Shown here piece by piece: positions 1 to 64,000 of a DNA stretch of 64,000 nucleotides (the first letter of the stretch is position 1; the number at the start of each line of letters is the position of its first letter). This stretch comes from a virus. The translations under genes and the position numbers were made by a program. Location: the IMG/VR virus record IMGVR_UViG_3300028840_006907, positions 288,001 to 352,000 of that record; one strand, given 5' to 3'. The notes beneath the pieces are model-generated. The model searched no databases. It saw only the letters and a list, made by a program, of their open reading frames with translations, and had not been told where the DNA came from.

Positions 1-1
1 T

Positions 2-706
2 ATGAATTCGGTCGGAAAAAGAATTTGGATTGGGGCTGATGATCCTAAAAATTTGACCTTAAGAGTAGTAGACGAAAATTTAGACTATGCTTTTGAGATA
101 GGTATGTCTGATATGAAAGATACAGCACATTTATTAAATGCTCAAGAAATCGAAGTTTTCCGAAATAGCAAAGACCACTGGAGATTGGTGAAGGATGTCA
201 AGATCACTGAGCATCAGAAATATCTAATTAGTCATTCTTATTTCAATGGTATGGCGGATTATTTGAGTAGAATTTACAGTCAAGAGTCGTACTTTAGTGA
301 TTTACGGTTGAATGGTGAGATCAAGATATTAAAAGAAGGCGAATTACCTTTATACGATATTAATCCAGAAAAAGAAACCTATTGTTTTGGTGAGGATGGT
401 GAAGAGTTAATAAAGGTTGGATTTAAAAACAGAGTATATGTCCCTCTTTTTGAGATAGCCCAATGTCCTTTAAAAAAGTATAACTCTGTATGGGATGTAA
501 AGGTAGACGATTTTATTACCAATAATGATTTATTGGAATATGAGAACGATTTTTATGAAAGAATCGTAAAGGAGATAGGGACAAAAGTTAAGATAATTAT
601 CCCTATAAGAACTCCTATAACTGTTTTACCAGTGACTAACTGGGTTAAAGGTGAATTTGGTTTTTCATCTTTTATTATTCTTGGGATCGGAGTATTTAAA
701 CAGTGA
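2..706 (+). CDS. hypothetical protein (5' partial at window edge)
   Basis: Long ORF running from the window start. Protein-like composition. No recognisable motif. Confidence 0.5.
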   Translation: MNSVGKRIWIGADDPKNLTLRVVDENLDYAFEIGMSDMKDTAHLLNAQEIEVFRNSKDHWRLVKDVKITEHQKYLISHSYFNGMADYLSRIYSQESYFSDLRLNGEIKILKEGELPLYDINPEKETYCFGEDGEELIKVGFKNRVYVPLFEIAQCPLKKYNSVWDVKVDDFITNNDLLEYENDFYERIVKEIGTKVKIIIPIRTPITVLPVTNWVKGEFGFSSFIILGIGVFKQ

Positions 707-1434
707 TTGATATTTTTATGACCACATGGTTTCGAGAAGAGTTCACACGTAAGTCTATTGAATTGATTCATGAAAGGACTAAACCTGGCACTTTCCAACT
801 TCATATTTTTGATAATAACAGTGGCCCGAAGATGCGCGAGTATTTAATAGGGCTTTTAAAAAATAAGAAAATAGCATCATTACATCTTGATTCTCGGAAT
901 ACCGGATGTCTTTATAATAAAGGTATTTTTCATATGATGGTGGAGGATTTTTGTAAATATTATATATGTACAGATAATGATGTCTATCCGCCTAAACTCT
1001 CTCCTGATTGGCTATCCCAGATGATTAAAATTATGGATGCTCATCCTGAACTAGCCTTTCTTGTCCCTCAGATACCCCCTCAGTGGCTTCAGGAACCTGA
1101 TCTTGCTAATTTAAAGGATGATATCGTTTATTGTAAAGCTGTTGGAAACACTTTTAAATTAGTTCGTAGAAAAGCGTTTCCTATATCAGAATTCCGTCCT
1201 GTACTAGGAGCATATGGTGATGATGCTCAGGTATGTGAACAGGTAAAATTACGAAATTATAAAGTAGCGTTTTGTCGGAATATTTTTTGTTATCATGCAG
1301 GACAATGTGAAAATTGGGGTTATAAAAAAGAAGAGATAGATTTGGATCCTCGTAAAGATGGTTACGGTAAACCGTTTAGCTATAAATTAATGAATGAAGA
1401 AACCTATGAACCTTTTCCGGAGAACAAAATATGA
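703..1434 (+). CDS. putative glycosyltransferase (GT2-like)
   Basis: ATGA overlap with the upstream ORF. 'HIFDNNSG' and 'CTDNDVYPP' (DxD-like) resemble GT2 nucleotide-sugar binding motifs. Confidence 0.4.
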   Translation: MIDIFMTTWFREEFTRKSIELIHERTKPGTFQLHIFDNNSGPKMREYLIGLLKNKKIASLHLDSRNTGCLYNKGIFHMMVEDFCKYYICTDNDVYPPKLSPDWLSQMIKIMDAHPELAFLVPQIPPQWLQEPDLANLKDDIVYCKAVGNTFKLVRRKAFPISEFRPVLGAYGDDAQVCEQVKLRNYKVAFCRNIFCYHAGQCENWGYKKEEIDLDPRKDGYGKPFSYKLMNEETYEPFPENKI

Positions 1435-1778
1435 AAAAGGCCACAGTAATAAGTCTGAGTGTAATAGTAGCTATTCTGGCAATAATTATTATAGTTACAA
1501 TAACTCATAACAGTGGAATAAATCTTACCAATCTTCATGTATCTGAAGATAAAAAAATTGAAGTAAATGAATGGGAACCTATAAAAACAGCCGGTGAAGA
1601 TGAACTAGTAAAAGTAGTTTGGGATCAGAAATATGGAGCTACGAAGACTGAGAATTGTAAAGTTGTATTTGAGAATAAGAAAAAGAAATTGTATAAATTA
1701 ATTGCCCCTGGTCTGGAAGTAGTAATAGAGCGTTCAAATATAAATGATATCTCATTTGAGATTATTAAAAAACAATAG
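1431..1778 (+). CDS. hypothetical membrane-anchored protein
   Basis: ATGA overlap with the previous gene. N-terminal hydrophobic stretch 'VISLSVIVAILAIIIIVTI'. Confidence 0.45.
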   Translation: MKKATVISLSVIVAILAIIIIVTITHNSGINLTNLHVSEDKKIEVNEWEPIKTAGEDELVKVVWDQKYGATKTENCKVVFENKKKKLYKLIAPGLEVVIERSNINDISFEIIKKQ

Positions 1779-1844
1779 TGGTTCGAATAGATAGACCTAT
1801 ATATGGCACTATTCATTTAACTTTGATGTGTAAAGGAGATTGAA

Positions 1845-2657
1845 ATGAGTGAGTATATTCCTCAAATTTGTATTAGTGCTAGTGATCCTGTTAATTCGGT
1901 AAAAAGTCTACAGGGAAGTATTATAGGTATTCTATTTGAAAAAAAGGGTAAAGAAATTAAAAGTTCTATTTATGATAGACTCAAATCAATAGATAATAAA
2001 ATCAAAGAATATGAATCAGTATGTGGTAAGACTGAATCATTTGTGGAAGAGAAAGAGAAAGAACTAAAATCTTTAAAGGAATTTCATCAAACAAAAGAAG
2101 ACGAAAAAAAGGCTCTATTATTGCCTATTAAAAAGGAAATTGAAGAAAAAATAAAAAGAGCCAATGATATTACTTATGAATTTGATCTTAGTGTGTTTAA
2201 TGCAACAAAAGAGAAAGCGATTGAATTTGAAAAAGGTTTTGATGATATTAAAAATAAATTTGATGAGATAGATAATTTACTTATAAAAGATAGAGCTGTT
2301 ATTAAAGGTGCCAGAGGTATTCAGGGTTCAACAGGTCTTATGGGAGAAACGGGGATTCAGGGAGAACCTGTTCACGGTATAGGTTATGGAAGTGATGGTA
2401 ATATAGGAATAGGTACTGATAACCCTGATTCTATTCTTCATATGGGGACTGATCCAGGAGATAAAGCATATAGTAGATTAAATACACTTAATAATCTTTT
2501 AAAAAAATATATCAATAAACTGGAATCATTAAAAGAAGGTATTAATAGATTGAAAGAAGAAAAGAGACGTCTTCAATTAACCTATGATAATATTGATGAA
2601 TCCAGGGATTACAAATTAGATCTTAATATGTTGTCTGCTTTCGGTTTCGAAAAATAA
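1845..2657 (+). CDS. coiled-coil protein with short collagen-like Gly-X-Y segment
   Basis: RBS 'aaggag' upstream. Internal 'GARGIQGSTGLMGETGIQGEP' Gly-X-Y run. K/E-rich heptad-like flanks. Confidence 0.5.
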   Translation: MSEYIPQICISASDPVNSVKSLQGSIIGILFEKKGKEIKSSIYDRLKSIDNKIKEYESVCGKTESFVEEKEKELKSLKEFHQTKEDEKKALLLPIKKEIEEKIKRANDITYEFDLSVFNATKEKAIEFEKGFDDIKNKFDEIDNLLIKDRAVIKGARGIQGSTGLMGETGIQGEPVHGIGYGSDGNIGIGTDNPDSILHMGTDPGDKAYSRLNTLNNLLKKYINKLESLKEGINRLKEEKRRLQLTYDNIDESRDYKLDLNMLSAFGFEK

Positions 2658-2670
2658 CTGGAGGAATGTT

Positions 2671-3144
2671 ATGAAAATTGTAAAAGCAATGAAAAAAATT
2701 GCCCGGTTGAAAGGGGAAGTACGCGAATTAAAGAAACGCATGAGCCGTTGTTTAAATACCCTAGAAGATAATGAAGATTTTGTTGAATCCTATAAGGATT
2801 TAGAGAAAGAATTACTTCATAAAATTACGATGATTATAAATTTGAAAAGTATTATTATGAAAGCAAATATTGATAATAATATGTTTTCTGTTATTGTGAA
2901 TTTGGGTGAACTTAAGAGTTATATGGAATATTTAAAAGAACTTGAACCTAAATCGGGTTTTAATAGTTTAAATGATTATTCAGATAAAAATGCTGAATTT
3001 AAATCACAATTGACTATAAAAGAAAAGAATGATAAAATTTCTGAATGTCAAAAAGCTATTAATGATTTGACAGATCTATTGGACGATTTTAATGCTACAA
3101 CTAATGTAGAATTTACAGAAATAGATTTAAAATTATTTGAATAA
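2671..3144 (+). CDS. hypothetical coiled-coil protein
   Basis: RBS 'ggagg' 8 nt upstream of the ATG. K/E-rich. Confidence 0.45.
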   Translation: MKIVKAMKKIARLKGEVRELKKRMSRCLNTLEDNEDFVESYKDLEKELLHKITMIINLKSIIMKANIDNNMFSVIVNLGELKSYMEYLKELEPKSGFNSLNDYSDKNAEFKSQLTIKEKNDKISECQKAINDLTDLLDDFNATTNVEFTEIDLKLFE

Positions 3145-3325
3145 ATAAAAAGTGTAGTTGTCCGATGAATAGGTTATAATTTAGTTCAGTTCCGATTGAG
3201 CTTTTTTATAATTTATAAAAAATACATGGTATAAAGATATTGATATTTTCTTAATAATCGTCTTAGGTTTTACAAGTTTTTAGTTTTCAGTTGAGTCGAA
3301 TATCATTGTTCTTTTTTAGTTTTAG

Positions 3326-3652
3326 TTGACAACTACACTTCCTTTATTAGATAGGAATAATATGGGTAAACTTCATAAAGAACTTTTTAAAGGATTAAAA
3401 TGGGTCCTTATTGCTATACTTATTATAGCGTTTATGGTGGGAGCCTGGGTAGGGTTGGCATGGTCAATAGGTTGGTTTGTAAATAGATTTTTTGATTTAC
3501 AAAATTTCAGCCCTGAGAGTTACATTTCATTCGGATCTATTATGCTGGTCTTTAATCTAATATTACAAATAATAACTGTAATTATCACCGTATGGGCTCT
3601 TCTTGCCTGGGGAAAATCCCGAGGAATGAATAATTTAAAGGGGGTCAAGTGA
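3326..3652 (+). CDS. small membrane protein
   Basis: Two hydrophobic helices ('VLIAILIIAFMVGAWVGLAW', 'IMLVFNLILQIITVIITVWALLAW'). The real start may be the internal Met at about 3362. Confidence 0.4.
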   Translation: MTTTLPLLDRNNMGKLHKELFKGLKWVLIAILIIAFMVGAWVGLAWSIGWFVNRFFDLQNFSPESYISFGSIMLVFNLILQIITVIITVWALLAWGKSRGMNNLKGVK

Positions 3653-4134
3653 ATCGTACAATAGAGATTGATGCTGAATTTTTTGAGCACCTTTTAAATT
3701 GTATGGCAAATCAGAAGTATATCGGATCCCAATTACCTGAAAAAGCTGCCGAGAAACAAAAGATTATTGATGAGGCATGGCGAAAAGGTATGGATATATT
3801 AAATCCTATCGTTAAAACGAAAGATAAAGCAGAGGATGCTTTAAAAAAATTCAATAAGAAACTTCATAAAGATCTCCCCCTTATTACAAAAAAGATAAAA
3901 GATGTAATGGATGACAATAAATATCCAAAGGATTATGTCACTGAATATGCTATGAAGTGGACTTCTGTAAGACAAGATTGTGAGATGTATTGTCTTATAG
4001 CAGAATCGGTAGATAAAGAAGAATTCGAAAAGTTATGTGAAGACAGAAGTTATACCCGGAATATGAGAGATTATATCATAGAGGTTTTAAAACATGTAGG
4101 GTTAGGAGATAATCTTGAACTGGGACATGAATAG
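3649..4134 (+). CDS. hypothetical protein
   Basis: ORF with GTGA/ATGA-type overlap with the upstream gene. No motif. Confidence 0.45.
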   Translation: MNRTIEIDAEFFEHLLNCMANQKYIGSQLPEKAAEKQKIIDEAWRKGMDILNPIVKTKDKAEDALKKFNKKLHKDLPLITKKIKDVMDDNKYPKDYVTEYAMKWTSVRQDCEMYCLIAESVDKEEFEKLCEDRSYTRNMRDYIIEVLKHVGLGDNLELGHE

Positions 4135-4315
4135 GTTTGAAAGATGGTTTTTAAAACGGCTTTGTAGAAAGATAGTGACACAGGGTGATCATAAGAGGCG
4201 TATTATTGAACATTATAAAATATTAATGGAAGCTGCAAAAGAAGAATTTACAGAAGAAAATAAGTATGGTCTTGATAGTTTCATGCAAGAATGTTTTGAA
4301 AAAGCACTTAAATAG
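4115..4315 (+). CDS. small hypothetical protein
   Basis: 66-aa ORF overlapping the previous stop. Low confidence. Confidence 0.3.
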   Translation: MNWDMNRFERWFLKRLCRKIVTQGDHKRRIIEHYKILMEAAKEEFTEENKYGLDSFMQECFEKALK

Positions 4316-4335
4316 TAAAGGAAGATAATTGAAAT

Positions 4336-7320
4336 ATGGCAGAGCAATTAAAAGTTGGATGGGTCGGATATGGGGGTAATAGTTGGATGGCTGAGGATCT
4401 TCGGCCAGTTATAGAAAAGCTAGGAATGACTTTATTCACGATTCATGAACATGATAACGCAGATATTAAATGGGAAAAGGATAACTGGTTCAATCATTTA
4501 AAAAAAGCTGATATAGTTATAGCTCCAGCTAATTATAAAAAACAACCTGCAAAGAGTGCAAATCGATTAATACAATCAATGTCAATGGGTAAACCTGTCA
4601 TATGTTCTCCTTTACCTGCATATTTAGATGTGGCTAAAAAACATCCTGGTTCATTTCTTCTAGCTGATGTCCCGGAAGAATGGGAGGAATGTTTAAAATT
4701 GCTTAGAGATAATCCTTCTTTTCGTAAACAGATGAGTGAGAAGGCTCTAGAAGCTGTTGAAGATTTTTCGATAAATGTCATAGGAAATAAGTGGCTAGAA
4801 TTATTAGAGAAAGATGTACCAATAAAAAAAGATACTGAATCGAATAAAGTTCTTATTACAGATATAATCATACCTACATATAAAAATCTTCGTGGCTTGA
4901 AGTTATGTATTGAGAGTATTCTGGAGTGTACGTTAGTGCCGTACAATATTATAATTGTAAATAATGGAACTGATGAGGAATTGCATAACTATTGTTCTCA
5001 ATTGGTAAATGTAACTTACATAAAAAAAGACAGACTTAATTTTGCCCAAGCCATGAATGTCGGGATTAAAGCAGGTGATTCTGATTTAGTCGTTCTATTA
5101 AATGATGATGTTATTGTCAGTAAAGGATGGCTTATGAATTTGAAATATGCCTGTACTGAAGATGTGGGTGCAGTAGGACCTTTAAGTAATTGTGATAAAT
5201 CCTGGCTCCATAATCATGATATCAATATTGGTGGAGTAGAATTACTGCCTGGTTCAAATACTTTTGAACAAATTGAGCCTATTATTTCTCAGATATATAA
5301 TTATGAATCTCCTTTTTTAGAAGAACCTGAACGAAAATGGGTTGCATTTTATGCTACTTTAATTCCTCGGTCAGTAATAGAAGAAGTAGGTTTTTTAGAT
5401 GAGTCCTTTACAAATTCGGGAGAGGATGTTGATTATTGTAACAGGATTATGAAGTTAGGGTATAAAATAAAACAGACCTATAAAAGTTTTGTATTTCATT
5501 TCGGAGCTGTAAGTAGGAAATTACTGGAGCAGGAAGATAAGGGCACTTATCAGAAAGCTGATGAGGAGACTCAAGAATATTTAAAGATCAAGTATTCAAA
5601 ACCAACAGTAATAATCTATTCCGGTGCCAGTTGGGAGAGATGGAGTTATAAGTCTCTTGAACAGGGGGGTATTGGTGGTAGTGAAGTTTGGCAGATAAAT
5701 GTTTGTCGTGAGTTAAATAAATTGGGTTATAGAGTAATCAGTTTTAATGATTCCCCGGAAAAGGAAATGTGGGAAGATGGGATTCAATATCTTCATTATG
5801 GAGAATTTTCGAAATGGTGTGATGGTAACTATGCCGATTACGCAATTATAAGTAGAACAACCGATCCTTTACATCATCCTTTAAGAGCTGGAAAAATATT
5901 TATAATGGTTCACGATGTCTGGTTACTTTCTGCTAGAGATCAATTATTCCTTGATAAAGTAGATAAATTTTGTGTACTTAGTAAATGGCATTGGGATTTT
6001 TTTAAAGGTCACCATGGAATCCAAGATGAATCAAAATTGGCGTTGACTTCTAATGGGATAGATTTTAATCGTTATGATAACAAAAATATTGAAAGACATC
6101 CTTATAAAATGTTTTACAGTTCTTCCCCGGATCGAGGTCTTGATACACTCCTTTACCTATTTCCCTTTATTAAGGAAAAAATTCCAGAACTTGAACTCCA
6201 TATTTATTATGGATTTAACAATTGGGAAAAGGCAGTGAAGATGAGAAAAAACCAGATTGAGATAGATAGAATGAATAAAATAAAAAAGGATATGGAACAA
6301 CCTGGGGTATTTTATCATGGCCGAGTTGGTCAGAAGGAGCTAGCTGAAGCGCAATTAGAATGTTCTCTTTGGGCCTATCCGACGGATTTTGAAGAAGTTT
6401 TTTGCATCACTGCTATTGAGGCTCAAAGAGCCAGAATCCCTGTATTAGCAACGAATTACGCTGCTTTACAGACAACAGTAGGTGACTCAGGAATTCTAAT
6501 AGGAAATGGCATGAAAGGAGAATCTTATACACGAGATTATCGATTAAAATTTGTAGATGAGTGTATAAAAGTTTTAACAGATAAAGAATATAGAGAACAC
6601 TGGATTGAGAAAGGTTTAAAAAATACGGAGAAATATTCTTGGGAACAAGTGGCTAAAAATTGGAAGAAATTGTTTGAAAAAAGTGATCAAAAAGTAGAAG
6701 CAAAAATTATAGATGAAAAAGAATACAAGAAAGATCGAGTGCTAGTTCATGAAATGAAAATAAGTTCTAATTATATGCCAGATCCTCACAGCCATTTAAA
6801 TAATGAGAGAGATCGTTTTCATTATTATAAAACACTTAATGCTTTCGTTTCATCAAATTCATGTAGTGCATTGGATGTGGGTTGTTTTGATGGGTGGATT
6901 GATTTTCTTCTTATAGAACAAGGATTTAAATTAACTGGAGTTGAGTTGATGGAACCTCTTGTTCAAGCTGCTCGAAAATATGCAGAAGTTAAACAACTTG
7001 ATTATACAATTTATCAGGGTTTTTTTGAAGAGATTGAGATAGACCAGAAATTTGATTTAGTGATATGTTTGGAGACTTTGGAACATATTGATTTAAAACT
7101 TGTCCCTGAGTATATACAAAAAATGAAAAGTCTTGCTACAAAGGGTCTTTTCATATCACTCCCGGATCAGAAACATGAAGATAATACCCAGCATTTATGG
7201 ACACCTACTGAAAATTTAATAAGAAAAATGTGGGGTAATAAAAAGAATTTTTCATTGGAATACCATACTTATCAGGATTCAAATTTACCCGCTAATTGGT
7301 TAATTTATTTCGAAGTGTAG
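4336..7320 (+). CDS. multidomain glycosyltransferase/methyltransferase fusion (GT-B half, GT2, GT4, class I SAM MTase)
   Basis: 994 aa. GT2 block 'IIIPTYKN...IIIVNNGTDEE...LNDDVIVSKGW'. GT4 EX7E-type block 'EVFCITAIEAQRARIPVLATNYAALQTTVGDSGILI'. C-terminal MTase motif I 'ALDVGCFDGW' and post-I 'DLVICLETLEHI'. RBS 'aaggaag'. Confidence 0.85.
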   Translation: MAEQLKVGWVGYGGNSWMAEDLRPVIEKLGMTLFTIHEHDNADIKWEKDNWFNHLKKADIVIAPANYKKQPAKSANRLIQSMSMGKPVICSPLPAYLDVAKKHPGSFLLADVPEEWEECLKLLRDNPSFRKQMSEKALEAVEDFSINVIGNKWLELLEKDVPIKKDTESNKVLITDIIIPTYKNLRGLKLCIESILECTLVPYNIIIVNNGTDEELHNYCSQLVNVTYIKKDRLNFAQAMNVGIKAGDSDLVVLLNDDVIVSKGWLMNLKYACTEDVGAVGPLSNCDKSWLHNHDINIGGVELLPGSNTFEQIEPIISQIYNYESPFLEEPERKWVAFYATLIPRSVIEEVGFLDESFTNSGEDVDYCNRIMKLGYKIKQTYKSFVFHFGAVSRKLLEQEDKGTYQKADEETQEYLKIKYSKPTVIIYSGASWERWSYKSLEQGGIGGSEVWQINVCRELNKLGYRVISFNDSPEKEMWEDGIQYLHYGEFSKWCDGNYADYAIISRTTDPLHHPLRAGKIFIMVHDVWLLSARDQLFLDKVDKFCVLSKWHWDFFKGHHGIQDESKLALTSNGIDFNRYDNKNIERHPYKMFYSSSPDRGLDTLLYLFPFIKEKIPELELHIYYGFNNWEKAVKMRKNQIEIDRMNKIKKDMEQPGVFYHGRVGQKELAEAQLECSLWAYPTDFEEVFCITAIEAQRARIPVLATNYAALQTTVGDSGILIGNGMKGESYTRDYRLKFVDECIKVLTDKEYREHWIEKGLKNTEKYSWEQVAKNWKKLFEKSDQKVEAKIIDEKEYKKDRVLVHEMKISSNYMPDPHSHLNNERDRFHYYKTLNAFVSSNSCSALDVGCFDGWIDFLLIEQGFKLTGVELMEPLVQAARKYAEVKQLDYTIYQGFFEEIEIDQKFDLVICLETLEHIDLKLVPEYIQKMKSLATKGLFISLPDQKHEDNTQHLWTPTENLIRKMWGNKKNFSLEYHTYQDSNLPANWLIYFEV

Positions 7321-7610
7321 TTATGAATAGGTATGACATTATTTTGGGTAACAATAGTCGGTTAGCGATGATGGAAAAATGGTCCCCTAAAGATTATAGA
7401 CAGGAATATTTAGGGGAATTCGTAAAACCAACATGTTCAGTTTCTGATGGTCATAATAATTATTGCCCATCAAAACCAGAACATTTTTTTGAGTATCATG
7501 GTAAAGAAGTGGGTTTATGTAAAGACTGCTATTTACATTATTTAAATGGACATTTTGATAAAAGATTTCAGAAAAAGAATTATGGTTATACCATCTATCA
7601 AATCGATTAA
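7296..7610 (+). CDS. small Cys-rich hypothetical protein
   Basis: ORF overlapping the end of the fusion gene. 'CSVSDGHNNYCPSKPEH...CKDCYLH' may be a zinc-binding arrangement. Confidence 0.35.
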   Translation: MVNLFRSVVMNRYDIILGNNSRLAMMEKWSPKDYRQEYLGEFVKPTCSVSDGHNNYCPSKPEHFFEYHGKEVGLCKDCYLHYLNGHFDKRFQKKNYGYTIYQID

Positions 7611-7611
7611 A

Positions 7612-8247
7612 ATGAAAAAAGGGCTATTTTTTACTTTTGAAGGTATTGATGGTTGTGGCAAAAGTACTCAATTAAGATTATCTACAGAATATCTTAAAAC
7701 TAAAAATATCCCTCATATAGTGACCCGAGAACCGGGAGGTACACCACTAGCAGAGAAAGTCAGAGAAATAATATTATCCCCACAGAATGATATTAAAGAT
7801 CGAGCTGAAGTTTTATTATACCTTGCTTCTAGAGCACAACATGTGGAAGAAAAGATAATCCCGGCAATGGAGCAAGGTAAAATTGTGCTTTGTGATCGTT
7901 TTCAGGAAGCTACATTTGCTTATCAAGGATTTGGTCGTGGTTTTTTAAGAGAGACTTTAGAAGTTTTAAATAATTTCTCTACTGATGGGTTGCAGCCAAC
8001 AAGGACCTTTATTTTTGATGTGAGTCTTAAATGTGCTAGTGAGAGATTAAAGAAGACCGGTAAAGCTCCGGATCGGCTTGAGCAAAATTCTCTTGAATTT
8101 TTTAGTAAAGTACGACAGGGTTTTTTTTCTCTAGCTGAAATTCATTCTGATCGAATACATCTTATTAATAGTGAGAAACCTATAGATGAAATTTTTGAAA
8201 TTGTTAAAAAAGATATAAACAAATATATAGATTATGGAAGCATATAA
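7612..8247 (+). CDS. tmk: thymidylate kinase
   Basis: P-loop 'FFTFEGIDGCGKSTQ' right after Met at 7612. 'DRF' and LID-region-like residues. The ORF track extends to 7546, but the P-loop position argues for the 7612 start. Confidence 0.85.
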   Translation: MKKGLFFTFEGIDGCGKSTQLRLSTEYLKTKNIPHIVTREPGGTPLAEKVREIILSPQNDIKDRAEVLLYLASRAQHVEEKIIPAMEQGKIVLCDRFQEATFAYQGFGRGFLRETLEVLNNFSTDGLQPTRTFIFDVSLKCASERLKKTGKAPDRLEQNSLEFFSKVRQGFFSLAEIHSDRIHLINSEKPIDEIFEIVKKDINKYIDYGSI

Positions 8248-8401
8248 ACTTTGTCCTCGATGTGGGGAATTGGTACCATTCAATACATATTTTGGTGGGT
8301 ATTTTTGTAAGTGTGGTTGGAAAGATGATACTTTTGATAAAGAGCGTATTGCTGCTATGAGAAAATGGAAACTACCAAAATCTTCAGATGGAATTATTTA
8401 A
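8234..8401 (+). CDS. small zinc-ribbon protein (not in the ORF track, 55 aa)
   Basis: Translated by eye: MEAYKLCPRCGELVPFNTYFGGYFCKCGWKDD..., with a CxxC...CxC pattern. Its start overlaps the tmk stop. Confidence 0.3.
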   Translation: MEAYKLCPRCGELVPFNTYFGGYFCKCGWKDDTFDKERIAAMRKWKLPKSSDGII

Positions 8402-8693
8402 GTTCATACCATTCTGGCATTGCTTCTTTTTTTGAAAGTTTTCGTTGTACCTTTATAGATGTTTTAGGTTCATTTTTAACATATACTTTGTTATATCCCA
8501 GGGATTCCTGGGGATTTAATTCCATATCATTTGTTATTTCAAAAGAGATACCAGAAAAATCACTCTCTATTCTAACTCTTCTTTTATTATTCTCCTTCGA
8601 TTTTTTAACTGCTCTAAGAAGTTCTCTTAATGTTTTTTCGGTAAGATGTATCGTACTTTTATCGATATTTATATGAGGCATATTCCCACCCAA
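8394..8693 (-). CDS. hypothetical K/E-rich protein
   Basis: The minus-strand ORF has protein-like composition. The overlapping + ORF 8365..8676 is F/L/S-rich like an antisense shadow. Divergent from the 8.7-8.9 kb intergenic region. Confidence 0.35.
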   Translation of the reverse strand: MGGNMPHINIDKSTIHLTEKTLRELLRAVKKSKENNKRRVRIESDFSGISFEITNDMELNPQESLGYNKVYVKNEPKTSIKVQRKLSKKEAMPEWYELK

Positions 8694-8930
8694 TAAATTT
8701 TATAGCCGATCAAAAATTAAAGATAATATAATGCATTTCTAAATTTCAAATTTCCTTTAATTCAAAGGGTATTTCAGTGTCTCTTTGTGGCTCTTCAGTT
8801 TAATAATCATTTAATATTAGCTTCTAATTAGGTAGAGTTATACAAGAAATATTTATGAATAAATTCGATTATCTATTAATAGTTAACCGTTTTAAAAGCA
8901 TAGAAAATCTTAGGAATAAAAAGAGGCTGT

Positions 8931-10280
8931 ATGGAACAAAAATTATCGGTTATAGGATTAGGTAAATTGGGCTGTACAATGATGGTATGTTTTGCTCATA
9001 AAGGATGGGAAGTTATAGGGGTTGATGTTAATGAATTAACTATTGAAACTATTCTACGAGGTCGGAGTCCTATCGATGAACCTTTTGTAGAAGAGATGAT
9101 AAGTGATAATGCAGAAAGGATAAGAGTAACATCTGATTGTGAAAATGCTGTTTTAAATAGTGATGTAAGTTTTGTAATAGTTCCTACTCCCAGTAAGGAA
9201 GATGGGTCTTTTTCGACAGAATATGTTGAAAATGCTACAATGGAAGTTGCGAAAGCTTTGACAAAAAAGAACTCTTATCATTTAATTGTAATTACTTCTA
9301 CTGTTCTTCCTGGAGACAGTCTTCGAATTTCTTATGAGATTGCTCGGGAGTCAGGGAAAGAACTAGGAAAGGATTTCGGTGTTGTTTATAATCCTGATTT
9401 CATAGCACTCGGTAAAATTGTCAGCGATTTTTTAAACCCTGACATGATCCTTATCGGTGAGTACGATGAGAAGTCAGGAGATATCATTCAAGACATACAC
9501 CTGAAACTTATAGATAGTAATCCTACTTTTCATAGGATGAATTTCTTTAATGCTGAACTGGCGAAAATTTCTCTTAATGCCTACTGTACTTTGAAAATTA
9601 CTTTTGCGAACATAATCGCGGAGATATGTGAGAATTTACCTGGCGGTGATTCTAATAAAGTCTTAAGTGCTGTAGGAGCTGATAGTCGGGTGGGTCAAAA
9701 ATATCTCAAAGGTGGTTTGGGGTACAGCGGACCATGTTTTCCGCGTGATAATCGAGCCCTCGCCCATTCTGCAAGGTTCTTTGGCACTACAAATTATTTC
9801 TGTGAGATGACAGATGCAATAAACAACTATCATAAAACAGAAAGAATATGCAATCTTTTATTGGGGTACATGGAAGAAAAGAACACAAAAGAATTAGCTA
9901 TACTTGGTTTATCCTATAAGGAAGATACTCCTGTGATTGAAGAATCTGTATCTATTTCAGTTATAAAAACTCTTTGGGAAAAAGGAATGAATATAAAAGT
10001 TTTTGATCCGGTTGCTATGGAAAATGCAAAAAGAGAATTAGAAGGTTATGATAATATTTATTATGCCTCTTCTGAATATGATTGTATAGATGGTACTTCC
10101 GTTTGTTTTATAGCTACTCCTTGGAAACAGTTCTTTAGTTTGAATCATCAAGAAGTAATAAAAAGAATGAAAAAGAGTTCTATTATTCTTGACTCATGGG
10201 GAGTATTACCTTATGACAGAGCAACTAATAGAGGCAAAAAAGTAGAGGTAAAACAACTAGGGAAAAATTATCAATCGTAA
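8931..10280 (+). CDS. nucleotide-sugar 6-dehydrogenase (UDP-glucose/GDP-mannose dehydrogenase family)
   Basis: N-terminal Rossmann 'VIGLGKLGCTMMVCFAHKGWEVIGVDVN'. Catalytic region 'GGLGYSGPCFPRD'. Family-typical length of 449 aa. Confidence 0.85.
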   Translation: MEQKLSVIGLGKLGCTMMVCFAHKGWEVIGVDVNELTIETILRGRSPIDEPFVEEMISDNAERIRVTSDCENAVLNSDVSFVIVPTPSKEDGSFSTEYVENATMEVAKALTKKNSYHLIVITSTVLPGDSLRISYEIARESGKELGKDFGVVYNPDFIALGKIVSDFLNPDMILIGEYDEKSGDIIQDIHLKLIDSNPTFHRMNFFNAELAKISLNAYCTLKITFANIIAEICENLPGGDSNKVLSAVGADSRVGQKYLKGGLGYSGPCFPRDNRALAHSARFFGTTNYFCEMTDAINNYHKTERICNLLLGYMEEKNTKELAILGLSYKEDTPVIEESVSISVIKTLWEKGMNIKVFDPVAMENAKRELEGYDNIYYASSEYDCIDGTSVCFIATPWKQFFSLNHQEVIKRMKKSSIILDSWGVLPYDRATNRGKKVEVKQLGKNYQS

Positions 10281-10342
10281 AAATTAGATATAAGAAGTCT
10301 CATTGAGACTATTCAATAAAATAATAAATAGGAATAAAAAAG

Positions 10343-11146
10343 ATGCCGAGATTAAGCTTTATTGTCACTGGACGAAATGACAATTATGACCAAAATTTTA
10401 ATGAACGTTTAACCATCGCTTTAAGAAGAAATATAAAATCCCTTCCAGACGCTGAATTCATTTTTGTAGAATGGAATCCTTATTTAGACCGCCCATTAAC
10501 ATGTTCAAAATTAAAAAGGACTTTTGGAGATCGAGTTAAATATTATGTAGTTCATCCTAAATATCATAAATATTATTGTAACATTGATGGTTTTCTTGAA
10601 TACCCTCCAAAAAATATCGGAATACGTAAGGCTACAGGTGAATTTATTATTTGTACAAATTCAGATGTAATTTTTTGTCCAGATCTAGTTCATTGTATGA
10701 ATATGCATTTGGAAAAAAATGTCCTTTATCGTGCTACTCGAATTGATATCCGACCAGATTATCTTAATGTAAGTTTCCCCCTTCATCCAAAATTTAAGCT
10801 TGAAACAAATCAAGGTCCTATGAATGCAGCGGGTGATTTTCTTTTAATGCATCGGGATCTATGGTATAAAACTACTGGTTATTGCGAGGAATACCCGTGG
10901 CAGAGATTACATAAAGATGCTCAGATAGTTTATTTGCTTTCTAATAAAAGAGGGTATGAAGTTCGAAACATAGGATCTATGACACATTGGAGACATCCTA
11001 GCTCCTGGTCTAATGGAAAATGTCGAGCTAGAGTAGGTGATGTGAATTGGGATTTTCAAAAATGTAATTACAAAATGAATAAAAAAACATGGGGTCTCAC
11101 GTTTACAGATGAGGTCGAAAAAGACGGCATAATTTGGCTAATTTAA
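10343..11146 (+). CDS. hypothetical protein, possible glycosyltransferase-like
   Basis: Starts 'LSFIVTGRNDNY' like the GT-A first beta-strand. 'NSDVIFCPD' is DxD-like. Weak. Confidence 0.35.
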   Translation: MPRLSFIVTGRNDNYDQNFNERLTIALRRNIKSLPDAEFIFVEWNPYLDRPLTCSKLKRTFGDRVKYYVVHPKYHKYYCNIDGFLEYPPKNIGIRKATGEFIICTNSDVIFCPDLVHCMNMHLEKNVLYRATRIDIRPDYLNVSFPLHPKFKLETNQGPMNAAGDFLLMHRDLWYKTTGYCEEYPWQRLHKDAQIVYLLSNKRGYEVRNIGSMTHWRHPSSWSNGKCRARVGDVNWDFQKCNYKMNKKTWGLTFTDEVEKDGIIWLI

Positions 11147-11176
11147 ATTTACATATAGATATTGAAAGGAGATTGT

Positions 11177-12151
11177 ATGAAACGTATATTGGTTACTGGA
11201 GCAGGCGGTTTTATTGGAGGCCATTTAGTCACTCGATTGAAAGAGGAGGGCTATTGGGTTCGTGGAGTTGATATTAAAGAGCATGAATATAAGAAGACTG
11301 ATGCAGATGAATTTTATCTTAAAGATTTGAGAATAATGCAAAATTGTCTTACTTCATGCGCTGATATTGATGAATGTTATACATTAGCTGCTGACATGGG
11401 TGGTGCAGGATTTGTTTTTACTGGTGAGAATGATGCTGATATCATGCATAATTCTGCGAAGATAAATTTAAATATGGCTGAAGCTTGCCGAATACAAGGA
11501 GTAAAGAAGATATTTTATTCCTCTTCAGCGTGCATGTATCCTGCTCATAATCAAACCGATCCGGATAATCCTTTACTTTCTGAGGATTCTGCTTATCCTG
11601 CAGCTCCCGATAGTGAATACGGGTGGGAAAAACTTTTCTCAGAACATCTTTATTTAGCTTATAACAAAAATTATGGACTGGATGTTCGTGTGGCAAGATT
11701 TCATAATATTTTTGGAGTTTTGGGAACATGGCAAGGTGGAAGAGAAAAAGCTCCTGCTGCATTGAATCGTAAAGTAGCTATGGCTAAAGATGGTGATGTA
11801 ATCGAAGTGTGGGGACCTGGTACTCAAACACGTTCTTTCCTTTATATAGAGGAATGTATTGAAGCAGTACGTCGTTTCATGGAATCAGATTTTTTAGGCC
11901 CTGTAAATATAGGTTCTGAAGAAATGATTTCAATAAACGATCTTGCGAAAATGGCCATAGATATTAGTGGTAAAAAACTTACTATCAAAAATGTGGAAGG
12001 TCCTGTAGGAGTTATGGGCCGTAATTCAGATAATAATTTATATGAAGAAAAGGTTGGATGGAGACCTTCAAAACCTTTACATTATGGTATGGAAAAGACT
12101 TATGCTTGGATAAGTGATCAAATTAAACAAATTTATCCCTTTAGAAAATAG
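11177..12151 (+). CDS. NAD-dependent sugar epimerase (GDP-mannose 3,5-epimerase-like SDR)
   Basis: RBS 'aaaggag' precedes the Met at 11177. 'ILVTGAGGFIGGHLV' and 'YSSSACMYPAHNQ...EYGWEKLFSE' resemble GME-type extended SDRs. Confidence 0.75.
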   Translation: MKRILVTGAGGFIGGHLVTRLKEEGYWVRGVDIKEHEYKKTDADEFYLKDLRIMQNCLTSCADIDECYTLAADMGGAGFVFTGENDADIMHNSAKINLNMAEACRIQGVKKIFYSSSACMYPAHNQTDPDNPLLSEDSAYPAAPDSEYGWEKLFSEHLYLAYNKNYGLDVRVARFHNIFGVLGTWQGGREKAPAALNRKVAMAKDGDVIEVWGPGTQTRSFLYIEECIEAVRRFMESDFLGPVNIGSEEMISINDLAKMAIDISGKKLTIKNVEGPVGVMGRNSDNNLYEEKVGWRPSKPLHYGMEKTYAWISDQIKQIYPFRK

Positions 12152-12154
12152 CTT

Positions 12155-12856
12155 ATGGAATTAATAACAAAAGCAGTTATAATGGCTGGTGGAGAGGGTA
12201 CTCGGTTAAGACCTTATACAGAAATGACTCCTAAAGCAATGTTAGAGGTTAACGGTATTCCTCTCTTACGTTTAATGATAGAGAGACTTCATAGTTTTGG
12301 TATAACTCATTTCTATTTAAGTGTAAATTATCTCTCGAAAGTAATCTGTGATTATTTCGGTGATGGATCTAAATTTGGGATTAATATCACTTATATAAAA
12401 GAACCTTATTCGATGGGGACCGCAGGTTCAATTAGTATGGTTGATATTGAAGAACCTTTTTTGGTTATAAATGGAGATGTTTATACCAGTCTTGATTTTA
12501 GAGATCTCTTTGTAGAATTTAGAAGATCTAAATCAGATCTATTAATATGTTGTAGGGAGCAATTATTAAAAACAGATTATGGTGTTATTGTAAAAGAAGA
12601 TGACAGGATAACTTCCTGGGTTGAAAAACCTGAGTTTACTCATTACATAAGTTGTGGTATCTATGTATTCAAACCAGAGATTGTAAAATATATACCTAAA
12701 GAACATTTTTTTAATATGAATCATTTAGCTGAAGCGGTTATTGAAAAGAATAAAAAAGCTGGATTTTATTTAATGGATGATCTAGATATCTGGATTGATA
12801 TAGGAACTATTGAAGAATATAATAAGGTCAAGGAATTGTTAACAGTAAAAAAATAA
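12155..12856 (+). CDS. sugar-phosphate nucleotidyltransferase
   Basis: 'AVIMAGGEGTRLRPYT' is the nucleotidyltransferase G-rich loop. About 230 aa. Confidence 0.8.
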   Translation: MELITKAVIMAGGEGTRLRPYTEMTPKAMLEVNGIPLLRLMIERLHSFGITHFYLSVNYLSKVICDYFGDGSKFGINITYIKEPYSMGTAGSISMVDIEEPFLVINGDVYTSLDFRDLFVEFRRSKSDLLICCREQLLKTDYGVIVKEDDRITSWVEKPEFTHYISCGIYVFKPEIVKYIPKEHFFNMNHLAEAVIEKNKKAGFYLMDDLDIWIDIGTIEEYNKVKELLTVKK

Positions 12857-12865
12857 GAGGATAAA

Positions 12866-13759
12866 GTGAGAGTTGTATTTATTGGTTGCGTCAATTTCAG
12901 TAAAGCAATGTTGGAATATGCTTTAGAAATAGAGTGCCTTGAAATAGTGGGTATCGTGACAAAATCAGAATCCAATTTTAATACAGATTTCTGTTCTTTG
13001 GCCCCTTTAGCCCAGGAACATAATATTTCTTATCTTTTATACGATCAATTAAAATCGGAAAGTGGACTCAATAGTTGGGTTGAATTAAAATTTCCTGATG
13101 TGATCTTTTGTTTTGGTTGGTCCCATTTATTAAAAGCTGAACTTATAGAAATTCCTAAAATAGGAGTCATAGGACATCATCCTACAATGCTTCCTAAGAA
13201 TAGAGGGCGACATCCAGTAATATGGGCGTTAGCTTTAGGATTGGAGTATACTGCTTCAACTTTTTTCTTTATAGATCCTGGGGTGGATTCTGGGGATATT
13301 CTAGATCAAATCCCTGTAAATATAAATTTTGATGATGATGCTAGTATTCTCTATCAGAAGATCACAGTGACTGCAGGAAAGCAATTAAAAACATTTTCTC
13401 CTCTTTTGGAGAAAGGAGAATATATAGTTGTTAAACAAGATATGAGTAAAGCTACATGGTGGAGAAAAAGGTCAAAAGCTGATGGATATATTGATTGGCG
13501 TATGAGTTGTTTTTCCATTCATAATTTAGTCCGGGCTTTGACTTGTCCTTATGTAGGGGCTCATTGTGAATTTAACAATAGGGATATAAAGATCTGGAAA
13601 GTTAGAATAATGTATAAAGGATTAGATGATATTGAACCAGGTAAAATAATCGATTTAAATAGAAATAAAAATGAAATCTATATAAAGTGCGGGGATGGAG
13701 TTATGTGTATCTATGATCATGAATTTGATCCTCTGCCTGAGATCGGAACTTATTTATGA
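12866..13759 (+). CDS. formyltransferase (sugar N-formyltransferase / Fmt-like)
   Basis: GTG start preceded by 'aagagg'. 'GHHPTMLPKNRGRHPVIWA' matches the formyltransferase catalytic loop (HxSLLPxxRG). Confidence 0.65.
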   Translation: MRVVFIGCVNFSKAMLEYALEIECLEIVGIVTKSESNFNTDFCSLAPLAQEHNISYLLYDQLKSESGLNSWVELKFPDVIFCFGWSHLLKAELIEIPKIGVIGHHPTMLPKNRGRHPVIWALALGLEYTASTFFFIDPGVDSGDILDQIPVNINFDDDASILYQKITVTAGKQLKTFSPLLEKGEYIVVKQDMSKATWWRKRSKADGYIDWRMSCFSIHNLVRALTCPYVGAHCEFNNRDIKIWKVRIMYKGLDDIEPGKIIDLNRNKNEIYIKCGDGVMCIYDHEFDPLPEIGTYL

Positions 13760-14415
13760 AAATTATTGCCATTGCACCTCATCCTGATGATGAGACTCTG
13801 GGATGTGGTGGTACACTCTTGAAGCATCGGGATGCCTCAGATGATATTTATTTGGTTCTTGTTACTACAGCAGGTTCTGAATACAGTGAAGAGCATATCA
13901 ATAATAAATACAAAGAAATAGATAATGCCAACGAGATTTTTGAATTTAAGACTATCTTCGATTTGGGTTTCCCTGTTACTCATATTGGTTCTATAGATAT
14001 ATCAGAAATAATTGGTAAACTAATGGACACATTTAAATTAGTGGGTCCCGATATTATTTATGTTCCTTTCCCGTATGATATTCATACTGATCATCAAGTT
14101 GTTTTTGATGCGGTTTCTTCGTGTACAAAATGGTTCAGAATACCTACTTTGAAAAGAATACTAGCCTATGAAACTATATCTGAAACAGATTTTATTATTA
14201 GACCCGGTCCTTCTTTTATCCCTAATGTTTTTGTCAATATTGAAGATCACATTGATAAAAAGATAGAGGCTATGAAATGCTATGCTAGTGAAATTGCTAT
14301 GCCTCCTTTTCCTCGTAGTGAGGAGAATATCAGAGCCCTGGCAACATTAAGAGGTTCAACATCTGGTTTCAAAGCTGCGGAAGCTTTCATGTTGTTAAAG
14401 GAGATAGATGAATGA
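13756..14415 (+). CDS. PIG-L/LmbE family N-acetylglucosaminyl deacetylase
   Basis: 'IIAIAPHPDDETLGCGGTL' is the PIG-L signature. Confidence 0.8.
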   Translation: MKIIAIAPHPDDETLGCGGTLLKHRDASDDIYLVLVTTAGSEYSEEHINNKYKEIDNANEIFEFKTIFDLGFPVTHIGSIDISEIIGKLMDTFKLVGPDIIYVPFPYDIHTDHQVVFDAVSSCTKWFRIPTLKRILAYETISETDFIIRPGPSFIPNVFVNIEDHIDKKIEAMKCYASEIAMPPFPRSEENIRALATLRGSTSGFKAAEAFMLLKEIDE

Positions 14416-15380
14416 GTAAAAAAGTTTTAGTTACTGGTGCAGGAGGATTTATAGGATCTCATTTAGTAAAACGGCTCATGGAATATGGGTATGATGTTAC
14501 AGCACTGGTAAAATATAATGCAAATGGTTCTTGGGGCTGGTTAGACACATTTCATCGTTCTGTAATCAAAGATATTAGAGTAGAGTTGGGTGATGTTCGG
14601 GATCCGGAACAAATGATGAGATATAAAAACATGGATATTATTTTCCATTTAGCTGCTTTGATAGGTATCCCTTATTCCTATGTAGCTCCTCGTTCATATG
14701 TCGATACCAATATAAACGGTACTTTAAACATGCTTCAGGTTTGTCGGGAAAATGGAGCTACTTATATTCATACATCAACTTCTGAGGTATATGGTACAGC
14801 CCTTTATGAACCTATTGATGAAAAACATCCTATCCAAACACAGAGTCCATATTCAGCTACAAAAAGTGCTGGAGATAGTTTAGCAAAGAGTTATTATCTT
14901 TCCTTCGATTTGCCCGTTATTATAGTAAGACCATTCAATACTTTTGGAACACGTCAATCTTTAAGAGCTGTTATTCCCACTATTATCAGTCAGGCATGTA
15001 AAGATGATGTTATAAAACTTGGAGATCCAAGTACCATGAGAGATTTCATTTTTGTGGATGATACTGTAGAAGGCTTTATAAAGGCCGCTGAGAGGGGAAA
15101 ATCTGGAGAGACTTATAATATAGGTTATGGCAAAAAAAGGTCAATAAGAAGTATTGTGGATGACGTAGGCAATATATTAGGTAAAGTTTTAAAAATTGAA
15201 TCGGAACCAGAGAGAATGCGACCTCCGAAGAGTGAGGTAAGAGTTCTTGTTTGTAATAATGAAAAAGCAAAAAAAGAATTGGGATGGGATATTAAATGGC
15301 CTTTTAAAAAAGGGTTGGAATATTTGATCTACGATTGGCAACGAGAAAACAAAGAAAGTAAAGATTTTTATCATGTCTAG
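14412..15380 (+). CDS. NAD-dependent nucleotide-sugar epimerase/4,6-dehydratase (extended SDR)
   Basis: 'VLVTGAGGFIGSHLV'. Catalytic 'YSATKSAGD' (YxxxK). About 320 aa. Confidence 0.85.
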   Translation: MSKKVLVTGAGGFIGSHLVKRLMEYGYDVTALVKYNANGSWGWLDTFHRSVIKDIRVELGDVRDPEQMMRYKNMDIIFHLAALIGIPYSYVAPRSYVDTNINGTLNMLQVCRENGATYIHTSTSEVYGTALYEPIDEKHPIQTQSPYSATKSAGDSLAKSYYLSFDLPVIIVRPFNTFGTRQSLRAVIPTIISQACKDDVIKLGDPSTMRDFIFVDDTVEGFIKAAERGKSGETYNIGYGKKRSIRSIVDDVGNILGKVLKIESEPERMRPPKSEVRVLVCNNEKAKKELGWDIKWPFKKGLEYLIYDWQRENKESKDFYHV

Positions 15381-16449
15381 TATATTTTTACACATACCTC
15401 ATATAGGGGAAGAGGAAAAGGCAGAAGTAAATAAGGCTCTTAATACTGGAGAATTGACCTGTGGAAATTATTTAAATCAATTTGAAAAAGAATTAAGTGA
15501 AAGGATAAATTCTCCTGTTGTTTTATGCTCTTCTGGAACAGCAGCTTTGCAATTAGGTCTACATGCTATGGGTATAGGTCCAGGAGATGAAGTAATTGTT
15601 CCTAATATGTCTTTTGTTTCGACTATAAATTCTGTTTTATATATGGGTGCTACCCCAGTTTTGTGCGATGTAGGTGATCCTGAATACGAGCTTTCCATTG
15701 ATCCTGAAGAAATAATCGATCTCATAACTCCTCGAACTAAAGCTATAATGGTATCTCATCTTTGTGGGGGATACGGTGACATTGAAAAGATATTAGATAT
15801 AGCTAGTGCGTATAAAGTTGATGTCATTGAAGATGCTGCTCAGGCAGTAGGTTGTACTATGAATGGCAAAGCTTTGGGAACATTTGGAAAGTTTGGTGTC
15901 TATTCATTTAATGGGAATAAAATTATCACCACAGGTGGTGGAGGCACTCTTTTAACTTCAGATCGTGGAATGAGTCAGAGAGTACGAAATCTTCTTAATC
16001 AAGCGAAAGACATTTTAAATCCTTTTTCTCATATAGAGATGGGGTATAATTATAGAATCAGTAATATCCATGCTGCGATAGGTTGTGCTCAATTAAAAAA
16101 ATTAGACTCTTTTATTGATAAGAAAAAATTTATTCATGAGACCTATAAAAAGAAGTTAGACATAATAACTTATAAGGAAAAATCCAATTATTGGTTGAAT
16201 GTTTATAAAGTAAAAAAATTTAATCCTTATGAAGCTGTTTGGAATCTGGATTACAAAAGCATAGAGACTCGTCCTATTTATACCCCTTTTCATATGATGG
16301 ATTTTCTTAAAAAATATGGTGAGGATGAATACCCGGTTTCAGAGAAATTATATAACAGTCTTTTTTGTTTGCCATCTTATTTATCTCTTGATGAAGAGAT
16401 AATCGATAAAGTAGTGGATGAAATAAATAATTTGGAGAATAGTGAATGA
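15373..16449 (+). CDS. DegT/DnrJ/EryC1/StrS-family PLP-dependent sugar aminotransferase
   Basis: 'CSSGTAALQLGL'. 'FSFNGNKIITTGGGG' carries the PLP lysine. Typical length. Confidence 0.85.
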   Translation: MSSIFLHIPHIGEEEKAEVNKALNTGELTCGNYLNQFEKELSERINSPVVLCSSGTAALQLGLHAMGIGPGDEVIVPNMSFVSTINSVLYMGATPVLCDVGDPEYELSIDPEEIIDLITPRTKAIMVSHLCGGYGDIEKILDIASAYKVDVIEDAAQAVGCTMNGKALGTFGKFGVYSFNGNKIITTGGGGTLLTSDRGMSQRVRNLLNQAKDILNPFSHIEMGYNYRISNIHAAIGCAQLKKLDSFIDKKKFIHETYKKKLDIITYKEKSNYWLNVYKVKKFNPYEAVWNLDYKSIETRPIYTPFHMMDFLKKYGEDEYPVSEKLYNSLFCLPSYLSLDEEIIDKVVDEINNLENSE

Positions 16450-17141
16450 AAAAACATATCCTTTTGATGTTTAATATGGGAAATAGTGGTGGGAAGTATT
16501 TCGAAGATATTTGTAATACTCACGAAGATGTTCAGATATGGCAAGAAGCAAATCACCTTTTAAAAGTAGATCATCTTGAGACACCAGTTCAGTTCGACAG
16601 GGTATATGCTTTTTTCATGAAACAGTATGAAGAAAATAAGAAAAAAACCATCGGATTAATAAAAGCTTTTGATCATCGGTTAATAGGATTGGCTGAAAGA
16701 ACTGGTGGGTCTATCATGCAGATGTTCAGACATCCTGTAGGTGTGGTGGGTTTTAAGACAGGCCATAAAATGGCTGAGTGTGAACAGAGAGGTTTGTTTG
16801 ACAAACTAGACACACCTGAAAAGATTTTTGAAGCTCATGTGGATTTTTATGCCTCAATATATAATTCCTATACGAAGAATGCTCATAAGTGGCCTGTTGT
16901 TAAATTAGAGGATTTAAAAAAGTCTTTACGGGAAAGAACTCCGTATTTTGAAGATGTAATGAAAAAAGCGCTGAAAGTTGACTGGCAACCGAAACATACA
17001 AAAAAAGTTATTAATATGGGAGGGCTTGAAGAGAATAGAGATCATTTTGATATTTGGAAATCATGGGAAGATTGGAAGAAAGATATTTTTCTGAAGTATT
17101 TCCAGGAAATAATGAAATTGTATATGTATGAATGGGAATGA
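16446..17141 (+). CDS. sulfotransferase-like protein (paralog of 20367..21158)
   Basis: 'NMGNSGGKYF' is a 5'-PSB-like Gly-rich loop. 'MFRHPVGVVGF' is 3'-PB-like. The C-terminus 'IWKSWEDWKKDIFLKYFQEIM' is shared with the paralog. Confidence 0.4.
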   Translation: MKKHILLMFNMGNSGGKYFEDICNTHEDVQIWQEANHLLKVDHLETPVQFDRVYAFFMKQYEENKKKTIGLIKAFDHRLIGLAERTGGSIMQMFRHPVGVVGFKTGHKMAECEQRGLFDKLDTPEKIFEAHVDFYASIYNSYTKNAHKWPVVKLEDLKKSLRERTPYFEDVMKKALKVDWQPKHTKKVINMGGLEENRDHFDIWKSWEDWKKDIFLKYFQEIMKLYMYEWE

Positions 17142-17155
17142 TAGGAGGACGAAGT

Positions 17156-18151
17156 ATGAAAAATTTGGAAATCATAGCTGAGTTCGGAACTAATCATGTC
17201 GATCCTAATGGTAAAGTTCTTGAAAATATTGAGGATTTGATACATACACTAGCAGACAAAGGAGCGACTGCAGTTAAATTTCAGCTTTTTAAAGCTGATA
17301 ATTTAGTAGAAAAGAATACTGAAGTACATGGCCTTATAAAAAATTTGGAAATTGCTCTTGAAGAGCATGTCAGATTAAAAAAGATCTGCGAAGAAATAGG
17401 TTTGCGGTATCTTTGCACTCCTTTTTGCGTTGAGTCTTTGGATGCTCTTCTTAGTATAGGAGTAAAGGAAATAAAAATAGCCAGTTGTGATTGTGGTAAT
17501 TTACAATTGATGTCAGATATTGTACAACGTCATAACAAAATTCATCGAGTTATAATGGCTACAGGTATGTCAACATTGAATGAAATTGGTGTTTCCATTG
17601 ACATCCTTATTGATGGAGGATTTAATATTGATCTTTTACATTGTACAAGTGTTTACCCTACACCGATATACCGAGCTTCTCTAGACATGATAAGAGTCTT
17701 AAAAAAGAAGTGGGGTTTATTTAATATAGGATATTCGGATCATACATTGGGGACTGAAGTGGTGGGTATAGCCCGAGCTATGGGTTGTACCATTTTTGAA
17801 AAGCATGTAACTCCTGATAGAACAATGCCCGGTTTTGATCATGCTTATTCTTTTCCTATTGATGAATTTGATAAATATGTCGATGCTATCAAGAATGTCG
17901 ATCAGATAATAGGAGAAGAAAGAAAATACGTAGATAAAAAAGAAGCAGTATCTCGTGATGCCATGAAAAGAGGCATATGGTTTAAAAAAGAAGTGTTTAA
18001 AGGGCAGAAAATAACCAGAGATGATATCATTGTACGAAGACCGTTGAAAGGGGCCGTTAACCAGACTTACTATTTTTCTGTTCTTGGTAAAAAAGTAAAG
18101 AAGAATTTTAATGAGGATGATCCCGTTTTAACGGAGAATTTATATGAGTAA
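17156..18151 (+). CDS. N-acylneuraminate/nonulosonic acid synthase (NeuB/PseI/LegI family)
   Basis: RBS 'aggagg' before the Met at 17156. 'IAEFGTNHVDPNG...VKFQLFKAD' resembles the NeuB TIM-barrel N-terminus. C-terminal SAF-like region. Confidence 0.75.
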   Translation: MKNLEIIAEFGTNHVDPNGKVLENIEDLIHTLADKGATAVKFQLFKADNLVEKNTEVHGLIKNLEIALEEHVRLKKICEEIGLRYLCTPFCVESLDALLSIGVKEIKIASCDCGNLQLMSDIVQRHNKIHRVIMATGMSTLNEIGVSIDILIDGGFNIDLLHCTSVYPTPIYRASLDMIRVLKKKWGLFNIGYSDHTLGTEVVGIARAMGCTIFEKHVTPDRTMPGFDHAYSFPIDEFDKYVDAIKNVDQIIGEERKYVDKKEAVSRDAMKRGIWFKKEVFKGQKITRDDIIVRRPLKGAVNQTYYFSVLGKKVKKNFNEDDPVLTENLYE

Positions 18152-19052
18152 AATAGGAATTCGATGTGATTGTGGACCGGTAATGGGCATGGGTCATATA
18201 TCTAGGCAGAAACTTATTTATGAAGAACTCATGAAATTGGACCACGAAGTTTCTTTTTTTGTAAAAAGAGAACGGAACATAGTTAAATCAATGGGACTTC
18301 CACTTTCAAATAAGATTTTAATGGATACAATGGATACTTTGATAATTGATTTAGTGGAAGGTTTTGAGGATTATGATTTTCCTCGAACTAAAATAGTTTT
18401 TTATGATGGTCCGGAAATGATACATTGTGATGCTGATATCATTTTTGCTTTAAATTATAAACAACAGAAATCCTGGTATAGAGGAACGGGTTATTATGTT
18501 GGGCTAGATTATATCCCGATGGATCCCAGCATTTCTAAAATAGAGAAAGAATTTGGTAATTTAGAAAAAATATTAATTATGACAAGTGGAATCGATCCTT
18601 GGGATATGCCAGGACAAATAGTTAGAGTTATTAAGGATCTGGGTTATGACATCACAGTTAAATTATCTAATGCTTATCCAAAAGATTGGATCAGTAAACT
18701 TGAGAAACATGCTGAGATAATTTTAAATGTGGATAGTGTTGCTTCATTATATGAAGAATATGATTTAATGATATGTACTGCAGGAAATGTGTTGTTCGAG
18801 GCTGCTGTAGCTGGTTTACCCTGTATAAGTTTTTCGACGGGTAAAGTTCAGGAGGGCCATGGGGCGTTTATGAGTGACAAAGGTTTTTCAGTTCATCTTG
18901 GAGGCTTTTGGAATAATACTGCTGAAGTTGGTTATTTGTCTGATGCTATAAAATTTTTAGCTGATAGATCGGATAGAGAACAAAGATCTGAGATAGGTCG
19001 TTCTATTTGTGATGGTAAAGGATTAGAAAGGATAATAAATATTATAGGGTAA
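18144..19052 (+). CDS. PseG/LegG-like UDP-sugar hydrolase (GT28-like fold)
   Basis: 'IGIRCDCGPVMGMGHISRQ' resembles the PseG N-terminal Gly/His loop. Sits between the NeuB-like and cytidylyltransferase genes. Confidence 0.45.
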   Translation: MSKIGIRCDCGPVMGMGHISRQKLIYEELMKLDHEVSFFVKRERNIVKSMGLPLSNKILMDTMDTLIIDLVEGFEDYDFPRTKIVFYDGPEMIHCDADIIFALNYKQQKSWYRGTGYYVGLDYIPMDPSISKIEKEFGNLEKILIMTSGIDPWDMPGQIVRVIKDLGYDITVKLSNAYPKDWISKLEKHAEIILNVDSVASLYEEYDLMICTAGNVLFEAAVAGLPCISFSTGKVQEGHGAFMSDKGFSVHLGGFWNNTAEVGYLSDAIKFLADRSDREQRSEIGRSICDGKGLERIINIIG

Positions 19053-19055
19053 AAT

Positions 19056-19718
19056 ATGAAAACTATCGCATTTACATTGCCAGTAAGAAAGAACAGTCAA
19101 AGAGTAAAAAATAAAATGTTAAGACCTTTTGCAGGGAGAAGTTTATTTGAGATCTATTTGGATAAAATCGAATGTTTCAAACATTTGGTTTATGTTGTTG
19201 CCTATGAAGAAGAATTTATTAACATAGCTAAAAAAAGGGGATTTAAATATCTTCATAGAAGTGAAGAGTCTGCTAATGGGGAAACTTCTCCAGTTATCCA
19301 TAGTTATTTAAATGAGATGAAAGAAGATTTCATTTTTATGGCAACTGCGTGTTGTCCTTTGATGAAGACAGAGACTTTGAAAAATATCATGGTAGAGCTA
19401 TGTTCAAAACTCCATGATCCTAATTATCACGGTTTAATAACTGTAAAAAGATGTGGTAATGCTATTTGGAATTCAGAGAAGAAAGTAATGAATGATGATG
19501 TTCGAACTTTCAATACTAAGTTAAGAAAACCTTTTTACATCGAGACTAGTTCCGTTTTTGTTTTTAGACGTGAAAGATTTCTTAAACTAGGTGCATATTG
19601 GGATTTTGGTGATAAAGATCCCGATCTTTATGAAATTAATTCAATTGAAGCTACTGATATTGATACAATGGATGATTTCGAAGTAGCTGAAATACTTTAC
19701 AAAAGAAGGTTGTCATGA
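19056..19718 (+). CDS. CMP-nonulosonic acid synthetase (acylneuraminate cytidylyltransferase family)
   Basis: 'IAFTLPVRKNSQRVKNKMLRPFAG' is the CTP_transf_3 N-terminal motif. Confidence 0.65.
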   Translation: MKTIAFTLPVRKNSQRVKNKMLRPFAGRSLFEIYLDKIECFKHLVYVVAYEEEFINIAKKRGFKYLHRSEESANGETSPVIHSYLNEMKEDFIFMATACCPLMKTETLKNIMVELCSKLHDPNYHGLITVKRCGNAIWNSEKKVMNDDVRTFNTKLRKPFYIETSSVFVFRRERFLKLGAYWDFGDKDPDLYEINSIEATDIDTMDDFEVAEILYKRRLS

Positions 19719-20374
19719 AAAATTATGGCTATGCTGATATGAGTGAAAAAGAAAAATTATCTAAAGAACAAGTATTAGAATTTTGGAAAAATCCTATAAA
19801 CGATAATACTAATAAAAATGAGAACAATGATCCTGAGCATTATTTGAGTGGGGAAAAACGTAGCCGATATCTCGTTGAATTAATTAAAAGGCATTTACAT
19901 AAAGAAGCAAAAATATTAGAGATTGGTTGTAATGTCGGGAGGAATTTGCATTATCTATATGAAACAGGTTATAACAATTTAAATGGGATAGAAATTAATG
20001 ATAATGCTGTTCAAGTGATGCATAAAAATTATCCCGAATTATATGGAAGTGTAGGAATTTATAATTGTCCGGTTGAATCTATTATTACATCTTTTTCCGA
20101 TGAAGCCTATGACTTGGTCTTTACAATGGCTGTTTTAGAGCACATTCATTATGAGAGTGATTTCATTTTCTCTGAGATAGCTCGGGTAGCCAAAAGATGT
20201 ATAATTACAATTGAAGATGAAAAAACTACCTGGAGTAACAGACATTTTCCTCGTAATTATAAGGAGGTGTTTGAGAAGATCGGGAATTGGGTACAGATTT
20301 ATGATATGAATTGTGGTGGGATTAATATACTTGATGATCGATTTTGGGTAAGGGTATTTAAAAAGAATGTCTAA
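19715..20374 (+). CDS. class I SAM-dependent methyltransferase
   Basis: Motif I 'ILEIGCNVGRNL'. Post-I acidic 'LVFTMAVLEHI'. Confidence 0.75.
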   Translation: MKNYGYADMSEKEKLSKEQVLEFWKNPINDNTNKNENNDPEHYLSGEKRSRYLVELIKRHLHKEAKILEIGCNVGRNLHYLYETGYNNLNGIEINDNAVQVMHKNYPELYGSVGIYNCPVESIITSFSDEAYDLVFTMAVLEHIHYESDFIFSEIARVAKRCIITIEDEKTTWSNRHFPRNYKEVFEKIGNWVQIYDMNCGGINILDDRFWVRVFKKNV

Positions 20375-21158
20375 ACGAATAGTGTTAGTCAGAAATATGG
20401 GAAACAGTGGCGGTGCCTGGTTAATGAAGGTATTTAATATGCATGAAAACATATTAATGTTTCAGGAATTAAACCAGATACTGAGGTTAAGATATGATTA
20501 TTCGGATATAAATAAGAAGAATCTAAATTACCCTCATGTTGACTATGATGTAAAAATAGCTCAACGGAGTCGTGATCTTAAAGGATTTTTATTTAATAGT
20601 AGAACTCAGTGTCATATAGCAACTAGTTTTCTTTTATATCAATATGATATTAGAAAAGAAGATGCGATTGGGTTAATAAAATGTTTTGATCATGAATCTA
20701 TAAGAGAATGTAGAGTAAAATGTCCTTCTGTTAAAGTTGTACAAGTTTTAAGAAATCCTATTGGTATAATAGATTTTTATATGAGTCAGGAAAATTTAAG
20801 GCAAATAGCCCATCATGATCCATATGAAATATCTTTTAAAAAACATGTGGATTTCTTTCATAATAAATTTATAGATTTTTGGGAAAATAATGAAAAAAAA
20901 GGTGAGAAAATTATACGACTAGAAGATTTGAATATATCATTGAAAGATGGAAATCCTTTCTTAAAAGACACTATGGAAGATTTATTTGAAGTTAATTTCT
21001 CAAATGAATTTATTGAAAAAATCAAACAAAATTTAGGTTATGGGAATGAAGGTAACCAGAATAAAGAGATATGGCAAAACTGGGAAGGATGGAAAAAAGA
21101 ATATTTCAAGAAATATTTCGAAAATCTAATGATGAATCTTGGCTATGAATTGAGGTGA
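20367..21158 (+). CDS. sulfotransferase-like protein (paralog of 16446..17141)
   Basis: 'RNMGNSGGAWL'. 3'-PB-like 'VLRNPIGIIDFYMS'. Conserved C-terminus 'IWQNWEGWKKEYFKKYFENLM'. Confidence 0.4.
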   Translation: MSKRIVLVRNMGNSGGAWLMKVFNMHENILMFQELNQILRLRYDYSDINKKNLNYPHVDYDVKIAQRSRDLKGFLFNSRTQCHIATSFLLYQYDIRKEDAIGLIKCFDHESIRECRVKCPSVKVVQVLRNPIGIIDFYMSQENLRQIAHHDPYEISFKKHVDFFHNKFIDFWENNEKKGEKIIRLEDLNISLKDGNPFLKDTMEDLFEVNFSNEFIEKIKQNLGYGNEGNQNKEIWQNWEGWKKEYFKKYFENLMMNLGYELR

Positions 21159-21161
21159 TAA

Positions 21162-21737
21162 ATGAATTTATTTGAATCTGCGTACTATACTGAAGAGGAT
21201 CTGAGAAAAGGCGGTTTTAAAAGTGTCGGTAAAAATGTTCAGATTGATAAAAGTTGCACGATAATAGGCTTAGATAAAATCACTCTAGGAGATAATGTTC
21301 GAATCGATGGTTACTGTTGTATTATTGCCACAAAAGAGGAAGTGATTTTCGGTTCTTATATTCATATAGGTTCGTTTTGTCATCTCTGTGGAACTGCAGG
21401 TCTTATAATGAAAGATTTTTCAGGTTTGTCACAAGGAGTTCGAATTTACTCCTCTTCTGATGATTATTCAGGAAAGTTTTTAACTAATCCAACTGTTCCC
21501 GATAAATACACAGGTATAATAAGAGAACCAGTTATTATAGGTAAACATGTTATAATCGGGGCTAATACTGTTATTCTTCCAGGAGTTGTTATAGGTGATG
21601 GGTCAGCTATTGGTGCCATGTCCCTTGTAACAAAAGACGTAGATAAAAATAGTGTCTATGCAGGTTGTCCAGCGAAATTTATAAAAACACGTTCAAAAAG
21701 AATATTTGATTTAGAGAAGAGGTTATTAAATGAATAA
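21162..21737 (+). CDS. hexapeptide-repeat (LbH) sugar acetyltransferase
   Basis: Repeating [LIV]G-x-x-x-x hexapeptides: 'IGANTVILPGVVIGDGSAIGAMSLV'. NeuD/PglD-like size. Confidence 0.8.
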   Translation: MNLFESAYYTEEDLRKGGFKSVGKNVQIDKSCTIIGLDKITLGDNVRIDGYCCIIATKEEVIFGSYIHIGSFCHLCGTAGLIMKDFSGLSQGVRIYSSSDDYSGKFLTNPTVPDKYTGIIREPVIIGKHVIIGANTVILPGVVIGDGSAIGAMSLVTKDVDKNSVYAGCPAKFIKTRSKRIFDLEKRLLNE

Positions 21738-22443
21738 ATCAATTTTCATATGTTCAGGAGGTCGATGTGGTACACATTGGGTTCGGCCTATTCTTGCTCA
21801 GCTTTTAGATTTACAAACTGGGTTTGATTGGAAAGGATATAATCCAAATAAAATTCCCTTTAAAACAGAACCTGGAGCTATTTGGAAAATAAAGATGGTA
21901 GAAAAGAGAGAGCCAGGAGGAAGGATTTATTCAGGGCATATGCCAATTACAGAACTTCTACCTATTATCAGTTTAGTAAATATAATAATTCTTATAAGAG
22001 ATCCTAGAGATATGTGTGTTTCGGCTGCATATTATACTCCAGAAAGAAGAGTATTAACTCAAGAAGAATTTGAATCTAAATTTAATAATTTATTAATACA
22101 AGGAAGCCCGAATCCTGATTTTCATGAATCTTATATAGAAAGTAAGAATAAAATACCTCATTTTTTATTAAAATATGAAGATATGATTCATGATGATTAT
22201 GGCTCAATAGTTAAATTTTTAAATAATTCAGGTTATAAATTTGAAGAAGAAAAATTAAAATATGTACTTGATAAAAACTCATTCAAGAATTTATCAGGTG
22301 GACGAGAAGCCGGTGAGGAGGATAATACCGCTTTTTATAGAAAAGGTATTGTGGGTGATTGGGTAAATTATCTCTCTAATGGTTTACTTGAACAATATAC
22401 CGATAGGCATAAAACTTTGTTGGAAGAATGGGGGTATATGTAA
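21730..22443 (+). CDS. sulfotransferase family protein
   Basis: 'IFICSGGRCGTHW' is 5'-PSB-like. 'IRDPRDMCVSAAYY' matches the 3'-PB motif well (R-x-P-x-D-x-x-V-S-x-Y). Confidence 0.6.
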   Translation: MNKSIFICSGGRCGTHWVRPILAQLLDLQTGFDWKGYNPNKIPFKTEPGAIWKIKMVEKREPGGRIYSGHMPITELLPIISLVNIIILIRDPRDMCVSAAYYTPERRVLTQEEFESKFNNLLIQGSPNPDFHESYIESKNKIPHFLLKYEDMIHDDYGSIVKFLNNSGYKFEEEKLKYVLDKNSFKNLSGGREAGEEDNTAFYRKGIVGDWVNYLSNGLLEQYTDRHKTLLEEWGYM

Positions 22444-22444
22444 T

Positions 22445-23116
22445 ATGGAAGATTATTTTGAACAAATGGTAACAGTTTTTAAAAAGTACTTTAAAGAGTA
22501 TTATCGTAATGTATTCACAAATCAATCAGTGGAAACCTGTACAGGTATTTATAATCTTTGTAAAAAAGAAAATCCAGATCAAGTAGTGGAAATGGGAACC
22601 AATCATGGGGCTTCTACTCTTTCTATAGTAAAAGCACTGACTGATTTAGGGAAAGATTTGTCTATTATTACTTCAATTGATTTAGACCACGAGAAATGGA
22701 AGGCAACATTTAATATACAAAAAGAATTGATTAAAAAGTATGATTTAAATTTAGGAAAAGTAAAATTAATAACTCAAGATTTTAATTCAGTAGATCCTGT
22801 AGAAATAATTGACCCTGAAAAGAAAGTATTTATTTTTTATGATATGCATGATCATCGAGGCCCATGGTCACAGAGACTACTTGATTTATGGGTACCTTTA
22901 GTTAAGAATGGTGTCTTCTCTATTCATGATGTAACTCCTGTAAGTGAATCCTTTGAAATAGTTCAGGATAAAATTTCCCCTCGAACAAAGATACAGTATA
23001 AGAGTGGGCAGTATTTTGCAGGTTTCAATGAATGTTTTCGAATAATAAAATGGGCAAATACAAATAACATAAATATAGAGATATTTCCAGGAGGAGTATA
23101 TTTCAGAAATGGCTAA
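22445..23116 (+). CDS. putative SAM-dependent methyltransferase (CmcI/TylF-like)
   Basis: Start at 22445 immediately follows the upstream stop. 'VVEMGTNHGASTLSIV' is motif I-like. Confidence 0.45.
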   Translation: MEDYFEQMVTVFKKYFKEYYRNVFTNQSVETCTGIYNLCKKENPDQVVEMGTNHGASTLSIVKALTDLGKDLSIITSIDLDHEKWKATFNIQKELIKKYDLNLGKVKLITQDFNSVDPVEIIDPEKKVFIFYDMHDHRGPWSQRLLDLWVPLVKNGVFSIHDVTPVSESFEIVQDKISPRTKIQYKSGQYFAGFNECFRIIKWANTNNINIEIFPGGVYFRNG

Positions 23117-23795
23117 CATTTTTATTGGAAAAAATATGTCAAATATAAAAAATATTCCTGGTTTAAATAAAATAACAAAGATACATGATGTGGCTGATTA
23201 TGTGAGATTAGCTGATTTTGTCTATAAAACAATTTCCCATTCTATGGATAGTGGGATTGATTTAGATTATTCTGTTAATCAATTGTATTGGCAATTTGTG
23301 AATAAAAAGAGATTTGGATGGTGCTATATGCATGCTCTGTATTATCATCTTATAGTACAAGAATATGGTCGTGAATCTTTTGTTTATGATTATGGCTTAC
23401 CAGCGCCACAATTAACTCATAGTGTTGTTGTAGTAACTTTACGTGATGATAAGTATTTAATTGATCCTTATTTTAATCGTTATTATGTAACAGAAAAAGG
23501 GAATCCGTATACATTTCCTGACTTATTGGCTATGATAAAAACTGATCCAACAAAAATTTATAGTAAATATGGACCTGGTTTGAAAGAAGTTAAACAGGGA
23601 GATAAATATATAGAAACTTCTCCTGAACAATTTGAAAAAGGAGTATTGGAATCGTGGCGAGTAAATCAGAATTATGATAAAATAATGATGGAAAAATTTA
23701 ATAGCACAAATGCATTATTATTAATGCATTGTAAAGTACAAAAAGCTAAAGTATGTAAAAAAATAGATGGGACAAAGTATTTTGACTTTTTCTAA
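23109..23795 (+). CDS. hypothetical protein with transglutaminase/NAT-like Cys-His-Asp arrangement
   Basis: 'GWCYMHA' (GxCxxxA), 'THSVVVVTL' and 'IDPYF' in the order of a papain-like triad. Confidence 0.35.
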   Translation: MANIFIGKNMSNIKNIPGLNKITKIHDVADYVRLADFVYKTISHSMDSGIDLDYSVNQLYWQFVNKKRFGWCYMHALYYHLIVQEYGRESFVYDYGLPAPQLTHSVVVVTLRDDKYLIDPYFNRYYVTEKGNPYTFPDLLAMIKTDPTKIYSKYGPGLKEVKQGDKYIETSPEQFEKGVLESWRVNQNYDKIMMEKFNSTNALLLMHCKVQKAKVCKKIDGTKYFDFF

Positions 23796-24570
23796 TGTTA
23801 TATCCTTTATCAGTGCATTTAAAAAGTTTAAACCTCCTTATGGTATGATACAGCATTCTGCTATGTATTCATGGAATGCTAATAATATTGAAGTATTTGT
23901 TCCAGATAATGAGGTTGGAGTTAAAGATGCTTGTCAGAGTTATCCTAATATTAAATTAATCCCCGATGTTAAACGGGCTCGGGAAATGGGCTTTTCAAAT
24001 CAGTCTCCTATGGTAAAAGATCTGATTGCAAAAGCTCTACCTTTAATCAATACTCCGATGGTAGCTTTAATTAATTCAGACATTATAATTCAACCTGATT
24101 TTATAGAAAGAATAGAAAAAATACTGAAAGAATACGGTTTTGATATTTATATGGTGGGAACTCGATTTGATATTAAATTGGATATTCATATAAGTTCGGA
24201 AGAGACATATAAACAGGTATTGAGTTCAGAACGAAAAAGTTATGATGGCAGTACTTCTTCAGATATATTTATAGCTTCTAAATTTACCTGGAGGAAGATA
24301 GTTCATGAAATGCCTGATTTTATTCTAGGTCGGTATGGGTGGGATAATTGGTTACATATGATTGCAGAACTTAAAGGATATCGTAAATTTAATTGTACAG
24401 ATGCTTTGACTATTCTTCATTGTGAGCATGATCATAAGCATATAGTTCTTCAGGAAAAGGCTGAAAAACAAAGTGCTCCAAGTTCACAGCATAATTTAAA
24501 GTTATGGAATGAAGTAAAAAATGTTTATGGGACGACCAGGATAAATGCATGGCCAAAAATTGAAATATAA
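23767..24570 (+). CDS. hypothetical protein
   Basis: ORF in operon context. No confident motif. Confidence 0.4.
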   Translation: MGQSILTFSNVISFISAFKKFKPPYGMIQHSAMYSWNANNIEVFVPDNEVGVKDACQSYPNIKLIPDVKRAREMGFSNQSPMVKDLIAKALPLINTPMVALINSDIIIQPDFIERIEKILKEYGFDIYMVGTRFDIKLDIHISSEETYKQVLSSERKSYDGSTSSDIFIASKFTWRKIVHEMPDFILGRYGWDNWLHMIAELKGYRKFNCTDALTILHCEHDHKHIVLQEKAEKQSAPSSQHNLKLWNEVKNVYGTTRINAWPKIEI

Positions 24571-24661
24571 TAGGGGTAAAGAAGTTTCTCTACCCCTACA
24601 TGCACATTTTAACCACAATCCCATCTTATGGCTAAAAATATAATAAAAGGATGATACAAGA

Positions 24662-25480
24662 ATGAACCTTCTTCAGAGAGTAAAAAAATATTGGGATGAT
24701 AGACCCTGTAATATACGCCATTCAAAGGAACCCGTTGGAACCAGAAATTATTTCAATGAGGTTGAATATAAAAAATATAAAGTTGAACCGCATATATCAG
24801 GTTTCGCTGATTTTAATAAATGGAAGGATAAAAAGGTCCTTGAGATAGGCTGTGGGCTGGGCACTGAGACTATAAATTTTGCTAGAGCTGGTGCTAGGGT
24901 TGTCGCTGTGGATATGTCTGAGAAATCTTTGGAGCTGGCTAAGAAACGAGCGGAAGTTTTTGGCTTGTCCGATAAGATTACATTTTATCAGGGAAATGCT
25001 GAAGAACTTGATAAATTTATCCCAGCTCAGAAATTTGATCTTATCTGGTCTTTTGGTGTTATTCATCATACCCCGAATCCTGAGAACGTTATTGAATGTA
25101 TCAAGAAGTACCTGTCTCCAAGCAGTGAATTACGAATGATGGTTTATAATAAATTTAGTTGGAAAGTATTCTGGATCCTTTTTAAGTACGGGAAGTTTAA
25201 GTTTTGGGATATTGATAAATTCATAGCTCAAAATTCAGAAGCTCAGACCGGGTGCCCAATCACCTACACTTATACAAATAAATCAGTTCAAAAATTACTA
25301 AAAGGGTTTGTAATCGATAATATTAAAATTGAGCATATTTTTCCTTATAAAATTCGTGAATATAAGGAGAATAAATTCAAATTTATCTGGTATTTTAGAT
25401 ACCTGCCCAAATGGTTTTTTCATTGGTTAGAAAAGAGAATCGGTTGGCATATGTGCATAATCGCCAGATGGAGAATTTAG
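24662..25480 (+). CDS. class I SAM-dependent methyltransferase
   Basis: Motif I 'VLEIGCGLGTETINFARAGARVVAVDMS'. Post-I 'DLIWSFGVIHH'. Confidence 0.8.
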   Translation: MNLLQRVKKYWDDRPCNIRHSKEPVGTRNYFNEVEYKKYKVEPHISGFADFNKWKDKKVLEIGCGLGTETINFARAGARVVAVDMSEKSLELAKKRAEVFGLSDKITFYQGNAEELDKFIPAQKFDLIWSFGVIHHTPNPENVIECIKKYLSPSSELRMMVYNKFSWKVFWILFKYGKFKFWDIDKFIAQNSEAQTGCPITYTYTNKSVQKLLKGFVIDNIKIEHIFPYKIREYKENKFKFIWYFRYLPKWFFHWLEKRIGWHMCIIARWRI

Positions 25481-25567
25481 GGGTGGCCAGCCCCGCGTAG
25501 GCGGGGAAAAGGGATACGATAAGAAAAAATCTGCTCTGTGGAACAGCCCCACGAAAGTGGGGAATAA
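25481..25567 (-). repeat. two CRISPR-repeat-like GC hairpin units (orphan mini-array or repeat-derived bidirectional terminator)
   Basis: Minus-strand reads 'TTATTCCCCACTTTCGTGGGGCTGTTCCA' and 'TTCCCCGCCTACGCGGGGCTGGCCACC', 57 nt apart. Both match the 51.4 kb array repeat ATATTCCCCGCGTATGCGGGGCTG. Lies between convergent genes. Confidence 0.5.
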
Positions 25568-25631
25568 TGCCACCCATTTTAAAAGATAGTATTGGGTGGT
25601 CTTTTAAATCAACTCTAAATTTTCCAGGAGT

Positions 25632-26096
25632 TTACAACCAGTCATCTTCTTTTCGGATAGATATTTTAGATAAAGTATCATTGTTAAGAAAAAGAGTTAC
25701 AATATAACGAACCCATTGATCATCATAATACCCAAATTCTTGTATTTCACTATTATCTGGAAATGAATCTACTATAACACTAGGTCCATAAACTTTCAGG
25801 ATTTTTCTTTTTGACATTCCAATCTTTAAATTTTGAAATTTACCTTCTTTAATTTCGATGTTATATAATCGGTGAGCAAAGATGTAACAAACCATATTCG
25901 GATAGTGCATATAAAGATCACTTTTAATAGTATCAATTTTTATAGGTTCTCCGAATTTTTCTATAACATCTTTAACAGTAAGGTCTTTTCGAAGATCGAA
26001 ATCAGGTCCGAATGGGAAGACACCGCAACTGTCGATTGAACGACTGAAGCATAAACTTACAAAAAGTATGATTGATATTAAAGTTTTCATATTCAC
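25632..26096 (-). CDS. secreted hypothetical protein
   Basis: N-terminal signal-peptide-like 'MNMKTLISIILFVSLCFSRS'. Confidence 0.5.
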   Translation of the reverse strand: MNMKTLISIILFVSLCFSRSIDSCGVFPFGPDFDLRKDLTVKDVIEKFGEPIKIDTIKSDLYMHYPNMVCYIFAHRLYNIEIKEGKFQNLKIGMSKRKILKVYGPSVIVDSFPDNSEIQEFGYYDDQWVRYIVTLFLNNDTLSKISIRKEDDWL

Positions 26097-26195
26097 TCCT
26101 CTCTATATATTATACCAGTCAAATAGCCATTTTATACCAAAAAAAATTGTAATAATCTTTTAATTGCGATGTAACGTAATGAAAAGGGGTAAATT

Positions 26196-26963
26196 ATGAT
26201 AGATGCGAAAAGAGTCGTTTTTTCATACTTAAATTTAAAAGTTGCCAAAGATATGACACCAGAAGAGGCAAAGAAAATAGTGGATAAAATGCCTCCAGGA
26301 AGATTTGATAAAATTAAAAAATTGTTACAGCCTTTTGCTAGATTGTTTAAAAAATCTTTTAATGTAAGAGATGCTGGTGTCCTTGATACTTTAGGAAAAT
26401 TAAGTAGGGCTAAGGGAATTCCTCTTGTTGAATTGTTAGCAGTAGCTTCTATCATGTTTGGTGCTACTGTTCCGTCTTATGCTGACACTGCTAAAGAAAA
26501 AGCTCCAATAGTTCAAGTAAAAGAGAAAAGGCCCATTTCTGAGGTAAGAGCGGATCTAGAAAAAGTTTTTGAATTACCAAAAGGTTTAATGACTCTTGTA
26601 AAAGTTACTCCTCAATTAGCAATAAATTTAAAAGGTATAGATGGATTTGTAGAGACCGTGGGTAAAAATCTCGATAAGAGTATAACTCCTGAAGTTTCAG
26701 TATTGTTAAATCAAGTCCCAGATAATCAATGGCCTGAATTATTGTCTGGTTTAGTAATGCAGAAAATTCAAGAAGATGATAAAGTTGATAAGAAATTTAA
26801 AAAGTTTATTAAACACCATAAAACTAGCCCTCAAAATATGAAAAAAGAGATAGCAAAAGTTGTCTCACAAGAGAAATCTGGCATTCAAAAATTTGTTGAT
26901 AAAGGCATGGCTGAGAAGGGCCTAGCTAAAAAAGCCCATGAAAGAGGCTATTTAATTTCATAA
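26196..26963 (+). CDS. hypothetical K-rich protein
   Basis: RBS-like 'aaaagggg' upstream. No motif. Confidence 0.45.
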   Translation: MIDAKRVVFSYLNLKVAKDMTPEEAKKIVDKMPPGRFDKIKKLLQPFARLFKKSFNVRDAGVLDTLGKLSRAKGIPLVELLAVASIMFGATVPSYADTAKEKAPIVQVKEKRPISEVRADLEKVFELPKGLMTLVKVTPQLAINLKGIDGFVETVGKNLDKSITPEVSVLLNQVPDNQWPELLSGLVMQKIQEDDKVDKKFKKFIKHHKTSPQNMKKEIAKVVSQEKSGIQKFVDKGMAEKGLAKKAHERGYLIS

Positions 26964-27496
26964 ATAGCTGTCTTTGTAGTTTTCATACCGAAAAGTTTAA
27001 ATGGATATTTCCCTAAAAACAATTCTATTGCATCTTGGTATACGTATTCTACAGGATTTTGAAGAATTATAATTCCTCCTTTTCTCACTTTTGGAACAGC
27101 CTCTTTGATACAAGAAGATCTTGATCTACCATTTATGAAAATGATATCAAAAGAATGATCAGCAAAGTTATTTATATAATTTACATAGTCTCTAAAATTC
27201 TTATATAAATAAGCCGGTACAGTACTTCCGAAGCTCTCATGGCTGTAAGGAAAGGGTTTAGGGTCATCGATAGGTTCTATTAATTCATAAGTAAAATTTC
27301 CTTTATTAGGTCCTATCTGTTTTTTTAATGTCTCATATGTTTCTCTGTCATGTTCCACTGATACTACAGCTTTAACAGTTCTTCTGAAATAAATAGTAGA
27401 ATCTCCTGATCCATATTCAAAAGTGATCATGTCATATTCAATGAAACTTTTTAACCAGTCTATAGCTTCAGGTTCAATTGGGGGGTAAACTTCCAT
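26948..27496 (-). CDS. putative class I methyltransferase-like protein
   Basis: 'FEYGSGDSTIYF' is a Gly-rich motif I. 'FDIIFINGRSR'. 'VRKGGIIILQN'. Confidence 0.45.
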   Translation of the reverse strand: MEVYPPIEPEAIDWLKSFIEYDMITFEYGSGDSTIYFRRTVKAVVSVEHDRETYETLKKQIGPNKGNFTYELIEPIDDPKPFPYSHESFGSTVPAYLYKNFRDYVNYINNFADHSFDIIFINGRSRSSCIKEAVPKVRKGGIIILQNPVEYVYQDAIELFLGKYPFKLFGMKTTKTAIYEIK

Positions 27497-27856
27497 TTAT
27501 TCTTCCTCTATTCTTTTTAGTCCAATATTTCCAAGTTCTTCATCATTAAGTTTTTCTAATTTTATATGTTCATTCATGATAATTACATAAAATGGAATAT
27601 CAATAGATGATTGAAAGATGTCAATTAAATCTTGTGCTTGTGCCTCGGTAACAGGCATTTTAGGTCTTATAATGACAAGATCATCTTCTTTCAATTGTAA
27701 CTTTTCTAATTGGTAATTTATAACGATGTTTTCTACATATTGTTCAGCTACCTCTTTTGGATTGTGGCTCAAAGTATATCCGCATTTGTCACATTTGCCT
27801 GTATAAAAATCGATAGCTTCATCTCTACATTCAGGGCATTCTATTTTTTTATCCAT
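27497..27856 (-). CDS. hypothetical zinc-ribbon protein
   Basis: 'CPECRDEAIDFYTGKCDKCGY' is CxxC...CxxC. Confidence 0.4.
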   Translation of the reverse strand: MDKKIECPECRDEAIDFYTGKCDKCGYTLSHNPKEVAEQYVENIVINYQLEKLQLKEDDLVIIRPKMPVTEAQAQDLIDIFQSSIDIPFYVIIMNEHIKLEKLNDEELGNIGLKRIEEE

Positions 27857-27858
27857 TT

Positions 27859-28485
27859 CTAAAATTTCCTTTCTACAGTATCTTTGAATTTAATCATTTT
27901 CCCAGTTCCGGTTCCTATGTGAGGAAAAGGAGTTTCAAATTCATATTTAATGACACATTTTGGCCAAGTCATGGTTGATTTTCCTCTTCTTTGTACTTTT
28001 GTTGTTGTCACACTTCTATTGTTATCTTCTATAATGAATGTGCAAGGTAAATCCCAACCATCTACATAACGAACAGCTTCATAAAAATGTCCTTCATCTT
28101 CAGCTCCATCTCCAATAAAACACCATACTTTATTTTTGCTTTTCTCCATTTTTAAAGATAAGGCTATTCCGGTAGCTATAGAAGCGGTTCCTGCTAGTAT
28201 AGAAGATGACAGGAAATTTAATTTTTTATCGAAGACATGCATTGAATCCCCGTTTAATAATATCTTTTCAAGATCTTTTTCATTTCCTCCTGCTAGTAAA
28301 TAATGGTAGTGGGATCGATGGGTAGAAAGAATATAATCTCCTTCATTAACTTTTTTGAATATTTCAATAATTTGATCTTCATTTCCTCCATTTAAATATA
28401 TCAAATAAGGAAGAAGCCCTTCTTCAAAGAGTTCAATTACTCTCTTTTCAAAAGAGATAAGTTCATTTTTTGTTTTATTAAACAT
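27859..28485 (-). CDS. transketolase-like TPP-binding subunit (N-terminal half)
   Basis: 'GDGAEDEGHFYEA...IIEDNN' is the TPP GDG-x(n)-N motif. 'STHRSHYH'. Confidence 0.75.
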   Translation of the reverse strand: MFNKTKNELISFEKRVIELFEEGLLPYLIYLNGGNEDQIIEIFKKVNEGDYILSTHRSHYHYLLAGGNEKDLEKILLNGDSMHVFDKKLNFLSSSILAGTASIATGIALSLKMEKSKNKVWCFIGDGAEDEGHFYEAVRYVDGWDLPCTFIIEDNNRSVTTTKVQRRGKSTMTWPKCVIKYEFETPFPHIGTGTGKMIKFKDTVERKF

Positions 28486-29545
28486 AGTTATCTCCGTAAC
28501 ATTCTATTATTTGATGTATTATCTTATTTTTTGCCTCATTAGCACATTGATGTGTACAAGATATGTCAGGTCTAAAATTTTGAAAGAAATTTTCTGTATC
28601 TCGTGAGAACCAGGTTTCACTGAATTTTTTATTTTTAATGGATCCTACCAATCCTTTTGGAGAATAAGCCATATTGTGACAAGTATAGATATTGAGATCA
28701 GCTCCAATTACAGGTACTATTAACGAGAAGAAACATTTTTTGTATTCTCTTTTATTTACCATAGGAGATATATTGTAACTGTCAAAAACATCAATACCTT
28801 CAATTTGACTAGCATATATAGTATCCAATTGTTCTCTTACTTGATATTTAATGGTATTGTGATAGTTATAAAAATCAGGAACCCACACCGGGGAGAATCG
28901 TATATTATCTACACCCATTTTATGTACAAGTTGAAAAGCTTCTATTAAGAATTCACAATTTTCTTTTGTTATGATATAGTTGACCCCGAGATTACAGGAA
29001 CTTTCTTTTTTTGAAAAGTTAAGAACATTTTCTACTATTTGATGAAACATTTTAGGGGATGCTTTTCTCGATTCGATAAAACTTTTTTCATCCCAGTAAT
29101 CGATAGAAACTCTAATCCATTTAGCATGAGTCATAATATCAGCTATGTTTCCACTGAGGAATTGACCATTTGTTAATATGGAAAGATCTATTTTACACTC
29201 AAGAGTTTTTTCAAGTATTTTCTCAATACCTTTATGAATTAATGGCTCTCCTCCACCAGAATAGGTAATAGCTTTAACACCAATGTCTTGAAGATCCTCT
29301 AATATTTCCATCATCTTTTCTGTGGGAATTTCATCCACTCTTTTCATATCGTCATGCATTTTAGAAAAGGAATAGTTGTACACACAGAAGTAACAATTAT
29401 GACAACATCTATTGGTAGGTTTTATTCTGACATAGATAGGAGAAGTTACAACATCATTTCGAAACGATTTCAATTTATCAGGAAACCACACTATTTTATA
29501 GTTGTTGTATTTATTATTCATTGTCATAGAAACCTCGTGTTTCAA
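28478..29545 (-). CDS. radical SAM enzyme
   Basis: 'IKPTNRCCHNCYFCVY' is CxxxCxxC. 'GGEPL' glycine motif. Possible extra Cys cluster 'CTHQCANE'. Confidence 0.8.
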   Translation of the reverse strand: MKHEVSMTMNNKYNNYKIVWFPDKLKSFRNDVVTSPIYVRIKPTNRCCHNCYFCVYNYSFSKMHDDMKRVDEIPTEKMMEILEDLQDIGVKAITYSGGGEPLIHKGIEKILEKTLECKIDLSILTNGQFLSGNIADIMTHAKWIRVSIDYWDEKSFIESRKASPKMFHQIVENVLNFSKKESSCNLGVNYIITKENCEFLIEAFQLVHKMGVDNIRFSPVWVPDFYNYHNTIKYQVREQLDTIYASQIEGIDVFDSYNISPMVNKREYKKCFFSLIVPVIGADLNIYTCHNMAYSPKGLVGSIKNKKFSETWFSRDTENFFQNFRPDISCTHQCANEAKNKIIHQIIECYGDNYV

Positions 29546-30038
29546 TTAGCATCATAGAGGTTTCCCATTTTGCTGCCTCTTTATAATGGTATAAAATTTC
29601 TTCTGAGTTATTTAATCTGATAACAGGAAAATCTACCATTTTCGATACAGCTTCAGTATGGTCCTGGACATGAGTTATGCAACTATATAAAGGTTTTTCT
29701 TTTTTCCCAATGACAACTCTTATAATCACTTTAGGATCGTAATCACCGTTTGACATAACTTTTATTTTGTCTAAATGATTTACTATTGAATCTAGTGCAT
29801 TTAAAACAAAATCAAATCGTTCAAAATAAACAATTGGTTTGTATCCTCTGATGCTCATTCCTATGGCCATTCCTGCCATTAAGTTCTCGGCTACAGGTGT
29901 TTCGATTAATTGAGATTCCGGAACATCAATTAAGGTATTAGCTGCTCTAGTGTATTTTGTATTATATCCTATAAATACTGTTTTTTCTTGTTTAGCCAAT
30001 TCATTCATCGAGTATTTAAGAGCATCTATATATCGCAT
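29514..30038 (-). CDS. transketolase-like pyrimidine-binding subunit (C-terminal half)
   Basis: 'ETPVAENLMAGMAIGMSIRGYKPIVY' matches the transketolase Pyr domain. Confidence 0.7.
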   Translation of the reverse strand: MRYIDALKYSMNELAKQEKTVFIGYNTKYTRAANTLIDVPESQLIETPVAENLMAGMAIGMSIRGYKPIVYFERFDFVLNALDSIVNHLDKIKVMSNGDYDPKVIIRVVIGKKEKPLYSCITHVQDHTEAVSKMVDFPVIRLNNSEEILYHYKEAAKWETSMMLIETRGFYDNE

Positions 30039-30656
30039 CTATTTAACCTTTTCTTTTGGTGTAATAATCAGATAACCTTGGTCTCGGTAATCTTTTGTGA
30101 CATCGTGTGTCTCTTTAAACATTTCAACAATGTAATTAGTACCATTTAAACCGTATTTAGGTCTGAAGTATCTGTAACGTGCTATTAAATTACCTGTTTC
30201 AAATGGCCCATCTTCATGATGATTTAGATCATCAATAATCATGACGTCTTTACCTTTTCGATATTTTTTTATCATTTCGAGTTCTAAGTTTAAAGGAAAT
30301 TTCAATCTTTTTGGAAGATCTTCATCATAGTGATGTCCATCTATCTGAAAGTCAGCTCCGGGAAAATGAGCATCTAAAAAGAAAAGAACTACATCAGTTT
30401 CTTTAACTTCATTTTTAAATAGTGATTCGAGTCCTACTGGAGATTCACAATTCAAAAAATTAATTCGTGGGTCTACAATATTTTTTGAGGTTTCATTGAA
30501 AAGTTTTTCGATAATTTCAATAGAGTGTATTTTTTCAAAAGGAAATCCTAATGCATATGTTACTCCTTCTCCTTTTCCCGTACCTGTCTCTATCATAATA
30601 TTGCATCCGTAATCTCTGATATACTCATCAAGTTTATGCTTGTTTAGAGTTCCCAT
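30039..30656 (-). CDS. methyltransferase-like protein (paralog of 32001..32615)
   Basis: 'IETGTGKGEGVTYAL' and 'VLFFLDAHFPGADF' are shared with the paralog. Confidence 0.4.
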   Translation of the reverse strand: MGTLNKHKLDEYIRDYGCNIMIETGTGKGEGVTYALGFPFEKIHSIEIIEKLFNETSKNIVDPRINFLNCESPVGLESLFKNEVKETDVVLFFLDAHFPGADFQIDGHHYDEDLPKRLKFPLNLELEMIKKYRKGKDVMIIDDLNHHEDGPFETGNLIARYRYFRPKYGLNGTNYIVEMFKETHDVTKDYRDQGYLIITPKEKVK

Positions 30657-31513
30657 TATATTTCCCTTTGGTTAAAGTTTGGTGTATAAAATTGTTGAAT
30701 CGCTTTATAATCATGTGGTAAAAAGTATTTCTTTATCCATGTATATGTAGGCATTCTATTGTAGATATTTTGATCATGAGTTTTTATGAATAATTTATGA
30801 GGAGGAAGTACTTTACAACATAAAATAGCACAGAAAGAATCGCACCCAACATAATAACCTGCGTATTTTGACAGGGCTATTATTGAAGTTAAAGGAATGT
30901 CTTTTGGGGCTATGAAATGATTTAAAGTAGGTGCAACAGGTGTGTCTGAAATAATGAGAACCTTTAAGCCAGTCTTTATTGACAGGTTATTTATAAATTC
31001 CCAATCATCATTATTGATAACCGCTATATCACTTCGTGGTCTTGAAGAGGTTGGATAGTGCATTAAGATATATTTAAAAGGTTCTATTTTTAATCCATTC
31101 CAATCAATATCATCAACACTAGCGCTCATTAAAAATGATGACCCTTGAAAAGTTCTATTGGTATCCATTATCATTGGTACCATGTCTACGGGACGTACAT
31201 CATCTTCAGGTTTTATATTAAGTAATTCTTTTCCTATTGTGTAATCAGGTTCGATGTCAGATCTAAAATGCCAGAAGGTATCTTTTATCGGGCTAGATTG
31301 AAAGGTCCTTCTCATATTTTTTCTACCTACTTCTTCATCTATGAAGTGATGCTTTTTTACTCTGTAATAGATATTATGATCAATTATAGGAGCTATGCAT
31401 TTCCCAAATCTGCATGGCCAGTATATTTCAGTTATAGATTCTCTTTCTTTTTGAGTCATTAAAGCATCGATACACATCATATCTCCGATGCCGACAGAGA
31501 AGTAAATTTTCAT
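30656..31513 (-). CDS. hypothetical protein
   Basis: ORF in operon. Starts 'VGIGDMMCIDAL'. Confidence 0.4.
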   Translation of the reverse strand: MKIYFSVGIGDMMCIDALMTQKERESITEIYWPCRFGKCIAPIIDHNIYYRVKKHHFIDEEVGRKNMRRTFQSSPIKDTFWHFRSDIEPDYTIGKELLNIKPEDDVRPVDMVPMIMDTNRTFQGSSFLMSASVDDIDWNGLKIEPFKYILMHYPTSSRPRSDIAVINNDDWEFINNLSIKTGLKVLIISDTPVAPTLNHFIAPKDIPLTSIIALSKYAGYYVGCDSFCAILCCKVLPPHKLFIKTHDQNIYNRMPTYTWIKKYFLPHDYKAIQQFYTPNFNQREI

Positions 31514-32001
31514 TATTTTTCTCCAAAAATCATAAATGAGTGAAATAGGTCCCTTTCGGAAGCATAAATATTTTTATAGCCTTTGTTTTTCATGTAATCT
31601 TGGATAATTTTAGGTGTAAAGATATGCCTATGTTTTCTATTGTTCCATGGCCTCCAATATTCTTGTTCATAATGAGGAAGGTATAAGAACAATATCCCTC
31701 CTTCTTTTAAAATTTCATACCAATAATCCATGGCATCTATCCAGTTTTCGATATGTTCTAAGCAATGACTTGAGAAGACATAATCGACATCTTTCTTTGG
31801 TAAATTTAAAGCATGATACCCATCATCGAAGATTAGGTCAATAGGAATAGCTCCAGGTAAAGCCCAGGATCCTTTTCTGCATCCTATGTCATAACCTGTA
31901 CCTTTACATAATTGTTGGGCATAAGGTATAGCGAATTTGGCTGCATAACCTTCTGCTTGAAAATGGGGGTAAAATTTATTATTGAATTCTATTAATTCCA
32001 T
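31513..32001 (-). CDS. class I SAM-dependent methyltransferase
   Basis: 'YDIGCRKGSWAL' is motif I. 'VFSSHCLEHI' is post-I. Confidence 0.65.
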   Translation of the reverse strand: MELIEFNNKFYPHFQAEGYAAKFAIPYAQQLCKGTGYDIGCRKGSWALPGAIPIDLIFDDGYHALNLPKKDVDYVFSSHCLEHIENWIDAMDYWYEILKEGGILFLYLPHYEQEYWRPWNNRKHRHIFTPKIIQDYMKNKGYKNIYASERDLFHSFMIFGEK

Positions 32002-32615
32002 TATTCCTCTCGTTTTGGTGTTATTATCATATATCCTTGTGATTGGAAATCTCTAGTAAGAGAATGTGTCTTTCCGAATGCATCAAAAAGGAATTTTGAT
32101 CCGGAGGTAGGAGATATTTCATGGGCTAAAGTATTCGGTCCATCTGTAAAGGGGCCACTCTCATAAAGGCGTAAATCATCAGTTATAATTATATCATTTG
32201 TGACATCTTTTAAAGATGTGATTACTTCTACTTCTTTCTCACATGGGAGTCTCGTATTATAATCAGGTTCACTATTATAATAGGTATAATGGAAGTCAGC
32301 TCCTGGGAAATGAGCATCTAAAAAGAACAGTGTGTTGCCTTTCAAGTCCTTTATGATTTCGGGCAGAATTTTAAATGAGTTACCGTGATAAATTTTACAA
32401 TTTTTCCCTTTTTCTTTTGATAGAGCATCAAATTTTTTTACTGCTTTTTTATATATCTGATCATAAATCTCTATTGAATAAAAATTTTCAAAGGAATAAT
32501 TTAATGCATATTCCAAGCAATCACCTTCACCGGTACCAGTTTCAACATAATTTTTGAGGTTAAACGATTTAATCCATTTTTCCATTTCTGTAATAACTTG
32601 ATTTATGTGTCCCAT
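32001..32615 (-). CDS. methyltransferase-like protein (paralog of 30039..30656)
   Basis: 'VETGTGEGDCLEYAL' and 'LFFLDAHFPGADF'. Confidence 0.4.
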   Translation of the reverse strand: MGHINQVITEMEKWIKSFNLKNYVETGTGEGDCLEYALNYSFENFYSIEIYDQIYKKAVKKFDALSKEKGKNCKIYHGNSFKILPEIIKDLKGNTLFFLDAHFPGADFHYTYYNSEPDYNTRLPCEKEVEVITSLKDVTNDIIITDDLRLYESGPFTDGPNTLAHEISPTSGSKFLFDAFGKTHSLTRDFQSQGYMIITPKREE

Positions 32616-32623
32616 TTAATTCC

Positions 32624-33286
32624 TTATCTATAATTGTAATTGACTTTGAATAAGTCTTTGAGGTGGTAATAGTTCTTTGGTCCCCATCTTGAAAAGAGAT
32701 CAATCTTTTTTGCCTTTAAAGTAAGCTTTTCCATTATGTAATTAAACACTGTATCGATTAATTGAATCTCTTCAGCATTTTCAATTACTTTGGACCAATC
32801 AATTACATTAAAACCTTCATAAAGAGTATTATCTATTATTCTTAAATTAGTGGTAATTGGTATGGGAAAACATTTACTATGAGGAGGAGTACCATAATGA
32901 ATATTTCTAAAGACATATCTCTCATTATCTTTTAAACCTAGTATTTTATAATAAAGTTCATTTTCTTTCTTAGGGAATCTTTTAAAATTAAAGTAATTGG
33001 TCCAATCCCTGTGATCCAGTCCTACTAATTTATACTTTCCTTCCATGATAGGACCTGGAATTATTTGATCCGCATTTTGTAGATCTACATAGAGGTCTAT
33101 ATTATCGGGTTGGCCAAGAGGTACGAATTCGACTCCTGGGCTTATGAGGTAATCATTATACCATAAAAATTCTTTTCTGACGGGCCATTTTACTTGATAG
33201 CCTTGGTGCACAAAGTGCTGACCAATTTTTTGACAGAAAAAGACATCTCCAATGCCAGCCGGTTGATTTATTACGCATAGTTTCAT
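32624..33286 (-). CDS. hypothetical protein
   Basis: ORF in operon. 'AGIGDVFFCQK' is weakly similar to the N-terminus of 30656..31513. Confidence 0.4.
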   Translation of the reverse strand: MKLCVINQPAGIGDVFFCQKIGQHFVHQGYQVKWPVRKEFLWYNDYLISPGVEFVPLGQPDNIDLYVDLQNADQIIPGPIMEGKYKLVGLDHRDWTNYFNFKRFPKKENELYYKILGLKDNERYVFRNIHYGTPPHSKCFPIPITTNLRIIDNTLYEGFNVIDWSKVIENAEEIQLIDTVFNYIMEKLTLKAKKIDLFSRWGPKNYYHLKDLFKVNYNYR

Positions 33287-34090
33287 TTATCCAATAATAT
33301 CCTTTAAGTATTTGTCGTATAAGATATCTTCAATTATGTCATACTGTAAGGCAATTTTGAAATTATTCTCAATATATTCCATCAAGGAATAATACAATTC
33401 AGGGGATAAATCCGATACATCAAAGTCATCTTTTAATGTTATGATACCACGACTATCAAAAAACTCTCCTACATCGGGACTCCCATGATATACTGGAACT
33501 GTACCAGTAGTAAAACAGTCCAATATTTTTTCAGTCCAGTAAGTTTCATATTGTGAATTTTCAATTGTAACGGAGAACATGTAATCTACCAGAGCAATTT
33601 CTTTTTTCTCTATTTCATTAAACCCTCTGCCGTAAAGATCTAATTTATCTCTTAATTTATTTACCCATGCTAGTCTGAAATTATGGCCAGCACACATCCT
33701 TTTAGCAGAACTCATCATTGAGGCTAATTTAGTCTTCTTATAAATTTTAGGTTCCTTTATCCAGTACCCGTGAGAGGTGATGTAATGGAAATTATCTGCA
33801 AGGCTGTAGATTCTTTTGTCATGGGTAAATAGGAGAGGATAGGATTCTGAAATTTCTTTTGCATGGGCTATTATGTTGTCTATTACATTAGGAATAATTG
33901 AACTGGATTCTACTACCCAGGCAATTTTATTCGTTTTATTATTTATGTTCGGAACTATTTGTTCATCTACGAAAAAAGTCAGATCTTCTTGTTTACCTTT
34001 AGACCAATCAAAGTACGTAGGTTTTTTCCATAGTGTAGAAGAATAAGCATGTTGGAACCAACCACCTATAAGTCCTATTTTCTTTTTCAT
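33287..34090 (-). CDS. GT10-like (alpha-1,3-fucosyltransferase family) glycosyltransferase
   Basis: 'YMFSVTIENSQYETYWTEKILDCFTTGTVPVYHGS' matches the GT10 signature (FENSxxxxYxTEK...VPVxxG). Confidence 0.5.
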   Translation of the reverse strand: MKKKIGLIGGWFQHAYSSTLWKKPTYFDWSKGKQEDLTFFVDEQIVPNINNKTNKIAWVVESSSIIPNVIDNIIAHAKEISESYPLLFTHDKRIYSLADNFHYITSHGYWIKEPKIYKKTKLASMMSSAKRMCAGHNFRLAWVNKLRDKLDLYGRGFNEIEKKEIALVDYMFSVTIENSQYETYWTEKILDCFTTGTVPVYHGSPDVGEFFDSRGIITLKDDFDVSDLSPELYYSLMEYIENNFKIALQYDIIEDILYDKYLKDIIG

Positions 34091-34710
34091 TACAGACCGC
34101 CCTTGATATAGAATGCATCACCCCATGTCCCTCCATCCCATGTGGTCTCAGCTCTTTCAAAACCGTATTTTGAAAGGAAAGAATCCAACTCAGTTACCAT
34201 GCAACAATTTTCATAGACTTGATCACGATTTACTTCAGCAATGATATAGTCAATCTTTCTTAATGTCTCTGTGCCCCCTTTAAAAACTTCCAGCTCAAAT
34301 CCCTGGACATCAATATTAATGAGGTTGCTAAAATCAGAAAAATAAAAGTTGTCTAATTTTTCTACTCTTATCTCATCCGATTCTTCAAACTTAATATGTG
34401 GGTACTGTCTTAAATGTATCAGTGGTTTTAATAAGGAGCTAGATTCTCCTTGATTGGATGATTTATAGAAAGTCTTAAAACATTCTTCCGGACCTAAAGC
34501 AATGTTATAAATTCTTACTCTAGAGTCGTCTTTGATATTCTCGTATAGTACTTTAAAGGAATCTGGATCGGGTTCGAAAAAGTTCATCTCTTTTATTGAA
34601 TCATATTTTATATAAATTTTATATTCTTCCCCATAATGGGCTCCTATATGAATGATCCCAGTAACATTCATGTCGTATTTGTTTATTAATCTATCGAAAT
34701 CAAGTAGCAT
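34090..34710 (-). CDS. FkbM-family methyltransferase
   Basis: 'IIHIGAHYGEEY' and 'IDVQGFELEVFKGG' are the FkbM-domain hallmarks. Confidence 0.65.
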   Translation of the reverse strand: MLLDFDRLINKYDMNVTGIIHIGAHYGEEYKIYIKYDSIKEMNFFEPDPDSFKVLYENIKDDSRVRIYNIALGPEECFKTFYKSSNQGESSSLLKPLIHLRQYPHIKFEESDEIRVEKLDNFYFSDFSNLINIDVQGFELEVFKGGTETLRKIDYIIAEVNRDQVYENCCMVTELDSFLSKYGFERAETTWDGGTWGDAFYIKGGL

Positions 34711-36765
34711 TTAATCCTCCCACTTAAGTTCAATCTCTTGATGTGGGGAAATATTTTTTACCCCTTTAATATTTCTGATAGATAGTTTACGGCCTTCCAA
34801 ATATTTCTGATTAAATTCTCCTGCTGAAATATTACCATGTCTGTTAGGGTAAGCTCCAACAAGATTTACAGGTATATTAACAATTTTAGATTCGTCATAA
34901 CAGAGCATCATAGGTCTTTCTGGAATCTGTTTCATAAGAGCATCTTCGAAAGTATTAGGATTGTTATAGGTACCGTTTTTTATTGCACTCATTAAATCAG
35001 GTGTACGATAGATATTTCCATCAACACTCATGGGATACCCCCAATCCCCGGCATAATTTTTCCATTCCCATTTATTTTCTGAAGAAAGATCGGGAGGCGG
35101 AGATGGTATGTTTTGGGGATAACAGAAATTGATCCTAGAGCATAATCTCAAAGAGATGCTTAAGATCTCATCTGGATTTAATTTGTCAAAGTCATTTCTT
35201 AATTTGTACGGTTCTTTGAATACAATGTCATCAACTAAAAACATTGTATATTCTTTTTCGGTATTTACAGCATTTATAACTGAATCTTTAAAATCATTAG
35301 TTTGTTTATAAAAGTAGAATCCTGGATGATCTGAGATAACTTTATCATAACCAGCTTTAAAATCATCGTTACTGTATGTCCATATAATAGTTATTTTGAA
35401 TTCGTACCAGTTTTCCCAAAGTTCCTTTATACTTCTTAATAATAAATCTAGTTGACATGCCCGATCTTTACTGAAAATAACAACATTCATATTTTTTAGT
35501 CTTTTATAGGGAGGTCTTTGGAAGATCCCATGAGCACAGTCCCTCTGTGTAGACCCTCTTTTATGGTCATTGACATCACTTTCAGTATTATAGATGTAGT
35601 TAAATGAAGTTAATAATTTAGCGTGTGAAGGACCTGCCATTTCGAGCATGGGTATCATGAATGACAAATCTCCTGCCATATGCCAGAAAGTGTCACCAGA
35701 GATAAAATCTCTTTTATCTATTTTTCTAAACAGCCATGTTTTAAAGGTCCTTAAATGAGTGGCTCTCCAGTCGGTGGTTTTTCTGAGAAGGTCCCAATTG
35801 GGCATTTTTGCCCATCCATCTCGTTCACCTCTTCCATTATATTCTCTAAATTGTCCGAATGAGATCCAGGTATCCGGGTCTTTATAAGCTTCAAGGACTC
35901 TTTCAAAAACCTTATTGTCATCTGGTAGCCAGTCATCTCCATCAATATTTATACAAATATCTTGATTATTAATTTCGGGTCTATGTAAAGTATGATAATA
36001 ATTTCCGCTGACATATCTTTTTTCGGTATTATTTATAATAACAAATCGATCATCTCCGTAAGTATGCCTTTCAATAAAATCAAGACTGTTATCTGTAGAT
36101 AGGTCATTACAGATATAACATTTCCAGTTTCTTACTGATTGGTTTTTTATACTGTTGATACATCGGATAATGTATTTACCTGCATTCCAACATGGAGTGA
36201 CAATTCGTAATGTATTTTTTTCTTCTTGATATTCTTGTAACACTTTGACTTCAGGTTTGGTCTCTTCTTTTTGGATACTCTTTTTTCGAACAACAATTTC
36301 GAAGGACCATTCTCCGTACATTTTTAAGTCGTAACGTTCATGATGGATAAGTTCTACACCACCTATTTTTTGAAGAATTTCCCAGAGATCTTCCCAGCCA
36401 AAATGATGGATATGTTTTTTGTTACATCTTGGATCATCTAATGGATGATAATATTCTTTGTCTACTTGGTAGAGGACTAGATATCCATCATCTTTGAGTA
36501 TTCTGAGCCACTCTCTGAGGGTTGCTTCGGTATCATATATTTCTTCCAATAAATGACTGGAATAGACATAATCAAAATGTTTATCAGGGTAGCAGGGCAT
36601 GAGACGGGCGTCTATGGGCATGTCTGCGAAAGGACTTAAAAGATCTATCCCTATAGCATCAATTTTTATTTTTGTATTACCACAGCCTAAGTCAACTCCT
36701 TGACCTTGACAGTATTTGAGTAATCTATTTCTGCAATTATCTGTTTCTCCTTTATGTCTTTCCAT
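34711..36765 (-). CDS. bifunctional class I methyltransferase / GT2 glycosyltransferase
   Basis: N-terminal 'VDLGCGN...YVYSSHLLEEI'. Central 'LRIVTPCWNAGKYIIRCINSIKNQ...CNDLSTDNS' is GT2. 684 aa. Confidence 0.75.
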   Translation of the reverse strand: MERHKGETDNCRNRLLKYCQGQGVDLGCGNTKIKIDAIGIDLLSPFADMPIDARLMPCYPDKHFDYVYSSHLLEEIYDTEATLREWLRILKDDGYLVLYQVDKEYYHPLDDPRCNKKHIHHFGWEDLWEILQKIGGVELIHHERYDLKMYGEWSFEIVVRKKSIQKEETKPEVKVLQEYQEEKNTLRIVTPCWNAGKYIIRCINSIKNQSVRNWKCYICNDLSTDNSLDFIERHTYGDDRFVIINNTEKRYVSGNYYHTLHRPEINNQDICINIDGDDWLPDDNKVFERVLEAYKDPDTWISFGQFREYNGRGERDGWAKMPNWDLLRKTTDWRATHLRTFKTWLFRKIDKRDFISGDTFWHMAGDLSFMIPMLEMAGPSHAKLLTSFNYIYNTESDVNDHKRGSTQRDCAHGIFQRPPYKRLKNMNVVIFSKDRACQLDLLLRSIKELWENWYEFKITIIWTYSNDDFKAGYDKVISDHPGFYFYKQTNDFKDSVINAVNTEKEYTMFLVDDIVFKEPYKLRNDFDKLNPDEILSISLRLCSRINFCYPQNIPSPPPDLSSENKWEWKNYAGDWGYPMSVDGNIYRTPDLMSAIKNGTYNNPNTFEDALMKQIPERPMMLCYDESKIVNIPVNLVGAYPNRHGNISAGEFNQKYLEGRKLSIRNIKGVKNISPHQEIELKWED

Positions 36766-36788
36766 TTTATTCCTCTAATTTAAATATG

Positions 36789-37337
36789 TTATCTGTTATC
36801 TTTTACAATCTGTTCTAATTGAGCTATACGATTTTTTAACTCAGTATTTTCAGTTTTTAATTTTTCTAATTCTTTCTCTTCTTCAATTTCGGTGTCTTTT
36901 ATCATAATGGAAAGAATTTCAATTTCAGCAGGTTTAATAATTTCTGGAAAATGTTCGAAATTAATTAAATAGAAATCTATTTCGATTTCTTCCTCCAGAA
37001 TTGAGTTGATTTCAGTAAAGAGTTTTTCATATTTATTTTTTAAATCAATAAGTTCAATTTTGAATTGAGGATTTTCTGCAACACCTTTAAATTCTTCGTT
37101 CTCGATGATGGGGGCATTATTTTCGTCTCTATCCACATATTTGGCACAAAGGTTTAGTCTCTTTTCTTCAAATTCATTTAAATCTTTTTGAAGGTTATCT
37201 AATATTTCGAGTTCTTCTTTTATCTTGTTTTTATTTTTTAATAAACCTAGTCCAAACCATTTGGATGCATCTATAATACTAACTCTTTGTATTGATTCGT
37301 TAATTTTTTTGATTTCTCCTCTTTTTATTTTAGCCAT
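36789..37337 (-). CDS. hypothetical coiled-coil protein
   Basis: E/K-rich ORF in operon. Confidence 0.4.
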   Translation of the reverse strand: MAKIKRGEIKKINESIQRVSIIDASKWFGLGLLKNKNKIKEELEILDNLQKDLNEFEEKRLNLCAKYVDRDENNAPIIENEEFKGVAENPQFKIELIDLKNKYEKLFTEINSILEEEIEIDFYLINFEHFPEIIKPAEIEILSIMIKDTEIEEEKELEKLKTENTELKNRIAQLEQIVKDNR

Positions 37338-37344
37338 TTTTTTC

Positions 37345-37842
37345 TCACTCTGTCCTTGTTATGTTGTAAACTTCAGTTTTTATCTTATCTAATTTTTTAA
37401 GAGTATCTTTTAAATTTTTCTCTATATCAAAGATTTCTTTCACAAATACTTCACTAGCGTTATATTGACCTTTTTTTATTTGCATTATAGCTATTTGTCT
37501 ATGTTCCGGTTCTGAAAGTACAAGAACGGTATTATCAGGAATTTTTCTTGAAATTATAACAGTAGCTCCCCACATATAACCCATAATACCATTTCTTATA
37601 GATTCTTTTCTTGTCTCCATATCAATTGAATCTTTACAAAATTTTCTAATATCAACATAAGATCTAGAATTCATTAAAACTTCATTTACTCTATTTTCAT
37701 GTTTTTCTATTTCTGCAAATCCATCAGCTAAAATATCGGGTATAAAATTAGGAATAGGGCTTTTAATAATTTTCCTAATATTTAATGACTTGATGAATTC
37801 TTCATATTCTATGTCTTTTAATTCTTTCGATAGGTATGCCAC
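37345..37842 (-). CDS. hypothetical protein
   Basis: ORF in operon. Confidence 0.4.
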   Translation of the reverse strand: MAYLSKELKDIEYEEFIKSLNIRKIIKSPIPNFIPDILADGFAEIEKHENRVNEVLMNSRSYVDIRKFCKDSIDMETRKESIRNGIMGYMWGATVIISRKIPDNTVLVLSEPEHRQIAIMQIKKGQYNASEVFVKEIFDIEKNLKDTLKKLDKIKTEVYNITRTE

Positions 37843-38393
37843 TATTCATCCCCTTTAAAGATAGTATCTAAAAGTGAACCTTTATTATCCGATAATATGC
37901 AATTTTCGAAATAGGTTTTGAAAGATAAAGCATTTATTAATCGTTGAAAATCGACTCTTATTATTTTAAAGAAATAGTCATAAGCACAAGATGGGCATAT
38001 ATGATATATTTCAGGTTTTCCAGAGTTTTCTGAAACAATATCATATTTAATACATGTACTCTTAGCAGGGATATTACATCCTTTGATAGAACATTTTTGA
38101 GCCCATTCAATTATCTCTATGAATACTCTTCCTTTTTCACCATTATAGAAATTTGTGTAGAAAGGATTTATTTTCATATAAGTAATAGGGAATATATTAT
38201 ATACAGTAAGAACCGTATGGGGCTCTTTCATTGTTGCATCGATATCTTCTGAATTTCGTGAAATATATAATTCAGAGTCACATTGCATAATTTCTTTAGC
38301 CTTATTTTTATCACTAGTGGCTATTACTACTCTGTATGAGAAATTCAAAAGATTATCAAAATATTTATCAGTTGTAAATACTTCTAAATTCAT
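37842..38393 (-). CDS. hypothetical protein
   Basis: ORF in operon. Confidence 0.4.
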   Translation of the reverse strand: MNLEVFTTDKYFDNLLNFSYRVVIATSDKNKAKEIMQCDSELYISRNSEDIDATMKEPHTVLTVYNIFPITYMKINPFYTNFYNGEKGRVFIEIIEWAQKCSIKGCNIPAKSTCIKYDIVSENSGKPEIYHICPSCAYDYFFKIIRVDFQRLINALSFKTYFENCILSDNKGSLLDTIFKGDE

Positions 38394-38731
38394 TATAATC
38401 CTAATCTTTTAATAGTATGAGCTATATTTGGGAAATCCTCTTTTAATATATTAAATTGATTTTTACTATATGCTTTGATTTCGGTTGCTTCAGGAGCTAT
38501 CCAAATTTGAGCACCCCATATTTTTGCACAACATCCTTTTTCAAAACGTTCCTTATTTTTTTCAAAATCAAAAAAATTGTATACTTCTCTTGCGTAAAAC
38601 CAGTCTTGTGGGCCTATAATTATATGATCAACTTCTTCTTTAGCGCTTCGTATTTTTGAAAATATCTGTCCAAAATATCCGATTATATCTTCTTCATTCA
38701 TTTTTTTTAAAATTGACATGTCTACTCCCAT
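38393..38731 (-). CDS. hypothetical protein (tandem paralog of 38722..39081)
   Basis: 'IWIAPEATEIKAYSKNQF' aligns with 'VLLIEEATEVKVYHEGNF' in the neighbouring ORF. Confidence 0.4.
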   Translation of the reverse strand: MGVDMSILKKMNEEDIIGYFGQIFSKIRSAKEEVDHIIIGPQDWFYAREVYNFFDFEKNKERFEKGCCAKIWGAQIWIAPEATEIKAYSKNQFNILKEDFPNIAHTIKRLGL

Positions 38732-39081
38732 CGTACTTTTTGTAATAATAGATTGTTAGGGAAGTCTTTTTTCATATCACTGAAATTTCCTTCGTGGTAA
38801 ACTTTGACTTCAGTTGCTTCTTCAATTAATAATACAGGGGTTTTCCATAGGAAACCCACTAGTCCATCTTGAGAGTGTTCATGTTTTTCGATAGAGTCGG
38901 TGTCTAAATATTCTCTGATACCTGATAAGGATGTGAGATAATCCCAATCAATTCGATTTATTATCATATAGCGTGGTTTTTTCTCTTGTCTGATAAAGAG
39001 CAAAGAGATGTGATTAATTACTTTATTCTTTTTAGTATTTTTATTACCGGTTTTTCCAGCGATTTCTTTTAAGCTTGGCAT
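38722..39081 (-). CDS. hypothetical protein (tandem paralog)
   Basis: See 38393..38731. Confidence 0.4.
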   Translation of the reverse strand: MPSLKEIAGKTGNKNTKKNKVINHISLLFIRQEKKPRYMIINRIDWDYLTSLSGIREYLDTDSIEKHEHSQDGLVGFLWKTPVLLIEEATEVKVYHEGNFSDMKKDFPNNLLLQKVRWE

Positions 39082-39084
39082 TTA

Positions 39085-39759
39085 CTATTCCCGGTAAAAA
39101 GGTGGAAAGGAAACCCAATCTTTCATTCCTTTTAGAACGAGTCCATCTACATCTACCTGCATTCCTCCTACTATTTGGATCATGGGTTTGAACTTTTCAC
39201 AAATTCTTTTTATAAATCGGAAATCATGTTCAGGTTCATGTCTCCAAGGTTCTTCGATGGCCCATTCTCTTTTTACTATATAACAAGGAGTACCTACGTG
39301 GCATATGATAGGAAACATATGAATATCAATTTCAGGAACAAGAACAATTGTCTCGGGATCTCCATCTTTATACATCCGGGATTGCTGACATGACATCTGT
39401 ACTATACCAATCATGTTGTCACGGCAATTTGAGATGAGTGTTTCGAGATAAGTATCTTTGTAACGATCATCATCATCACAAAATACTAGGTATTGTCCCC
39501 GAGAAATTTTTATACCGTGATTTCGTGGTTTCGTTCCTGGAGAGATATCCATATTACCGTAATCTTTTTCGATATTACAGAATTGTGTCCAGGGTCCAGC
39601 AGTTTTCATTAAGTTAATGACATCTACAGGAGGTGGTCCATCATATACTATTATATGTTCAAAATTTTTAAAAGTTTGGTTTTTGAAATCGTTAAGTAAA
39701 TTTGATAGTTCTCTTACACCGCGAGAAGCAGGGGTAATAACACTGATAGTTGGTCCCAT
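39085..39759 (-). CDS. GT2-family glycosyltransferase
   Basis: 'ISVITPASRG...HIIVYDGP' and 'VFCDDDD' are DxD. This is the first gene of the minus-strand operon. Confidence 0.75.
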   Translation of the reverse strand: MGPTISVITPASRGVRELSNLLNDFKNQTFKNFEHIIVYDGPPPVDVINLMKTAGPWTQFCNIEKDYGNMDISPGTKPRNHGIKISRGQYLVFCDDDDRYKDTYLETLISNCRDNMIGIVQMSCQQSRMYKDGDPETIVLVPEIDIHMFPIICHVGTPCYIVKREWAIEEPWRHEPEHDFRFIKRICEKFKPMIQIVGGMQVDVDGLVLKGMKDWVSFPPFYRE

Positions 39760-39996
39760 TTTGTCTCCAAGCCAATTTTAAAAAAGATAAATAAAAATTA
39801 GGTCTCATCATAGTAAAAAATATTAAAAGAATATTAAAATACCCTTTACATGCCATATAAATACTTTTTTCTTTTAGAAGTCCTTATAGTCCAGTAGGTT
39901 ATATATCAATTTAATTATCTTTTAATACAAAATTCCTTTGTATAGATCTAAATTTTCTTTAAAATAGAGATATTAAATTCAAATCTAAATCAAATA

Positions 39997-41475
39997 GTGA
40001 AAGGATTCCTAATGGTAACAGAGTTTACAAAAGGCAAAAATCAAAAATTTGTAGCAACTATATCCTTCAGTCTTAATTGGGATGATAGAGATATTAAATC
40101 TATTAAGATAAAAGAGGGTCAGGAACTTTTCTATGATGGTGAAGTAGCTACTGTAGAAAATGGTGCTGGACAAGTAAAAGGTCGGTGTATGGGGTTAAAA
40201 TCAGCCATTAATGTTATGAATTGGTTGGTTCCTGTGGAAAATGGGGGGTCTTCAAAAACTCCTGAAGTACCAAAAATAGTTAGTGATAGTTTATTTGAGA
40301 ATGATGATTATAAACCAGGAATAGGTGGAAATCTTGACACTTATATCGAACGAACTAATGAAATTGGTGGGAAACGAGAAATTATCAAGGAAGAAGATTT
40401 GATTGTTAAAACTGTCTCACCTATTAATAAGAGAGAAGAGCAACCTAAGAAAGGAAAATTGGAAATAGCAGGAGATCAAGTTGAAGTCCCTAAAGACCGC
40501 CTTTTAGTAAGTAGTACCACTATAAGAACAAAGTCGAGTAAAAGAGATGTCACAATAACCAGAGCTGATGAAATGGGAGCTGATTCGGTACAACCTCTTA
40601 AAAAGGTTAAAGGAACAACTGCTAAAAAAGAAAAGAAAAAAAGTTTTACAGTTGATGATACTACTCCAAGACAAATTCATGAAGATATGAAATTGGATGA
40701 GATCCATCGTATCACTAAAGTTGTAAATGCTGATGAGTCTCAAGATGCTAAAGTTGTAAAGAAAATCGATAGATCTAAAGTAGAAGTCAAAGAAATTGAG
40801 GGAGTTACATTAAAGAGAACCGATTCTCCAAAAGATGTTAAGTTTAATAAAACAACTTCTCCTACTGAAGTTTCTATAAAAACTACTGTTGGTTCTGGAA
40901 GTAATTATTCCGCAGGAGATCAAGGTGGTGTGGTTGTAGGTAGATCTAAAGTTGCTAAAACTGGAGTTGAGAAAAAAGGTCAAGATTTAATTGATGATAT
41001 TTTTGAGGAAGCTCCAGTAATTACTGAAGAGGAAAAACAAAAACAAGCTAAAAAATTAGCTGAGAGAACAAAAAAAGCCCAAGAACGAGCGGCCAGCAGG
41101 AAAAAAAGTTCTAAAGAAACACAGAAAATGATGGAAAAGGAGAAAGAAGTTCAGAATGTAGAAGTTGAAATCCCTGCTGATAAGGCACCTGATCTTATTG
41201 AAGAAGTAAAAGCAGATGATTTAACAAAAATTACATCAGTGGAAATAGATGGTGATTTAACTGAAATAACTTCTGTAAAAGAAGATACTGTTGATTATCT
41301 ATTAATGTTGCCCGATAATTGGAACAAACTACATTGGGTAAAGAAGGAAAAATTTATAAAAGAAGTAACAGATGCTTCCTTTATAAGGTTTATTCTTTCT
41401 ATGGAAATAACCAAAGCAGTCAGAAATGCTTGTTTAGAAAGGTTAGAAGAACTTGGACAGAAAGAGTCAGGCTAA
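39997..41475 (+). CDS. K/E-rich low-complexity protein (possible virion/structural protein)
   Basis: 492 aa with charged repeats. Follows a 237-bp AT-rich divergent intergenic region. Confidence 0.5.
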   Translation: MKGFLMVTEFTKGKNQKFVATISFSLNWDDRDIKSIKIKEGQELFYDGEVATVENGAGQVKGRCMGLKSAINVMNWLVPVENGGSSKTPEVPKIVSDSLFENDDYKPGIGGNLDTYIERTNEIGGKREIIKEEDLIVKTVSPINKREEQPKKGKLEIAGDQVEVPKDRLLVSSTTIRTKSSKRDVTITRADEMGADSVQPLKKVKGTTAKKEKKKSFTVDDTTPRQIHEDMKLDEIHRITKVVNADESQDAKVVKKIDRSKVEVKEIEGVTLKRTDSPKDVKFNKTTSPTEVSIKTTVGSGSNYSAGDQGGVVVGRSKVAKTGVEKKGQDLIDDIFEEAPVITEEEKQKQAKKLAERTKKAQERAASRKKSSKETQKMMEKEKEVQNVEVEIPADKAPDLIEEVKADDLTKITSVEIDGDLTEITSVKEDTVDYLLMLPDNWNKLHWVKKEKFIKEVTDASFIRFILSMEITKAVRNACLERLEELGQKESG

Positions 41476-43231
41476 ACGAATACTTGCGAATGTTGTCGAT
41501 TTTGATATGCATAACCTTTTTCCTCCACGAACCTTTATGGAGAATCTGGAAGATGCATCATCAGGAGAGTTTACATCTCAGCCTCAAAAAACTCTTAGGG
41601 AACGCCCTTATGGTACTCAACCATTAATGGTAACCCCTAAGTATGAGGGTGATTTCCTGAAAAAGTTACGGAAACCCGAACTAGAAGGCAAACCTGTAAT
41701 GCCTTTGGAAAATGTCGTGAATGTTTATGCTGCAAATCCAAATAATTTATGGGATTTCAGTATGCCTTCTGAATGGTTAAAACATCAGGAACGGCCTTTT
41801 CCCCGTAACCTCGTGGATCTCTATTATGAAACAAATAGGCCAGGTGAGGGTGTTGGAGAAAAAACTCTTGATGAATACCATGATCGGGGTTGGGATGCAG
41901 ATGATGCTCCTGAAATGTCAGAAGACAAACCTATTCGTAGAGGACCTTTTCCTGGGAAACCTTTAAAAGTTCCTTTTCATTCGGCATCAAAAAGAGTGGT
42001 GGCGTCATATTTATCTGAGTTTACGGAAAAAGATGAATGTTGTGGACCGAATGTAGGGATAGTTGTAGCATCATATTTAATGAATTGTGTTCCTTCTGAA
42101 TTTATTGTTAATTTTGAAAATATTAAAACCGCTATGTTATTAGAGGGGTTAGAAGAAAGTCGGATTGATAGTAAAACAAAAGGACTTCATAAATTAGAGA
42201 CTGGGGATGTGGTTGTAAGACCTTATAGAAATAGCCCTAAACAGGGTAAATGGATTTTTAAAACATTCTCAGGTCCAAGACCACCTGCAGCAATAGAGTG
42301 GCCTTATACTACAACTTTTGAGTTTATACCACATGGAAGAGAAAAACGAGTAAATAAACTTCATGTAAGAACGAGTTGCACTTGTCCTTCCTGGCTTTTT
42401 TGGGGTGCTCAATATAATGCTACTATGCAGGATTATAGGTATGGTCCTATAAGACCTAAGTTTGCTCCTCCTGACAAAAGAGATAAAAGGCGTAAGTTTT
42501 TAGCCTGTAAACATATCATAGCTTGTATTCCATATTTAGTTGGAACAGGACAACGTGGTAAATTTACCGATGAAGGTTTTTCTCTTCATATGATTGATGT
42601 TCCTGTAGAAAAGAGAAAACGGATCATAAAAGCTCCTAAATTTCAAATAATGAAAAAGGCTCCGATAGAAGAGTTAAGAATACCCCAGGAATTAATGAAA
42701 GCAGGTAAGAAGCCTGAAGTAAGATCTATTGTTTCTGAGTGGAAAACTGCTACTCCGCGTTTAAGAAAATCCATGTTGAAAAAGTTGGATGATGTTCAGG
42801 ATGTCTCTTACATAGCTCATAGGTTTCCTGAATCAGCTACTCATTTAGTTGCTGAGAGATTGAAGGAAATTGGTGATAAGACAAAACAGATGGATGTCAA
42901 GAAAGATGCGGTGGAGGAAATAAAAGTAATAGAGAAGATTGAGGATAAAGTTGAAAAAGCTCTTCCAGAAGTTCCGGCTGAATTGAGTCATTTTGAAGAT
43001 GATGAGAAGATCCAAAATTTATTAAAGGACATTAAAGAAACTCCTGGTTGGGAAAGAAAAAGTACACTTTTGAAGGAACAGGATGATGCTGATGCTCTTG
43101 CATATATGGCAATAGCTTTATATCGAGAGGATTTTGATGAAAGTGTTAATATTATCCTTGAAAAATTAAGTGATATGGTTAAGGAAAAGGGTGATCCAAA
43201 AGCCAAGAAATGGTCGGAGTATATTTATTAA
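41453..43231 (+). CDS. SWIM zinc-finger domain protein
   Basis: 'CTCPSW...x(33)...CKHIIAC' fits CxCx(n)CxH. Confidence 0.5.
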   Translation: MDRKSQAKRILANVVDFDMHNLFPPRTFMENLEDASSGEFTSQPQKTLRERPYGTQPLMVTPKYEGDFLKKLRKPELEGKPVMPLENVVNVYAANPNNLWDFSMPSEWLKHQERPFPRNLVDLYYETNRPGEGVGEKTLDEYHDRGWDADDAPEMSEDKPIRRGPFPGKPLKVPFHSASKRVVASYLSEFTEKDECCGPNVGIVVASYLMNCVPSEFIVNFENIKTAMLLEGLEESRIDSKTKGLHKLETGDVVVRPYRNSPKQGKWIFKTFSGPRPPAAIEWPYTTTFEFIPHGREKRVNKLHVRTSCTCPSWLFWGAQYNATMQDYRYGPIRPKFAPPDKRDKRRKFLACKHIIACIPYLVGTGQRGKFTDEGFSLHMIDVPVEKRKRIIKAPKFQIMKKAPIEELRIPQELMKAGKKPEVRSIVSEWKTATPRLRKSMLKKLDDVQDVSYIAHRFPESATHLVAERLKEIGDKTKQMDVKKDAVEEIKVIEKIEDKVEKALPEVPAELSHFEDDEKIQNLLKDIKETPGWERKSTLLKEQDDADALAYMAIALYREDFDESVNIILEKLSDMVKEKGDPKAKKWSEYIY

Positions 43232-43578
43232 TGAAAATCGTTCCAGACATAATTTATTCAAAATGTAAAACTAGCTTGTATTGTAAAGGAGGAGAGACTC
43301 TAAATGATTCTTTGAATTACGGTTTCGCCTATATAGAACAACAGGATCATATCGTTGAATACATTGTGGCAAACAATCGTGTGATGAAAAGGATTTTGGG
43401 AGAAATCGGTGATTCAAAATTGAAACCTGAAAAACAATTTATTGGAGAACTCTGGACAGCAAAATTATTATTGTCGAATAAATTGCATGATTCACAAATA
43501 CTTTTTTCTAACAGTGTTTTTTCAATAGTTATAAATCTAAATCTAAATCCAAAGGAAGTTGACAATGCCTACATATGA
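43210..43578 (+). CDS. hypothetical protein
   Basis: ORF overlapping its neighbours. No motif. Confidence 0.35.
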   Translation: MVGVYLLMKIVPDIIYSKCKTSLYCKGGETLNDSLNYGFAYIEQQDHIVEYIVANNRVMKRILGEIGDSKLKPEKQFIGELWTAKLLLSNKLHDSQILFSNSVFSIVINLNLNPKEVDNAYI

Positions 43579-43954
43579 CTATTCCTGTTCTTCTTGTAAG
43601 GTAGTAGAAGAGCATATACACCCAATAAATGATGAACCAAAATATAAATGCCCTAAATGCGGTAAAGTAATGAAAAAAATAATTTCAGGTAGTTTCGGAG
43701 GATTTATAATGAAGGGTGGAACACCTGCTATTCATTATAGAGAGAAACAGCAACGCTTAAAAAATAGTGAAAAAATGGAGAAAAAACAGAGGCAAACATG
43801 GGGAGACTCTGGGCCTAAGATAGCCCCCAATATAGCGGGTGTGAGAACTGATTCTTGGTCAGATGCTCAGAAGATGGCTAAAGAGGCAGGAATGAATCAT
43901 GAGAGTTATACACCATATGTAGAGAAGGAAAAGAAGAAAAAAATCATCATTTAA
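43559..43954 (+). CDS. FmdB-family zinc-ribbon protein
   Basis: 'MPTYDYSCSSCKVVEE...YKCPKCGK' matches the FmdB CxxC-x(n)-CPxCG arrangement. Confidence 0.55.
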   Translation: MTMPTYDYSCSSCKVVEEHIHPINDEPKYKCPKCGKVMKKIISGSFGGFIMKGGTPAIHYREKQQRLKNSEKMEKKQRQTWGDSGPKIAPNIAGVRTDSWSDAQKMAKEAGMNHESYTPYVEKEKKKKIII

Positions 43955-44005
43955 GTCTTAATAATCTTTTGATATCGGTTTTATATTAAAATAAGGAATT
44001 TATCT

Positions 44006-44647
44006 ATGAATAGTTTTATTGAACCTCTTTATAAAGCAGTCGATTTGATCAAATTTGGTTGGAGTCGAGAAGCTGGTGCAGTCTCATATAATATGTATGT
44101 AGGACAGACTTCAGGGTCTTTATCACAACTTTACACAGATATACCTGATGTAGCAAGCAAACAACCCGTTGGACTAGGGAAAGTTATCCGTGATGCAACG
44201 ATAGAAGATGTAAGATCGACTTTAAGTCTAGCAAGTACAGTTAATTTTGGTAATAGGACGTTGTATTTTGCCATCACTTATGTAGACTCAGTAGGAGCAG
44301 AAAGTGCCCTAGCTGATTCCAGAATAGTAGAAGTACCCCCAGTTGGCATAACTCCAAAAACTATGAAAGATGATCCAACAATCAGAAGACAGGGATTTGT
44401 CTATAGTGAGGATTTATTAAAATGGGTAAAAATGGCTGGTTCCGCAAGTGGTGCTTTAATTACAAGTGAATCGAGTTTTTATTCAGATAATATTACAACT
44501 GAATATACTTATGACGGAACAAATCTATCGACTGAGAAGTCTTATTTAAGTGATGCCACGACTGCAGGGTCACCGGCAAAATTAAAGACATATACTTATT
44601 CTGGGAGTGATTTAATTAAGGTTGTAGTAACGGACAGCACCGTTTAA
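44006..44647 (+). CDS. hypothetical protein (possible virion protein)
   Basis: ORF with an upstream AT-rich spacer and 'aaggaa' RBS. Confidence 0.45.
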   Translation: MNSFIEPLYKAVDLIKFGWSREAGAVSYNMYVGQTSGSLSQLYTDIPDVASKQPVGLGKVIRDATIEDVRSTLSLASTVNFGNRTLYFAITYVDSVGAESALADSRIVEVPPVGITPKTMKDDPTIRRQGFVYSEDLLKWVKMAGSASGALITSESSFYSDNITTEYTYDGTNLSTEKSYLSDATTAGSPAKLKTYTYSGSDLIKVVVTDSTV

Positions 44648-44723
44648 TAATCTATTGATACGGAAAAAATAGTATATCTCAGGATTATAATGACAATTTA
44701 TTAATAGCTAAGGAGGAAATACC

Positions 44724-44990
44724 ATGGCAATTCCTACAGTAATAGTCAACTATGATGGTACTGATTACGGCAGAGTTTATCTAGGTGATGTTGGTCGAAG
44801 ACATCAGCTCGGAGGTGCGAAGGGCCTTTATTCTTTAGGTCAAGATCGTTATCTCAGTAGTGGTCAAGATGCAACATTTATCGCTACAAGTGATGTAATC
44901 ATGAGTGCCACATATGCCGGAGCAGATAGAACCGGTCAGATTAAGAACATGGAAGACAGGGGTGCCTTTACAGTTACTGACACCTTTTAA
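44724..44990 (+). CDS. hypothetical protein
   Basis: Strong RBS 'aaggagg' 8 nt upstream. Followed by a terminator. Confidence 0.5.
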   Translation: MAIPTVIVNYDGTDYGRVYLGDVGRRHQLGGAKGLYSLGQDRYLSSGQDATFIATSDVIMSATYAGADRTGQIKNMEDRGAFTVTDTF

Positions 44991-45032
44991 ACGGTCATAA
45001 AGATGTAATGTATTAGAAATCAGCCCTTAAGA

Positions 45033-45067
45033 AGGCCACCGTTATTTTTAAGGGTGGCCTTTTTTTA
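45033..45067 (+). terminator. rho-independent terminator
   Basis: Stem 'aggccacc'/'ggtggcct' with an about 12-nt loop, followed by 'ttttttt'. Confidence 0.6.
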
Positions 45068-45113
45068 TAAGATATTAGATAACAGATTTAAATATTAGAT
45101 AAGAGAGTTTTTT

Positions 45114-45410
45114 ATGGACGAAAATGAAATTATTACTGATGACAGTTTTGATGCTTCATCTGGCTATCAAACATGTGATTTATATTTGGCAGCTTTTTTT
45201 CTTTCTGCTGGATGTGAAATGATGAAATCAGTACGGAATAAGAGAACAAAAAGAGTTTATTTTCTTTTTGAAAAGAATCCAACACTGAAAGATTTAAAAT
45301 TAGATTACTTTAGCCGTAAAGCTAAAATTGATGCTTTAACATTTGCTGATAATGTGAAATCTCTTAAAAGTCTATGCCATAATATATCGACTATGAGGGA
45401 TATGAGTTAA
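45114..45410 (+). CDS. hypothetical protein
   Basis: ORF after the terminator. No motif. Confidence 0.4.
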   Translation: MDENEIITDDSFDASSGYQTCDLYLAAFFLSAGCEMMKSVRNKRTKRVYFLFEKNPTLKDLKLDYFSRKAKIDALTFADNVKSLKSLCHNISTMRDMS

Positions 45411-45428
45411 ATCTAAAAGGGGGCATAA

Positions 45429-45599
45429 ATGGCTACCACTATTGTAAATCAAGAAAGAGAAAAGGTGATTTCTCCTACTCTAGGAGATAAAATGTCTTCA
45501 TCAGAGCCTAGTGTTTATTATGTTACACATAAATGGGTTCTTGATTCTACGAGCAATGTGCCTGTTGGTACTCAAGTCGAAATAAGTTTTCCTTCTTAA
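45429..45599 (+). CDS. small hypothetical protein (not in the ORF track, 56 aa)
   Basis: ATG at 45429 preceded by 'aaaggggg'. Reads MATTIVNQEREKVISPTLGDKMSSSEPSVYYVTHKWVLDSTSNVPVGTQVEISFPS. Confidence 0.35.
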   Translation: MATTIVNQEREKVISPTLGDKMSSSEPSVYYVTHKWVLDSTSNVPVGTQVEISFPS

Positions 45600-45613
45600 A
45601 AGGTTTATAATAT

Positions 45614-46051
45614 ATGTTGCTAAATGATTTTGTTCGAGTTGTCAATGCAGCGAAAAAATTCAAAATAAAAGATAAATTTGAATTTATTTCGTTTGATGAT
45701 ATTACTCATGAAACAGGTGGATTGAAAGATGATCCCGAAAGTATTGAAATTTGGGCTGCTGTAAAAATCTTTTATGAAGGCGAACTCCCCGATAGTTATA
45801 AAGCACTCAATCTTATTATCGGGGATTGGGTAGAAAAGAATAAAAGTGAATTAACAAAAGTCCTTCATTCTGAATTGAAATATCACTTTAAAGAAAAATA
45901 TAAAGACAGTGATTCGGAAGAACTGGATAAACTTGATGATTCAGCTATATGGGCGGATCAACTAGATTATATGCCTGCTACAGTTGAAGGTGAAAAAGCA
46001 TTAATGATTGAAATTGAACTTGTTCTTCACGCTGAACCTATCGAGGAATAA
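45614..46051 (+). CDS. hypothetical acidic protein
   Basis: ORF in a plus-strand run. Confidence 0.45.
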   Translation: MLLNDFVRVVNAAKKFKIKDKFEFISFDDITHETGGLKDDPESIEIWAAVKIFYEGELPDSYKALNLIIGDWVEKNKSELTKVLHSELKYHFKEKYKDSDSEELDKLDDSAIWADQLDYMPATVEGEKALMIEIELVLHAEPIEE

Positions 46052-46053
46052 TT

Positions 46054-46431
46054 ATGAGGAAATCTAATGAATCTACTGATAGAGCATGTAATGCTGTTGT
46101 TGACTATATAGATGAAGGATCATTATACTCTGCCGGTAGATTGGTTATTTATCGGCAAGATTCTAGTGTCATGTCAATTCATAGCCTTTCTGATCCAGCA
46201 TGTATAGACTCAACTGATGGGACCGCAGTATTTAATACTATCTATGATGCTACAGCTATGCTAGACGGTACAGCAACAACATTCGATGTATTAAATAAAG
46301 ATGCAAGTAATGTCTTTGATGGAAGCGTATCCTTAACAAATGGCTCAGGTGATCTGAAATTACCTGCTACAACCATATATCAGGATTCCACCATTAATAT
46401 CTCATATGCCTTTTACTCTGTCCCACGGTAA
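46054..46431 (+). CDS. hypothetical protein
   Basis: ORF 3 nt after the previous stop. Confidence 0.45.
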   Translation: MRKSNESTDRACNAVVDYIDEGSLYSAGRLVIYRQDSSVMSIHSLSDPACIDSTDGTAVFNTIYDATAMLDGTATTFDVLNKDASNVFDGSVSLTNGSGDLKLPATTIYQDSTINISYAFYSVPR

Positions 46432-46437
46432 GGTCCT

Positions 46438-47013
46438 ATGGATATTTATGACGGAAAACTATCCCTTGTTGATAGTACCCATATTAGTGAATTTATAGGG
46501 AGTATTACTCTTACTAGTTCTCTTCGACTTGTTGATACCACTCATACCGTTTCCCTTACTGGGTATGTCTTAAATGACTCAACTTATCTCCCTGGTGATG
46601 CTACCTTTGCTCAAGGCAGTGAGCTAACTTCTGCTGATATGACGGTTGTCTTTGCTGACTGGACATATGCTCACGGTGTTCCGAATATTGATGGTACCCT
46701 TGTAGATGGGACTTTAGGTTATAGATGGTTTGATCCATATAGAATTCATTACAGTATTTATTATATGGATTATGATACCTCTGATTTTAATCTTATCGGA
46801 TATAGGTATCGAGAACCAGGTCGTCAAAATGTAGGTTTATATTTTGCCCCTATGATAGTAGGGCAACCTGGTCATTACGAAAATAGATGGGTATATCAAA
46901 GAGAAGTATTGGGCTATTCTCAAGAAATAAGACAAAAATTTACTTCTATGTCCAGTGGCCTGGACGCTATGAGAGATTACCCAGTGGATTCCACTAGTGG
47001 TGACAGTACGTAA
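46438..47013 (+). CDS. hypothetical protein
   Basis: ORF. Thr/Ser/Tyr-rich, possibly structural. Confidence 0.45.
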   Translation: MDIYDGKLSLVDSTHISEFIGSITLTSSLRLVDTTHTVSLTGYVLNDSTYLPGDATFAQGSELTSADMTVVFADWTYAHGVPNIDGTLVDGTLGYRWFDPYRIHYSIYYMDYDTSDFNLIGYRYREPGRQNVGLYFAPMIVGQPGHYENRWVYQREVLGYSQEIRQKFTSMSSGLDAMRDYPVDSTSGDST

Positions 47014-47027
47014 ATGGAGGATTTAAA

Positions 47028-47807
47028 ATGAAAATATCGAATTTAACTTTAGAACTTGATAAAATAGCGGATGAAATCCAGGTCCAGGATCCTACTATAG
47101 CCCTTGCTATTGATAAAATATCTGATGCTTTGGAGAATCCTAAAAAGAAAATCGATCCTTCAACTTTAACAGATGAACAAATTAAAAAGATGAAAGTTCA
47201 TCTTAGAGTCAGAACTGCTCGATATGTTATTAGTAGTGAAACTTTGCATATGTTAAAGGAAGCAGGTCTTAAGGAAGATTTTGATAAAATATTCAGTAAA
47301 GGTAAAGCCACATGGTTTAATTTATGGAATAAAATTAAAGATAAAACTCTTATGGCTGAAATAAAAGCTTTAAATTCTGTCCATGCTATCAAAGAATTCC
47401 TTAAAAAAAATCCTGCAATGAAATGGACTGTATTAAGTGCTATTGCCTTAGGTCTCATATCTTTGCCTTTGGCAGCGAATGTCGATATCATATCTCCAAG
47501 TAATTTAATTGATCTTGTCACTAGTATCGATATTGATATAGTGATGGATCCATCTGGATTCCCTTCTCTTGAAATCACTATTGATGATTCATGGATACAG
47601 GAAGTAGCTCAAGAAAGTATGATGGATGCAAAATCTAAAGAGCAGTTAAAATCCAATCTTAAAGATAGTCTTATGGAGATTTTAACTGAAAAGTATGAAA
47701 GAAGTCCTTTGAAAAAAGTTATTAAAAAAGAACAGATAATTCCACATCTCCAACGAATTATTAAAGAGCAATTATGGCCAAAAATTTTAAAATATTTAGT
47801 TATATAA
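47028..47807 (+). CDS. hypothetical protein with internal hydrophobic segment
   Basis: RBS 'ggagga'. 'WTVLSAIALGLISLPLAA' is a transmembrane-like segment. Confidence 0.45.
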   Translation: MKISNLTLELDKIADEIQVQDPTIALAIDKISDALENPKKKIDPSTLTDEQIKKMKVHLRVRTARYVISSETLHMLKEAGLKEDFDKIFSKGKATWFNLWNKIKDKTLMAEIKALNSVHAIKEFLKKNPAMKWTVLSAIALGLISLPLAANVDIISPSNLIDLVTSIDIDIVMDPSGFPSLEITIDDSWIQEVAQESMMDAKSKEQLKSNLKDSLMEILTEKYERSPLKKVIKKEQIIPHLQRIIKEQLWPKILKYLVI

Positions 47808-47822
47808 TAAAGGAGATATAAG

Positions 47823-47966
47823 ATGCCTACTAGAAAAGTTTATGGTGGTAAAAATTATGATTGGAATTATGGTAGAACCAGAGATGATTTAAAAGCTGAA
47901 GCAAAATGGAAAGAATCAAAAGACCGGAAAGAACGTCAAGAACAAGACAAAAGAAATAAGAAATAA
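47823..47966 (+). CDS. small basic protein (not in the ORF track, 47 aa)
   Basis: ATG at 47823 preceded by 'aaggagat'. K/R-rich. Its stop abuts the next ATG at 47967. Confidence 0.3.
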   Translation: MPTRKVYGGKNYDWNYGRTRDDLKAEAKWKESKDRKERQEQDKRNKK

Positions 47967-48536
47967 ATGTTTTATAGAAGAGAATTAATTGATCTAAATT
48001 CTAGTGAAGGAAAGACTCTAATGGAATGTATGTTGCCAGGTTGTCAGGGCAATGAGTTTAAAGAGACTGTTGCCAATAGATTAAGAAAAGTCTCACGGAT
48101 ACTTAAGGCTCAATTCTATGACATCGATCCTGAAATGCTCCTGAGACTATATCAGGATTATCTCGAAGAAATGCCTGATAATTGGAATTATATCCTTCCA
48201 CCTGAACTTAATGAAATTATAAAAAGTGGTCAGGCTAGTAATTATTTTCTACTTGATATTCGGAAACCTGAAGATTTTCAGGAAGTTCGTATACCAGGTA
48301 CAGTAAATATCTATTGGCAAGATGTATTGAAAAAAGAAAATTTAAATAAATTGCCTATTGATAAAGAAATAATAATTATTTGTTATCTTGGTCATACAAG
48401 TTCTCAGATCTTGGTTATTTTGTCCACATTAGGTTACCGTTGTAGATCTCTGAAGTTCGGGATGGGTAAAAGTCCCGATGTAAAAGTACTTATAAAGGGT
48501 TGGTTGGATTATAATTTCCCAGTGATAAAACAATAG
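47967..48536 (+). CDS. rhodanese-domain protein
   Basis: 'YFLLDIRKPEDFQEVRIPGTVNI' is the rhodanese N-motif. 'IIICYLGHTSSQ' is the active-site Cys loop (CxxGxx). Confidence 0.55.
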   Translation: MFYRRELIDLNSSEGKTLMECMLPGCQGNEFKETVANRLRKVSRILKAQFYDIDPEMLLRLYQDYLEEMPDNWNYILPPELNEIIKSGQASNYFLLDIRKPEDFQEVRIPGTVNIYWQDVLKKENLNKLPIDKEIIIICYLGHTSSQILVILSTLGYRCRSLKFGMGKSPDVKVLIKGWLDYNFPVIKQ

Positions 48537-48543
48537 ATTTATT

Positions 48544-49032
48544 ATGAATAAGCAATCGTTTAATAAAGAAAATGTTACAGAACTTCTTAGTCAATTGAAA
48601 AAAGTAGTTAATCGGGATTTGGGTGATGAATATAATCAGGAATTAATAGAATTAAGTAGGAAAATAGACCGAAATTTTAAAAAGAGAAAATTAGTAATGC
48701 GGGTGGCTTCTAATTTTTTAAAAACTATTCTTGCTACAATGGCATATAGTACTCATGGTAAATGGTCACCTTCAAAAGAGATTTATAAAACTGAAAAAGA
48801 ACGTGGTAATAAAGTTGATAAACTTCTTTTACAAGAAAATTATGACGCTATTTGGGTATGCCCTAAACCAGAAGATTGTGTAAGATATAATAGAAGTAGT
48901 GATGAAGAAGATGATCCTGTAACACAGGAAGAAATTGATGAACTCGTCAAAGTCAATTTGAGTGGAGCTACACACGTAAAATCTATGGATGATGGTGATG
49001 GCGGGGAATTATGGATTAGAAAGGCAAAGTAG
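48544..49032 (+). CDS. hypothetical protein
   Basis: ORF. No motif. Confidence 0.45.
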   Translation: MNKQSFNKENVTELLSQLKKVVNRDLGDEYNQELIELSRKIDRNFKKRKLVMRVASNFLKTILATMAYSTHGKWSPSKEIYKTEKERGNKVDKLLLQENYDAIWVCPKPEDCVRYNRSSDEEDDPVTQEEIDELVKVNLSGATHVKSMDDGDGGELWIRKAK

Positions 49033-49610
49033 TGATTTGTTCTGATGAATATCAATTCATATTTTATGCAGTCCCTAAAACCGGTTCTCGATCCATGCAA
49101 AATTTTCTTCAACGTTACGGTCGTCGCTCTGTAACTGGCTGGTCACCTAATCATAATAATTATGAAGAAGTAAAAAGTGATGTAGGTATAGAAAAAAGTA
49201 ATAAATATTTTAAGTTTGCTTTTTTCAGAAATCCATGGGCTATGCTTGTATCCATGTATTTCTATAATATGCATATATGGGGACTAAATGCCAAAAAAGA
49301 TTCTGTTGTAAATTGGCTTAATACATATAAAGGCGGGGATCCTTATATTCCTTATATTTTTGATAATGAAGGAAATGCCATTTTGGATTTTATGGGTAAG
49401 TTAGAAAATTCCAGAGAAGATTTAAAAACTGTCTGTAAAATGTTAAAGATCCCGATCTCAGGAGAATTGTCCCATATAGGAAAACAACATGTAAAAGGAA
49501 GATTGGATTATAGAGCGTATTATGAAAGTCCAGTACTAGTGGAAAAAATAAGAAAGATATTTTCAAAAAGTCTTAGTGTGTTAAATTATGACTTTAATGA
49601 AGGGGTTTAA
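49032..49610 (+). CDS. sulfotransferase family protein
   Basis: 5'-PSB 'FYAVPKTGSRSMQNFL'. 3'-PB 'FFRNPWAMLVSMYFY'. Confidence 0.6.
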   Translation: MICSDEYQFIFYAVPKTGSRSMQNFLQRYGRRSVTGWSPNHNNYEEVKSDVGIEKSNKYFKFAFFRNPWAMLVSMYFYNMHIWGLNAKKDSVVNWLNTYKGGDPYIPYIFDNEGNAILDFMGKLENSREDLKTVCKMLKIPISGELSHIGKQHVKGRLDYRAYYESPVLVEKIRKIFSKSLSVLNYDFNEGV

Positions 49611-49673
49611 CTTAAATATAAAGCTAGGGTCTTATAAGTTGTGATGGGCTTATATATGACTAAAGTGTGGTAA

Positions 49674-49714
49674 GTGGTCAAGGTTCTTAGAGAGGTCCCT
49701 TGACCACTTTTATT
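49674..49714 (+). terminator. rho-independent terminator
   Basis: 10-bp stem 'gtggtcaagg'/'ccttgaccac', then 'ttttattt'. Confidence 0.55.
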
Positions 49715-49764
49715 TAATTTAAGTATATTAATTTCCCAGAGAGCATAACTAATGCAAAGAAGTT

Positions 49765-49808
49765 TAGGTTGTGGGACCAAGGTCAGGGTTCTGCAACCTA
49801 TTTTTTTA
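49765..49808 (+). terminator. second hairpin + T-tract (terminator-like)
   Basis: Stem 'taggttg'/'caaccta' with a structured interior, then 'ttttttt'. Confidence 0.4.
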
Positions 49809-49949
49809 TCCTATAATACCTCCCATAATTTATGCCCATTAAAGAGGCCAGTAAAAATTTATTTTCTGGCATTTTTTGTAATAAACTTCTAATATCTGTA
49901 ACCTCCGATAAAGGGAAAGCGACTATTACCCTAAAAAGGAGGTCCGTTT

Positions 49950-50816
49950 ATGGACAAAAAATATGAAGACCGAATGCTTGTCGTTTTTATCTTAGTGGGT
50001 CTAGTTGGTGGGTCACTGTTCTATTTCCTTAAAGATGGTCAGCCTCTCAGCTCAATTTTCATGACTTTCGCTCTATCAAGTATCCTCTATCGATTCCTGG
50101 GTGGAATTGGCCAAGGCACAAAATTCAGTGTCGGAGCATTTCGGTTAGGTGGTAGTGCAGCCTTCATGATCGGCTGTATCTTTTTTATCAACGAGTACAT
50201 TTTCCCAAAACCAGAAATCAACACCATTGTTTTAAGTACTCCCCAGGATCGATGGGTTCCTGTTAAATACCCTACAGGTGAGTATGTGAATGTTAAGGTA
50301 TTAACTCCTTCTGGAGATACTATTATTCATGGTATAAGTAGTGTAGAAATGGATGCTTTAAAAAAAAGGGAATACTGCATCACAAAAGAAGGGGAGAATT
50401 TTTATATCTGTTCTAATGCTGATTCAACGGTAATAGGCCATCTTAAGTTTGAAGATGTTTTTAAAGCTATTGAAAATGATATCCATATCACAGTCCAAGA
50501 TTTTCGGGTTTTTAAATTATACCCTAATCCTATAAATGACCCAAAAGATCAAGAAAAGAAATATAAAACTACTGATTCACTTGATGCTGTAAGTCAGACT
50601 TTTCCCATAGTAATCGAAGTCGATAAAACTAATATGAATATAAAGACAAAGGATGACAGTTTATTAACATCAGATGTACCTCGTAGTGAAAAATTCTATT
50701 TAGTTGATATTGAAAATGAGTATTTTATAGTTACAATATTACATGCTAATTTAGAAACATCAGAAAGTAAATGGTATTCTGAGTTTCTTGTTGGAAAAGT
50801 ATCTATTAATCGATAG
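49950..50816 (+). CDS. membrane protein
   Basis: RBS 'aaaaggagg'. Three N-terminal hydrophobic helices. Confidence 0.5.
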   Translation: MDKKYEDRMLVVFILVGLVGGSLFYFLKDGQPLSSIFMTFALSSILYRFLGGIGQGTKFSVGAFRLGGSAAFMIGCIFFINEYIFPKPEINTIVLSTPQDRWVPVKYPTGEYVNVKVLTPSGDTIIHGISSVEMDALKKREYCITKEGENFYICSNADSTVIGHLKFEDVFKAIENDIHITVQDFRVFKLYPNPINDPKDQEKKYKTTDSLDAVSQTFPIVIEVDKTNMNIKTKDDSLLTSDVPRSEKFYLVDIENEYFIVTILHANLETSESKWYSEFLVGKVSINR

Positions 50817-51252
50817 AGGTAATATGAGCAATATGAAAATTGCAATAGCTTCTTATATGCGTTATACAGTTGTTTTAGCCAACTTGAAAGAGCATTTCAA
50901 AAGAGAACTCGATCTAGCTGGCCTATTTGATAAAGACTCCGATTATAATGGAATGATAGGTAACGCTGTTATGGACCTGTGTAAAGTCTTCTCTGATCAG
51001 GGCCATAGCGGGTTCTCCGCGAACTGGGTTCTGAAATTGTTCGATACTCTTGGTCACTATAAAACGTTGACTCCTATTACAGATAATCCGAAAGAGTGGA
51101 TGAAGGTTACAGATGGCCTCGGTAGAGATGAACCGGTCTGGCAGAGTAATCGAAATCCTTCCCTTTTTTCTAATAATGGTGGAAAGAGTTATTATGATGT
51201 AGACGATAAGAAGCGTAAGAAGATCCGCTCTAAAAAGTTTAAAAAGAAATAA
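50788..51252 (+). CDS. hypothetical protein with basic tail
   Basis: ORF. Probable start at the internal Met (MSNMKIAIAS, about 50824). Ends 'KRKKIRSKKFKKK'. Confidence 0.45.
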   Translation: MLEKYLLIDRGNMSNMKIAIASYMRYTVVLANLKEHFKRELDLAGLFDKDSDYNGMIGNAVMDLCKVFSDQGHSGFSANWVLKLFDTLGHYKTLTPITDNPKEWMKVTDGLGRDEPVWQSNRNPSLFSNNGGKSYYDVDDKKRKKIRSKKFKKK

Positions 51253-51414
51253 TTTTTCTGAATAAATCAGGTTTTTTTCTTATTCTTTCGATAATTTCTC
51301 TTCTCTTTTTTCTCATAATTTATTATAATTATATATAGTATCTATAGCTCTTTGAAATTGGTAGAAATTTACTGAATCCGTAAGCCCTTGATCTTATGAT
51401 ATTTATGTTTTAGT
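51253..51414 (+). promoter_or_regulatory. CRISPR leader (AT-rich) with candidate promoter
   Basis: 162-bp AT-rich non-coding stretch directly 5' of the first repeat. 'ttgatc'-17 nt-'tagtat' at 51389..51416. Confidence 0.4.
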
Positions 51415-52317
51415 ATATTCCCCGCGTATGCGGGGCTGGGCCGATAAATCTTAAAATGGGTAAGATAAAAACCTGAATATTCCCCGCCCATGCGGGGCTG
51501 ATGCGTAATATAAATAATTTTTGATCAATTATAGGACATATTCCCCGCCCCTGCGGGGATTCCCCGAAAATATTGATGTTTTTTTGTATATATCAAAAAT
51601 ATTCCCCGCCCCTGCGGGGTTGATGCGAATACCGAACAAGTGCAGGGCCTGCAGATTATATATTCCCCGCGTATGCGGGGCTGGCGCGTAGGAGGTAAAA
51701 ATGAAATCGAAACATATTCCCCGCGTATGCGGGGCTGGTTCTAGAATTGAATGAAGCGCTGAATTTTCCCCGCCCATGCGGGGCTGAACCGACCGGGAAA
51801 TCATATCTATCCATAAATCTTGCATATTCCCCGCGTATGCGGGGCTGAACCGATACTAGATTGGGACATGTGTTTACCCAGAACATATTCCCCGCCCATG
51901 CGGGGCTGAACCGATTTCAAAAAACACGACCAGATAAAGATGAATATTCCCCGCGTATGCGGGGCTGTGTCAGGGTGAGAGGCTCGTGACGAATAATTTT
52001 TCATATTCCCCGACTCTTCGGGGTTGCCCCTCAGGAAGCTATTGAATTGCAAAAAACTGTATTCCCCGTCTATGCGGGGCTGTCTCTCCACATGCAAATG
52101 TAAGTAGTAAATACTGAATATTCCCCGGCATTCCGGGGCTGATCCCGTCTGGTAAAAACATAAAATGGTTCATCATAAGTATTCCCCGCCCATGCGAGGT
52201 TGGGCCATCCAGTACTGCTACTGCTAGGACCGTATTCCCCGCCCATGCGGGGCTGATCCTACGACTGGGACAGAAGTATTCATTGGTTTCACCCCGGCCT
52301 TTCCGGGGTCTAAAATA
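51415..52317 (+). CRISPR. CRISPR array, 16 repeats, type I-E-like 29-nt repeat ATATTCCCCGCGTATGCGGGGCTGAACCG, no cas genes in the window
   Basis: Repeat starts at 51415, 51477, 51538, 51599, 51660, 51714, 51763, 51824, 51885, 51944, 52003, 52059, 52118, 52179, 52232 and 52289. Periodicity is mostly 61 bp (29+32). Repeats share TTCCCCGCG...GCGGGG and the AACCG tail with the E. coli I-E repeat. Distal repeats are progressively degenerate. Spacers are unique and AT-rich. Confidence 0.8.
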
Positions 52318-52355
52318 AGGATCTGAGATTTTTTTCTTAGATCCTTATATTTTTA
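52317..52355 (+). terminator. hairpin terminator at distal end of array
   Basis: Stem 'aaggatctgag'/'cttagatcctt' with a T-rich loop, followed by 'tatattttt'. Confidence 0.45.
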
Positions 52356-52409
52356 ATAATGTATTTATATTATTCCTTTAAATAATATCAAAATAAAAAA
52401 GGAAAAAGT

Positions 52410-53315
52410 ATGGCAATTGCGTTTATGAGAGGAAGCACCACTAATCAGAATGATTTGACCATAACGGTACGTGATACATCCAATAATTTGATCGACCCGT
52501 ATTCGTTGGAGTATGCTGTCTTCGATTACACTAGTGGCACTGAGGTCCTCATCGGATCCCCTGTTAATACTCCGCTCAAGTTGTCAACAGGAGAATATTG
52601 GGCGGAGGTTGTAATAGCAGCCGATGCCAATATAGGTCTCTGGCGCATCCGTTGGACAATTCAAGAAACAGCAGTCAGTCCTGTTTATCAATCGGTTCAG
52701 GAATTTCAAGTAGTAGGTTCCAGTGTTGTGACGAGTGTAACCGGAGATGCAAATTTTGATGCATTGGTCCATTCTTTACGAGTGATACTCCGAGACAACA
52801 ATCCGGACCGCAACTACAGATTTCGTCCCCCAGCTTCCGAGAAATTTATCCAAGGTCAGACCCAAGTCTTTGGATTCATTTGGGAAGATGAAGAGCTTGT
52901 AGAGTATATATACATGGCTATTGACGACTTCAATTCACGCCCCCCGACTACAGGTATAGATGTGGCCAATCTTTGGGGAACTGAGAGACGGTGGAGAACT
53001 ACAATTATTTTAAGAGCAGCAGCTTTTGCATGTTTCGCTATAACAATGAATTGGATCGCTGACGAATTTTCTTATTCAATTTCTGGAGTATCTCTTGACA
53101 TTGAGAAATCTTCGAAGTATCAATCTATGAAAGAGAATTATATCAATGAATATGACAAGCTTGTCGAGGCCAATAAGAGATCCATAAAAATTATAAAAGG
53201 TCTTAGGCAATATCGGTACGGGGTGGGCATCACGAGCGCCCTGGGACCCATGAACAGACCTGGAGTTCAAAGTAGAAGAAACCTTATAAGTCCAAGTTAT
53301 GGCCCTTATTTCTAA
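52410..53315 (+). CDS. hypothetical protein (compositionally GC-richer than neighbours)
   Basis: RBS 'aaaggaaa'. 301 aa. No Cas-like motif. Confidence 0.5.
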   Translation: MAIAFMRGSTTNQNDLTITVRDTSNNLIDPYSLEYAVFDYTSGTEVLIGSPVNTPLKLSTGEYWAEVVIAADANIGLWRIRWTIQETAVSPVYQSVQEFQVVGSSVVTSVTGDANFDALVHSLRVILRDNNPDRNYRFRPPASEKFIQGQTQVFGFIWEDEELVEYIYMAIDDFNSRPPTTGIDVANLWGTERRWRTTIILRAAAFACFAITMNWIADEFSYSISGVSLDIEKSSKYQSMKENYINEYDKLVEANKRSIKIIKGLRQYRYGVGITSALGPMNRPGVQSRRNLISPSYGPYF

Positions 53316-53408
53316 TGAGTTATGGAGATGATAGCTTTTTCTGTAAATCTAAATTATTCTATATGATTTTATAAAGAATATTTGTAGACTTGGACCTAGG
53401 GCAGTACC

Positions 53409-55916
53409 TTATATTTTATTATTTTTTCTAAGGAGAGCTATCTGACGTTTAATCCATCGAGGAGTTTCTTCAAGAGTTTCAGCCATTTGATTTCTTGTCA
53501 TCTTTCCACGATTATCTATTATGAATTGGAGCTTTTCTTCAGTCTTTCTATCTTTGGTACAACCAATAGGGTTTTTTGTAGATAATGTACCTTTTTTTTG
53601 TAAGAATTTTATTTGAGATTTAACCCATCGCTCTGTTTCATTGAGAGCTTTAGATAATTCTTTTTTAGTTTTATTTTTATAATTAGTGATTATATACTGC
53701 GTTTTTTCAGGGGTTCTTCTACATTTTGTTGAGAATTTAGAAATCTCTTTTAAATAGGTAAATTTCTCAGTGGGTTGTTTAATATTTATATCTTCAATAC
53801 ATTTTGAATTATATATTTCTTTTTCTCTTTTAGGATAAGGTTTAGTAACATAATTTTTTAATTTGTTAATTTTTTTCTTATCTCTTTTATTTTCACCTAT
53901 TAATAAGACATATTTATGTTTTCTTTCAGTAATAAATTTTTGAGCTTCAGATAATATATTTTTATTCCAATTATTCCATTGAACTTTAATTCCTTCTGGT
54001 ATGGTACTCATATTTTTAAAACCATTTTCTTTAAACCATTCCTTTTGAGAAATAATCCCTTGATTTTTACACCATTTTTTAAATGCTGATGTACGTTTTA
54101 GAGATTGAGCTGAAAAAGTCCTATTATTTTTAATGGAAGGATGTTTATATAAGTATGAACTTCCAAAGTTATTTCCTAGATAATCAAATCCACAAGCTTG
54201 GTAAATAGTCCCTATTTCAAGAGCTTTAGGATCAGCATAACCTATGAAAGCTCTTTTAGAAGTGTTATTAGCCATCCAATTACAAGCAAACCTTATAAGA
54301 CGGCTACCCAGGTTTTTCGGGGTCCATGAGGCAGTGGCACCTCTTTGAATTAAAGCTTCATATTTGGGAGTATCTTTACCTAGAATTTTGGAATATGCTG
54401 TGGGTTCATTTATAAATAATACTCCTGCGAGAATATTATTGTATCTGGCTGTGAAGCACCATTTTGGTATTACTCCAATTGTTCCTAACCATTCATATTT
54501 TTTTATAAATTGGACCATTTCATTATTAAATTTTTCTTCAGATAATGTAAAAGAAGTAGCTTTTAAAGAAGAGTGATTGAAATCGATATTTTTTTTATCT
54601 TCATCAATCCATTGAAGTTTCTTTTTATATTGGTGGCATATAAAAGTGGTCTTGTTTTTACTGTTAATTTTATTTTTTATTAAATCAATGATAATACCTT
54701 TTCGGATAGCTTCTTTTACATCATCAGACCAAAATCTAATCAAATTGGGTATATTTTTATTTTGGATTTCATCATTCTTAATATTTTCTTTTATTTTTAA
54801 TGCCCTTGGAGACGTATCATTTTCTCTTATTTCTTTACCATGCCAATAATTACCATCATATTGTACCCATAAGTTATAGCGAGGCATATAGAAATCAATT
54901 ACATGTTTAATAATTGGGTGCATAACTTGATGTTCTACAAAAGGATCAAATACAATAAGATAATTAAAAAAGTTATTTTCTTCATCTGAGGATGAGAAGG
55001 AATTATTTAGTTTAACTGTTTTATATGTTTTTTCTTTTATTTCAACATTCTGTTGGGGATTTTCAACGCCATATCTTTCAATATTAGTTTCAGTGATTTT
55101 TTTCTTAATCTCTGGAGATTGGAATACATTGTCAACCCCGTATCTTGATTGTACTGTTACTTTAACTTTTCTTTTTACTTCTTTAGATTGAGAGGGGTAT
55201 TCTACTCCTCGTTTTTCAATATTAGATTGACGGGATTTTTCTTTCATTGAGTTTAGTTGAGTAGAATATTCTACGCCATAACGTTTTTTAATAGTTTCGT
55301 TATTATGTTTAACTATATCTTCATTTATTTTATCTCGATTCCTTCTTAATCCTAGTTTAATAGCTCTTTCTCGGATGGCTTTCCAGGTCCTGTTTTCAAA
55401 GTAGAGCATAATAAATTCCATAGAATTCTTTTCATATACTTCTTTTAAAAGATCATCTTCTTTGGGTGACCAGAAGTCTTCCCTAGCAGGAGCGCTTTTA
55501 CCACCATCAATCATTTCTTGTTTAATTATTTCAGGATTTCTTTGAAGGTTTAATTTTTGAGCATTACTTCGGATGCTTTGCCATGATCGATTCTTGAATT
55601 TAGAAAGGATAAATTCTTTTGAATTATTTTCATATATATTTTTAAGAATATTTATCTCTTCGGTTGTCCAGGAATCTTTTCTTGGTCCTCTTTTTTTACG
55701 GTCTTCATTTATAAGGTCAGGATTACGGTGAAGATTTAGCTTACGTGCTTTTCTACAGATGGTTGTCCAAGATTTATTTAATTTGGAGATAATAAATTCT
55801 TTTGAATTATTTTTATATATTTCTTTTAATAAATTTTCTTCTTCTATTTTCCAACGCATATGAGTACCTCTTTTTAGTATATTACTTATTATAACAGGTA
55901 TTAGAGTTATTGTCAA
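53409..55916 (-). CDS. multidomain HTH-repeat protein with Vsr/PD-(D/E)xK-like endonuclease motif
   Basis: Likely start at Met 55859 (MRWKIEEE). Three about 45-aa 'W[ST]xEExxxLKxxYxxNSxEFI...RxWxxIRxxAxKLxLxRN' repeats. Four 'RYGVE(N/Y)PxQ' repeats. 'YDGNYWHGK' Vsr-like motif. C-terminal about 400 aa uncharacterised, with two more HTH-like repeats. Confidence 0.6.
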   Translation of the reverse strand: MTITLIPVIISNILKRGTHMRWKIEEENLLKEIYKNNSKEFIISKLNKSWTTICRKARKLNLHRNPDLINEDRKKRGPRKDSWTTEEINILKNIYENNSKEFILSKFKNRSWQSIRSNAQKLNLQRNPEIIKQEMIDGGKSAPAREDFWSPKEDDLLKEVYEKNSMEFIMLYFENRTWKAIRERAIKLGLRRNRDKINEDIVKHNNETIKKRYGVEYSTQLNSMKEKSRQSNIEKRGVEYPSQSKEVKRKVKVTVQSRYGVDNVFQSPEIKKKITETNIERYGVENPQQNVEIKEKTYKTVKLNNSFSSSDEENNFFNYLIVFDPFVEHQVMHPIIKHVIDFYMPRYNLWVQYDGNYWHGKEIRENDTSPRALKIKENIKNDEIQNKNIPNLIRFWSDDVKEAIRKGIIIDLIKNKINSKNKTTFICHQYKKKLQWIDEDKKNIDFNHSSLKATSFTLSEEKFNNEMVQFIKKYEWLGTIGVIPKWCFTARYNNILAGVLFINEPTAYSKILGKDTPKYEALIQRGATASWTPKNLGSRLIRFACNWMANNTSKRAFIGYADPKALEIGTIYQACGFDYLGNNFGSSYLYKHPSIKNNRTFSAQSLKRTSAFKKWCKNQGIISQKEWFKENGFKNMSTIPEGIKVQWNNWNKNILSEAQKFITERKHKYVLLIGENKRDKKKINKLKNYVTKPYPKREKEIYNSKCIEDINIKQPTEKFTYLKEISKFSTKCRRTPEKTQYIITNYKNKTKKELSKALNETERWVKSQIKFLQKKGTLSTKNPIGCTKDRKTEEKLQFIIDNRGKMTRNQMAETLEETPRWIKRQIALLRKNNKI

Positions 55917-55962
55917 TATTTCATTTAATAAATATGGAATTCATTAATTTATAGGGAAAAAG

Positions 55963-56316
55963 ATGGAAATTGAAATTTATGGAAAAGAATTTGTTTCTTG
56001 TAATATTTTAAGGGCTGAAGTAGGTACAAATTGCCCACAGGGGGGAGATACAGGACATGGTGGTCGAACTATTTTAAGATTGATTGATGAAGCAGCTACT
56101 GATATAAGTATAAAAGTAGATGGTCAGCCTTTAGGTAGTATAAAAACTTTGGAAATATTATTAGGTGGCGATACTGAGTGCGACACTTTTATGAATGCTC
56201 TTAATTTTGCCTTGAATGTATTAAAAGATCATAATCCAAATTATGAAATGGATCCACATATAAGAGGTTCTGGGAAGGGATTGATACAAAAAGATTATAA
56301 AATAGAAACATTATGA
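55963..56316 (+). CDS. hypothetical protein (operon partner of small ATPase)
   Basis: RBS 'aaaaagatgg'. Stop overlaps the next start (ATGA). Confidence 0.4.
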   Translation: MEIEIYGKEFVSCNILRAEVGTNCPQGGDTGHGGRTILRLIDEAATDISIKVDGQPLGSIKTLEILLGGDTECDTFMNALNFALNVLKDHNPNYEMDPHIRGSGKGLIQKDYKIETL

Positions 56317-56861
56317 TTACAAAGATAGAATTATTAGAAAAATACAGAACTTTAAAACCGTTTGTTATGGAGCCTAATCTAGGAGTCAATCTTATTGTTG
56401 GTGAGAATGGTTCGGGTAAATCCTCATTGTTAAATATTATAAAGGAAAATGCTCCTGAGGTAAGATTAGAAATTGAAGGTACTATAAATTATTACCATTT
56501 TGATACGGAAAAGGACAATCCTCGAACTCAAGGCACTCTTCCATTTAATGCTCCTGGTGATGTTTATGCCTATCATCTGACGTCACATTTCCAGAGTCAT
56601 GGTGAAGTACTATTTCCTATTTTAAATCTTATGAGAACTTTTGAGAACAGGATTTTATTCTATGATGAACCGGAGAGTGGGGTCTCGATTAATAATCAGT
56701 TAAAGGCATGTACTGCGATAAGAAAAGCGGTAAGGAATGGTTGTCAACTTTTTATTGCGACTCATTCTTATATATTTATAAAAAAATTTAAAAAAGTCTT
56801 TGATTTAAAGACATATCAATTTGTAAAATCAGAGGATTGGTTATCTCAATTTAGGATATAA
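56313..56861 (+). CDS. small P-loop NTPase (AAA/ABC-like)
   Basis: Walker A 'GENGSGKSSLLNII'. Walker B-like 'ILFYDEPESGVS'. Confidence 0.6.
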   Translation: MITKIELLEKYRTLKPFVMEPNLGVNLIVGENGSGKSSLLNIIKENAPEVRLEIEGTINYYHFDTEKDNPRTQGTLPFNAPGDVYAYHLTSHFQSHGEVLFPILNLMRTFENRILFYDEPESGVSINNQLKACTAIRKAVRNGCQLFIATHSYIFIKKFKKVFDLKTYQFVKSEDWLSQFRI

Positions 56862-57073
56862 CATGATACCAGAATGGGTTTATAGATTAATGGTTGAAGA
56901 TCGAGAACGATGTATGATAAATCATTTAGAAAAAAGGAATTATATTGACGAGGAAGAGATAAAAGAGAATACTCTTTCTGATATCTCTGAAAAGGATTAA
57001 AATATGACTCTCATGGATTTACATAAATAAATTTTATTTCACATATTTTTTAACTTTACATAAGGAGACATAC

Positions 57074-57913
57074 ATGCACAAAATAATAGTCTTATTATTA
57101 GTTTTGTTAGTGAATGTTTTTTCTGTAACGCCTGAATATTTGTGGGTAGGTTCCTACACTATTGAGCATTACAATAATGGTGTTTATTTGGCTTATAGTC
57201 ATAAGCAAGCTTCTGCTTTTACTTCTCTAATGAGTTGGCTTATTAATTGGAAAAATCTTGATATTGATTATAAGTGGAATCATAACTATAAGGATGCTGC
57301 TGTTAATGAGACAGTATTCGAAGGACAGGATTTTAATATTAATGAATTTCTCATTTTTGTTAGTCATGGTTATCGGGGAGGAATGGTCATTAATAAATAT
57401 AATACTTCGACTACTTATGCAATGGATATCTCTAATCAATATCCTAATACCAGATCATGGGATTTTGGTAATTCTTATACCAAATGGATTATCATGGGTT
57501 CTTGTCATACAATCCTGGATGAGCATGTGACTGTGTGGGGGACCACTTTTTATTTTTACGATCAGATTTTTGATGGTGTGCATAGTATTATGGGCTATAA
57601 ATCTGATGGTAGAAACGTTTATGATGGTGGTCCGATAGGAAGATTCCCATTAGAGTGGGTTCATAATCGACGTTCTATTTGGAATGCATGGCGTGTGTCG
57701 GTCCGGGAAGAAGTATATGAAGGTTGCAACCAAGATGTGACACCTTCCATGGTAGGTGTTTGGGGAACTGTGAATGGGCAAGATTGGGATGCAGATACTG
57801 AATTGTTTTATGCTGTGTATGATGCCTTAACACCTCATAATGAAACTTTGGGGGCTTGGATAGGTTATGGTATGATGTATCGTCATGTTGAATATGGCGA
57901 TCCGGAATATTAA
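57074..57913 (+). CDS. secreted protein with caspase-fold-like His/Cys dyad
   Basis: Signal peptide 'MHKIIVLLLVLLVNVFS'. 'IFVSHGYRGG' and, 42 aa later, 'IIMGSCHT'. Confidence 0.4.
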   Translation: MHKIIVLLLVLLVNVFSVTPEYLWVGSYTIEHYNNGVYLAYSHKQASAFTSLMSWLINWKNLDIDYKWNHNYKDAAVNETVFEGQDFNINEFLIFVSHGYRGGMVINKYNTSTTYAMDISNQYPNTRSWDFGNSYTKWIIMGSCHTILDEHVTVWGTTFYFYDQIFDGVHSIMGYKSDGRNVYDGGPIGRFPLEWVHNRRSIWNAWRVSVREEVYEGCNQDVTPSMVGVWGTVNGQDWDADTELFYAVYDALTPHNETLGAWIGYGMMYRHVEYGDPEY

Positions 57914-57930
57914 AAAAGGGAGATAAAGAG

Positions 57931-58848
57931 ATGAAAAAAGTATTTATTATAATAGTATTGTTTTGTGCTTATGGATTTTCAGAAATATCTGTGTCAGATA
58001 TTGTTAAATCATTTGTGGATAATCCAAAGACTTTCAGATCTAGATTGTTGAAATATGAAGTTATTCCAGACCATGTTGATTTACCAATAGAATTTGTCGA
58101 TGATGAAGATGAAAGTTTATGGAAAACTAAGAAAAAGGTTAATTATATAATAGATTATTCAAAGATGTCGAAATGTGCTGATAAATTTAGAGATCTTTTT
58201 GCATATGAAGGATTGACTGAATATCAGTATATGGATCAGTCAAACCTTTTGGTATTTAATCATCCTAATGGTGGCCGTGAAGTATCCGCACAGATTGTCA
58301 GGGATTTGATTAATACTAGAACAGAGGCAGAATTAAAAAATATAGGATTGACTTTAGGTGAAAAGCTCTTTGCCATTTTTAAGAATAAAATAGAATTTCA
58401 ATGTACGGAAATAGAGTATACAAGGGGTCATACGAATTTAAACCAAATAAGTAAATACTCTATTCGATATAGGCGTATTTTTAATGATGGTATTGTCTTA
58501 CAGAATATTTCCTATATAATGTTAACTCTGGAAGGACTTGGTGATTTGATTGAAGTCGAGATTAAATGGCCTAAATTTAAAAAATGTGAAAATATAAAGA
58601 ATGGCATTTTAATTAAGGACGCTTTAATATTAGCTAAACAAGAGTATAATGAAATCGCTTCTCGAAAAGTTGATGAATTCTTAAATATTGAAGCTATCGA
58701 TAGACTTTCTATAACTGGATCTTGTTTTGGATGGACTCATGAGATCATTGATGGTGTTAATTTATTAAAACCTAGTTATGGGTTTGTGGGAATAGCTGAA
58801 ACAAAGAATGGTAAAAAAGAACATCATTATATAAATATCGATAAATGA
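57931..58848 (+). CDS. secreted hypothetical protein
   Basis: Signal peptide 'MKKVFIIIVLFCAYGFS'. RBS 'aagggag'. Confidence 0.5.
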   Translation: MKKVFIIIVLFCAYGFSEISVSDIVKSFVDNPKTFRSRLLKYEVIPDHVDLPIEFVDDEDESLWKTKKKVNYIIDYSKMSKCADKFRDLFAYEGLTEYQYMDQSNLLVFNHPNGGREVSAQIVRDLINTRTEAELKNIGLTLGEKLFAIFKNKIEFQCTEIEYTRGHTNLNQISKYSIRYRRIFNDGIVLQNISYIMLTLEGLGDLIEVEIKWPKFKKCENIKNGILIKDALILAKQEYNEIASRKVDEFLNIEAIDRLSITGSCFGWTHEIIDGVNLLKPSYGFVGIAETKNGKKEHHYINIDK

Positions 58849-58888
58849 TCTATTTTTTTGATACAGTTTTGTAGAAATGGGCTAAATC

Positions 58889-59614
58889 TTGCAACAACAA
58901 ATTTTCGGGTGTTTAAAAGATACTCTTTCGATTCTGATTGTTTTAAAAGATCCTACAGTTGTTAAAAAGATTATAAGGTTTATTCAGCCTACTTATATTT
59001 ATAATATCACAATAGTTAATTCGGTTAAAGGAGCACAGGAAGTTCTTGACAAAGAAAGAGTTCATCTCTGTCTTCTGGGTTCTGAATTTAAAGAATTTGC
59101 TATTATAAATAAATATTTATATACTTCGTTTATAATATTTGTAATTGATGATATAAATTATCATGAGATTTTTAATTATGTGAAATTAGGAGTTAAGACT
59201 CTAATTGACAAAGGTAGTATTAACTTCTCTTTGATAAAAATAATTAATCATTTTTCTCTTAGGAATGTTATTAATCCATTCTATAGAAGAGGTTTCGAAG
59301 ATATTTTATCTGTTTCCACTGAAAAATTAATTGAAAGAAATCCTAGTGGAGTAACTGACTGGGCTTCTGATTGTGGTATATCAGAAAGACAATTAAGATG
59401 GATATGGAATATAAGATTTAAAGTAAAAACTAGAATCGTATTATTTATTTATAAAATTTATAAAACTGCTTTTGATGTTAAAAACCCTTTAGACAAAAAG
59501 ACCTTCGAACAATTAACTTTTTTCTTTATTTCCCATAAAAATGAAATAATAGATTATATCAATTACTTACAATTAAAAGATGTTCCTGTCTACAAAATGT
59601 TCTTTCAATCGTAA
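58889..59614 (+). CDS. putative transcriptional regulator (AraC-like HTH C-terminus)
   Basis: 'DWASDCGISERQLRWIWNIRFKVKTRIVLFIYKIYKTAF' resembles AraC-type HTH. Weak. Confidence 0.3.
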   Translation: MQQQIFGCLKDTLSILIVLKDPTVVKKIIRFIQPTYIYNITIVNSVKGAQEVLDKERVHLCLLGSEFKEFAIINKYLYTSFIIFVIDDINYHEIFNYVKLGVKTLIDKGSINFSLIKIINHFSLRNVINPFYRRGFEDILSVSTEKLIERNPSGVTDWASDCGISERQLRWIWNIRFKVKTRIVLFIYKIYKTAFDVKNPLDKKTFEQLTFFFISHKNEIIDYINYLQLKDVPVYKMFFQS

Positions 59615-59695
59615 TAAACTTCTAATACTCTATTCAATGTAATAATCAATTGATATTTAGCTCTGTTTTAAAGACTATCTGATAAGGAGCAAAAA

Positions 59696-59941
59696 ATGGC
59701 TTTTGAAGTTGAATATTTTGAATTGTCACCGAGCGATGCAACAAATGAGTATGTCTCATTAGGGGGTGTTCCAGTGGTTGCTGATAATGTTGCAATAGAT
59801 CTTGTGGGAGGTACAGCCCAAGCATTAACGAATGATTTTGCCGTTGATGGAACAAGAATTGTATGGGATAGTACATCCTATAATTTAAATGGACTGCTTG
59901 CTACTGGTGACAAAATGAGAGCTATCTACGATAGATCCTAA
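59696..59941 (+). CDS. hypothetical small protein upstream of tail-fibre gene
   Basis: RBS 'aaggag'. 81 aa. Confidence 0.4.
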   Translation: MAFEVEYFELSPSDATNEYVSLGGVPVVADNVAIDLVGGTAQALTNDFAVDGTRIVWDSTSYNLNGLLATGDKMRAIYDRS

Positions 59942-59978
59942 CACCTATAACTAATCGATTTTAAAGGAGTTAGAGCAA

Positions 59979-62900
59979 ATGGCTCAAGTAGAAAGAAAAT
60001 GGATCCAGGACCAAGCAATTTCCAATGAAAAAGTAGATCCCACTGATATTTATACCATTACAGGTTTAAGAGTTGATGAAACCAATGCCATTGGGAGAGT
60101 AGGAATAGGTTTATCTAGCCCTTTGGATGCTCTTCATATTCAACGAACTGATTCTTCTTCTGGAATGATGCTGGATCTTAGTGATGGTACAAATGGTAAA
60201 CTTTATAAGATATATTCAGGAGCTAATGGTTTACTGAATTTTACTGATGCTACAGATGGGGGCATATTCACCTATGGTGAATCAGGTTCGATAGGTCGAG
60301 TTGGTATCAATACCGCATCTATCCAAGATCACCTTCATGTAAGTTCCCCTTTAACAGATGCTGCGTTAAGACTTGATTTAGATGATGGACTCAATGGTCG
60401 AGCTTATCGTCTTGTCTCAGATACAGATGGAGCTTTTAGGATAATTGATGTTGATGCGGGTAATGTAAATAGACTTCAGATTGCTAATACAGGAACTTTA
60501 ACTGTCTCAGGTGATGCAACTTTTGATAGTAATTTTCAAATTAATGGTACTGTTACAGTTATTAATACTGAAATTGTCATTGCAGATCAATTAGAAATAA
60601 ATCAAACTGACAATCAGGCAGCATTGATAGTAAGTCAAGATACAGGTGGTGCTACAGCCACTGTAATGAGAATTGAAAATGCTGGCACAGGCCATGCTTT
60701 AACCGTAGATTCTGGTAATGTAGGTATTGGTACTTTAACTCCGGCTGCTCCTCTTCATGTTCAAGGTGATATAATTACTGCCAATGGGTATAATATCGGA
60801 GACACCACTCATAGAATTGGTACTCTTTGGATGGCTTCTACTGTAGATTATTTGACTGACCTTAATTTTAGTTCAGGTGGAACAAATGTTACTTTTGCAA
60901 CCGGTGGAAATGTCGGGATAGGTTCTGGTACTCCTACCCAGGCCCTGGATGTGGTTGGAACTATAGAAAATACAGGTGATATCATAACAACTGGTTCTTA
61001 TCCTTCCGGTTTAATAAGAGGAGCTTATTTAACGATAACTACTGGAAATTCGACTTTCCAAGGAAGAGTGGGAATTGGTGTTACAAGTCCGTCTTATCCT
61101 CTTCATGTTGGTGGAGACATTTATTCCAATACAGGTAATATTGTAGCCACTGCTGGAACTGTGACAGGTGGATCTGGTTTAATAGCTACTACAGGTGGTG
61201 TTATAGCCTCTGCTGGAAATATAACAGCGACCTTGGGTGATCTCATCGCTTCTGCGGGTTCTGTAACTGCTAATACAAATGTAACTGCTACGAATGGAAA
61301 TATAGTTGCTTCTAATGGAAATATTTCTGCTACGAATGGTACAGTAACAGGAGGCACCGGTTTAATAGCTACCACAGGGGGTGTGACCGCTACGAATGGA
61401 AATATAGTTGCTTCTAATGGAAATATTTCTGCTACGAATGGTACAGTAACAGGAGGCACCGGTTTAATAGCTACCACAGGGGGTGTGACCGCTTTAGCTG
61501 GTAATATCTCTGCTTCGGCTGGTTCTGTAACTGCTAATACTAATATAACAGCCACGAATGGTAATATTGTTGCTTCTAATGGAAATATTTCTGCTACAAA
61601 TGGTACGGTAACAGGAGGCACCGGTTTAATAGCGACTACAGGTGGTGTAACCGCTACGGCTGGAAATATCACTGCTTCAAATGGTAGTTTTGTCGCTCCA
61701 AATGGAATTGTAAGTGTAGGTTTTGGCGTTATAGCAGCAGGGGGTGATATATTTGCCCAAACGGGTAAAGTAGGAATTTCAACCAGTTCTATTGCAGGAG
61801 GTTATGTATTACATGTTCAAGGAAACGCTTATTGTTCAGGTCAAGTAGATACAAATACTTTGGATGTAGGTAGTGGCAGTTTTACTGTAAGTGCAATTGG
61901 TGCAACAAATATCGGACCAGGCTGGTTAACTTTCGGTCAACATATGTCTGGTGGAGGACAGATTGGATCTGCTTCTACCGTAAATATTGTTTCAACCAGT
62001 GGTGCAACTATGTCAGGAGGTTCAGGCGCTGTCTCAATTACTACTAATAACAGTGGTACGCCAAGTGCGATTAATGTGACCTCTGGAAATAACACCGGAT
62101 CAGGAGTTGGTGGAGCACTCAATCTGAATGCAGGTGATTCGGGAGGAGCTGGTACAGGTGGTGCAGTAACTATTACTGGAGGAACGGCTTCAGGTGGTGG
62201 ATCTACAGGAGGAGACATTTTGCTGCTTCCTGGAAGTGCTGTCTCAAATGGGCGCGTTGAGGTAGGCACAGGTGCCTCTTCGAAAAATTTATGGGTTTCA
62301 GGTAGTGTAACTATAGAAGGAGCTAATTCTGCTTTTGCTCTTTCGATTAATAATACGAATTATGTAGGAGCTTATTGTGCAATAGCAGGAGCATCAACGG
62401 TAGCTGGCTGGTTTGAAAATAGTGGTTCAGATTCAACATCTATGTTTGTGCAACAATTAAATACTGGTAAAGGGCTTTTCGCTACTGGATTAGGATTAAA
62501 TTCTTTTGCAGGATTTTTCCAAAGTACGGGCTATACAACTCTTAGGTCAGAAGTGAGTGGTACTGGAGGTGGTGATTATGCTGTACATGCAATATGTACA
62601 AATGCTGGATCGAGTGCCACTTCAGCAGCAGTTTTTGCTCAAAATTGGGGAGGTGGAAAAGCTATTCAGGCAACCGCAGGAACTGGAACTACTATTCAAG
62701 GGTCAAACACTAATGGTACTGCTATTTATGGGTCTCAAGCAGGAACCTCTGGTAGAGCAGGACGTTTTAGGTGTAATGCTGGATCTTATGCATACAATGC
62801 TGTTGAGGTAGAAGTGACTTCAGGTACAGGAGCTTCAAAAGGGATCTTAGTTAATTATACCGGTTCTGGTAATGCTATAGAAGTAAACGGTGGTAGTGGC

Positions 62901-63665
62901 TATGGTATTGAAGCATACCAAAGTGCAGGAACAGTTTATCATGGGACTAATTCAGGAACTACAGGTAGAGCTGCTTTATTCGAAACTTCTAATACCAGTT
63001 TTAATGGTACTATAGTTGAAATAAGTAGTAATACAACATCACTGAATAATAATTGTTTAGTTTGCAATCATTCAGGTAGTGGTACAGGTCTTACTGTTAA
63101 CTCCAATGCAGCGGGTGCTAGTTTTGGTATTAACAGCTTTATGCCGGGTGTCTCTGGAACTGGAAGAGCTATTAATGGCTACTGTGTTTCAGCATCAGGA
63201 TTTGCCGGTTATTTTACTGGGAATGTACATATTGCGGGTACTCTTTCTAAAACTGCGGGTGGTTTTAAAATTGATCATCCAATTGAACCTGAGACAAAGA
63301 ATTTAGTTCATAGTTTTGTTGAAAGCCCTGAGATGAGGAATGTCTATTATGGACGGGCTGTGACTCATGATGGGACAGCATCTATAGGTCTTCCGGATTG
63401 GTGGGTTACATTAAATGGGTCTAATAAGGAAGAGTATAATTATAGTTTAACTACTATTGGTAAATACAGCAGATTATTTATTAGTAAAGAAATAGAGAAC
63501 AATCAATTTGAAGTCTCTTCATTGGATGGAGACTGTACTTTTTCCTGGACTATCTCAGCCATTCGCCATGATACTTATGCTGAGAGCAACAGAATACAAG
63601 TAGAAAAGAACAAAACACAAGAAGAAATAGATGATTATAAAAAAGAGCATGGCATTTCTGTCTAA
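59979..63665 (+). CDS. tail fibre-like protein with internal tandem repeats
   Basis: 1228 aa. Gly/Thr/Ser/Asn-rich with beta-helix-like repeats. The N-terminal 100 aa is paralogous to the next gene. RBS 'aaaggag'. Confidence 0.6.
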   Translation: MAQVERKWIQDQAISNEKVDPTDIYTITGLRVDETNAIGRVGIGLSSPLDALHIQRTDSSSGMMLDLSDGTNGKLYKIYSGANGLLNFTDATDGGIFTYGESGSIGRVGINTASIQDHLHVSSPLTDAALRLDLDDGLNGRAYRLVSDTDGAFRIIDVDAGNVNRLQIANTGTLTVSGDATFDSNFQINGTVTVINTEIVIADQLEINQTDNQAALIVSQDTGGATATVMRIENAGTGHALTVDSGNVGIGTLTPAAPLHVQGDIITANGYNIGDTTHRIGTLWMASTVDYLTDLNFSSGGTNVTFATGGNVGIGSGTPTQALDVVGTIENTGDIITTGSYPSGLIRGAYLTITTGNSTFQGRVGIGVTSPSYPLHVGGDIYSNTGNIVATAGTVTGGSGLIATTGGVIASAGNITATLGDLIASAGSVTANTNVTATNGNIVASNGNISATNGTVTGGTGLIATTGGVTATNGNIVASNGNISATNGTVTGGTGLIATTGGVTALAGNISASAGSVTANTNITATNGNIVASNGNISATNGTVTGGTGLIATTGGVTATAGNITASNGSFVAPNGIVSVGFGVIAAGGDIFAQTGKVGISTSSIAGGYVLHVQGNAYCSGQVDTNTLDVGSGSFTVSAIGATNIGPGWLTFGQHMSGGGQIGSASTVNIVSTSGATMSGGSGAVSITTNNSGTPSAINVTSGNNTGSGVGGALNLNAGDSGGAGTGGAVTITGGTASGGGSTGGDILLLPGSAVSNGRVEVGTGASSKNLWVSGSVTIEGANSAFALSINNTNYVGAYCAIAGASTVAGWFENSGSDSTSMFVQQLNTGKGLFATGLGLNSFAGFFQSTGYTTLRSEVSGTGGGDYAVHAICTNAGSSATSAAVFAQNWGGGKAIQATAGTGTTIQGSNTNGTAIYGSQAGTSGRAGRFRCNAGSYAYNAVEVEVTSGTGASKGILVNYTGSGNAIEVNGGSGYGIEAYQSAGTVYHGTNSGTTGRAALFETSNTSFNGTIVEISSNTTSLNNNCLVCNHSGSGTGLTVNSNAAGASFGINSFMPGVSGTGRAINGYCVSASGFAGYFTGNVHIAGTLSKTAGGFKIDHPIEPETKNLVHSFVESPEMRNVYYGRAVTHDGTASIGLPDWWVTLNGSNKEEYNYSLTTIGKYSRLFISKEIENNQFEVSSLDGDCTFSWTISAIRHDTYAESNRIQVEKNKTQEEIDDYKKEHGISV
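61130..61680 (+). repeat. in-frame tandem repeats (about 102 bp / 34 aa units) inside tail-fibre gene
   Basis: 'acgaatggaaatatagttgcttctaatggaaatatttctgctacgaatggtacagtaacaggaggcaccggtttaatagctaccacagggggtgtgaccgct' recurs at 61291, 61393 and, diverged, at 61545. Protein repeat 'TATNGNIVASNGNISATNGTVTGGTGLIATTGGV'. Confidence 0.7.
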
Positions 63666-63695
63666 ATTTCTTTTGTAAAAAGGAGTTAAATACTC

Positions 63696-64000
63696 ATGTC
63701 ACAAGTGTTGAGAAAATGGATAGCTGATCAAGCCGTTAATAATGATAAAATAGATCCTACCGATACCTATACAATTACAGGATTGAGAGTCGATGAGACG
63801 AATGCCGTAGGAAGAATAGCAATGGGATTAAGCAGTCCATTAGATGCTATTCATATTAGGAGGACTGATACTTCTGCTGGTATAATAATGGATCTTGATG
63901 ATGGAGGTTCAGGACGATCTTATCAAATAACTTCAGATCAAAGTGGCTTTTTAAATGTAAGAGATAGAGATCTCGATGTTGATCGATTGACTTTATATTC
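63696..64000 (+). CDS. second tail fibre-like protein (3' partial), N-terminal paralog of 59979..63665
   Basis: 'MSQVLRKWIADQAVNNDKIDPTDTYTITGLRVDETNAVGRIAMGLSSPLDAIHI' aligns with the first about 60 aa of the upstream fibre (MAQVERKWIQDQAISNEKVDPTDIYTITGLRVDETNAIGRVGIGLSSPLDALHI). RBS 'aaaggag'. Confidence 0.55.
   Translation, partial: MSQVLRKWIADQAVNNDKIDPTDTYTITGLRVDETNAVGRIAMGLSSPLDAIHIRRTDTSAGIIMDLDDGGSGRSYQITSDQSGFLNVRDRDLDVDRLTLY

Follow-up and report, generated by a model that had tools for sequence, protein, structure and literature searches.

The 994-residue protein encoded by the ORF at 4336..7320 (+) of the window, as we call the whole 64,000-nucleotide stretch analysed here, is, judging from its sequence and those of its relatives, a real four-domain protein and no assembly chimera. 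The domain at its N terminus is predicted to be one half of a split glycosyltransferase (GT), whose other half is carried by a 693-residue partner protein. On balance, we think it probable that a huge tailed phage makes a soluble, cytoplasmic enzyme of two polypeptides that builds a glycan, and that the ORF encodes one of these subunits. The complex most likely combines two methyltransferases with three or four transferase sites.

The ORF opens with ATG and encodes 994 residues and a stop codon. The identical protein is found on at least seven contigs of up to 470 kb from four collections (JGI, ENA, Logan and NCBI), and the window itself is identical in sequence to JGI contig Ga0180437_10000019. 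Composition is even across the domains (GC 0.32-0.36, GC3 0.23-0.26). The first-pass annotation had called four domains, and Pfam, Foldseek, AF2 models and motifs between them bear out all four calls, which we could delimit as half-GT-B, GT2, GT4 and methyltransferase (Table 1).

Table 1. Features of the window and its left flank, numbered from window base 1.
Feature	Residues	Position	Strand	Basis
Partner P0348, 693 aa (GT2a, TPR, type-A methyltransferase, GT-B N-terminal half), outside the window		-2134..-53	+
Same-strand gene array between P0348 and the ORF		1..4335	+	Pfam of ORFs; synteny with L003, L064, L066
C-terminal (donor-binding) Rossmann half of a compact GT-B	1-160	4336..4815	+
GT2-type GT-A glycosyltransferase	175-421	4858..5598	+	Pfam, phmmer, Foldseek, motifs
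Complete GT4-type retaining GT-B	423-782	5602..6681	+	Pfam, Foldseek, EX7E
Lys/Glu-rich GT4-methyltransferase linker	783-799	6682..6732	+	Low pLDDT; end of relatives' alignment
Class I SAM methyltransferase ('type B')	~800-994 and stop	6733..7320	+	Pfam, PDB
Thymidylate kinase gene, directly downstream of the ORF		7546-8247
UDP-glucose 6-dehydrogenase		8931-10280	+	Pfam, NCBIfam
Conserved 267-aa protein		10343-11146	+
SDR epimerase/dehydratase		11162-12151	+	Pfam, NCBIfam
Remaining glycan island: sugar-1-P nucleotidyltransferase, ArnA-like formyltransferase, PIG-L deacetylase; nonulosonic-acid pathway (LegB-like dehydratase, LegC-like aminotransferase, NeuB-like synthase, PseG-like hydrolase, CMP-transferase); sulfotransferase, hexapeptide acyltransferase; at least 8 more methyltransferase ORFs; radical-SAM enzyme and split TPP enzyme; GT10-like and GT2 ORFs		12155..39759		Pfam, NCBIfam
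Second fusion, 684 aa: methyltransferase (aa ~20-135) and GT2 (aa 188-348)		34711..36765	-
Virion (structural) module		41453..53315	+	Matches to Tunturi_5, phage G, PHROG; synteny
Mom-family/DUF7487 protein		53409-55916

Three of the domains are modelled confidently, and the predicted catalytic motifs, NDD/DVD in GT2 and EX7E in GT4, are intact. The GT2 domain scores well above the Pfam cut-offs for Glycos_transf_2 (PF00535; residues 177-270, 54.5 bits against 23.3) and Glyco_tranf_2_3 (PF13641; residues 177-389, 47.5 bits against 27) and matches the chondroitin polymerase K4CP in a phmmer search of the PDB (E = 2e-7); its AF2 model, with pLDDT above 90, recovers K4CP and ppGalNAc-T2 by Foldseek. 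Its motifs are NDD at 256-258, DVD at 364-366 and H388, and in an alignment of 99 sequences N256, D258, E363, D364 and H388 are invariant, with D257 and D366 nearly so. The GT4 domain, which we predict to be a retaining glycosyltransferase, matches Glycos_transf_1 (PF00534; residues 598-761, 62.1 bits against 26.4) and PF13692 (54.2 bits against 27). Foldseek pairs it with PimA, MshA, a methylmannose-polysaccharide mannosyltransferase, GlgM and BshA (E about 1e-13), with target-normalized TM scores of 0.6-0.7 for PimA, MshA, GlgM and BshA. Both glutamates of its EX7E motif (E687-x7-E695) are invariant in the 99 sequences, and inteins in some relatives interrupt the domain at about residue 690, within this motif.

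Relatives of about 770 residues stop, in the alignment, near the linker that follows, where GC falls to 0.235 and the reading frame runs on unbroken and without a stop. The methyltransferase beyond it exceeds the cut-offs of PF13649, PF13847, PF08241, PF13489 and PF08242 at residues 841-960, matches PDB methyltransferases (phmmer E = 1e-7) and carries the signature LDVGCFDGW ... ETLEHI ... ISLPDQ ... HLWTP ... NW-I-Y. It is 47% identical to the C-terminal methyltransferase of one relative (L028) and 31% identical to the internal one of another (P0112), both of which keep motif I, LDVGCFDGW. The AF2 pLDDT drops below 50 at residues 785-994 because the input alignment did not span this domain.

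Residues 1-160 belong to a polypeptide that lacks the matching N-terminal GT-B half. They have only one weak Pfam match, to Glyco_trans_1_2 (residues 53-142, E = 0.0067), and are closest to GT4 and that family. Among the 99 aligned sequences K73, S74, Q80, Y96 and W153 are invariant, occupying the place of the GT4 EX7E motif, and close relatives are 45-69% identical over this region, a degree of conservation as good as that of the catalytic domains. EX7E itself is missing from the split GT-B, which has K73/S74/Q80 instead, as it is from stand-alone relatives; this GT-B may have a different chemistry or be non-catalytic.

To locate the missing half, we turned the N-halves of stand-alone relatives of about 300 residues into an HMM. 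This model matches some 140 residues directly before the C-half in homologues of 1290-1780 residues (E = 1e-14 to 1e-35), the extreme C termini of P0348 and two of its counterparts (L002_653 and L003_667; E about 1e-25 to 1e-27), and no ORF within the window. In P0348 the N-half spans residues ~567-693, and it is C-terminal in 98 of 119 partner homologues; along its full length the partner shows homology to the extra N-terminal region that the fused proteins of bacteria carry (E = 1e-103 to 1e-125). The partner gene stops 54 nt short of window base 1, 4.4 kb upstream of the ORF on the same contig and strand, beyond the left edge at which the view of the first-pass annotation ended. Eight small ORFs separate the two genes here, a weak GT2-like one at 703-1434 lying in the intervening array; in L002 the genes adjoin across a true gene boundary (TAA TAA ... 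TAA, an RBS, then ATG). Whereas bacterial and distant-phage homologues (L015-L035 and L041-L046) have the two halves contiguous, the window's clade has them throughout on separate, co-occurring genes, with at least 33 core/partner pairs on equally sized contigs, including 12 of the 13 split-core contigs of 130 kb or more. Homologues of the partner number more than 1100, on contigs of up to 590 kb.

For the core itself the count of homologues exceeds 400, spread over huge-phage contigs of 130-590 kb and chromosomes of Bacteroidota, Ignavibacteriota and Acidobacteriota. Long phage contigs binned as cellular MAGs also came to light. Across this family the half-GT-B, GT2 and GT4 domains form a conserved unit, the methyltransferase being the only variable addition. 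The suggestion that such domains would normally occupy three or four separate genes does not hold: the trio is almost always one polypeptide of about 770 residues, and bacteria and distant phages fuse still more, as GT2-TPR-(MTase)-... proteins of 1290-1780 residues. Relative to those proteins, the window's ORF appears to be a fission product with one added methyltransferase. The site of the methyltransferase varies between members, being C-terminal, internal or N-terminal, and the recurrence of the same subfamily at three positions on the same GT core argues, by Rosetta-stone reasoning, for the coupling of glycosyl transfer to methylation proposed in the first-pass annotation.

The surrounding genes suggest where donor sugars might come from. 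A trio encoding the dehydrogenase, the 267-residue protein and the epimerase (8931..12151) follows the core GT gene in all close relatives (L003, L009, L064, L065 and L066) and is likely the source of a UDP-hexuronate-derived donor. It forms part of an adjacent sugar-synthesis island of about 31 kb. A second fusion within the island was correctly read earlier as a methyltransferase joined to a GT2 domain; it has in addition a C-terminal region of about 250 residues with a GT-A-like 'VDD' motif, and its GT2 part has bacterial relatives in L051 and L052. Processive assembly, which the fusions had been taken to indicate, finds no such backing: a motif scan found no QxxRW in the ORF, a crude hydropathy scan predicts no transmembrane segment there (the sole hydrophobic window is a Rossmann β-strand at residue 190), and a crude Kyte-Doolittle scan of the island found no multi-pass membrane ORF and none of flippase, polymerase or ABC type.

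Further downstream, the window carries a virion module in which 52410-53315 matches the 'head-tail connector' gp319 of Tunturi_5 (E = 5e-29) and gp165 of phage G, 41453-43231 matches a Tunturi_5 tail protein, and 46054-46431 matches a PHROG 'virion structural protein'. In distant relatives (L016-L036), the multi-GT gene lies inside the structural block, between homologues of 43559-43954 and 44006-44647. In the window's clade it stands outside that block, among sugar genes and thymidylate kinase, with the Mom-like protein elsewhere in the window. TPR repeats are shared by the partner and the fused forms, and bacterial homologues invariably come with a giant ORF (>1600 to 2658 aa) that is itself homologous among them; no homologue of this ORF was found in the phage DNA searched. 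The GT genes of L002 come after Laminin_G_3 proteins of 2251 and 1091 residues.

We propose that the GT-B half at the C terminus of P0348 and the half at the N terminus of the 994-residue ORF would dock in trans, like Alg14 and Alg13. Docking would either rebuild a fourth active site or merely tether the subunits. One subunit brings GT2a, TPR and methyltransferase A, the other GT2b, a full GT4 and methyltransferase B. That the transferase domains are several and of different kinds points to single sugars being added in sequence and not to processive polymerization; the complex would add different sugars in turn and O-methylate the product. The island would supply the nucleotide sugars, among them UDP-glucuronate derivatives, a legionaminic/pseudaminic-type nonulosonic acid and others. 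Weighing against the scheme are the lack of EX7E in the split GT-B and the eight small ORFs that keep the two genes apart here, where those of L002 adjoin.

The acceptor is the least certain part of this proposal. We favour a phage structural protein, and thus virion glycosylation, on circumstantial grounds: the position of the gene inside the structural module of a distant phage clade, the TPR repeats of the partner and fused forms, the bacterial pairing with giant ORFs and the Laminin_G_3 neighbours in L002. Against it stand the position of the gene outside the structural block in the window's own clade and the lack, in the phage DNA searched, of a homologue of the giant bacterial protein. 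Virion glycosylation is known from chloroviruses, mimiviruses and some mycobacteriophages. Precedents include PBCV-1 A064R (PMC9614988) and the mycobacteriophages cited in PMC12619734. More tentatively, and with real doubt, virions of this lineage could be coated with complex methylated, perhaps sulfated, nonulosonic-acid glycans made entirely by phage enzymes, with the two-subunit split-GT machine as builder. Were this true, bacterial viruses would have their own equivalent of the glycosylation of mimivirus fibrils and chlorovirus capsids, and the cellular homologues would glycosylate giant proteins in Bacteroidota.

It is possible, though unlikely, that the enzyme, with or without its partner, instead builds or modifies a lipid-linked surface glycan of the host (O-antigen, capsule, S-layer or flagellin) at the cytoplasmic face during infection, for instance to block superinfection or change a receptor, in the manner of those multi-domain polymerases of O-antigen or capsule that depend on an ABC transporter and have a methyl terminator. 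Bacterial surface glycans typically contain the kinds of sugar that the island makes (UDP-GlcA derivatives, Leg/Pse-type nonulosonic acid and formylated and methylated sugars); the closest solved relative of the GT2 domain is the K4 chondroitin capsule polymerase; the GT4 domain resembles enzymes acting on lipids or polysaccharides (PimA, PglA, PglH, WaaG and methylmannose-polysaccharide ManT); and the Chitinophaga homologues sit in ordinary chromosomal contexts. However, the ~31-kb island holds no initiating polyprenyl-phosphate transferase, flippase, Wzy, ABC permease or multi-pass ORF, so export would have to come wholly from the host. Moreover, a whole clade of relatives has the gene within the virion module, and what accompanies the bacterial copies is a giant protein rather than genes for polysaccharide export.

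Rather less probably, the ORF could act alone, its half domain being vestigial or a folding or oligomerization module, with GT2, GT4 and methyltransferase making a methylated disaccharide unit or polymethylated polysaccharide without the 693-residue protein. These three domains are complete, the core and partner genes are 4.4 kb apart here, three bacterial homologues (L047, L048 and L053) have GT2 and GT4 alone and no half domain, and the mycobacterial methylmannose-polysaccharide mannosyltransferase that GT4 resembles pairs with a separate methyltransferase. Yet the half domain is conserved like the catalytic domains, down to its five invariant residues, and essentially all genomes of the clade keep the missing half at the very C terminus of the co-occurring protein. 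With that half retained on a strictly co-occurring protein, a mere remnant is hard to sustain.

That one or more transferase domains glycosylate modified bases of phage DNA for restriction evasion, as in T4-type glucosylation or arabinosylation, seems very unlikely. Thymidylate kinase is encoded directly downstream and a Mom-family protein elsewhere in the window, the core homologue of L003 has genes for a nucleoside hydrolase and a deoxyribosyltransferase nearby, and viral GTs have been described as adding diverse glycans to DNA (Pyle et al. 2024, cited in PMC12619734). Against this, the match to T4 AGT is far weaker than generic GT4 matches, no hydroxymethylase was seen within the window, and chromosomal homologues paired with giant proteins are a poor fit for a DNA acceptor; four transferase domains together with two methyltransferases, the TPR repeats and a pathway to nonulosonic acid also go far beyond what any known DNA glycosylation requires. 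Finally, it is scarcely credible that an assembly or frameshift error joined a GT gene of ~780 aa to a separate methyltransferase gene: although most relatives end at ~770-790 aa and the junction is A-rich and of low complexity, a sequence type prone to indel errors, this is opposed by the recurrence of the ORF in four collections, its uniform composition, a junction with no in-frame stop where the other two frames are full of stops, and related methyltransferases fused at another place of the same protein in P0112 and P0028, and the worry is answered by L028, an independent phage sequence (GT4 37%, methyltransferase 47% identical) that shares the same GT4-to-methyltransferase junction.

To our knowledge, self-encoded glycosylation is established in giant eukaryotic viruses and a few mycobacteriophages and not in huge phages, for which the gene pair and its ~31-kb sugar island offer a concrete, widely conserved candidate machine. 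The split GT-B makes a specific prediction for subunit assembly. It also carries a lesson for annotation: a terminal 'half' glycosyltransferase domain is reason to look for the other half elsewhere.

Among the closest known systems is A064R of PBCV-1, likewise a virus-encoded polypeptide with GT domains of different folds and a terminal SAM methyltransferase. The resemblance to giant-virus multi-GT proteins, with which the first-pass annotation had suggested a comparison, lies in architecture; no sequence relationship to A064R was detected, A064R-D1 being absent from phmmer PDB matches at E ≤ 0.01 and from the best 50 Foldseek PDB matches. A064R has a GT/GT/methyltransferase order, builds and methylates the PBCV-1 capsid N-glycan and methylates the sugar just added (PMC9614988); it is soluble, sequential and non-processive (PMC9614988; PMC7826918). 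The domain sets differ, GT2, GT4 and half a GT-B here against a GT-A and a novel GT, as do the hosts, bacterial here and algal there, and our ORF, unlike A064R, either depends on a second subunit or, at the least, occurs together with one. Chloroviruses also offer a three-GT protein, PBCV-1 A111/114R, and multi-GT and GT-methyltransferase proteins are common in BFVD among giant viruses and uncultured Caudovirales.

Bacterial polysaccharide enzymes such as K4CP/KfoC (GT2-GT2), PmHS2, WbdA/WbdD and WbbB-type proteins are similarly soluble or peripheral multi-GT proteins that alternate sugars. In the O9a system the chain is terminated by the methyltransferase WbdD, and TagF-like Cps3D has a TPR scaffold (8qoy), as the partner does. 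The domain combination differs, however, with no export machinery or lipid-carrier initiating enzyme nearby. Nearer in sequence are Chitinophaga-type homologues, 35-40% identical over residues 5-788 and with the partner's domains fused in front. The protein of Chitinophaga cymbidii KCTC 23738 (L043, 6480-10361; 1293 aa) reads GT2-TPR-GT-B-GT2-GT4, with the core domains in the ORF's order, but as one polypeptide with an intact GT-B and no C-terminal methyltransferase B. Such copies lie on chromosomes and are in every case convergent with a homologous giant ORF, which is absent near the phage copies; each being accompanied by a giant protein, they provide a culturable route to the acceptor.

The split itself is best compared with Alg13/Alg14 and EpsF/EpsE, in which N-terminal (acceptor) and C-terminal (donor) Rossmann halves likewise come from separate genes, some lineages having them fused and others split; Alg13 and Alg14 share an active site located between them (PMC8993221). 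Those pairs are GT1/GT28 (MurG-like), and homology of the split GT-B to that lineage was not found, its half-GT-B lying near GT4. Here, by contrast, each half forms part of a large multi-domain protein with no membrane anchor, and the association of the halves, unlike that of Alg13 and Alg14, is one we infer from their co-occurrence on the same contigs. The phage pair would be a second, independent case of the Alg13/Alg14 principle, in a different GT-B lineage.

The open reading frame (ORF) at 4336..7320 (+) runs from an ATG start through 994 amino acids to a stop, and the four-domain fusion that the first-pass annotation had placed there, half a GT-B fold followed by GT2 (here GT2b), GT4 and methyltransferase domains, is borne out by the Pfam placements (see table) and by an AlphaFold2 model of the first three. 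This model, based on a 99-sequence alignment, has pLDDT values mostly above 90 at aa 1-160, 175-421 and 423-782, which are joined by short, disordered linkers; the final 200 residues lack a usable model because almost no aligned sequence covers them. The motifs of the GT2 domain (NDD 256-258 and DVD 364-366) and of the GT4 domain (EX7E at 687-695) are intact, and invariant or nearly so in the family alignment. The closest solved relative of the GT2 domain is K4CP; those of the GT4 domain are PimA, MshA and the methylmannose-polysaccharide mannosyltransferase. The description of the protein as processive finds no support, as the ORF has no QxxRW motif and, in a crude hydropathy scan, no predicted membrane segment. 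A minus-strand ORF within the same stretch (4533-4946, 137 aa) is most likely not a gene: it looks conserved in tblastn only because it lies antisense to the conserved glycosyltransferase gene.

Features of the ORF, its partner P0348, the window and the bacterial giant-protein locus (nucleotide positions are those of the window unless a locus is named)
Feature	Position	Strand	Basis or remark
Glyco_trans_1_2	aa 53-142 of ORF	+	Pfam, sub-threshold
GT2 domain	aa 177-389 of ORF	+	Pfam PF00535, 54.5 bits vs cut-off 23.3
GT4-type Glycos_transf_1	aa ~447-761 of ORF	+	Pfam, 62.1 bits vs cut-off 26.4
Class I methyltransferase	aa 841-960 of ORF	+	Five Pfam models, all above cut-off
GT2a	aa 1-170 of P0348		Approximate (sequence reading and precomputed Pfam)
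TPR	aa ~180-340 of P0348		Approximate (sequence reading and precomputed Pfam)
Second methyltransferase type	aa ~360-545 of P0348		Approximate; followed by Lys/Pro/Glu-rich linker
GT-B N-half	aa 567-692 of P0348		N-half HMM, E 3e-25
Glycan-biosynthesis island, ~31 kb	8931-39759	both	
Tail protein homologue	41453-43231		Match to Tunturi_5 tail protein
Virion protein	46054-46431		PHROG match
Head-tail connector homologue	52410-53315		'Head-tail connector' of 309-kb Tunturiibacter phage Tunturi_5, E 5e-29
1228-aa ORF	59979-63665		End resembles tail fibres of T4-like cyanophages and Flavobacterium phages
Giant ORF	L043 (Chitinophaga cymbidii KCTC 23738) 10311-18287	-	Also L041, L044-L049 (Chitinophaga, Ignavibacteria, Kapaibacterium and others)

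The GT domains had been taken to be normally separate genes, a view that the wider family contradicts. At E<=1e-5 the ORF has more than 400 protein matches, the top ~110 of them 45-68% identical to it; almost all of these ~110 are ~770 aa long, carry half-GT-B, GT2 and GT4 on one polypeptide and end where the linker of the ORF starts. The trio is therefore a conserved unit and not an unusual fusion. A megablast search of 50,697 phage records with the ORF gave no match, and tblastn against phage records gave single-domain GT4 or GT2 matches only, at 23-33% identity; a pattern scan of IMG/VR with the single ORF protein returned nothing, and one with an alignment-based pattern did find homologues.

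The variable part of the family is the methyltransferase, which carries the signature LD(V/I)G..DGW, E.LEH, ISLP.Q, HLWTP and NW.I.Y. It is C-terminal in the ORF and in L028, a locus from a different virus, and lies between half-GT-B and GT2 in the homologue P0112; in P0028 and L009 a more divergent version stands at the N-terminus. One GT core has repeatedly and independently acquired the same type of methyltransferase, which is good evidence for a common product on which they act. As a stand-alone source of the fused domain we rejected a 203-aa methyltransferase downstream in two close relatives (L064 and L066), which is a paralogue (24-27% identical, E 1e-8), and no homologue lies within 10 kb in the close relatives L002 and L003. 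Other rearrangements were also seen: a GT17 domain is fused ahead of the core in L010 (9020-12421), and the partner-type methyltransferase has been shifted to the C-terminal end in L015 (5463-9881) and is N-terminal in P0120. Inteins are frequent in the gene set. They interrupt the GT4 domain in L025, L034, L035 and L036, with insertion at about aa 690, within EX7E, in several relatives; the intein of L031 is N-terminal, in the partner-type GT2a. Further examples occur in P0012, P0019, P0033 and others and in L064 (8464-10959) and L066 (16054-18180); in close relatives the interrupted genes include UDP-glucose dehydrogenase and the epimerase.

The half domain at the start of the ORF has its complement on a second protein. 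An exhaustive profile search with the N-terminal domain returned 75 cluster representatives at E<=1e-30, and its lower-ranked matches included many stand-alone proteins of ~300-420 aa whose C-terminal half (residues ~150-315) corresponds to this domain. An HMM built on the N-terminal halves of these stand-alone proteins (the N-half HMM) matches ~140 residues directly ahead of the C-half in family members of 1290-1780 aa (E 1e-14 to 1e-35), which are ordered GT2a-TPR-(methyltransferase)-N-half-C-half-GT2b-GT4 and come from distant phage (L015-L035) and from the chromosomes of Chitinophaga, Ignavibacteria and Blastocatellia. In L002 and L003 its matches lie at the very C-terminal ends of separate proteins of ~650-690 aa, the partners, which are full-length homologues of the N-terminal extension in the fused bacterial proteins (E 1e-103 to 1e-125). 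The partner gene adjoins the core gene in L002, with an 18-nt gap, and lies beside or near it in close relatives. The N-half HMM found no match in the window. A search with the L002 partner found P0348, a protein of 693 aa with the same contig count as the ORF and a longest contig of the same length (469,617 bp). The window is identical to the 388,651-bp JGI metagenome contig Ga0180437_10000019, where the P0348 gene shares the + strand with the ORF. In window coordinates this gene spans -2134..-53; its end falls 54 nt ahead of the first base of the window and 4.4 kb upstream of the ORF, and eight small ORFs on this strand occupy the interval between the two genes.

With the N-half on the partner and the C-half on the core, the GT-B fold has therefore been cut between its Rossmann halves in the window's clade. 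Where EX7E is expected, the split GT-B has K73/S74/Q80, as do its stand-alone and fused relatives, so that it may use other chemistry or be non-catalytic; a stand-alone GT-B protein (P0145) gave nothing informative against PDB sequences. An alternative genetic code or stop read-through does not explain the split. The L002 core/partner junction reads TAA TAA att TAA, then AAAGGA, then ATG, so that three stops, a ribosome-binding site and a start mark a genuine gene boundary, and read-through or recoding in the window genome is rejected by the other ORFs that separate the two genes.

The surroundings of the core gene are rich in sugar enzymes. In every close relative it is directly followed by a UDP-glucose dehydrogenase, a conserved unknown and an SDR epimerase. 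The island encodes a nonulosonic-acid pathway (LegB-like, LegC-like, NeuB-like, PseG-like and CMP-transferase), modifiers (an ArnA-like formyltransferase, a PIG-L deacetylase, a sulfotransferase and a hexapeptide acyltransferase), GT10-like and GT2 transferases, and at least eight more methyltransferase ORFs. The second fusion described earlier, at 34711..36765 (-), is also real, with a compact methyltransferase, then GT2, then ~250 more residues; this third region (aa ~430-684, with 'NVVIFSKDR' and 'FLVDDIVF') matches no Pfam model and looks like a further GT-A-type domain. Within 27859-30038 (-), a radical-SAM enzyme (28478-29545) is flanked by short ORFs (27859-28485 and 29514-30038) that look like two halves of a TPP-dependent E1/transketolase-type enzyme, and the set may belong to a pathway for a branched-chain or two-carbon-extended sugar. 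Two sulfotransferase-like ORFs (21730-22443 and, within the structural block, 49032-49610), assigned by Pfam Sulfotransfer_1 and PHROG 'galactose-3-O-sulfotransferase', hint at sulfated glycans.

The window is 32% G+C, with densely packed, often overlapping ORFs and no tRNA. Pfam and PHROGs gave almost no matches to the large ORFs at 39997-63665, and the phage identity of large ORFs comes from tblastn (tail fibre, head-tail connector and tail protein). The connector homologue also matches an uncultured 485-kb phage and gp165 of Bacillus phage G, and gave nothing informative against PDB sequences. Contigs with homologues of the ORF, on which inteins and HNH genes are frequent, reach 467 kb in the viral set of IMG/VR and 590 kb in metagenomes. 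Several proteins link the window to huge tailed phages, and its genome is one of these rather than that of a giant eukaryotic virus. A possible DNA-modification enzyme is the 835-aa protein at 53409-55916 (-), which unites DUF7487 and a Mom-family domain with HTH-like motifs; its homologue adjoins the head-tail connector gene in L020-L036, and parts of it are multi-copy in Lak megaphages, in up to 13 places per genome. The phage gene set also appears on long contigs deposited within cellular MAGs, labelled 'Candidatus Nanoarchaeia archaeon', 'KSB1 bacterium' and 'Erythrobacter sanguineus' (P0375, on a 424,144-bp contig that is also L027; L040; L049), which are probably mis-binned phage or foreign contigs.

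On circumstantial grounds we favour protein, specifically virion proteins, as the acceptor, which is the least certain step. First, in the distant clade L016-L036 the GT gene lies inside the structural block, flanked by the counterparts of 43559-43954 (an FmdB-like zinc-ribbon protein) and 44006-44647, with the head-tail connector a few genes off. In the window these two flanking genes stand only 52 nt apart, ~37 kb from the GT gene, which has therefore been relocated, either out of the structural module into the sugar island or in the opposite direction. Second, the partner and the fused forms have TPR repeats, although such repeats can serve as mere scaffolds. Third, the GT genes of L002 come after Laminin_G_3 proteins of 2251 and 1091 aa. 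Fourth, in bacteria from several phyla a giant ORF (>1600 to 2658 aa) of one homologous family always faces the fused homologue in convergent orientation, and the chromosomal neighbourhood is otherwise ordinary. This Thr-rich protein has a weak LysM match and no sequence relative in the PDB; the two genes form a conserved module in which the giant protein is a candidate glycosylation substrate, and neither the phage loci retrieved nor the window held a counterpart of it. Finally, no export machinery is encoded, and a crude hydropathy scan of the sugar island found no multi-pass membrane ORF. Virion glycosylation has precedents in chloroviruses and mimiviruses, and a mycobacteriophage precedent is among the work cited in PMC12619734. 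Against a virion acceptor, the core gene in the window's clade has moved beside sugar genes and a thymidylate kinase, and the giant protein lacks a phage counterpart in the loci covered. The enzymes might instead remodel host-surface glycans, which, with no means of export encoded, we consider possible but unlikely.

Together, P0348 and the ORF hold GT2a, the split GT-B, GT2b, GT4, two different methyltransferases and TPR repeats. We propose that the N-half of P0348 and the C-half of the ORF dock in trans, as do Alg14 and Alg13, the halves of one GT (PMC8993221). Docking would either restore a fourth active site or tether the subunits, and the soluble complex would add several different sugars in sequence and methylate them. 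That the ORF is instead an autonomous enzyme with a vestigial half domain seems rather improbable: each GT-B half in the window's clade is still joined to a large multi-domain protein, the N-half is the exact C-terminal end in 98 of 119 partner homologues, and hand comparison gave at least 33 core/partner pairs on contigs matched in length, covering 12 of the 13 contigs of at least 130 kb with a split core. Glycosylation of DNA, in place of the virion proteins that we favour, is very improbable. Weakest is the suspicion, raised in the first-pass annotation, that the 994-aa ORF is an assembly or frameshift chimera, which is almost certainly wrong: the identical protein occurs on at least seven contigs (up to 469,617 bp) from four collections, base composition is even over all four domains, the other two reading frames are closed at the GT4/methyltransferase junction, and the same junction in the independent relative L028 (GT4 37% and methyltransferase 47% identical to the ORF) is the strongest evidence against an artefact. 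The fusion is a real feature.

The fusion as such is not novel, since multi-GT and GT-methyltransferase fusions are common among the giant viruses and uncultured Caudovirales of BFVD; a limited literature search found no paper on this family, its split or the giant-protein pairing. The ORF is of interest mainly for its split-domain, two-subunit architecture and as a candidate means by which huge phages glycosylate their own virions. Among known proteins, PBCV-1 A064R (GT-GT-methyltransferase; PMC9614988) comes closest in working principle; PDB sequence and fold searches detected no homology to it. The split GT-B parallels Alg13/Alg14 and EpsF/EpsE, but it belongs to a different GT-B lineage from either pair.

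Follow-up and report, generated by a model that had tools for sequence, protein, structure and literature searches.

Legionaminic acid (Leg) is made in Campylobacter jejuni by PtmE, LegB, LegC, LegH, LegG, LegI and LegF. The Leg pathway of Bacillus subtilis is unlike that of C. jejuni; it uses the sps products SpsM, C, D, G, E and F, with SpsG needed between the acetyltransferase and the synthase (PMC7439481). Among phages, jumbo phages, above all T4-like cyanophages, carry LPS/capsule clusters of paralogous SDR epimerases/dehydratases, sugar-1-phosphate nucleotidyltransferases and several glycosyltransferase (GT) families, and the content of these clusters differs among relatives (Iyer et al. 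2021, PMC7824862). Acinetobacter prophages encode O-acetyltransferases and EpaA/EpaB, one- or two-gene systems that tailor a pseudaminic (Pse)- or Leg-type sugar made by the host (PMC6586298, PMC12053666). Mycobacteriophages offer a precedent for phage-encoded GTs that glycosylate capsid and tail proteins of the same phage (Freeman et al. 2023, as cited in PMC12619734).

The window analyzed here, a 64-kb stretch of an IMG/VR virus record, contains an island of glycan-synthesis genes that spans about 35 kb (4336–39759). Within it, we read the 13 genes at 12155–22443 as a translationally coupled cassette that would make a nonulosonic acid (NulO) of legionaminic type, and the carrier as a tailed megaphage (probability about 0.6; Table 1). 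From 12866 to 23795, neighboring genes overlap by 4–65 bases or sit 3 bases apart, which fits one translationally coupled operon; a 9-base gap precedes 12866. The original prediction placed a NulO pathway at 14412–21737. The six enzymes it named there, from the dehydratase to the LbH transferase, are present as intact ORFs in the order given, and family and PDB matches bear out the five it listed upstream (nucleotide-sugar dehydrogenase, GDP-mannose 3,5-epimerase (GME), nucleotidyltransferase, formyltransferase and PIG-L deacetylase). However, this interval contains nine ORFs, and the SAM-dependent methyltransferase and two paralogous proteins had been omitted; the methyltransferase and all three sulfotransferase-fold genes of the cassette were missing from the earlier enzyme list. 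The boundaries also shift, because the genes that are co-inherited across relatives make 12155–22443 the natural unit.

Table 1 Predicted features of the glycan-synthesis island (window coordinates)
Feature	Coordinates	Strand	Matches or content
Left frame part	4336–12151	+	994-aa GT2+GT1+methyltransferase fusion, dTMP kinase, nucleotide-sugar dehydrogenase, 267-aa GT-A-like ORF, GME
Nucleotide-sugar dehydrogenase	8931–10280	+	TIGR03026, 335 bits (cutoff 190)
GDP-mannose 3,5-epimerase (GME)	11162–12151	+	353 bits to Arabidopsis 2C59
Sugar-1-phosphate nucleotidyltransferase	12155–12856	+	First cassette gene; PF00483, 128 bits
Formyltransferase, N and C domains, ArnA-N/Fmt-like	12866–13759	+	PF00551 plus PF02911
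PIG-L family de-N-acetylase	13756–14415	+	PF02585, 75 bits
NDP-HexNAc 4,6-dehydratase, LegB-like extended SDR	14412–15380	+	TIGR04180 (LegB), 390 bits, full length
PLP-dependent 4-aminotransferase, LegC-like (DegT)	15373–16449	+	PF01041, 312 bits
Sulfotransferase-fold protein, small uncharacterized family	16446–17141	+	Confident structure model
NulO synthase, NeuB/LegI-like, SAF domain	17132–18151	+	PF03102, 198 bits, plus PF08666
PseG-like GT-B protein, presumed NDP-sugar hydrolase	18144–19052	+	TIGR03590, 64 bits, E 2e-17 (cutoff 154)
CMP-sugar synthetase (CTP_transf_3 cytidylyltransferase)	19056–19718	+	PF02348, 39.9 bits (cutoff 22.6)
SAM-dependent methyltransferase	19715–20374	+	PF08241, 45 bits
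Paralogue of 16446–17141, sulfotransferase fold by inference	20367–21158	+	29% identity, E 2e-34
LbH N-acyltransferase, AntD-like	21162–21737	+	157 bits, full length, to PDB 3VBI–3VBP series
Canonical sulfotransferase	21730–22443	+	Last cassette gene; PF00685, 81 bits (cutoff 22)
Right frame part	22445–25480	+	Methyltransf_24 gene, 228-aa arylamine-NAT-like ORF, 267-aa GT-A-like ORF, 272-aa methyltransferase
Second glycan block	26948–39759	-	Truncated PDH-E1 alpha-like and beta-like genes, radical SAM, FkbM methyltransferase, GT10, several GT2s, 684-aa methyltransferase-GT2 fusion, several unknown ORFs

Two related contigs, L008 and L038, share the cassette, with all ORFs intact and amino-acid identities of 38–76%. 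The related contigs L040 and L041 (512 kb and 590 kb) lack it as a block, first and last genes included, and keep the flanking frame; near the cassette-less site one of these two carries a Kdo-type module. The left frame, in which the 267-aa GT-A-like ORF is conserved, is mostly retained in the cassette-less relatives. On the right, the last three frame genes occur in both L040 and L041, and the Methyltransf_24 gene in L040 only. At the position of the second glycan block, a further related IMG/VR contig has a different one. Variation extends into the cassette: the N-acyl slot holds an AntD-like LbH protein here, a Formyl_trans_N gene in L008 and a different LbH protein in L038, and the SAM-dependent methyltransferase is present in L008 and absent from L038.

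Judged by profile scores, the route is legionaminic-type (LegB/LegC-like), not pseudaminic-type. The SDR scores 390 bits against LegB and 58 against PseB, and the aminotransferase 304 bits against LegC (TIGR04181) and 207 against PseC; the broader earlier reading (sialic/pseudaminic/legionaminic-like) is right as to a NulO pathway and loses its pseudaminic option. The genes do not fix the stereoisomer of the product: the ORFs scanned include neither a LegG-type hydrolyzing 2-epimerase (PF02350) nor a GNAT-type PseH. Every NulO-specific NCBIfam match falls under its curated cutoff (475 bits for LegB), and hence no cassette protein is an equivalog of a characterized enzyme.

The SDR retains GAGGFIG, STSEVYG and YSATK motifs and is 70–76% identical to its counterparts in L008 and L038. 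The aminotransferase has its PLP lysine (K183) within SFNGNK, and the best matches with a name in the PDB are GDP-perosamine synthases. The synthase scores 244 bits against NeuB_NnaB and 179 against PseI, and its nearest named relatives are NeuB/LegI proteins at no more than 39% identity; the closest cellular NeuB (39%) belongs to a canonical Leg cluster that also contains Epimerase_2 and a CBS-nucleotidyltransferase. Compared with Neisseria meningitidis NeuB, the catalytic and metal-binding residues E17, K49, Q51, K115, S118, H204, H225 and D236 are retained, as is R303 within the SAF domain, and the two substitutions, E134 to D and N184 to S, are shared with the Leptospira NeuB structure 6NCS in the alignment. 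Of 50,697 GenBank phage records, only 3 contain a NeuB homologue, and one of these is a Moritella contig.

In the place of the LegG 2-epimerase, the cassette has the PseG-like protein. Its family profile matches C. jejuni PseG (3HBM, E 2e-13) across the N-terminal GxGHxxR motif, which holds the catalytic His (H18), and homologues adjoin NeuB in Omnitrophota and Methanomicrobiaceae MAGs; the protein could be a glycosyltransferase instead of a hydrolase. The cytidylyltransferase reaches 48 bits, below cutoff, with PseF (TIGR03584), and a PDB sequence search with it gave no match. In NCBIfam, the first gene matches mannose-1-P guanylyltransferase best (136 bits), followed by the archaeal GlmU N-domain (130 bits), and we regard it as a candidate NDP-HexNAc supplier with a PtmE-like role.

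By homology, the nucleotidyltransferase would supply an NDP-HexNAc, which the LegB-like SDR would convert to a 4-keto-6-deoxy sugar and the LegC-like aminotransferase to a 4-amino sugar. The 4-amine may then be acylated by the AntD-like LbH protein or formylated by the ArnA-like formyltransferase, and the PseG-like enzyme would take off the nucleotide. The free 6-deoxy-hexosamine would be condensed with PEP by the synthase to a 5,7-diamino-3,5,7,9-tetradeoxy-nonulosonate, from which the CTP_transf_3 enzyme would form the CMP-sugar. A CMP-activated 5,7-diamino nonulosonate, as first proposed, is still the best reading of the gene set.

N-formylation of this product is plausible, as the earlier reading also had it. 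A Micrarchaeota MAG also clusters PIG-L, formyltransferase (Fmt), LegB, LegC and NeuB genes. The formyltransferase is a candidate N-formylase of the sugar amine; it matches the ArnA N-domain (109 bits) and Fmt (93 bits) in the PDB and keeps the catalytic His and Asp, but has Gly in place of the canonical catalytic Asn of N-x-H (IGHHPT, residue 102). The PIG-L translation shows HPDDE and HTDH metal motifs, and together the two enzymes would probably swap an N-acetyl group for another N-substituent, a step less certain than the core ones. The LbH protein had been called an N-acetyltransferase. It is an LbH acyltransferase by its matches, presumably acting on the 4-amino group that later becomes N7 of the product, but it resembles AntD, a 4-amino-sugar N-acyltransferase (3VBN, in the matched PDB series, is B. 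cereus AntD; PMC6031040), so the acyl group is not necessarily acetyl; TIGR03570 (NeuD/PglD) matches in the hexapeptide tail only.

Further modifications, also less certain than the core steps, would come from the methyltransferase and the three sulfotransferase-fold proteins, sulfation being putative. The best NCBIfam match of the methyltransferase is a pseudaminic acid biosynthesis-associated methylase (45 bits, below cutoff). The two paralogues share N-terminal NMGNSGG and R-x-P motifs, and the model of the first confidently predicts a sulfotransferase fold; their 5'-PSB loop has no Lys or Arg, and they matched no known family and no Pfam sulfotransferase model. L008 has three copies of this small family.

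The cassette follows the same logic as the C. jejuni pathway and has the same first two committed enzymes. Both use a nucleotidyltransferase and LegB-type and LegC-type enzymes, then acylate the amine, remove the nucleotide and finish with a NeuB-family synthase followed by a CTP_transf_3 enzyme. In contrast to C. jejuni, the cassette has a PseG-like GT-B protein and no Epimerase_2 (LegG), an AntD-like rather than NeuD/PglD-like acyltransferase, a nucleotidyltransferase without CBS domains and scores that all lie below equivalog cutoffs; it adds the PIG-L deacetylase, formyltransferase, methyltransferase and three sulfotransferase-fold genes, and it is phage-borne. SpsG is a member of the PseG family, so B. 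subtilis would have the same nucleotidase solution as the cassette, and SpsE (PDB 1VLI, 98 bits) ranks with the best matches of the cassette synthase among solved structures. The sps genes, which serve the spore crust, differ in using a PglF/SpsM-type dehydratase (Polysacc_synt_2) with UDP-GlcNAc as substrate, where the cassette has a LegB-type enzyme, and in lacking genes for formyl, sulfo or methyl tailoring.

The same chemistry could have another purpose, with CMP-NulO and nucleotide sugars supplied to host glycosylation (LPS/capsule, S-layer, flagellin or pilin), so that receptors are altered and superinfection is blocked during long or pseudolysogenic infection. Such a role has been proposed for the jumbo-phage and cyanophage clusters (PMC7824862), although a nonulosonate synthase, CMP-activation and sulfotransferases are not in their description. 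It would agree with a GME that shares about 60% identity with a gene in 42 phage records, mainly T4-like cyanophages, with the O-antigen-like hypervariability of the cassettes between relatives, and with the host-NulO-modifying enzymes of Acinetobacter prophages (PMC6586298, PMC12053666). Yet the 64 kb encode no flippase, polymerase, ligase, initiating phosphoglycosyltransferase or any polytopic membrane protein, and neither an integrase nor a lysogeny gene was seen. The many soluble GTs of the island, including multidomain GT-methyltransferase fusions, suggest self-contained cytoplasmic assembly. We consider supply of host surface or flagellin glycans unlikely, though a serious alternative.

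A non-phage replicon, either a megaplasmid or the small genome of a CPR, DPANN or symbiont cell, with the island as its ordinary protein-glycosylation or envelope locus, is improbable. A size of about 469 kb is within the range of the smallest cells, no capsid, portal or terminase gene was recognized among the ORFs scanned in the 84 kb inspected, and the Micrarchaeota MAG has a similar LegB-LegC-NeuB-PIG-L-Fmt cluster. Against this, the 64 kb plus flanks contain no tRNA, rRNA or Rfam match and no housekeeping or membrane-transport gene, the window encodes no polytopic membrane protein, most ORFs lack a family match, and no relative above 34% identity exists among GTDB species-representative genomes. 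Identical proteins are carried on contigs of 469,617 and 469,260 bp, and window positions 34711–53315 are syntenic with an IMG/VR viral contig. A match to phrog_3758 ('virion structural protein') has homologues in the phages Atu_ph07 and Milano, and giant ORFs are tail-fibre-like (in one of 1228 aa, at the C-terminus). The surroundings also hold a Mom/HNH fusion, a second HNH/EndoVII gene, homing endonucleases and a Tad3 gene, and relatives of the contig contain inteins. Shine–Dalgarno motifs precede 49 of 71 ORFs (17% background), and the GME is of the cyanophage type. A bacterial LPS or capsule locus is not recognizable in this setting, and a tailed megaphage of about 469 kb is the probable replicon.

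Hypermodification of phage DNA through glycosylated bases is very improbable: the island includes or adjoins a Mom-like DNA-modification domain (53409–55916) and the dTMP kinase, but neither a hydroxymethyl-pyrimidine synthase nor a DNA glycosyltransferase family turned up near the cassette, the GT2, GT4, GT10, O-methyltransferase and sulfotransferase genes are typical of glycan decoration, and we know of no CMP-NulO-dependent DNA glycosylation. There is a precedent for viral GTs that attach diverse glycans to DNA (Pyle et al. 2024, as cited in PMC12619734).

For the megaphage NulO cassette, the lack of membrane-embedded assembly enzymes and the many soluble GTs, one of which, just beyond the window, bears TPR repeats, suggest cytoplasmic assembly of the glycan on a soluble acceptor; no protein was recognizable as a NulO transferase (sialyltransferase or Maf family). 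Tentatively, the acceptor would be the phage's own virion proteins, with some weight left for other or unknown acceptors. To our knowledge, glycosylating mycobacteriophages have glycosyltransferases but no de novo rare-sugar pathway, and NulO is not involved. Unlike the Acinetobacter prophages, the megaphage would encode the entire route from sugar-1-phosphate to CMP-NulO, and comparison of the related contigs indicates a hypervariable locus in this phage lineage, with the cassette as one of its interchangeable modules.

Plus-strand genes between 12866 and 23795 each overlap their neighbour by 4–65 bases or sit 3 bases away from it, as expected of a single operon with translational coupling. 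The window is coding dense, with a GC content of ~32% throughout. The original prediction had listed six enzymes of nonulosonic acid (NulO) synthesis in a set order at 14412–21737, and family matches recover all six in that order. The gene list for this interval was incomplete, having overlooked three ORFs: a methyltransferase gene and two ORFs without a family match. The nucleotide-sugar dehydrogenase, GDP-mannose 3,5-epimerase (GME), sugar-1-phosphate nucleotidyltransferase, ArnA-N/Fmt-type formyltransferase and PIG-L deacetylase said to lie upstream are as described, based on family or PDB matches. For the second ORF without a family match, the gene call on the record begins 30 bases downstream (253 aa). 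We used the upstream ATG (263 aa) because the conserved N-terminal NMGNSGG motif, apparent in the alignment with its paralogue and relatives, needs it.

Genes from the dehydratase to the canonical sulfotransferase, with window positions, strand and supporting matches
Feature	Position	Strand	Matches
Extended SDR	14412-15380	+	LegB TIGR04180, top family, full length, 390 bits, E 4.5e-117 (curated cutoff 475); PseB TIGR03589, 58 bits (cutoff 408)
DegT aminotransferase	15373-16449	+	LegC TIGR04181, top family, 304 bits (cutoff 420); PseC, 207 bits
ORF without family match, predicted sulfotransferase fold	16446-17141	+	
NeuB-family synthase with SAF domain	17132-18151	+	PF03102, 198 bits (above gathering score); NeuB_NnaB, 244 bits, and PseI, 179 bits (both below equivalog cutoffs)
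PseG-like protein	18144-19052	+	TIGR03590, 64 bits (cutoff 154)
CTP_transf_3 cytidylyltransferase	19056-19718	+	PF02348, 39.9 bits (Pfam threshold 22.6)
SAM methyltransferase	19715-20374	+	
ORF without family match, paralogue of 16446-17141	20367-21158	+	
Hexapeptide-repeat (LbH) acyltransferase	21162-21737	+	PDB 3VBI-3VBP, 157 bits, full length
Canonical sulfotransferase, directly after the LbH gene	21730-22443	+	PF00685, 81 bits

The SDR has intact GxxGxxG, STSEVYG and YxxxK motifs, and the aminotransferase keeps its PLP lysine. The original prediction made its case depend on the catalytic residues of the NeuB-like protein, and these are kept relative to Neisseria meningitidis NeuB (1XUU): E17, K49, Q51, K115, S118, H204 of the SDH motif, H225 and D236, as well as R303 of the SAF domain. 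The synthase differs from 1XUU at E134 (Asp) and N184 (Ser), and both substitutions also occur in Leptospira NeuB (6NCS), its top PDB match. The PseG-like protein matches no PDB sequence directly. A profile of this protein together with its relatives matches Campylobacter jejuni PseG (3HBM) with an E-value of 2e-13, and the match covers the N-terminal GxGHxxR motif with the catalytic His (H18 in the phage protein). In the formyltransferase the catalytic His and Asp are kept and the canonical Asn is replaced by Gly, which makes its activity less certain.

The best NCBIfam name for the LbH enzyme is O-acetyltransferase (WbbJ). We rejected this function because the full-length match to the 3VBI-3VBP series is much stronger. 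One member of the series, 3VBN, is AntD, the Bacillus cereus N-acyltransferase of dTDP-4-amino-4,6-dideoxyglucose (PMC6031040). By analogy, AntD chemistry is what acylation of the 4-amino group, later N7 of the nonulosonate, would need.

To assign the sugar type, we used HMM scores as a proxy for trees of the NeuB-like and LegC-like proteins. The dehydratase and aminotransferase are clearly predicted to be of Leg type and not of Pse type; depending on epimerisation at C2, the product would be legionaminic acid (D-glycero-D-galacto) or another isomer. The nearest named relatives of the synthase are annotated as NeuB or LegI (≤39% identity), and its closest cellular relative lies in a canonical Leg cluster with Epimerase_2 (LegG) and a CBS-nucleotidyltransferase (PtmE-like). 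A LegG hydrolysing 2-epimerase (Epimerase_2, PF02350) matched none of the window ORFs in our scans or in the precomputed matches. The PseG-like protein appears to perform nucleotide removal in its place. Two observations support this role: a homologue adjoins NeuB in Omnitrophota and Methanomicrobiaceae MAGs, and Bacillus subtilis makes legionaminic acid via an atypical pathway that requires SpsG (PMC7439481). The LegH/NeuD-PglD-type model TIGR03570 matches the LbH enzyme in the C-terminal hexapeptide region only (48 bits; cutoff 161), and the AntD-like enzyme could plausibly do the job of LegH. In a Micrarchaeota MAG, genes for LegB, LegC, NeuB, PIG-L and a formyltransferase are clustered, which supports the proposal that de-N-acetylation and N-formylation are part of the NulO pathway. 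A pseudaminic acid pathway is rejected, given the higher scores of the Leg models, the absence of PseB (the inverting 4,6-dehydratase/5-epimerase of Polysacc_synt_2 type) and the absence of PseH, with no GNAT-family match in the cassette.

The two ORFs without a family match (16446–17141 and 20367–21158) are paralogues (29% identity, E 2e-34), and modelling places the pair in the sulfotransferase fold. Pfam sulfotransferase models do not match either of them, even at E-values up to 10. Close relatives are few: a search of 5.8 billion protein clusters gave only ~10, and one of 1.84 billion gave 57 representatives. Motifs of the pair are atypical, in that Lys or Arg is missing from the usual 5'-PSB place in the invariant NMGNSGG loop. 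There is one invariant Arg, R95, within an R-x-P motif, and this could be the 3'-PB arginine. We infer PAPS-dependent activity for the pair. The possibility that the paralogues are the missing N-acetyltransferase or 2-epimerase was rejected because of their predicted fold. Counting the PF00685 gene, the cassette has three sulfotransferase-fold genes. A fourth sulfotransferase-like ORF (49032–49610) lies outside the island, the glycan-synthesis region at 4336–39759, and matches the PHROG 'galactose-3-O-sulfotransferase' (E 1e-7).

Three contigs, namely the window, L008 (49 kb) and L038 (16 kb), have their genes in a common order from the dehydrogenase through the final methyltransferase. Their shared genes have 38–76% amino-acid identity, with every ORF intact. 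A conserved 267-aa ORF at 10343–11146 has ~75 relatives, some on contigs of 469,535, 474,422, 512,380 and 589,645 bp. The 512-kb and 590-kb contigs retain the left side of the frame that flanks the cassette: a GT2–GT1 fusion, the dehydrogenase, this 267-aa ORF and GME. They also retain the right side, made up of a 228-aa ORF, a 267-aa ORF and a 272-aa methyltransferase in both and of a Methyltransf_24 gene in the 512-kb contig only. Neither contig has counterparts of the window ORFs at 12155–22443. Because the cassette is missing where the frame is kept, and gene order is shared, we conclude that the natural unit is these 13 genes, nucleotidyltransferase included. The 267-aa ORF at 10343–11146 was rejected as a NulO transferase because it is conserved in relatives without the cassette. 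The 228-aa frame ORF (23109–23795), kept across the lineage, scores 22.1 bits to arylamine N-acetyltransferase PF00797 (cutoff 22.8) and may encode a cysteine-dependent acyltransferase.

Cassette content varies among the contigs that carry it. The N-acyl slot is filled by an LbH gene in two of them, AntD-like in the window and of another kind in L038, and by Formyl_trans_N in L008. The L038 cassette is without the methyltransferase, and the number of sulfotransferase-fold paralogues varies, with three members of the family in L008. The 512-kb contig (L040; JGI 3300037245 Ga0392328_0000002), which is without the NulO cassette, has genes for DHDPS-like, DAHP_synth_1 (Kdo-8-P synthase family), methyltransferase and CTP_transf_3 proteins just upstream of the island frame (L040:226-3622). 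From their families, these may form a different ulosonic-acid module of Kdo type. Another relative, IMG/VR contig UViG_3300038499_000016 (L039), is syntenic with window positions 34711–53315 and has, at the matching position, yet another glycan block made up of GT47-like, DegT and methyltransferase genes. It also encodes a protein of 519 aa that combines a poly(A) polymerase/CCA-adding head domain with RNA-binding and HD domains (L039:16487-18046) and has no counterpart there in the window. The L008 dehydrogenase is 640 aa long with an Intein_splicing match (L008:1666-3588), and GME of the 590-kb contig is 647 aa long with a faint LAGLIDADG match (L041:10827-12770); the window copies of both are without an intein.

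The replicon is very probably a tailed phage that infects a prokaryote. Two contigs from independent sources, of 469,617 and 469,260 bp, encode the same proteins. The syntenic relative L039 is catalogued in IMG/VR, and no relative above 34% identity was found in GTDB species genomes. Most ORFs are without a family match, no housekeeping or polytopic membrane protein was found, and tRNA and Rfam scans were empty. The product of 46054–46431 matches the PHROG 'virion structural protein' (E 7e-10), and homologues of it occur in phage Milano and the 490-kb Agrobacterium phage Atu_ph07. The C-terminus encoded by a 1228-aa ORF is tail-fibre-like, and ORFs of 1158, 741 (Laminin_G_3) and 1305 aa come next. 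GME (11162–12151) scores 353 bits to Arabidopsis GME (2C59) and is ~60% identical to the 'nucleotide-sugar epimerase' of 42 phage records, mostly T4-like cyanophages (S-SSM7, S-T4, P-TIM68), which suggests that GDP-L-galactose/L-gulose synthesis belongs to a gene pool common to phages. A giant virus of eukaryotes is rejected based on operon-like gene overlaps and on Shine-Dalgarno motifs before 49 of 71 ORFs (69%, versus 17% expected by chance).

Counting against a phage, the 84 kb inspected showed no gene for capsid, portal or terminase, and the IMG/VR scan did not recover the contig itself. Several searches returned little. PHROGs and Pfam gave no hallmark for the 492-, 592-, 1228-, 1158- and 741-aa ORFs or for numerous shorter ones. 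Megablast of window positions 28000–52000 against GenBank phages and tblastn of the 492-aa ORF returned nothing, and tblastn of a 2,784-aa concatenate of 11 ORFs from 39997–50816 gave only two short local matches. Neither the NeuB-like nor the LegB-like protein had a close relative in IMG/VR scans.

Several other ORFs deserve mention. The 592-aa ORF (41453–43231) combines a SWIM-like CxC...CxH motif with 44% identity to an ORF on UViG_3300038499_000016, and over a short local stretch it matches a 'tail protein' from the 309-kb phage Tunturi_5 of Tunturiibacter. The ORF at 50788–51252 belongs to the Tad3 (anti-Thoeris) family based on precomputed Pfam matches. On the minus strand, 53409–55916 encodes a protein of 835 aa in which a region resembling HNH/DUF7487 homing endonucleases is fused to a Mom-like DNA-modification domain. 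A separate HNH/endonuclease VII ORF of 391 aa is found just outside the window on its upstream side (L007:4764-5939). The Tad3, Mom/HNH and HNH/endonuclease VII genes, like the inteins of relatives, also speak for a phage.

The NulO chemistry proposed here would follow from the family assignments. The island encodes many soluble glycosyltransferases, including GT–methyltransferase fusions of 994 and 684 aa, and a GT2–methyltransferase–TPR protein is encoded just upstream of the window. Genes for a flippase, a polymerase, a ligase and an initiating transferase are all missing from the island, and the island adjoins the block with the virion-protein homologue. These three features favour cytoplasmic glycosylation of a soluble acceptor, for which virion proteins would be the first choice, with mycobacteriophages as a precedent. 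No NulO transferase family was recognised. On the minus strand of the second glycan block (27859–30038), a 355-aa radical SAM gene lies between truncated genes for pyruvate-dehydrogenase E1 alpha-like (208 aa) and E1 beta-like (174 aa) proteins. These genes could serve thiamine-dependent two-carbon branching or another unusual sugar modification.

A strong rival is that the glycans serve superinfection exclusion, as proposed for LPS clusters of jumbo phages (PMC7824862). The features of jumbo-phage glycan clusters are present: paralogous SDR epimerases/dehydratases, a nucleotidyltransferase, several GT families and a replicon of ~469 kb (>200 kb). The phage identity that this class needs is probable, with hallmark genes unseen in the 84 kb. 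Decoration of the virion is preferred here, given the soluble glycosyltransferases and the missing export and assembly functions. A bolder and rather unlikely reading is that a phage lineage of 0.47–0.59 Mb may keep a 'serotype' locus that swaps whole ulosonic-acid cassettes (Leg-type here, possibly Kdo-type in the 512-kb relative), that the window cassette would make a sulfated, N-formylated or otherwise N-acylated, methylated NulO via a previously unrecognised sulfotransferase-fold family, and that the phage would put this NulO on its own virion proteins. We give this combined reading a probability of roughly 0.2, and it is offered tentatively. We know of no description of such a sulfated, N-acylated and methylated NulO from bacteria, archaea or viruses.

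In bacteria and archaea, nonulosonic acids are sugars with a key part in surface recognition, and phages that bind them were known before. Also already known are cellular NulO pathways, jumbo-phage glycan clusters and phage genes that tailor host NulOs. A complete phage-borne route to CMP-nonulosonate appears rare. NeuB homologues occur in only 3 of 50,697 GenBank phage records, namely a Moritella contig and two records that share just parts of the pathway. In open-access full text we found no report of a phage making NulOs de novo or of a tie between jumbo phages, megaphages or giant viruses and nonulosonic acid synthases, and a large phylogeny paper on NulO synthases leaves viruses unmentioned. 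Further interest comes from the sulfotransferase-fold family and from the architecture of swapped cassettes.

A phage pathway that is complete, conserved and modular would extend viral auxiliary metabolism to sialic-acid-like sugars. It would also supply new enzymes for chemoenzymatic synthesis of rare NulOs, the candidates being the LegB/LegC pair with the PseG-like hydrolase, the AntD-like N-acyltransferase and the new sulfotransferase-fold family. Finally, the system would provide a natural test of how very large phages use glycans, as a virion coat or in editing of the host receptor, and relatives with and without the cassette form a ready-made comparative framework.

Follow-up and report, generated by a model that had tools for sequence, protein, structure and literature searches.

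A probable nonulosonic-acid-type glycan island with embedded sulfotransferase-superfamily genes in a phage-like genome

Can a phage-like element make sulfated glycans with enzymes of its own? Few phages have been credited with such glycans, and on the surfaces of bacteria and archaea nonulosonic acids are key sugars in recognition. With the whole pathway and three or four sulfotransferases, a huge phage could alter host or virion surface chemistry alone, with conceivable effects on charge, receptor masking and superinfection exclusion. The question arises from a 64-kb stretch of DNA (the window), in which the sequence-only reading had placed four sulfotransferase-fold genes, here called A to D, inside one glycan cluster, taking them as a sign of sulfated glycans. 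All four open reading frames are found on the + strand (Table 1), with every string quoted from them. A, B and C do belong to the glycan cluster, but D lies in a separate variable island. The sulfated-glycan interpretation is supported in part. Taken together, sulfated glycans are a probable product of the element; this would be uncommon in a phage, although the enzyme types are known ones.

Table 1. Features of the window, in positions of the 64-kb stretch
Feature	Coordinates	Strand	Basis or remark
GT2 + GT1 + methyltransferase fusion, 994 aa	4336..7320	+	5' edge of glycan island
UDP-glucose dehydrogenase family	8931-10280	+	Pfam/NCBIfam
Gene without family label	10343-11146	+	Upstream sugar-nucleotide block
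Epimerase	11162-12151	+	Pfam/NCBIfam
Nucleotidyltransferase	12155-12856	+	Pfam/NCBIfam
Formyltransferase	12866-13759	+	Pfam/NCBIfam
PIG-L de-N-acetylase	13756-14415	+	Pfam/NCBIfam
LegB-like 4,6-dehydratase	14412-15380	+	Pfam/NCBIfam
LegC-like aminotransferase	15373-16449	+	Pfam/NCBIfam
A, divergent sulfotransferase-superfamily paralog, 231 aa	16446-17141	+	Between LegC-like aminotransferase and NeuB
NeuB-family nonulosonate synthase	17132-18151	+	PF03102, E 2.8e-58
PseG-like nucleotide-sugar hydrolase	18144-19052	+	TIGR03590, E 2e-17, below cut-off
CMP-sugar cytidylyltransferase	19056-19718	+	PF02348, E 5e-10
SAM methyltransferase	19715-20374	+	Methyltransf_11, E 2e-11
B, divergent sulfotransferase-superfamily paralog, 263 aa	20367-21158	+	
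Hexapeptide-repeat acyltransferase	21162..21737	+	PF00132, E 3e-13; WbbJ-like, NeuD/PglB-like; between B and C
C, cytosolic-type PAPS-dependent sulfotransferase (predicted), 237 aa	21730..22443	+	Sulfotransfer_1 (PF00685)
Methyltransf_24/CmcI-like	22445-23116	+	Tailoring gene downstream of C
Arylamine-NAT-like	23109-23795	+	Tailoring gene downstream of C
Gene without family label	23767-24570	+	Tailoring block downstream of C
SAM methyltransferase	24662-25480	+	Tailoring gene downstream of C
Second glycan-related block	26948..39759	-	Contents in text
Single-domain rhodanese, 189 aa	47967..48536	+	PF00581; upstream of D, one ORF between
D, compact Sulfotransfer_2-family sulfotransferase, 192 aa, GTG start	49032..49610	+	PF03567
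Tad3-family (anti-Thoeris)	50788..51252	+	PF25185, E 5e-33; same variable island as D

The phage-like element and its glycan island

The window is part of a phage-like genome of 390-470 kb and has a GC content of about 32%. A megablast search with 24 kb of it found nothing among 50,697 phage records, and tblastn searches of that set with B and C were likewise negative. It is extremely improbable that the element is a low-GC cellular genome fragment with a sampled surface-polysaccharide locus. Bacteria typically carry glycan loci this big, most ORFs of the window have no PHROG match, and one related contig is contained in the NCBI genome-assembly record GCA_028278125.1. Against this stand PHROG matches to virion structural and major-head proteins, and the presence of Tad3, a Mom-like protein and homing endonucleases. 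The search found no tRNA, and the Pfam and PHROG sweeps list no typical cellular housekeeping families. Furthermore, a pattern scan of 185,579 species-representative GTDB genomes gave no confirmed relative of A and B. A scan of IMG/VR gave none either; both scans rest on two short motifs, so that the absence is only indicative.

The glycan-biosynthesis island extends over about 35 kb, from about 4.3 to 39.8 kb of the window. The synteny of its upstream sugar-nucleotide block (8931..16449) is kept in the related contigs L002 and L004. The block on the opposite strand contains a split E1/transketolase-like pair, a radical SAM gene, methyltransferases (Methyltransf_4, FkbM), a GT10, a GT2-methyltransferase fusion and a GtrB-like glycosyltransferase. 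All the legionaminic/pseudaminic enzyme classes are found in the cluster by Pfam, namely 4,6-dehydratase, aminotransferase, N-acyltransferase, nucleotide-sugar hydrolase (with or without 2-epimerase activity), NeuB-type synthase and CMP-transferase. Every NCBIfam score falls short of its equivalog cut-off (LegB 390 against 475, LegC 304 against 420, NeuB 244 against 400, PseG 64 against 154, PseF 48 against 206). The product of the cluster is likely a 5,7-diamino nonulosonate of the legionaminic/pseudaminic type. No APS kinase or ATP sulfurylase for PAPS synthesis is present within the window.

Gene C and the divergent paralogs A and B

The family signals of C, D and the rhodanese, and the similarity of A to B, are beyond chance. 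C matches Sulfotransfer_1 with 81.1 bits (cut-off 22, E 1.1e-22), residues 4-234 being aligned to profile positions 3-254 of 255. It contains SGGRCGTHW and RDPRDMCVSAAYY, and its alignment with human SULT2A1 (PDB 4ifb/1j99; E 3e-11 with 4ifb) spans its full length. In C, the PSB loop GRCGTHW, the catalytic His (SGHMP), the 3'-phosphate-binding Arg and Ser (RDPRDMCVS), YEDM (within KYEDM) and RKGxxGDW (YRKGIVGDW) line up with the matching parts of SULT2A1. By these residues C is a canonical PAPS-dependent O-sulfotransferase with a His base, the activity being predicted. Unlike cytosolic-type sulfotransferases, C is short, has Arg instead of Lys in the PSB loop, and is encoded by a phage within a nonulosonic-acid cluster. 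The module in which C is followed by the Methyltransf_24 gene and an A/B-like gene, with or without the NAT-like gene, is also found in contigs L009 and L010.

A and B are mutual paralogs, as had been proposed: they are 29% identical over their full length (BLASTP, E 2e-34) and share NMGNSGG, RHP/RNP and a W-rich C-terminus. The start and stop of A overlap both neighboring genes; compared with A, B carries a low-confidence insertion of about 35 residues. A keeps MGNSGG, E, GLIK, RHP and LED, and an ortholog at the syntenic position in L004 shares 76% identity with it. The suggested Pfam check placed C in Sulfotransfer_1 and D in Sulfotransfer_2, but A and B have no match among the Pfam and NCBIfam models. 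Searches of the PDB sequences with A and B (phmmer) and with a 13-sequence profile (hmmsearch) returned noise only, and BLASTP of C against D gave no match. When the A/B family was compared by hhalign with single C, with single D and with the D family, the only matches were short ones at the loop and the RNP, with non-significant probability; the sequence-level link therefore needed an exhaustive profile search and a broader profile of 72 sequences. The family profile matches Pfam-positive sulfotransferases with library-wide E values of 4e-6 to 4e-4 and TPST1 with E 5e-4. These links are weak (E 5e-4 to 4e-6, identity 9-15%), but all lead to sulfotransferases; the pair is assigned to the sulfotransferase fold. 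This sulfotransferase lineage had not been annotated before: neither Pfam nor NCBIfam has a model for it, it is known mostly from metagenomes alone, and 1.84 billion proteins contain just 85 representatives of it at 50% identity.

The 3'-phosphate-binding signature of Arg and Ser is clear in C and D, as had been noted; A and B retain the Arg alone. Glu34, Lys105 and Arg129 are invariant among members that are only 22-69% identical. Glu34 and Lys105, present in 34 of 34 core members, align at low identity with the catalytic Glu and Lys of TPSTs. Arg129 lies between a strand (123-128) and a helix (131-140), and the position of the Ser is occupied by F, H, Y or A and is not conserved. The basic residue of the PSB loop (Lys/Arg) is replaced by Asn in 32 and by His in 2 of the 34 core members; among 40 relatives this position is His in 19, Asn in 10 and Arg in 7. 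An RKG motif near the C-terminus and a Walker A motif, GxxxxGK[ST], are both absent from A and B. The pair resembles TPST1 and TPST2 (PDB 5wri, 3ap3) and the tick TPST (8w5z) in the layout of the active site and does not belong to the TPST family. In the TPST triad Arg78-Glu99-Lys158, the Glu and Lys have equivalents and Arg78 corresponds to Asn or His. Unlike TPSTs, A and B lack the 3'-phosphate-binding Ser and are found in a context of carbohydrate tailoring.

Could A and B have lost catalysis and serve as pseudoenzymes, or as PAP(S)- or acceptor-binding partner subunits that assist or regulate C? The loss of the PSB-loop Arg/Lys, of the Ser and of the RKG motif would fit such a role, and TPSTs lose activity when the equivalent Arg is changed to Ala. 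The family genes also repeatedly adjoin a canonical Sulfotransfer_1 gene (in the window, L002, L004, L009 and L010), and the two copies in each of three complete clusters (window, L004 and L002) are compatible with a heteromer. However, strict invariance of Glu34, Lys105 and Arg129 at such divergence is unusual for a dead site, and relatives with His or Arg at this place in the loop suggest a tolerated polar substitution, not decay. Moreover, L005 and L007 have an A/B-like gene with no Sulfotransfer_1 gene detected in the stretch read. A loss of catalysis is therefore unlikely. It is very unlikely that a fold common to sulfotransferases and P-loop kinases serves another chemistry here, with APS, ATP or a CMP-sugar as donor or as a sugar kinase or hydrolase, because every sequence-level link leads to sulfotransferases, the equivalents of the TPST catalytic Glu and Lys are kept and Walker A is missing. 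The alignments extend over about 190-200 residues with sulfotransferases, including the C-terminal helices, against 122-169 with kinases. The idea that the GNSGG loop marks a kinase was rejected, as the Walker A Lys is absent and the fold matches to kinases are shorter and score lower.

Gene D and its variable island

D has a complete sulfotransferase fold with a PSB loop (PKTGSRS) and a 3'-phosphate-binding motif (RNPWAMLVSMY). It matches Sulfotransfer_2 with 38.6 bits (cut-off 22), only residues 2-77 being aligned, and PF03567 is present in 16 of 17 homologs. H41, a candidate catalytic base that lies between the two motifs, is invariant; the searches gave no alignment to an enzyme of known structure at the level of residues. 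The heparan sulfate 2-O- and 6-O-sulfotransferases of this family (PDB 3f5f, 5t03) differ from D, which has only 192 residues and no membrane anchor and, unlike carbohydrate sulfotransferases of the family, resides in a variable phage island with Tad3 and a rhodanese. The rhodanese (39.5 bits, cut-off 22.2, E 8.4e-10) had been described as next to D; one ORF of 162 aa separates them. Its translation has a Cys-containing active-site-type loop, CYLGHTS, which presumably resembles the GlpE-type CxxxxxS loop. Contigs L015 and L017 also have a rhodanese gene upstream of D; L016 has none.

It is possible, though rather unlikely, that D, and perhaps the rhodanese, are unrelated to glycans and represent accessory or counter-defense genes acting on a small molecule, a nucleotide or a protein. 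Conserved core genes (46438-47013 and 52410-53315) flank the island, whose content varies among related contigs. About 27 kb, including a block of opposite-strand genes, separate D from C. Tad3 is next to or near D in the window and in all three related contigs examined (L015, L016 and L017), whose Tad3 genes map to 50830-51207 of the window (tblastn); however, this linkage may reflect just shared ancestry because all the contigs compared are related. Characterized Sulfotransfer_2 members are mostly carbohydrate sulfotransferases, and the glycan cluster of the huge-phage contig L005 contains a Sulfotransfer_2 gene with 27% identity to D, both of which speak for a glycan acceptor.

Proposed pathway and comparison with known systems

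The explanation that we favor, with somewhat better than even confidence in the whole, is an island of the legionaminic/pseudaminic type with A, B and C embedded as sulfotransferases, a sulfated glycan as the product, and D separate. The dehydratase, the aminotransferase, the N-acyl and N-formyl transferases, the NeuB synthase and the CMP-activating enzyme would build the nonulosonic acid, accompanied by glycosyltransferases and many methyltransferases. Judging from the TPST-like layout, Glu34 of A and B might act as the general base, Lys105 might stabilize the transition state, and Arg129 on its strand-loop-helix might bind the 3'-phosphate of PAPS, the PSB-loop Arg/Lys being Asn in this lineage (His in many relatives) and the Ser being lost. 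The most likely outcome would be the transfer of one or more sulfate esters from host-supplied PAPS to the glycan, either to the nonulosonic acid itself or to a neighboring sugar such as glucuronic acid, alongside methyl, acetyl and formyl groups. The finished glycan may be displayed on the virion or on the host surface. D would then be a separate compact Sulfotransfer_2 enzyme of the accessory island, with an acceptor that is not necessarily a glycan.

The PSB-loop Lys/Arg is otherwise near-universal in sulfotransferases. In a bolder version, which is quite unlikely to hold in full, a huge-phage lineage would make its own sulfated, methylated and N-formylated/N-acetylated legionaminic-type glycan by means of phage-restricted A/B enzymes with a distinct site of Asn/His, Glu and Lys, and D would be a Tad3-linked counter-defense enzyme with a non-glycan target, for example an immune signaling nucleotide. 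The A/B family is a natural experiment on which catalytic residues of sulfotransferases are dispensable, and its profile is a new annotation aid for sulfation modules in viral glycan islands.

Literature on phage sulfotransferases and nonulosonic acids, on huge phages and legionaminic acid, and on sulfated pseudaminic or legionaminic acid did not reveal this arrangement. Sulfotransferases weakly similar to D are encoded by Stenotrophomonas phage vB_SmaS-DLP_6 (KU682439.2) and by an uncultured 484-kb phage (LR756508.1), with 25-26% identity and E values of 4e-7 and 9e-5; these are known as single genes, not as members of a multi-sulfotransferase nonulosonic-acid island. Compared with the legionaminic and pseudaminic acid clusters (LegB/C/H/G/I/F and PseB/C/H/G/I/F), the island has the LegB-like, LegC-like, NeuB-family and CMP-transferase enzymes together with acyl- and formyltransferases, and has a PseG-like hydrolase in place of a LegG/NeuC-type 2-epimerase. 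Its Leg-type enzymes, its acyl- and formyltransferases, the UDP-glucose-dehydrogenase-family enzyme and the sulfotransferases match the building blocks of a documented Halorubrum glycan. In that case HRPV-1 depends on its host for the glycan pathway, whereas here the virus-like element encodes the pathway itself.

Sulfotransferase-like genes of the window

The following observations show that known kinds of enzyme are combined here in an unusual carrier, and they reveal an unannotated, divergent sulfotransferase lineage. The four open reading frames proposed by the sequence-only reading were all recovered by translation on the plus strand, and the peptides quoted for them are present: SGGRCGTHW and RDPRDMCVSAAYY in C, PKTGSRS and RNPWAMLVSMY in D, and NMGNSGG and an RHP/RNP motif in both A and B. 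Both C and D belong to recognised sulfotransferase families. C matches Pfam Sulfotransfer_1 over the entire domain (81.1 bits, E 1.1e-22), and an alignment with human SULT2A1 (4ifb; E 3e-11) brings all the canonical elements into correspondence, namely the 5'-phosphosulfate-binding (PSB) loop GRCGTHW, the catalytic His within SGHMP, the 3'-phosphate-binding (3'-PB) motif RDPRDMCVS, and the segments KYEDM and YRKGIVGDW.

Features of the window and of related contigs (window positions unless a contig is named)
Feature	Position	Strand	Product and remarks
GT2-GT1-methyltransferase fusion	4336-7320	+	994 aa, upstream of cluster
Thymidylate kinase	7546-8247	+	PF02223, E 2e-42
UDP-glucose-dehydrogenase-family enzyme	8931-10280		449 aa, intein-free
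A, divergent paralog	16446-17141	+	231 aa
B, divergent paralog	20367-21158	+	263 aa
Start region of B, public gene call (P0001)	20367-20397; L001 2001		P0001 253 aa
C, Sulfotransfer_1 protein	21730-22443	+	237 aa
Split thiamine-diphosphate enzyme around radical SAM gene	27859-28485, 28478-29545, 29514-30038	-	
MT+GT2 fusion	34711-36765	-	684 aa
Virion structural protein match	46054-46431		E 7e-10
Rhodanese	47967-48536		
D, Sulfotransfer_2 protein	49032-49610	+	192 aa, GTG start
Tad3-family gene	50788-51252		match about 50830-51207; PF25185, E 5e-33
Mom-like/HNH/D5-like fusion protein	53409-55916	-	835 aa
Further ORFs	55963-59614	+	~3.6 kb
UDP-glucose-dehydrogenase-family gene with intein	L002 1-364		640-aa product
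UDP-glucose-dehydrogenase-family gene with intein	L005 6600-9032		810-aa product
A/B-family domain with methyltransferase domain (P0061)	L007 4784-6262		475 aa

The paralogy of A and B is genuine (29% identity full-length, E 2e-34 by BLASTP). B has ~35 residues more than A, roughly 42-78, and the same stretch is the low-confidence part of the B model. The public call for B begins at Met11, cutting off the first β-strand; homologs and the structure model favour the 263-aa form from 20367 as the true B.

Neither A nor B has a match in Pfam, NCBIfam or the PDB sequences. In a word-indexed search of 5.8 billion proteins, no more than 34 relatives came up, all of them lacking both Pfam domains and informative names, and pattern scans of IMG/VR and 185,579 species-representative genomes, which are of limited sensitivity, found none. 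When a profile of the 34 sequences was run exhaustively (hmmsearch) against 1.84 billion representatives, 85 proteins were returned at E <= 1e-3. Pfam scanning of 73 of these gave Sulfotransfer_1 in five and Sulfotransfer_3 in five; such Pfam-positive examples as P0114, P0116 and P0127 match the A/B-family profile at E 4e-6, 1e-5 and 4e-4, respectively, and have GRSGS/GRSGT loops. A 72-sequence superfamily profile compared with the PDB sequences matched the human tyrosylprotein sulfotransferases (TPST) TPST1 (E 5e-4) and TPST2 (0.011), followed by CurM ST (0.06) and NodH (0.29). These profile searches agree with a sulfotransferase fold for A and B. The proposal of four sulfotransferase-fold genes inside a glycan cluster largely stands for A, B and C; D lies outside the cluster.

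Active site of the divergent paralogs

The catalytic residues of TPST2 are Arg78, Glu99 and Lys158. By analogy with the tick TPST, the Arg serves as the general acid on the 5'-phosphate, the Glu as the general base and the Lys as the transition-state stabiliser, and their replacement by Ala abolishes most or all of the activity (PMC10951654). The corresponding residues of B were assigned from the profile-to-TPST alignment and counted in the core family, in mid-range relatives and in the tail nearest to the canonical enzymes.

Residues of B aligned to TPST and their occurrence by group
B residue	TPST counterpart	Core family (34)	Mid-range relatives	Tail
N13 (PSB loop)	Arg of PRSGTT loop	N 32, H 2	H 19, N 10, R 7 of 40	H 9, R 5 of 27
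E34	second Glu of HPDIRCGEE	E 34/34	E 41/43	E 12/27
K105	Lys of CNKDPF	K 34/34	K 47/49	H 12/23
R129	Arg of MVRDGRASVHS	R 34/34	R 47/49	R 22/22
F137 (3'-PB Ser)	final Ser of MVRDGRASVHS	F 22, H 5, Y 3, others 4	variable	S 14/21
L185-E186	YE of HYEQL			

The secondary structure of the B model fits this assignment. Strand 4-10 leads through the GNSGG loop into helix 13-24, E34 and K105 follow strands 29-33 and 100-104, respectively, and R129 is situated between strand 123-128 and helix 131-140. The lineage is similar to TPST in its Glu/Lys arrangement and has also retained the 3'-phosphate Arg. The basic loop residue (Arg/Lys) and the 3'-PB Ser have been lost in it, and an RKG motif is absent. 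The sequence-only reading thus overstates the case for A and B, in which the signature for binding of the sulfate donor PAPS is there in part, with one canonical catalytic residue missing. A and B have probably remained enzymes, as three catalytic or cofactor residues are invariant at 22-69% identity, and their use of PAPS has probably been kept as well. Because the basic PSB residue, a defining feature, is absent, they are not placed as regular members in one of the named sulfotransferase families.

The variable island of D and the nature of the element

Comparison of the window with three related contigs (L015-L017) places D in a variable island flanked by conserved core genes, which correspond to 43.2-47.0 kb and 52.4-53.3 kb of the window. 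The rhodanese gene described as sitting next to D is near it, with one 162-aa ORF of unassigned function in between. Two of the three contigs have it upstream of D; the third lacks it. The association recurs and is not obligatory, and shared ancestry could account for it, as the compared contigs are all related. The substrate of rhodanese is sulfane sulfur, not sulfate, and a link to PAPS chemistry is not evident. The variable island also holds the Tad3-family anti-Thoeris gene, of the type I Thoeris inhibitor family; each of the three contigs has it adjoining or close to the D ortholog, in varying gene order, and one contig has a C39 peptidase in addition. D may work in trans for the glycan pathway. 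Equally, its role may be accessory or in counter-defence, with a substrate other than a glycan.

Beyond this island, the ORFs at 53409-59614 are an insertion with respect to L015 and L016, in which a 301-aa gene is directly followed by an 81-aa gene and a large gene of 1089-1228 aa. The inserted 835-aa protein has Mom-like DNA-modification, HNH/homing-endonuclease and D5-like regions, and one of the further ORFs has an AAA/SbcC-like N-terminus.

The element is best read as a huge phage. Proteins identical to A, B and C are found on contigs of 388,651 to 469,617 bp. The phage markers of the window are the virion structural protein match, a major-head-protein match (not assigned to an ORF position), Tad3, the Mom-like fusion protein and thymidylate kinase; the window has no tRNA genes and a GC content of ~32%. 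At E <= 1e-4, neither an APS kinase nor an ATP sulfurylase domain turned up when the 48 remaining ORFs of the window were swept with Pfam; PAPS would therefore have to be supplied by the host or through genes on other parts of the contig. In 50,697 deposited phage genome records, tblastn detected no relative of B or C and two weak matches to D, of which one carries a sulfotransferase annotation.

The glycan island and its relatives

The genes at ~8.9-25.5 kb have numerous start/stop overlaps and are operon-like. Their order is: UDP-glucose-dehydrogenase-family enzyme, a protein without assignment, epimerase, nucleotidyltransferase, formyltransferase, PIG-L de-N-acetylase, LegB-like 4,6-dehydratase, LegC-like aminotransferase, A, NeuB-family synthase, PseG-like hydrolase, cytidylyltransferase, methyltransferase, B, hexapeptide acyltransferase, C, Methyltransf_24, NAT-like protein, another protein without assignment, and methyltransferase. 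The set is that predicted for synthesis of a legionaminic/pseudaminic-type 5,7-diamino nonulosonic acid. The sugar is assigned to type only, because none of the NCBIfam equivalog scores reaches its cut-off and the PseG-like hydrolase takes the place of the 2-epimerase of the Leg pathway.

With the upstream fusion and a minus-strand block (~27-39.8 kb) included, the complete island spans ~35 kb. The block encodes GT2, GT10 and GtrB-like transferases, FkbM and other methyltransferases, a radical SAM enzyme and a split E1/transketolase-like pair. One part of this split thiamine-diphosphate enzyme is N-terminal and E1_dh/DXP-synthase-like, the other is a transketolase pyrimidine-binding part; their position on either side of the radical SAM gene may point to a sugar that is modified in an unusual way, by branching or C-acylation. 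GC skew and AT skew change sign exactly across the block (26000-40000), consistent with strand-specific composition tracking the direction of transcription. Thymidylate kinase is at the island edge, between the large glycosyltransferase fusion and the UDP-glucose-dehydrogenase-family gene. The latter gene holds an intein in two related contigs, and the one in L005 shows a LAGLIDADG endonuclease signature.

Similar clusters are found on other contigs. A 16-kb contig (L004) has the gene order of the window, and its orthologs match A at 76%, B at 56% and C at 49%. A 49-kb contig (L002) is without an A-type gene and has two B-type genes in tandem; before its Sulfotransfer_1 gene, a formyltransferase-domain gene replaces the hexapeptide gene. 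The complete clusters each have two genes of the A/B family. L009 and L010 carry the module C-type, Methyltransf_24, A/B-type, and a different 389-kb contig (L005) has an A/B-type gene and a Sulfotransfer_2 gene within another glycan cluster. This recurrent association with sugar-tailoring enzymes supports a carbohydrate as the likely acceptor. In P0061, the A/B-family domain is followed by a C-terminal class I methyltransferase domain, and another family match, P0125 (540 aa), contains an FkbM methyltransferase domain. Such fusions are a Rosetta-stone-type pointer, hinting at sulfation-like and methylation steps on one substrate.

The glycan on the S-layer protein of Halorubrum sp. PV6 and on the HRPV-1 spike is made by a pathway that is encoded by the host, not by the virus (PMC6137143). 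Following this precedent, the sulfate need not be on the nonulosonic acid itself.
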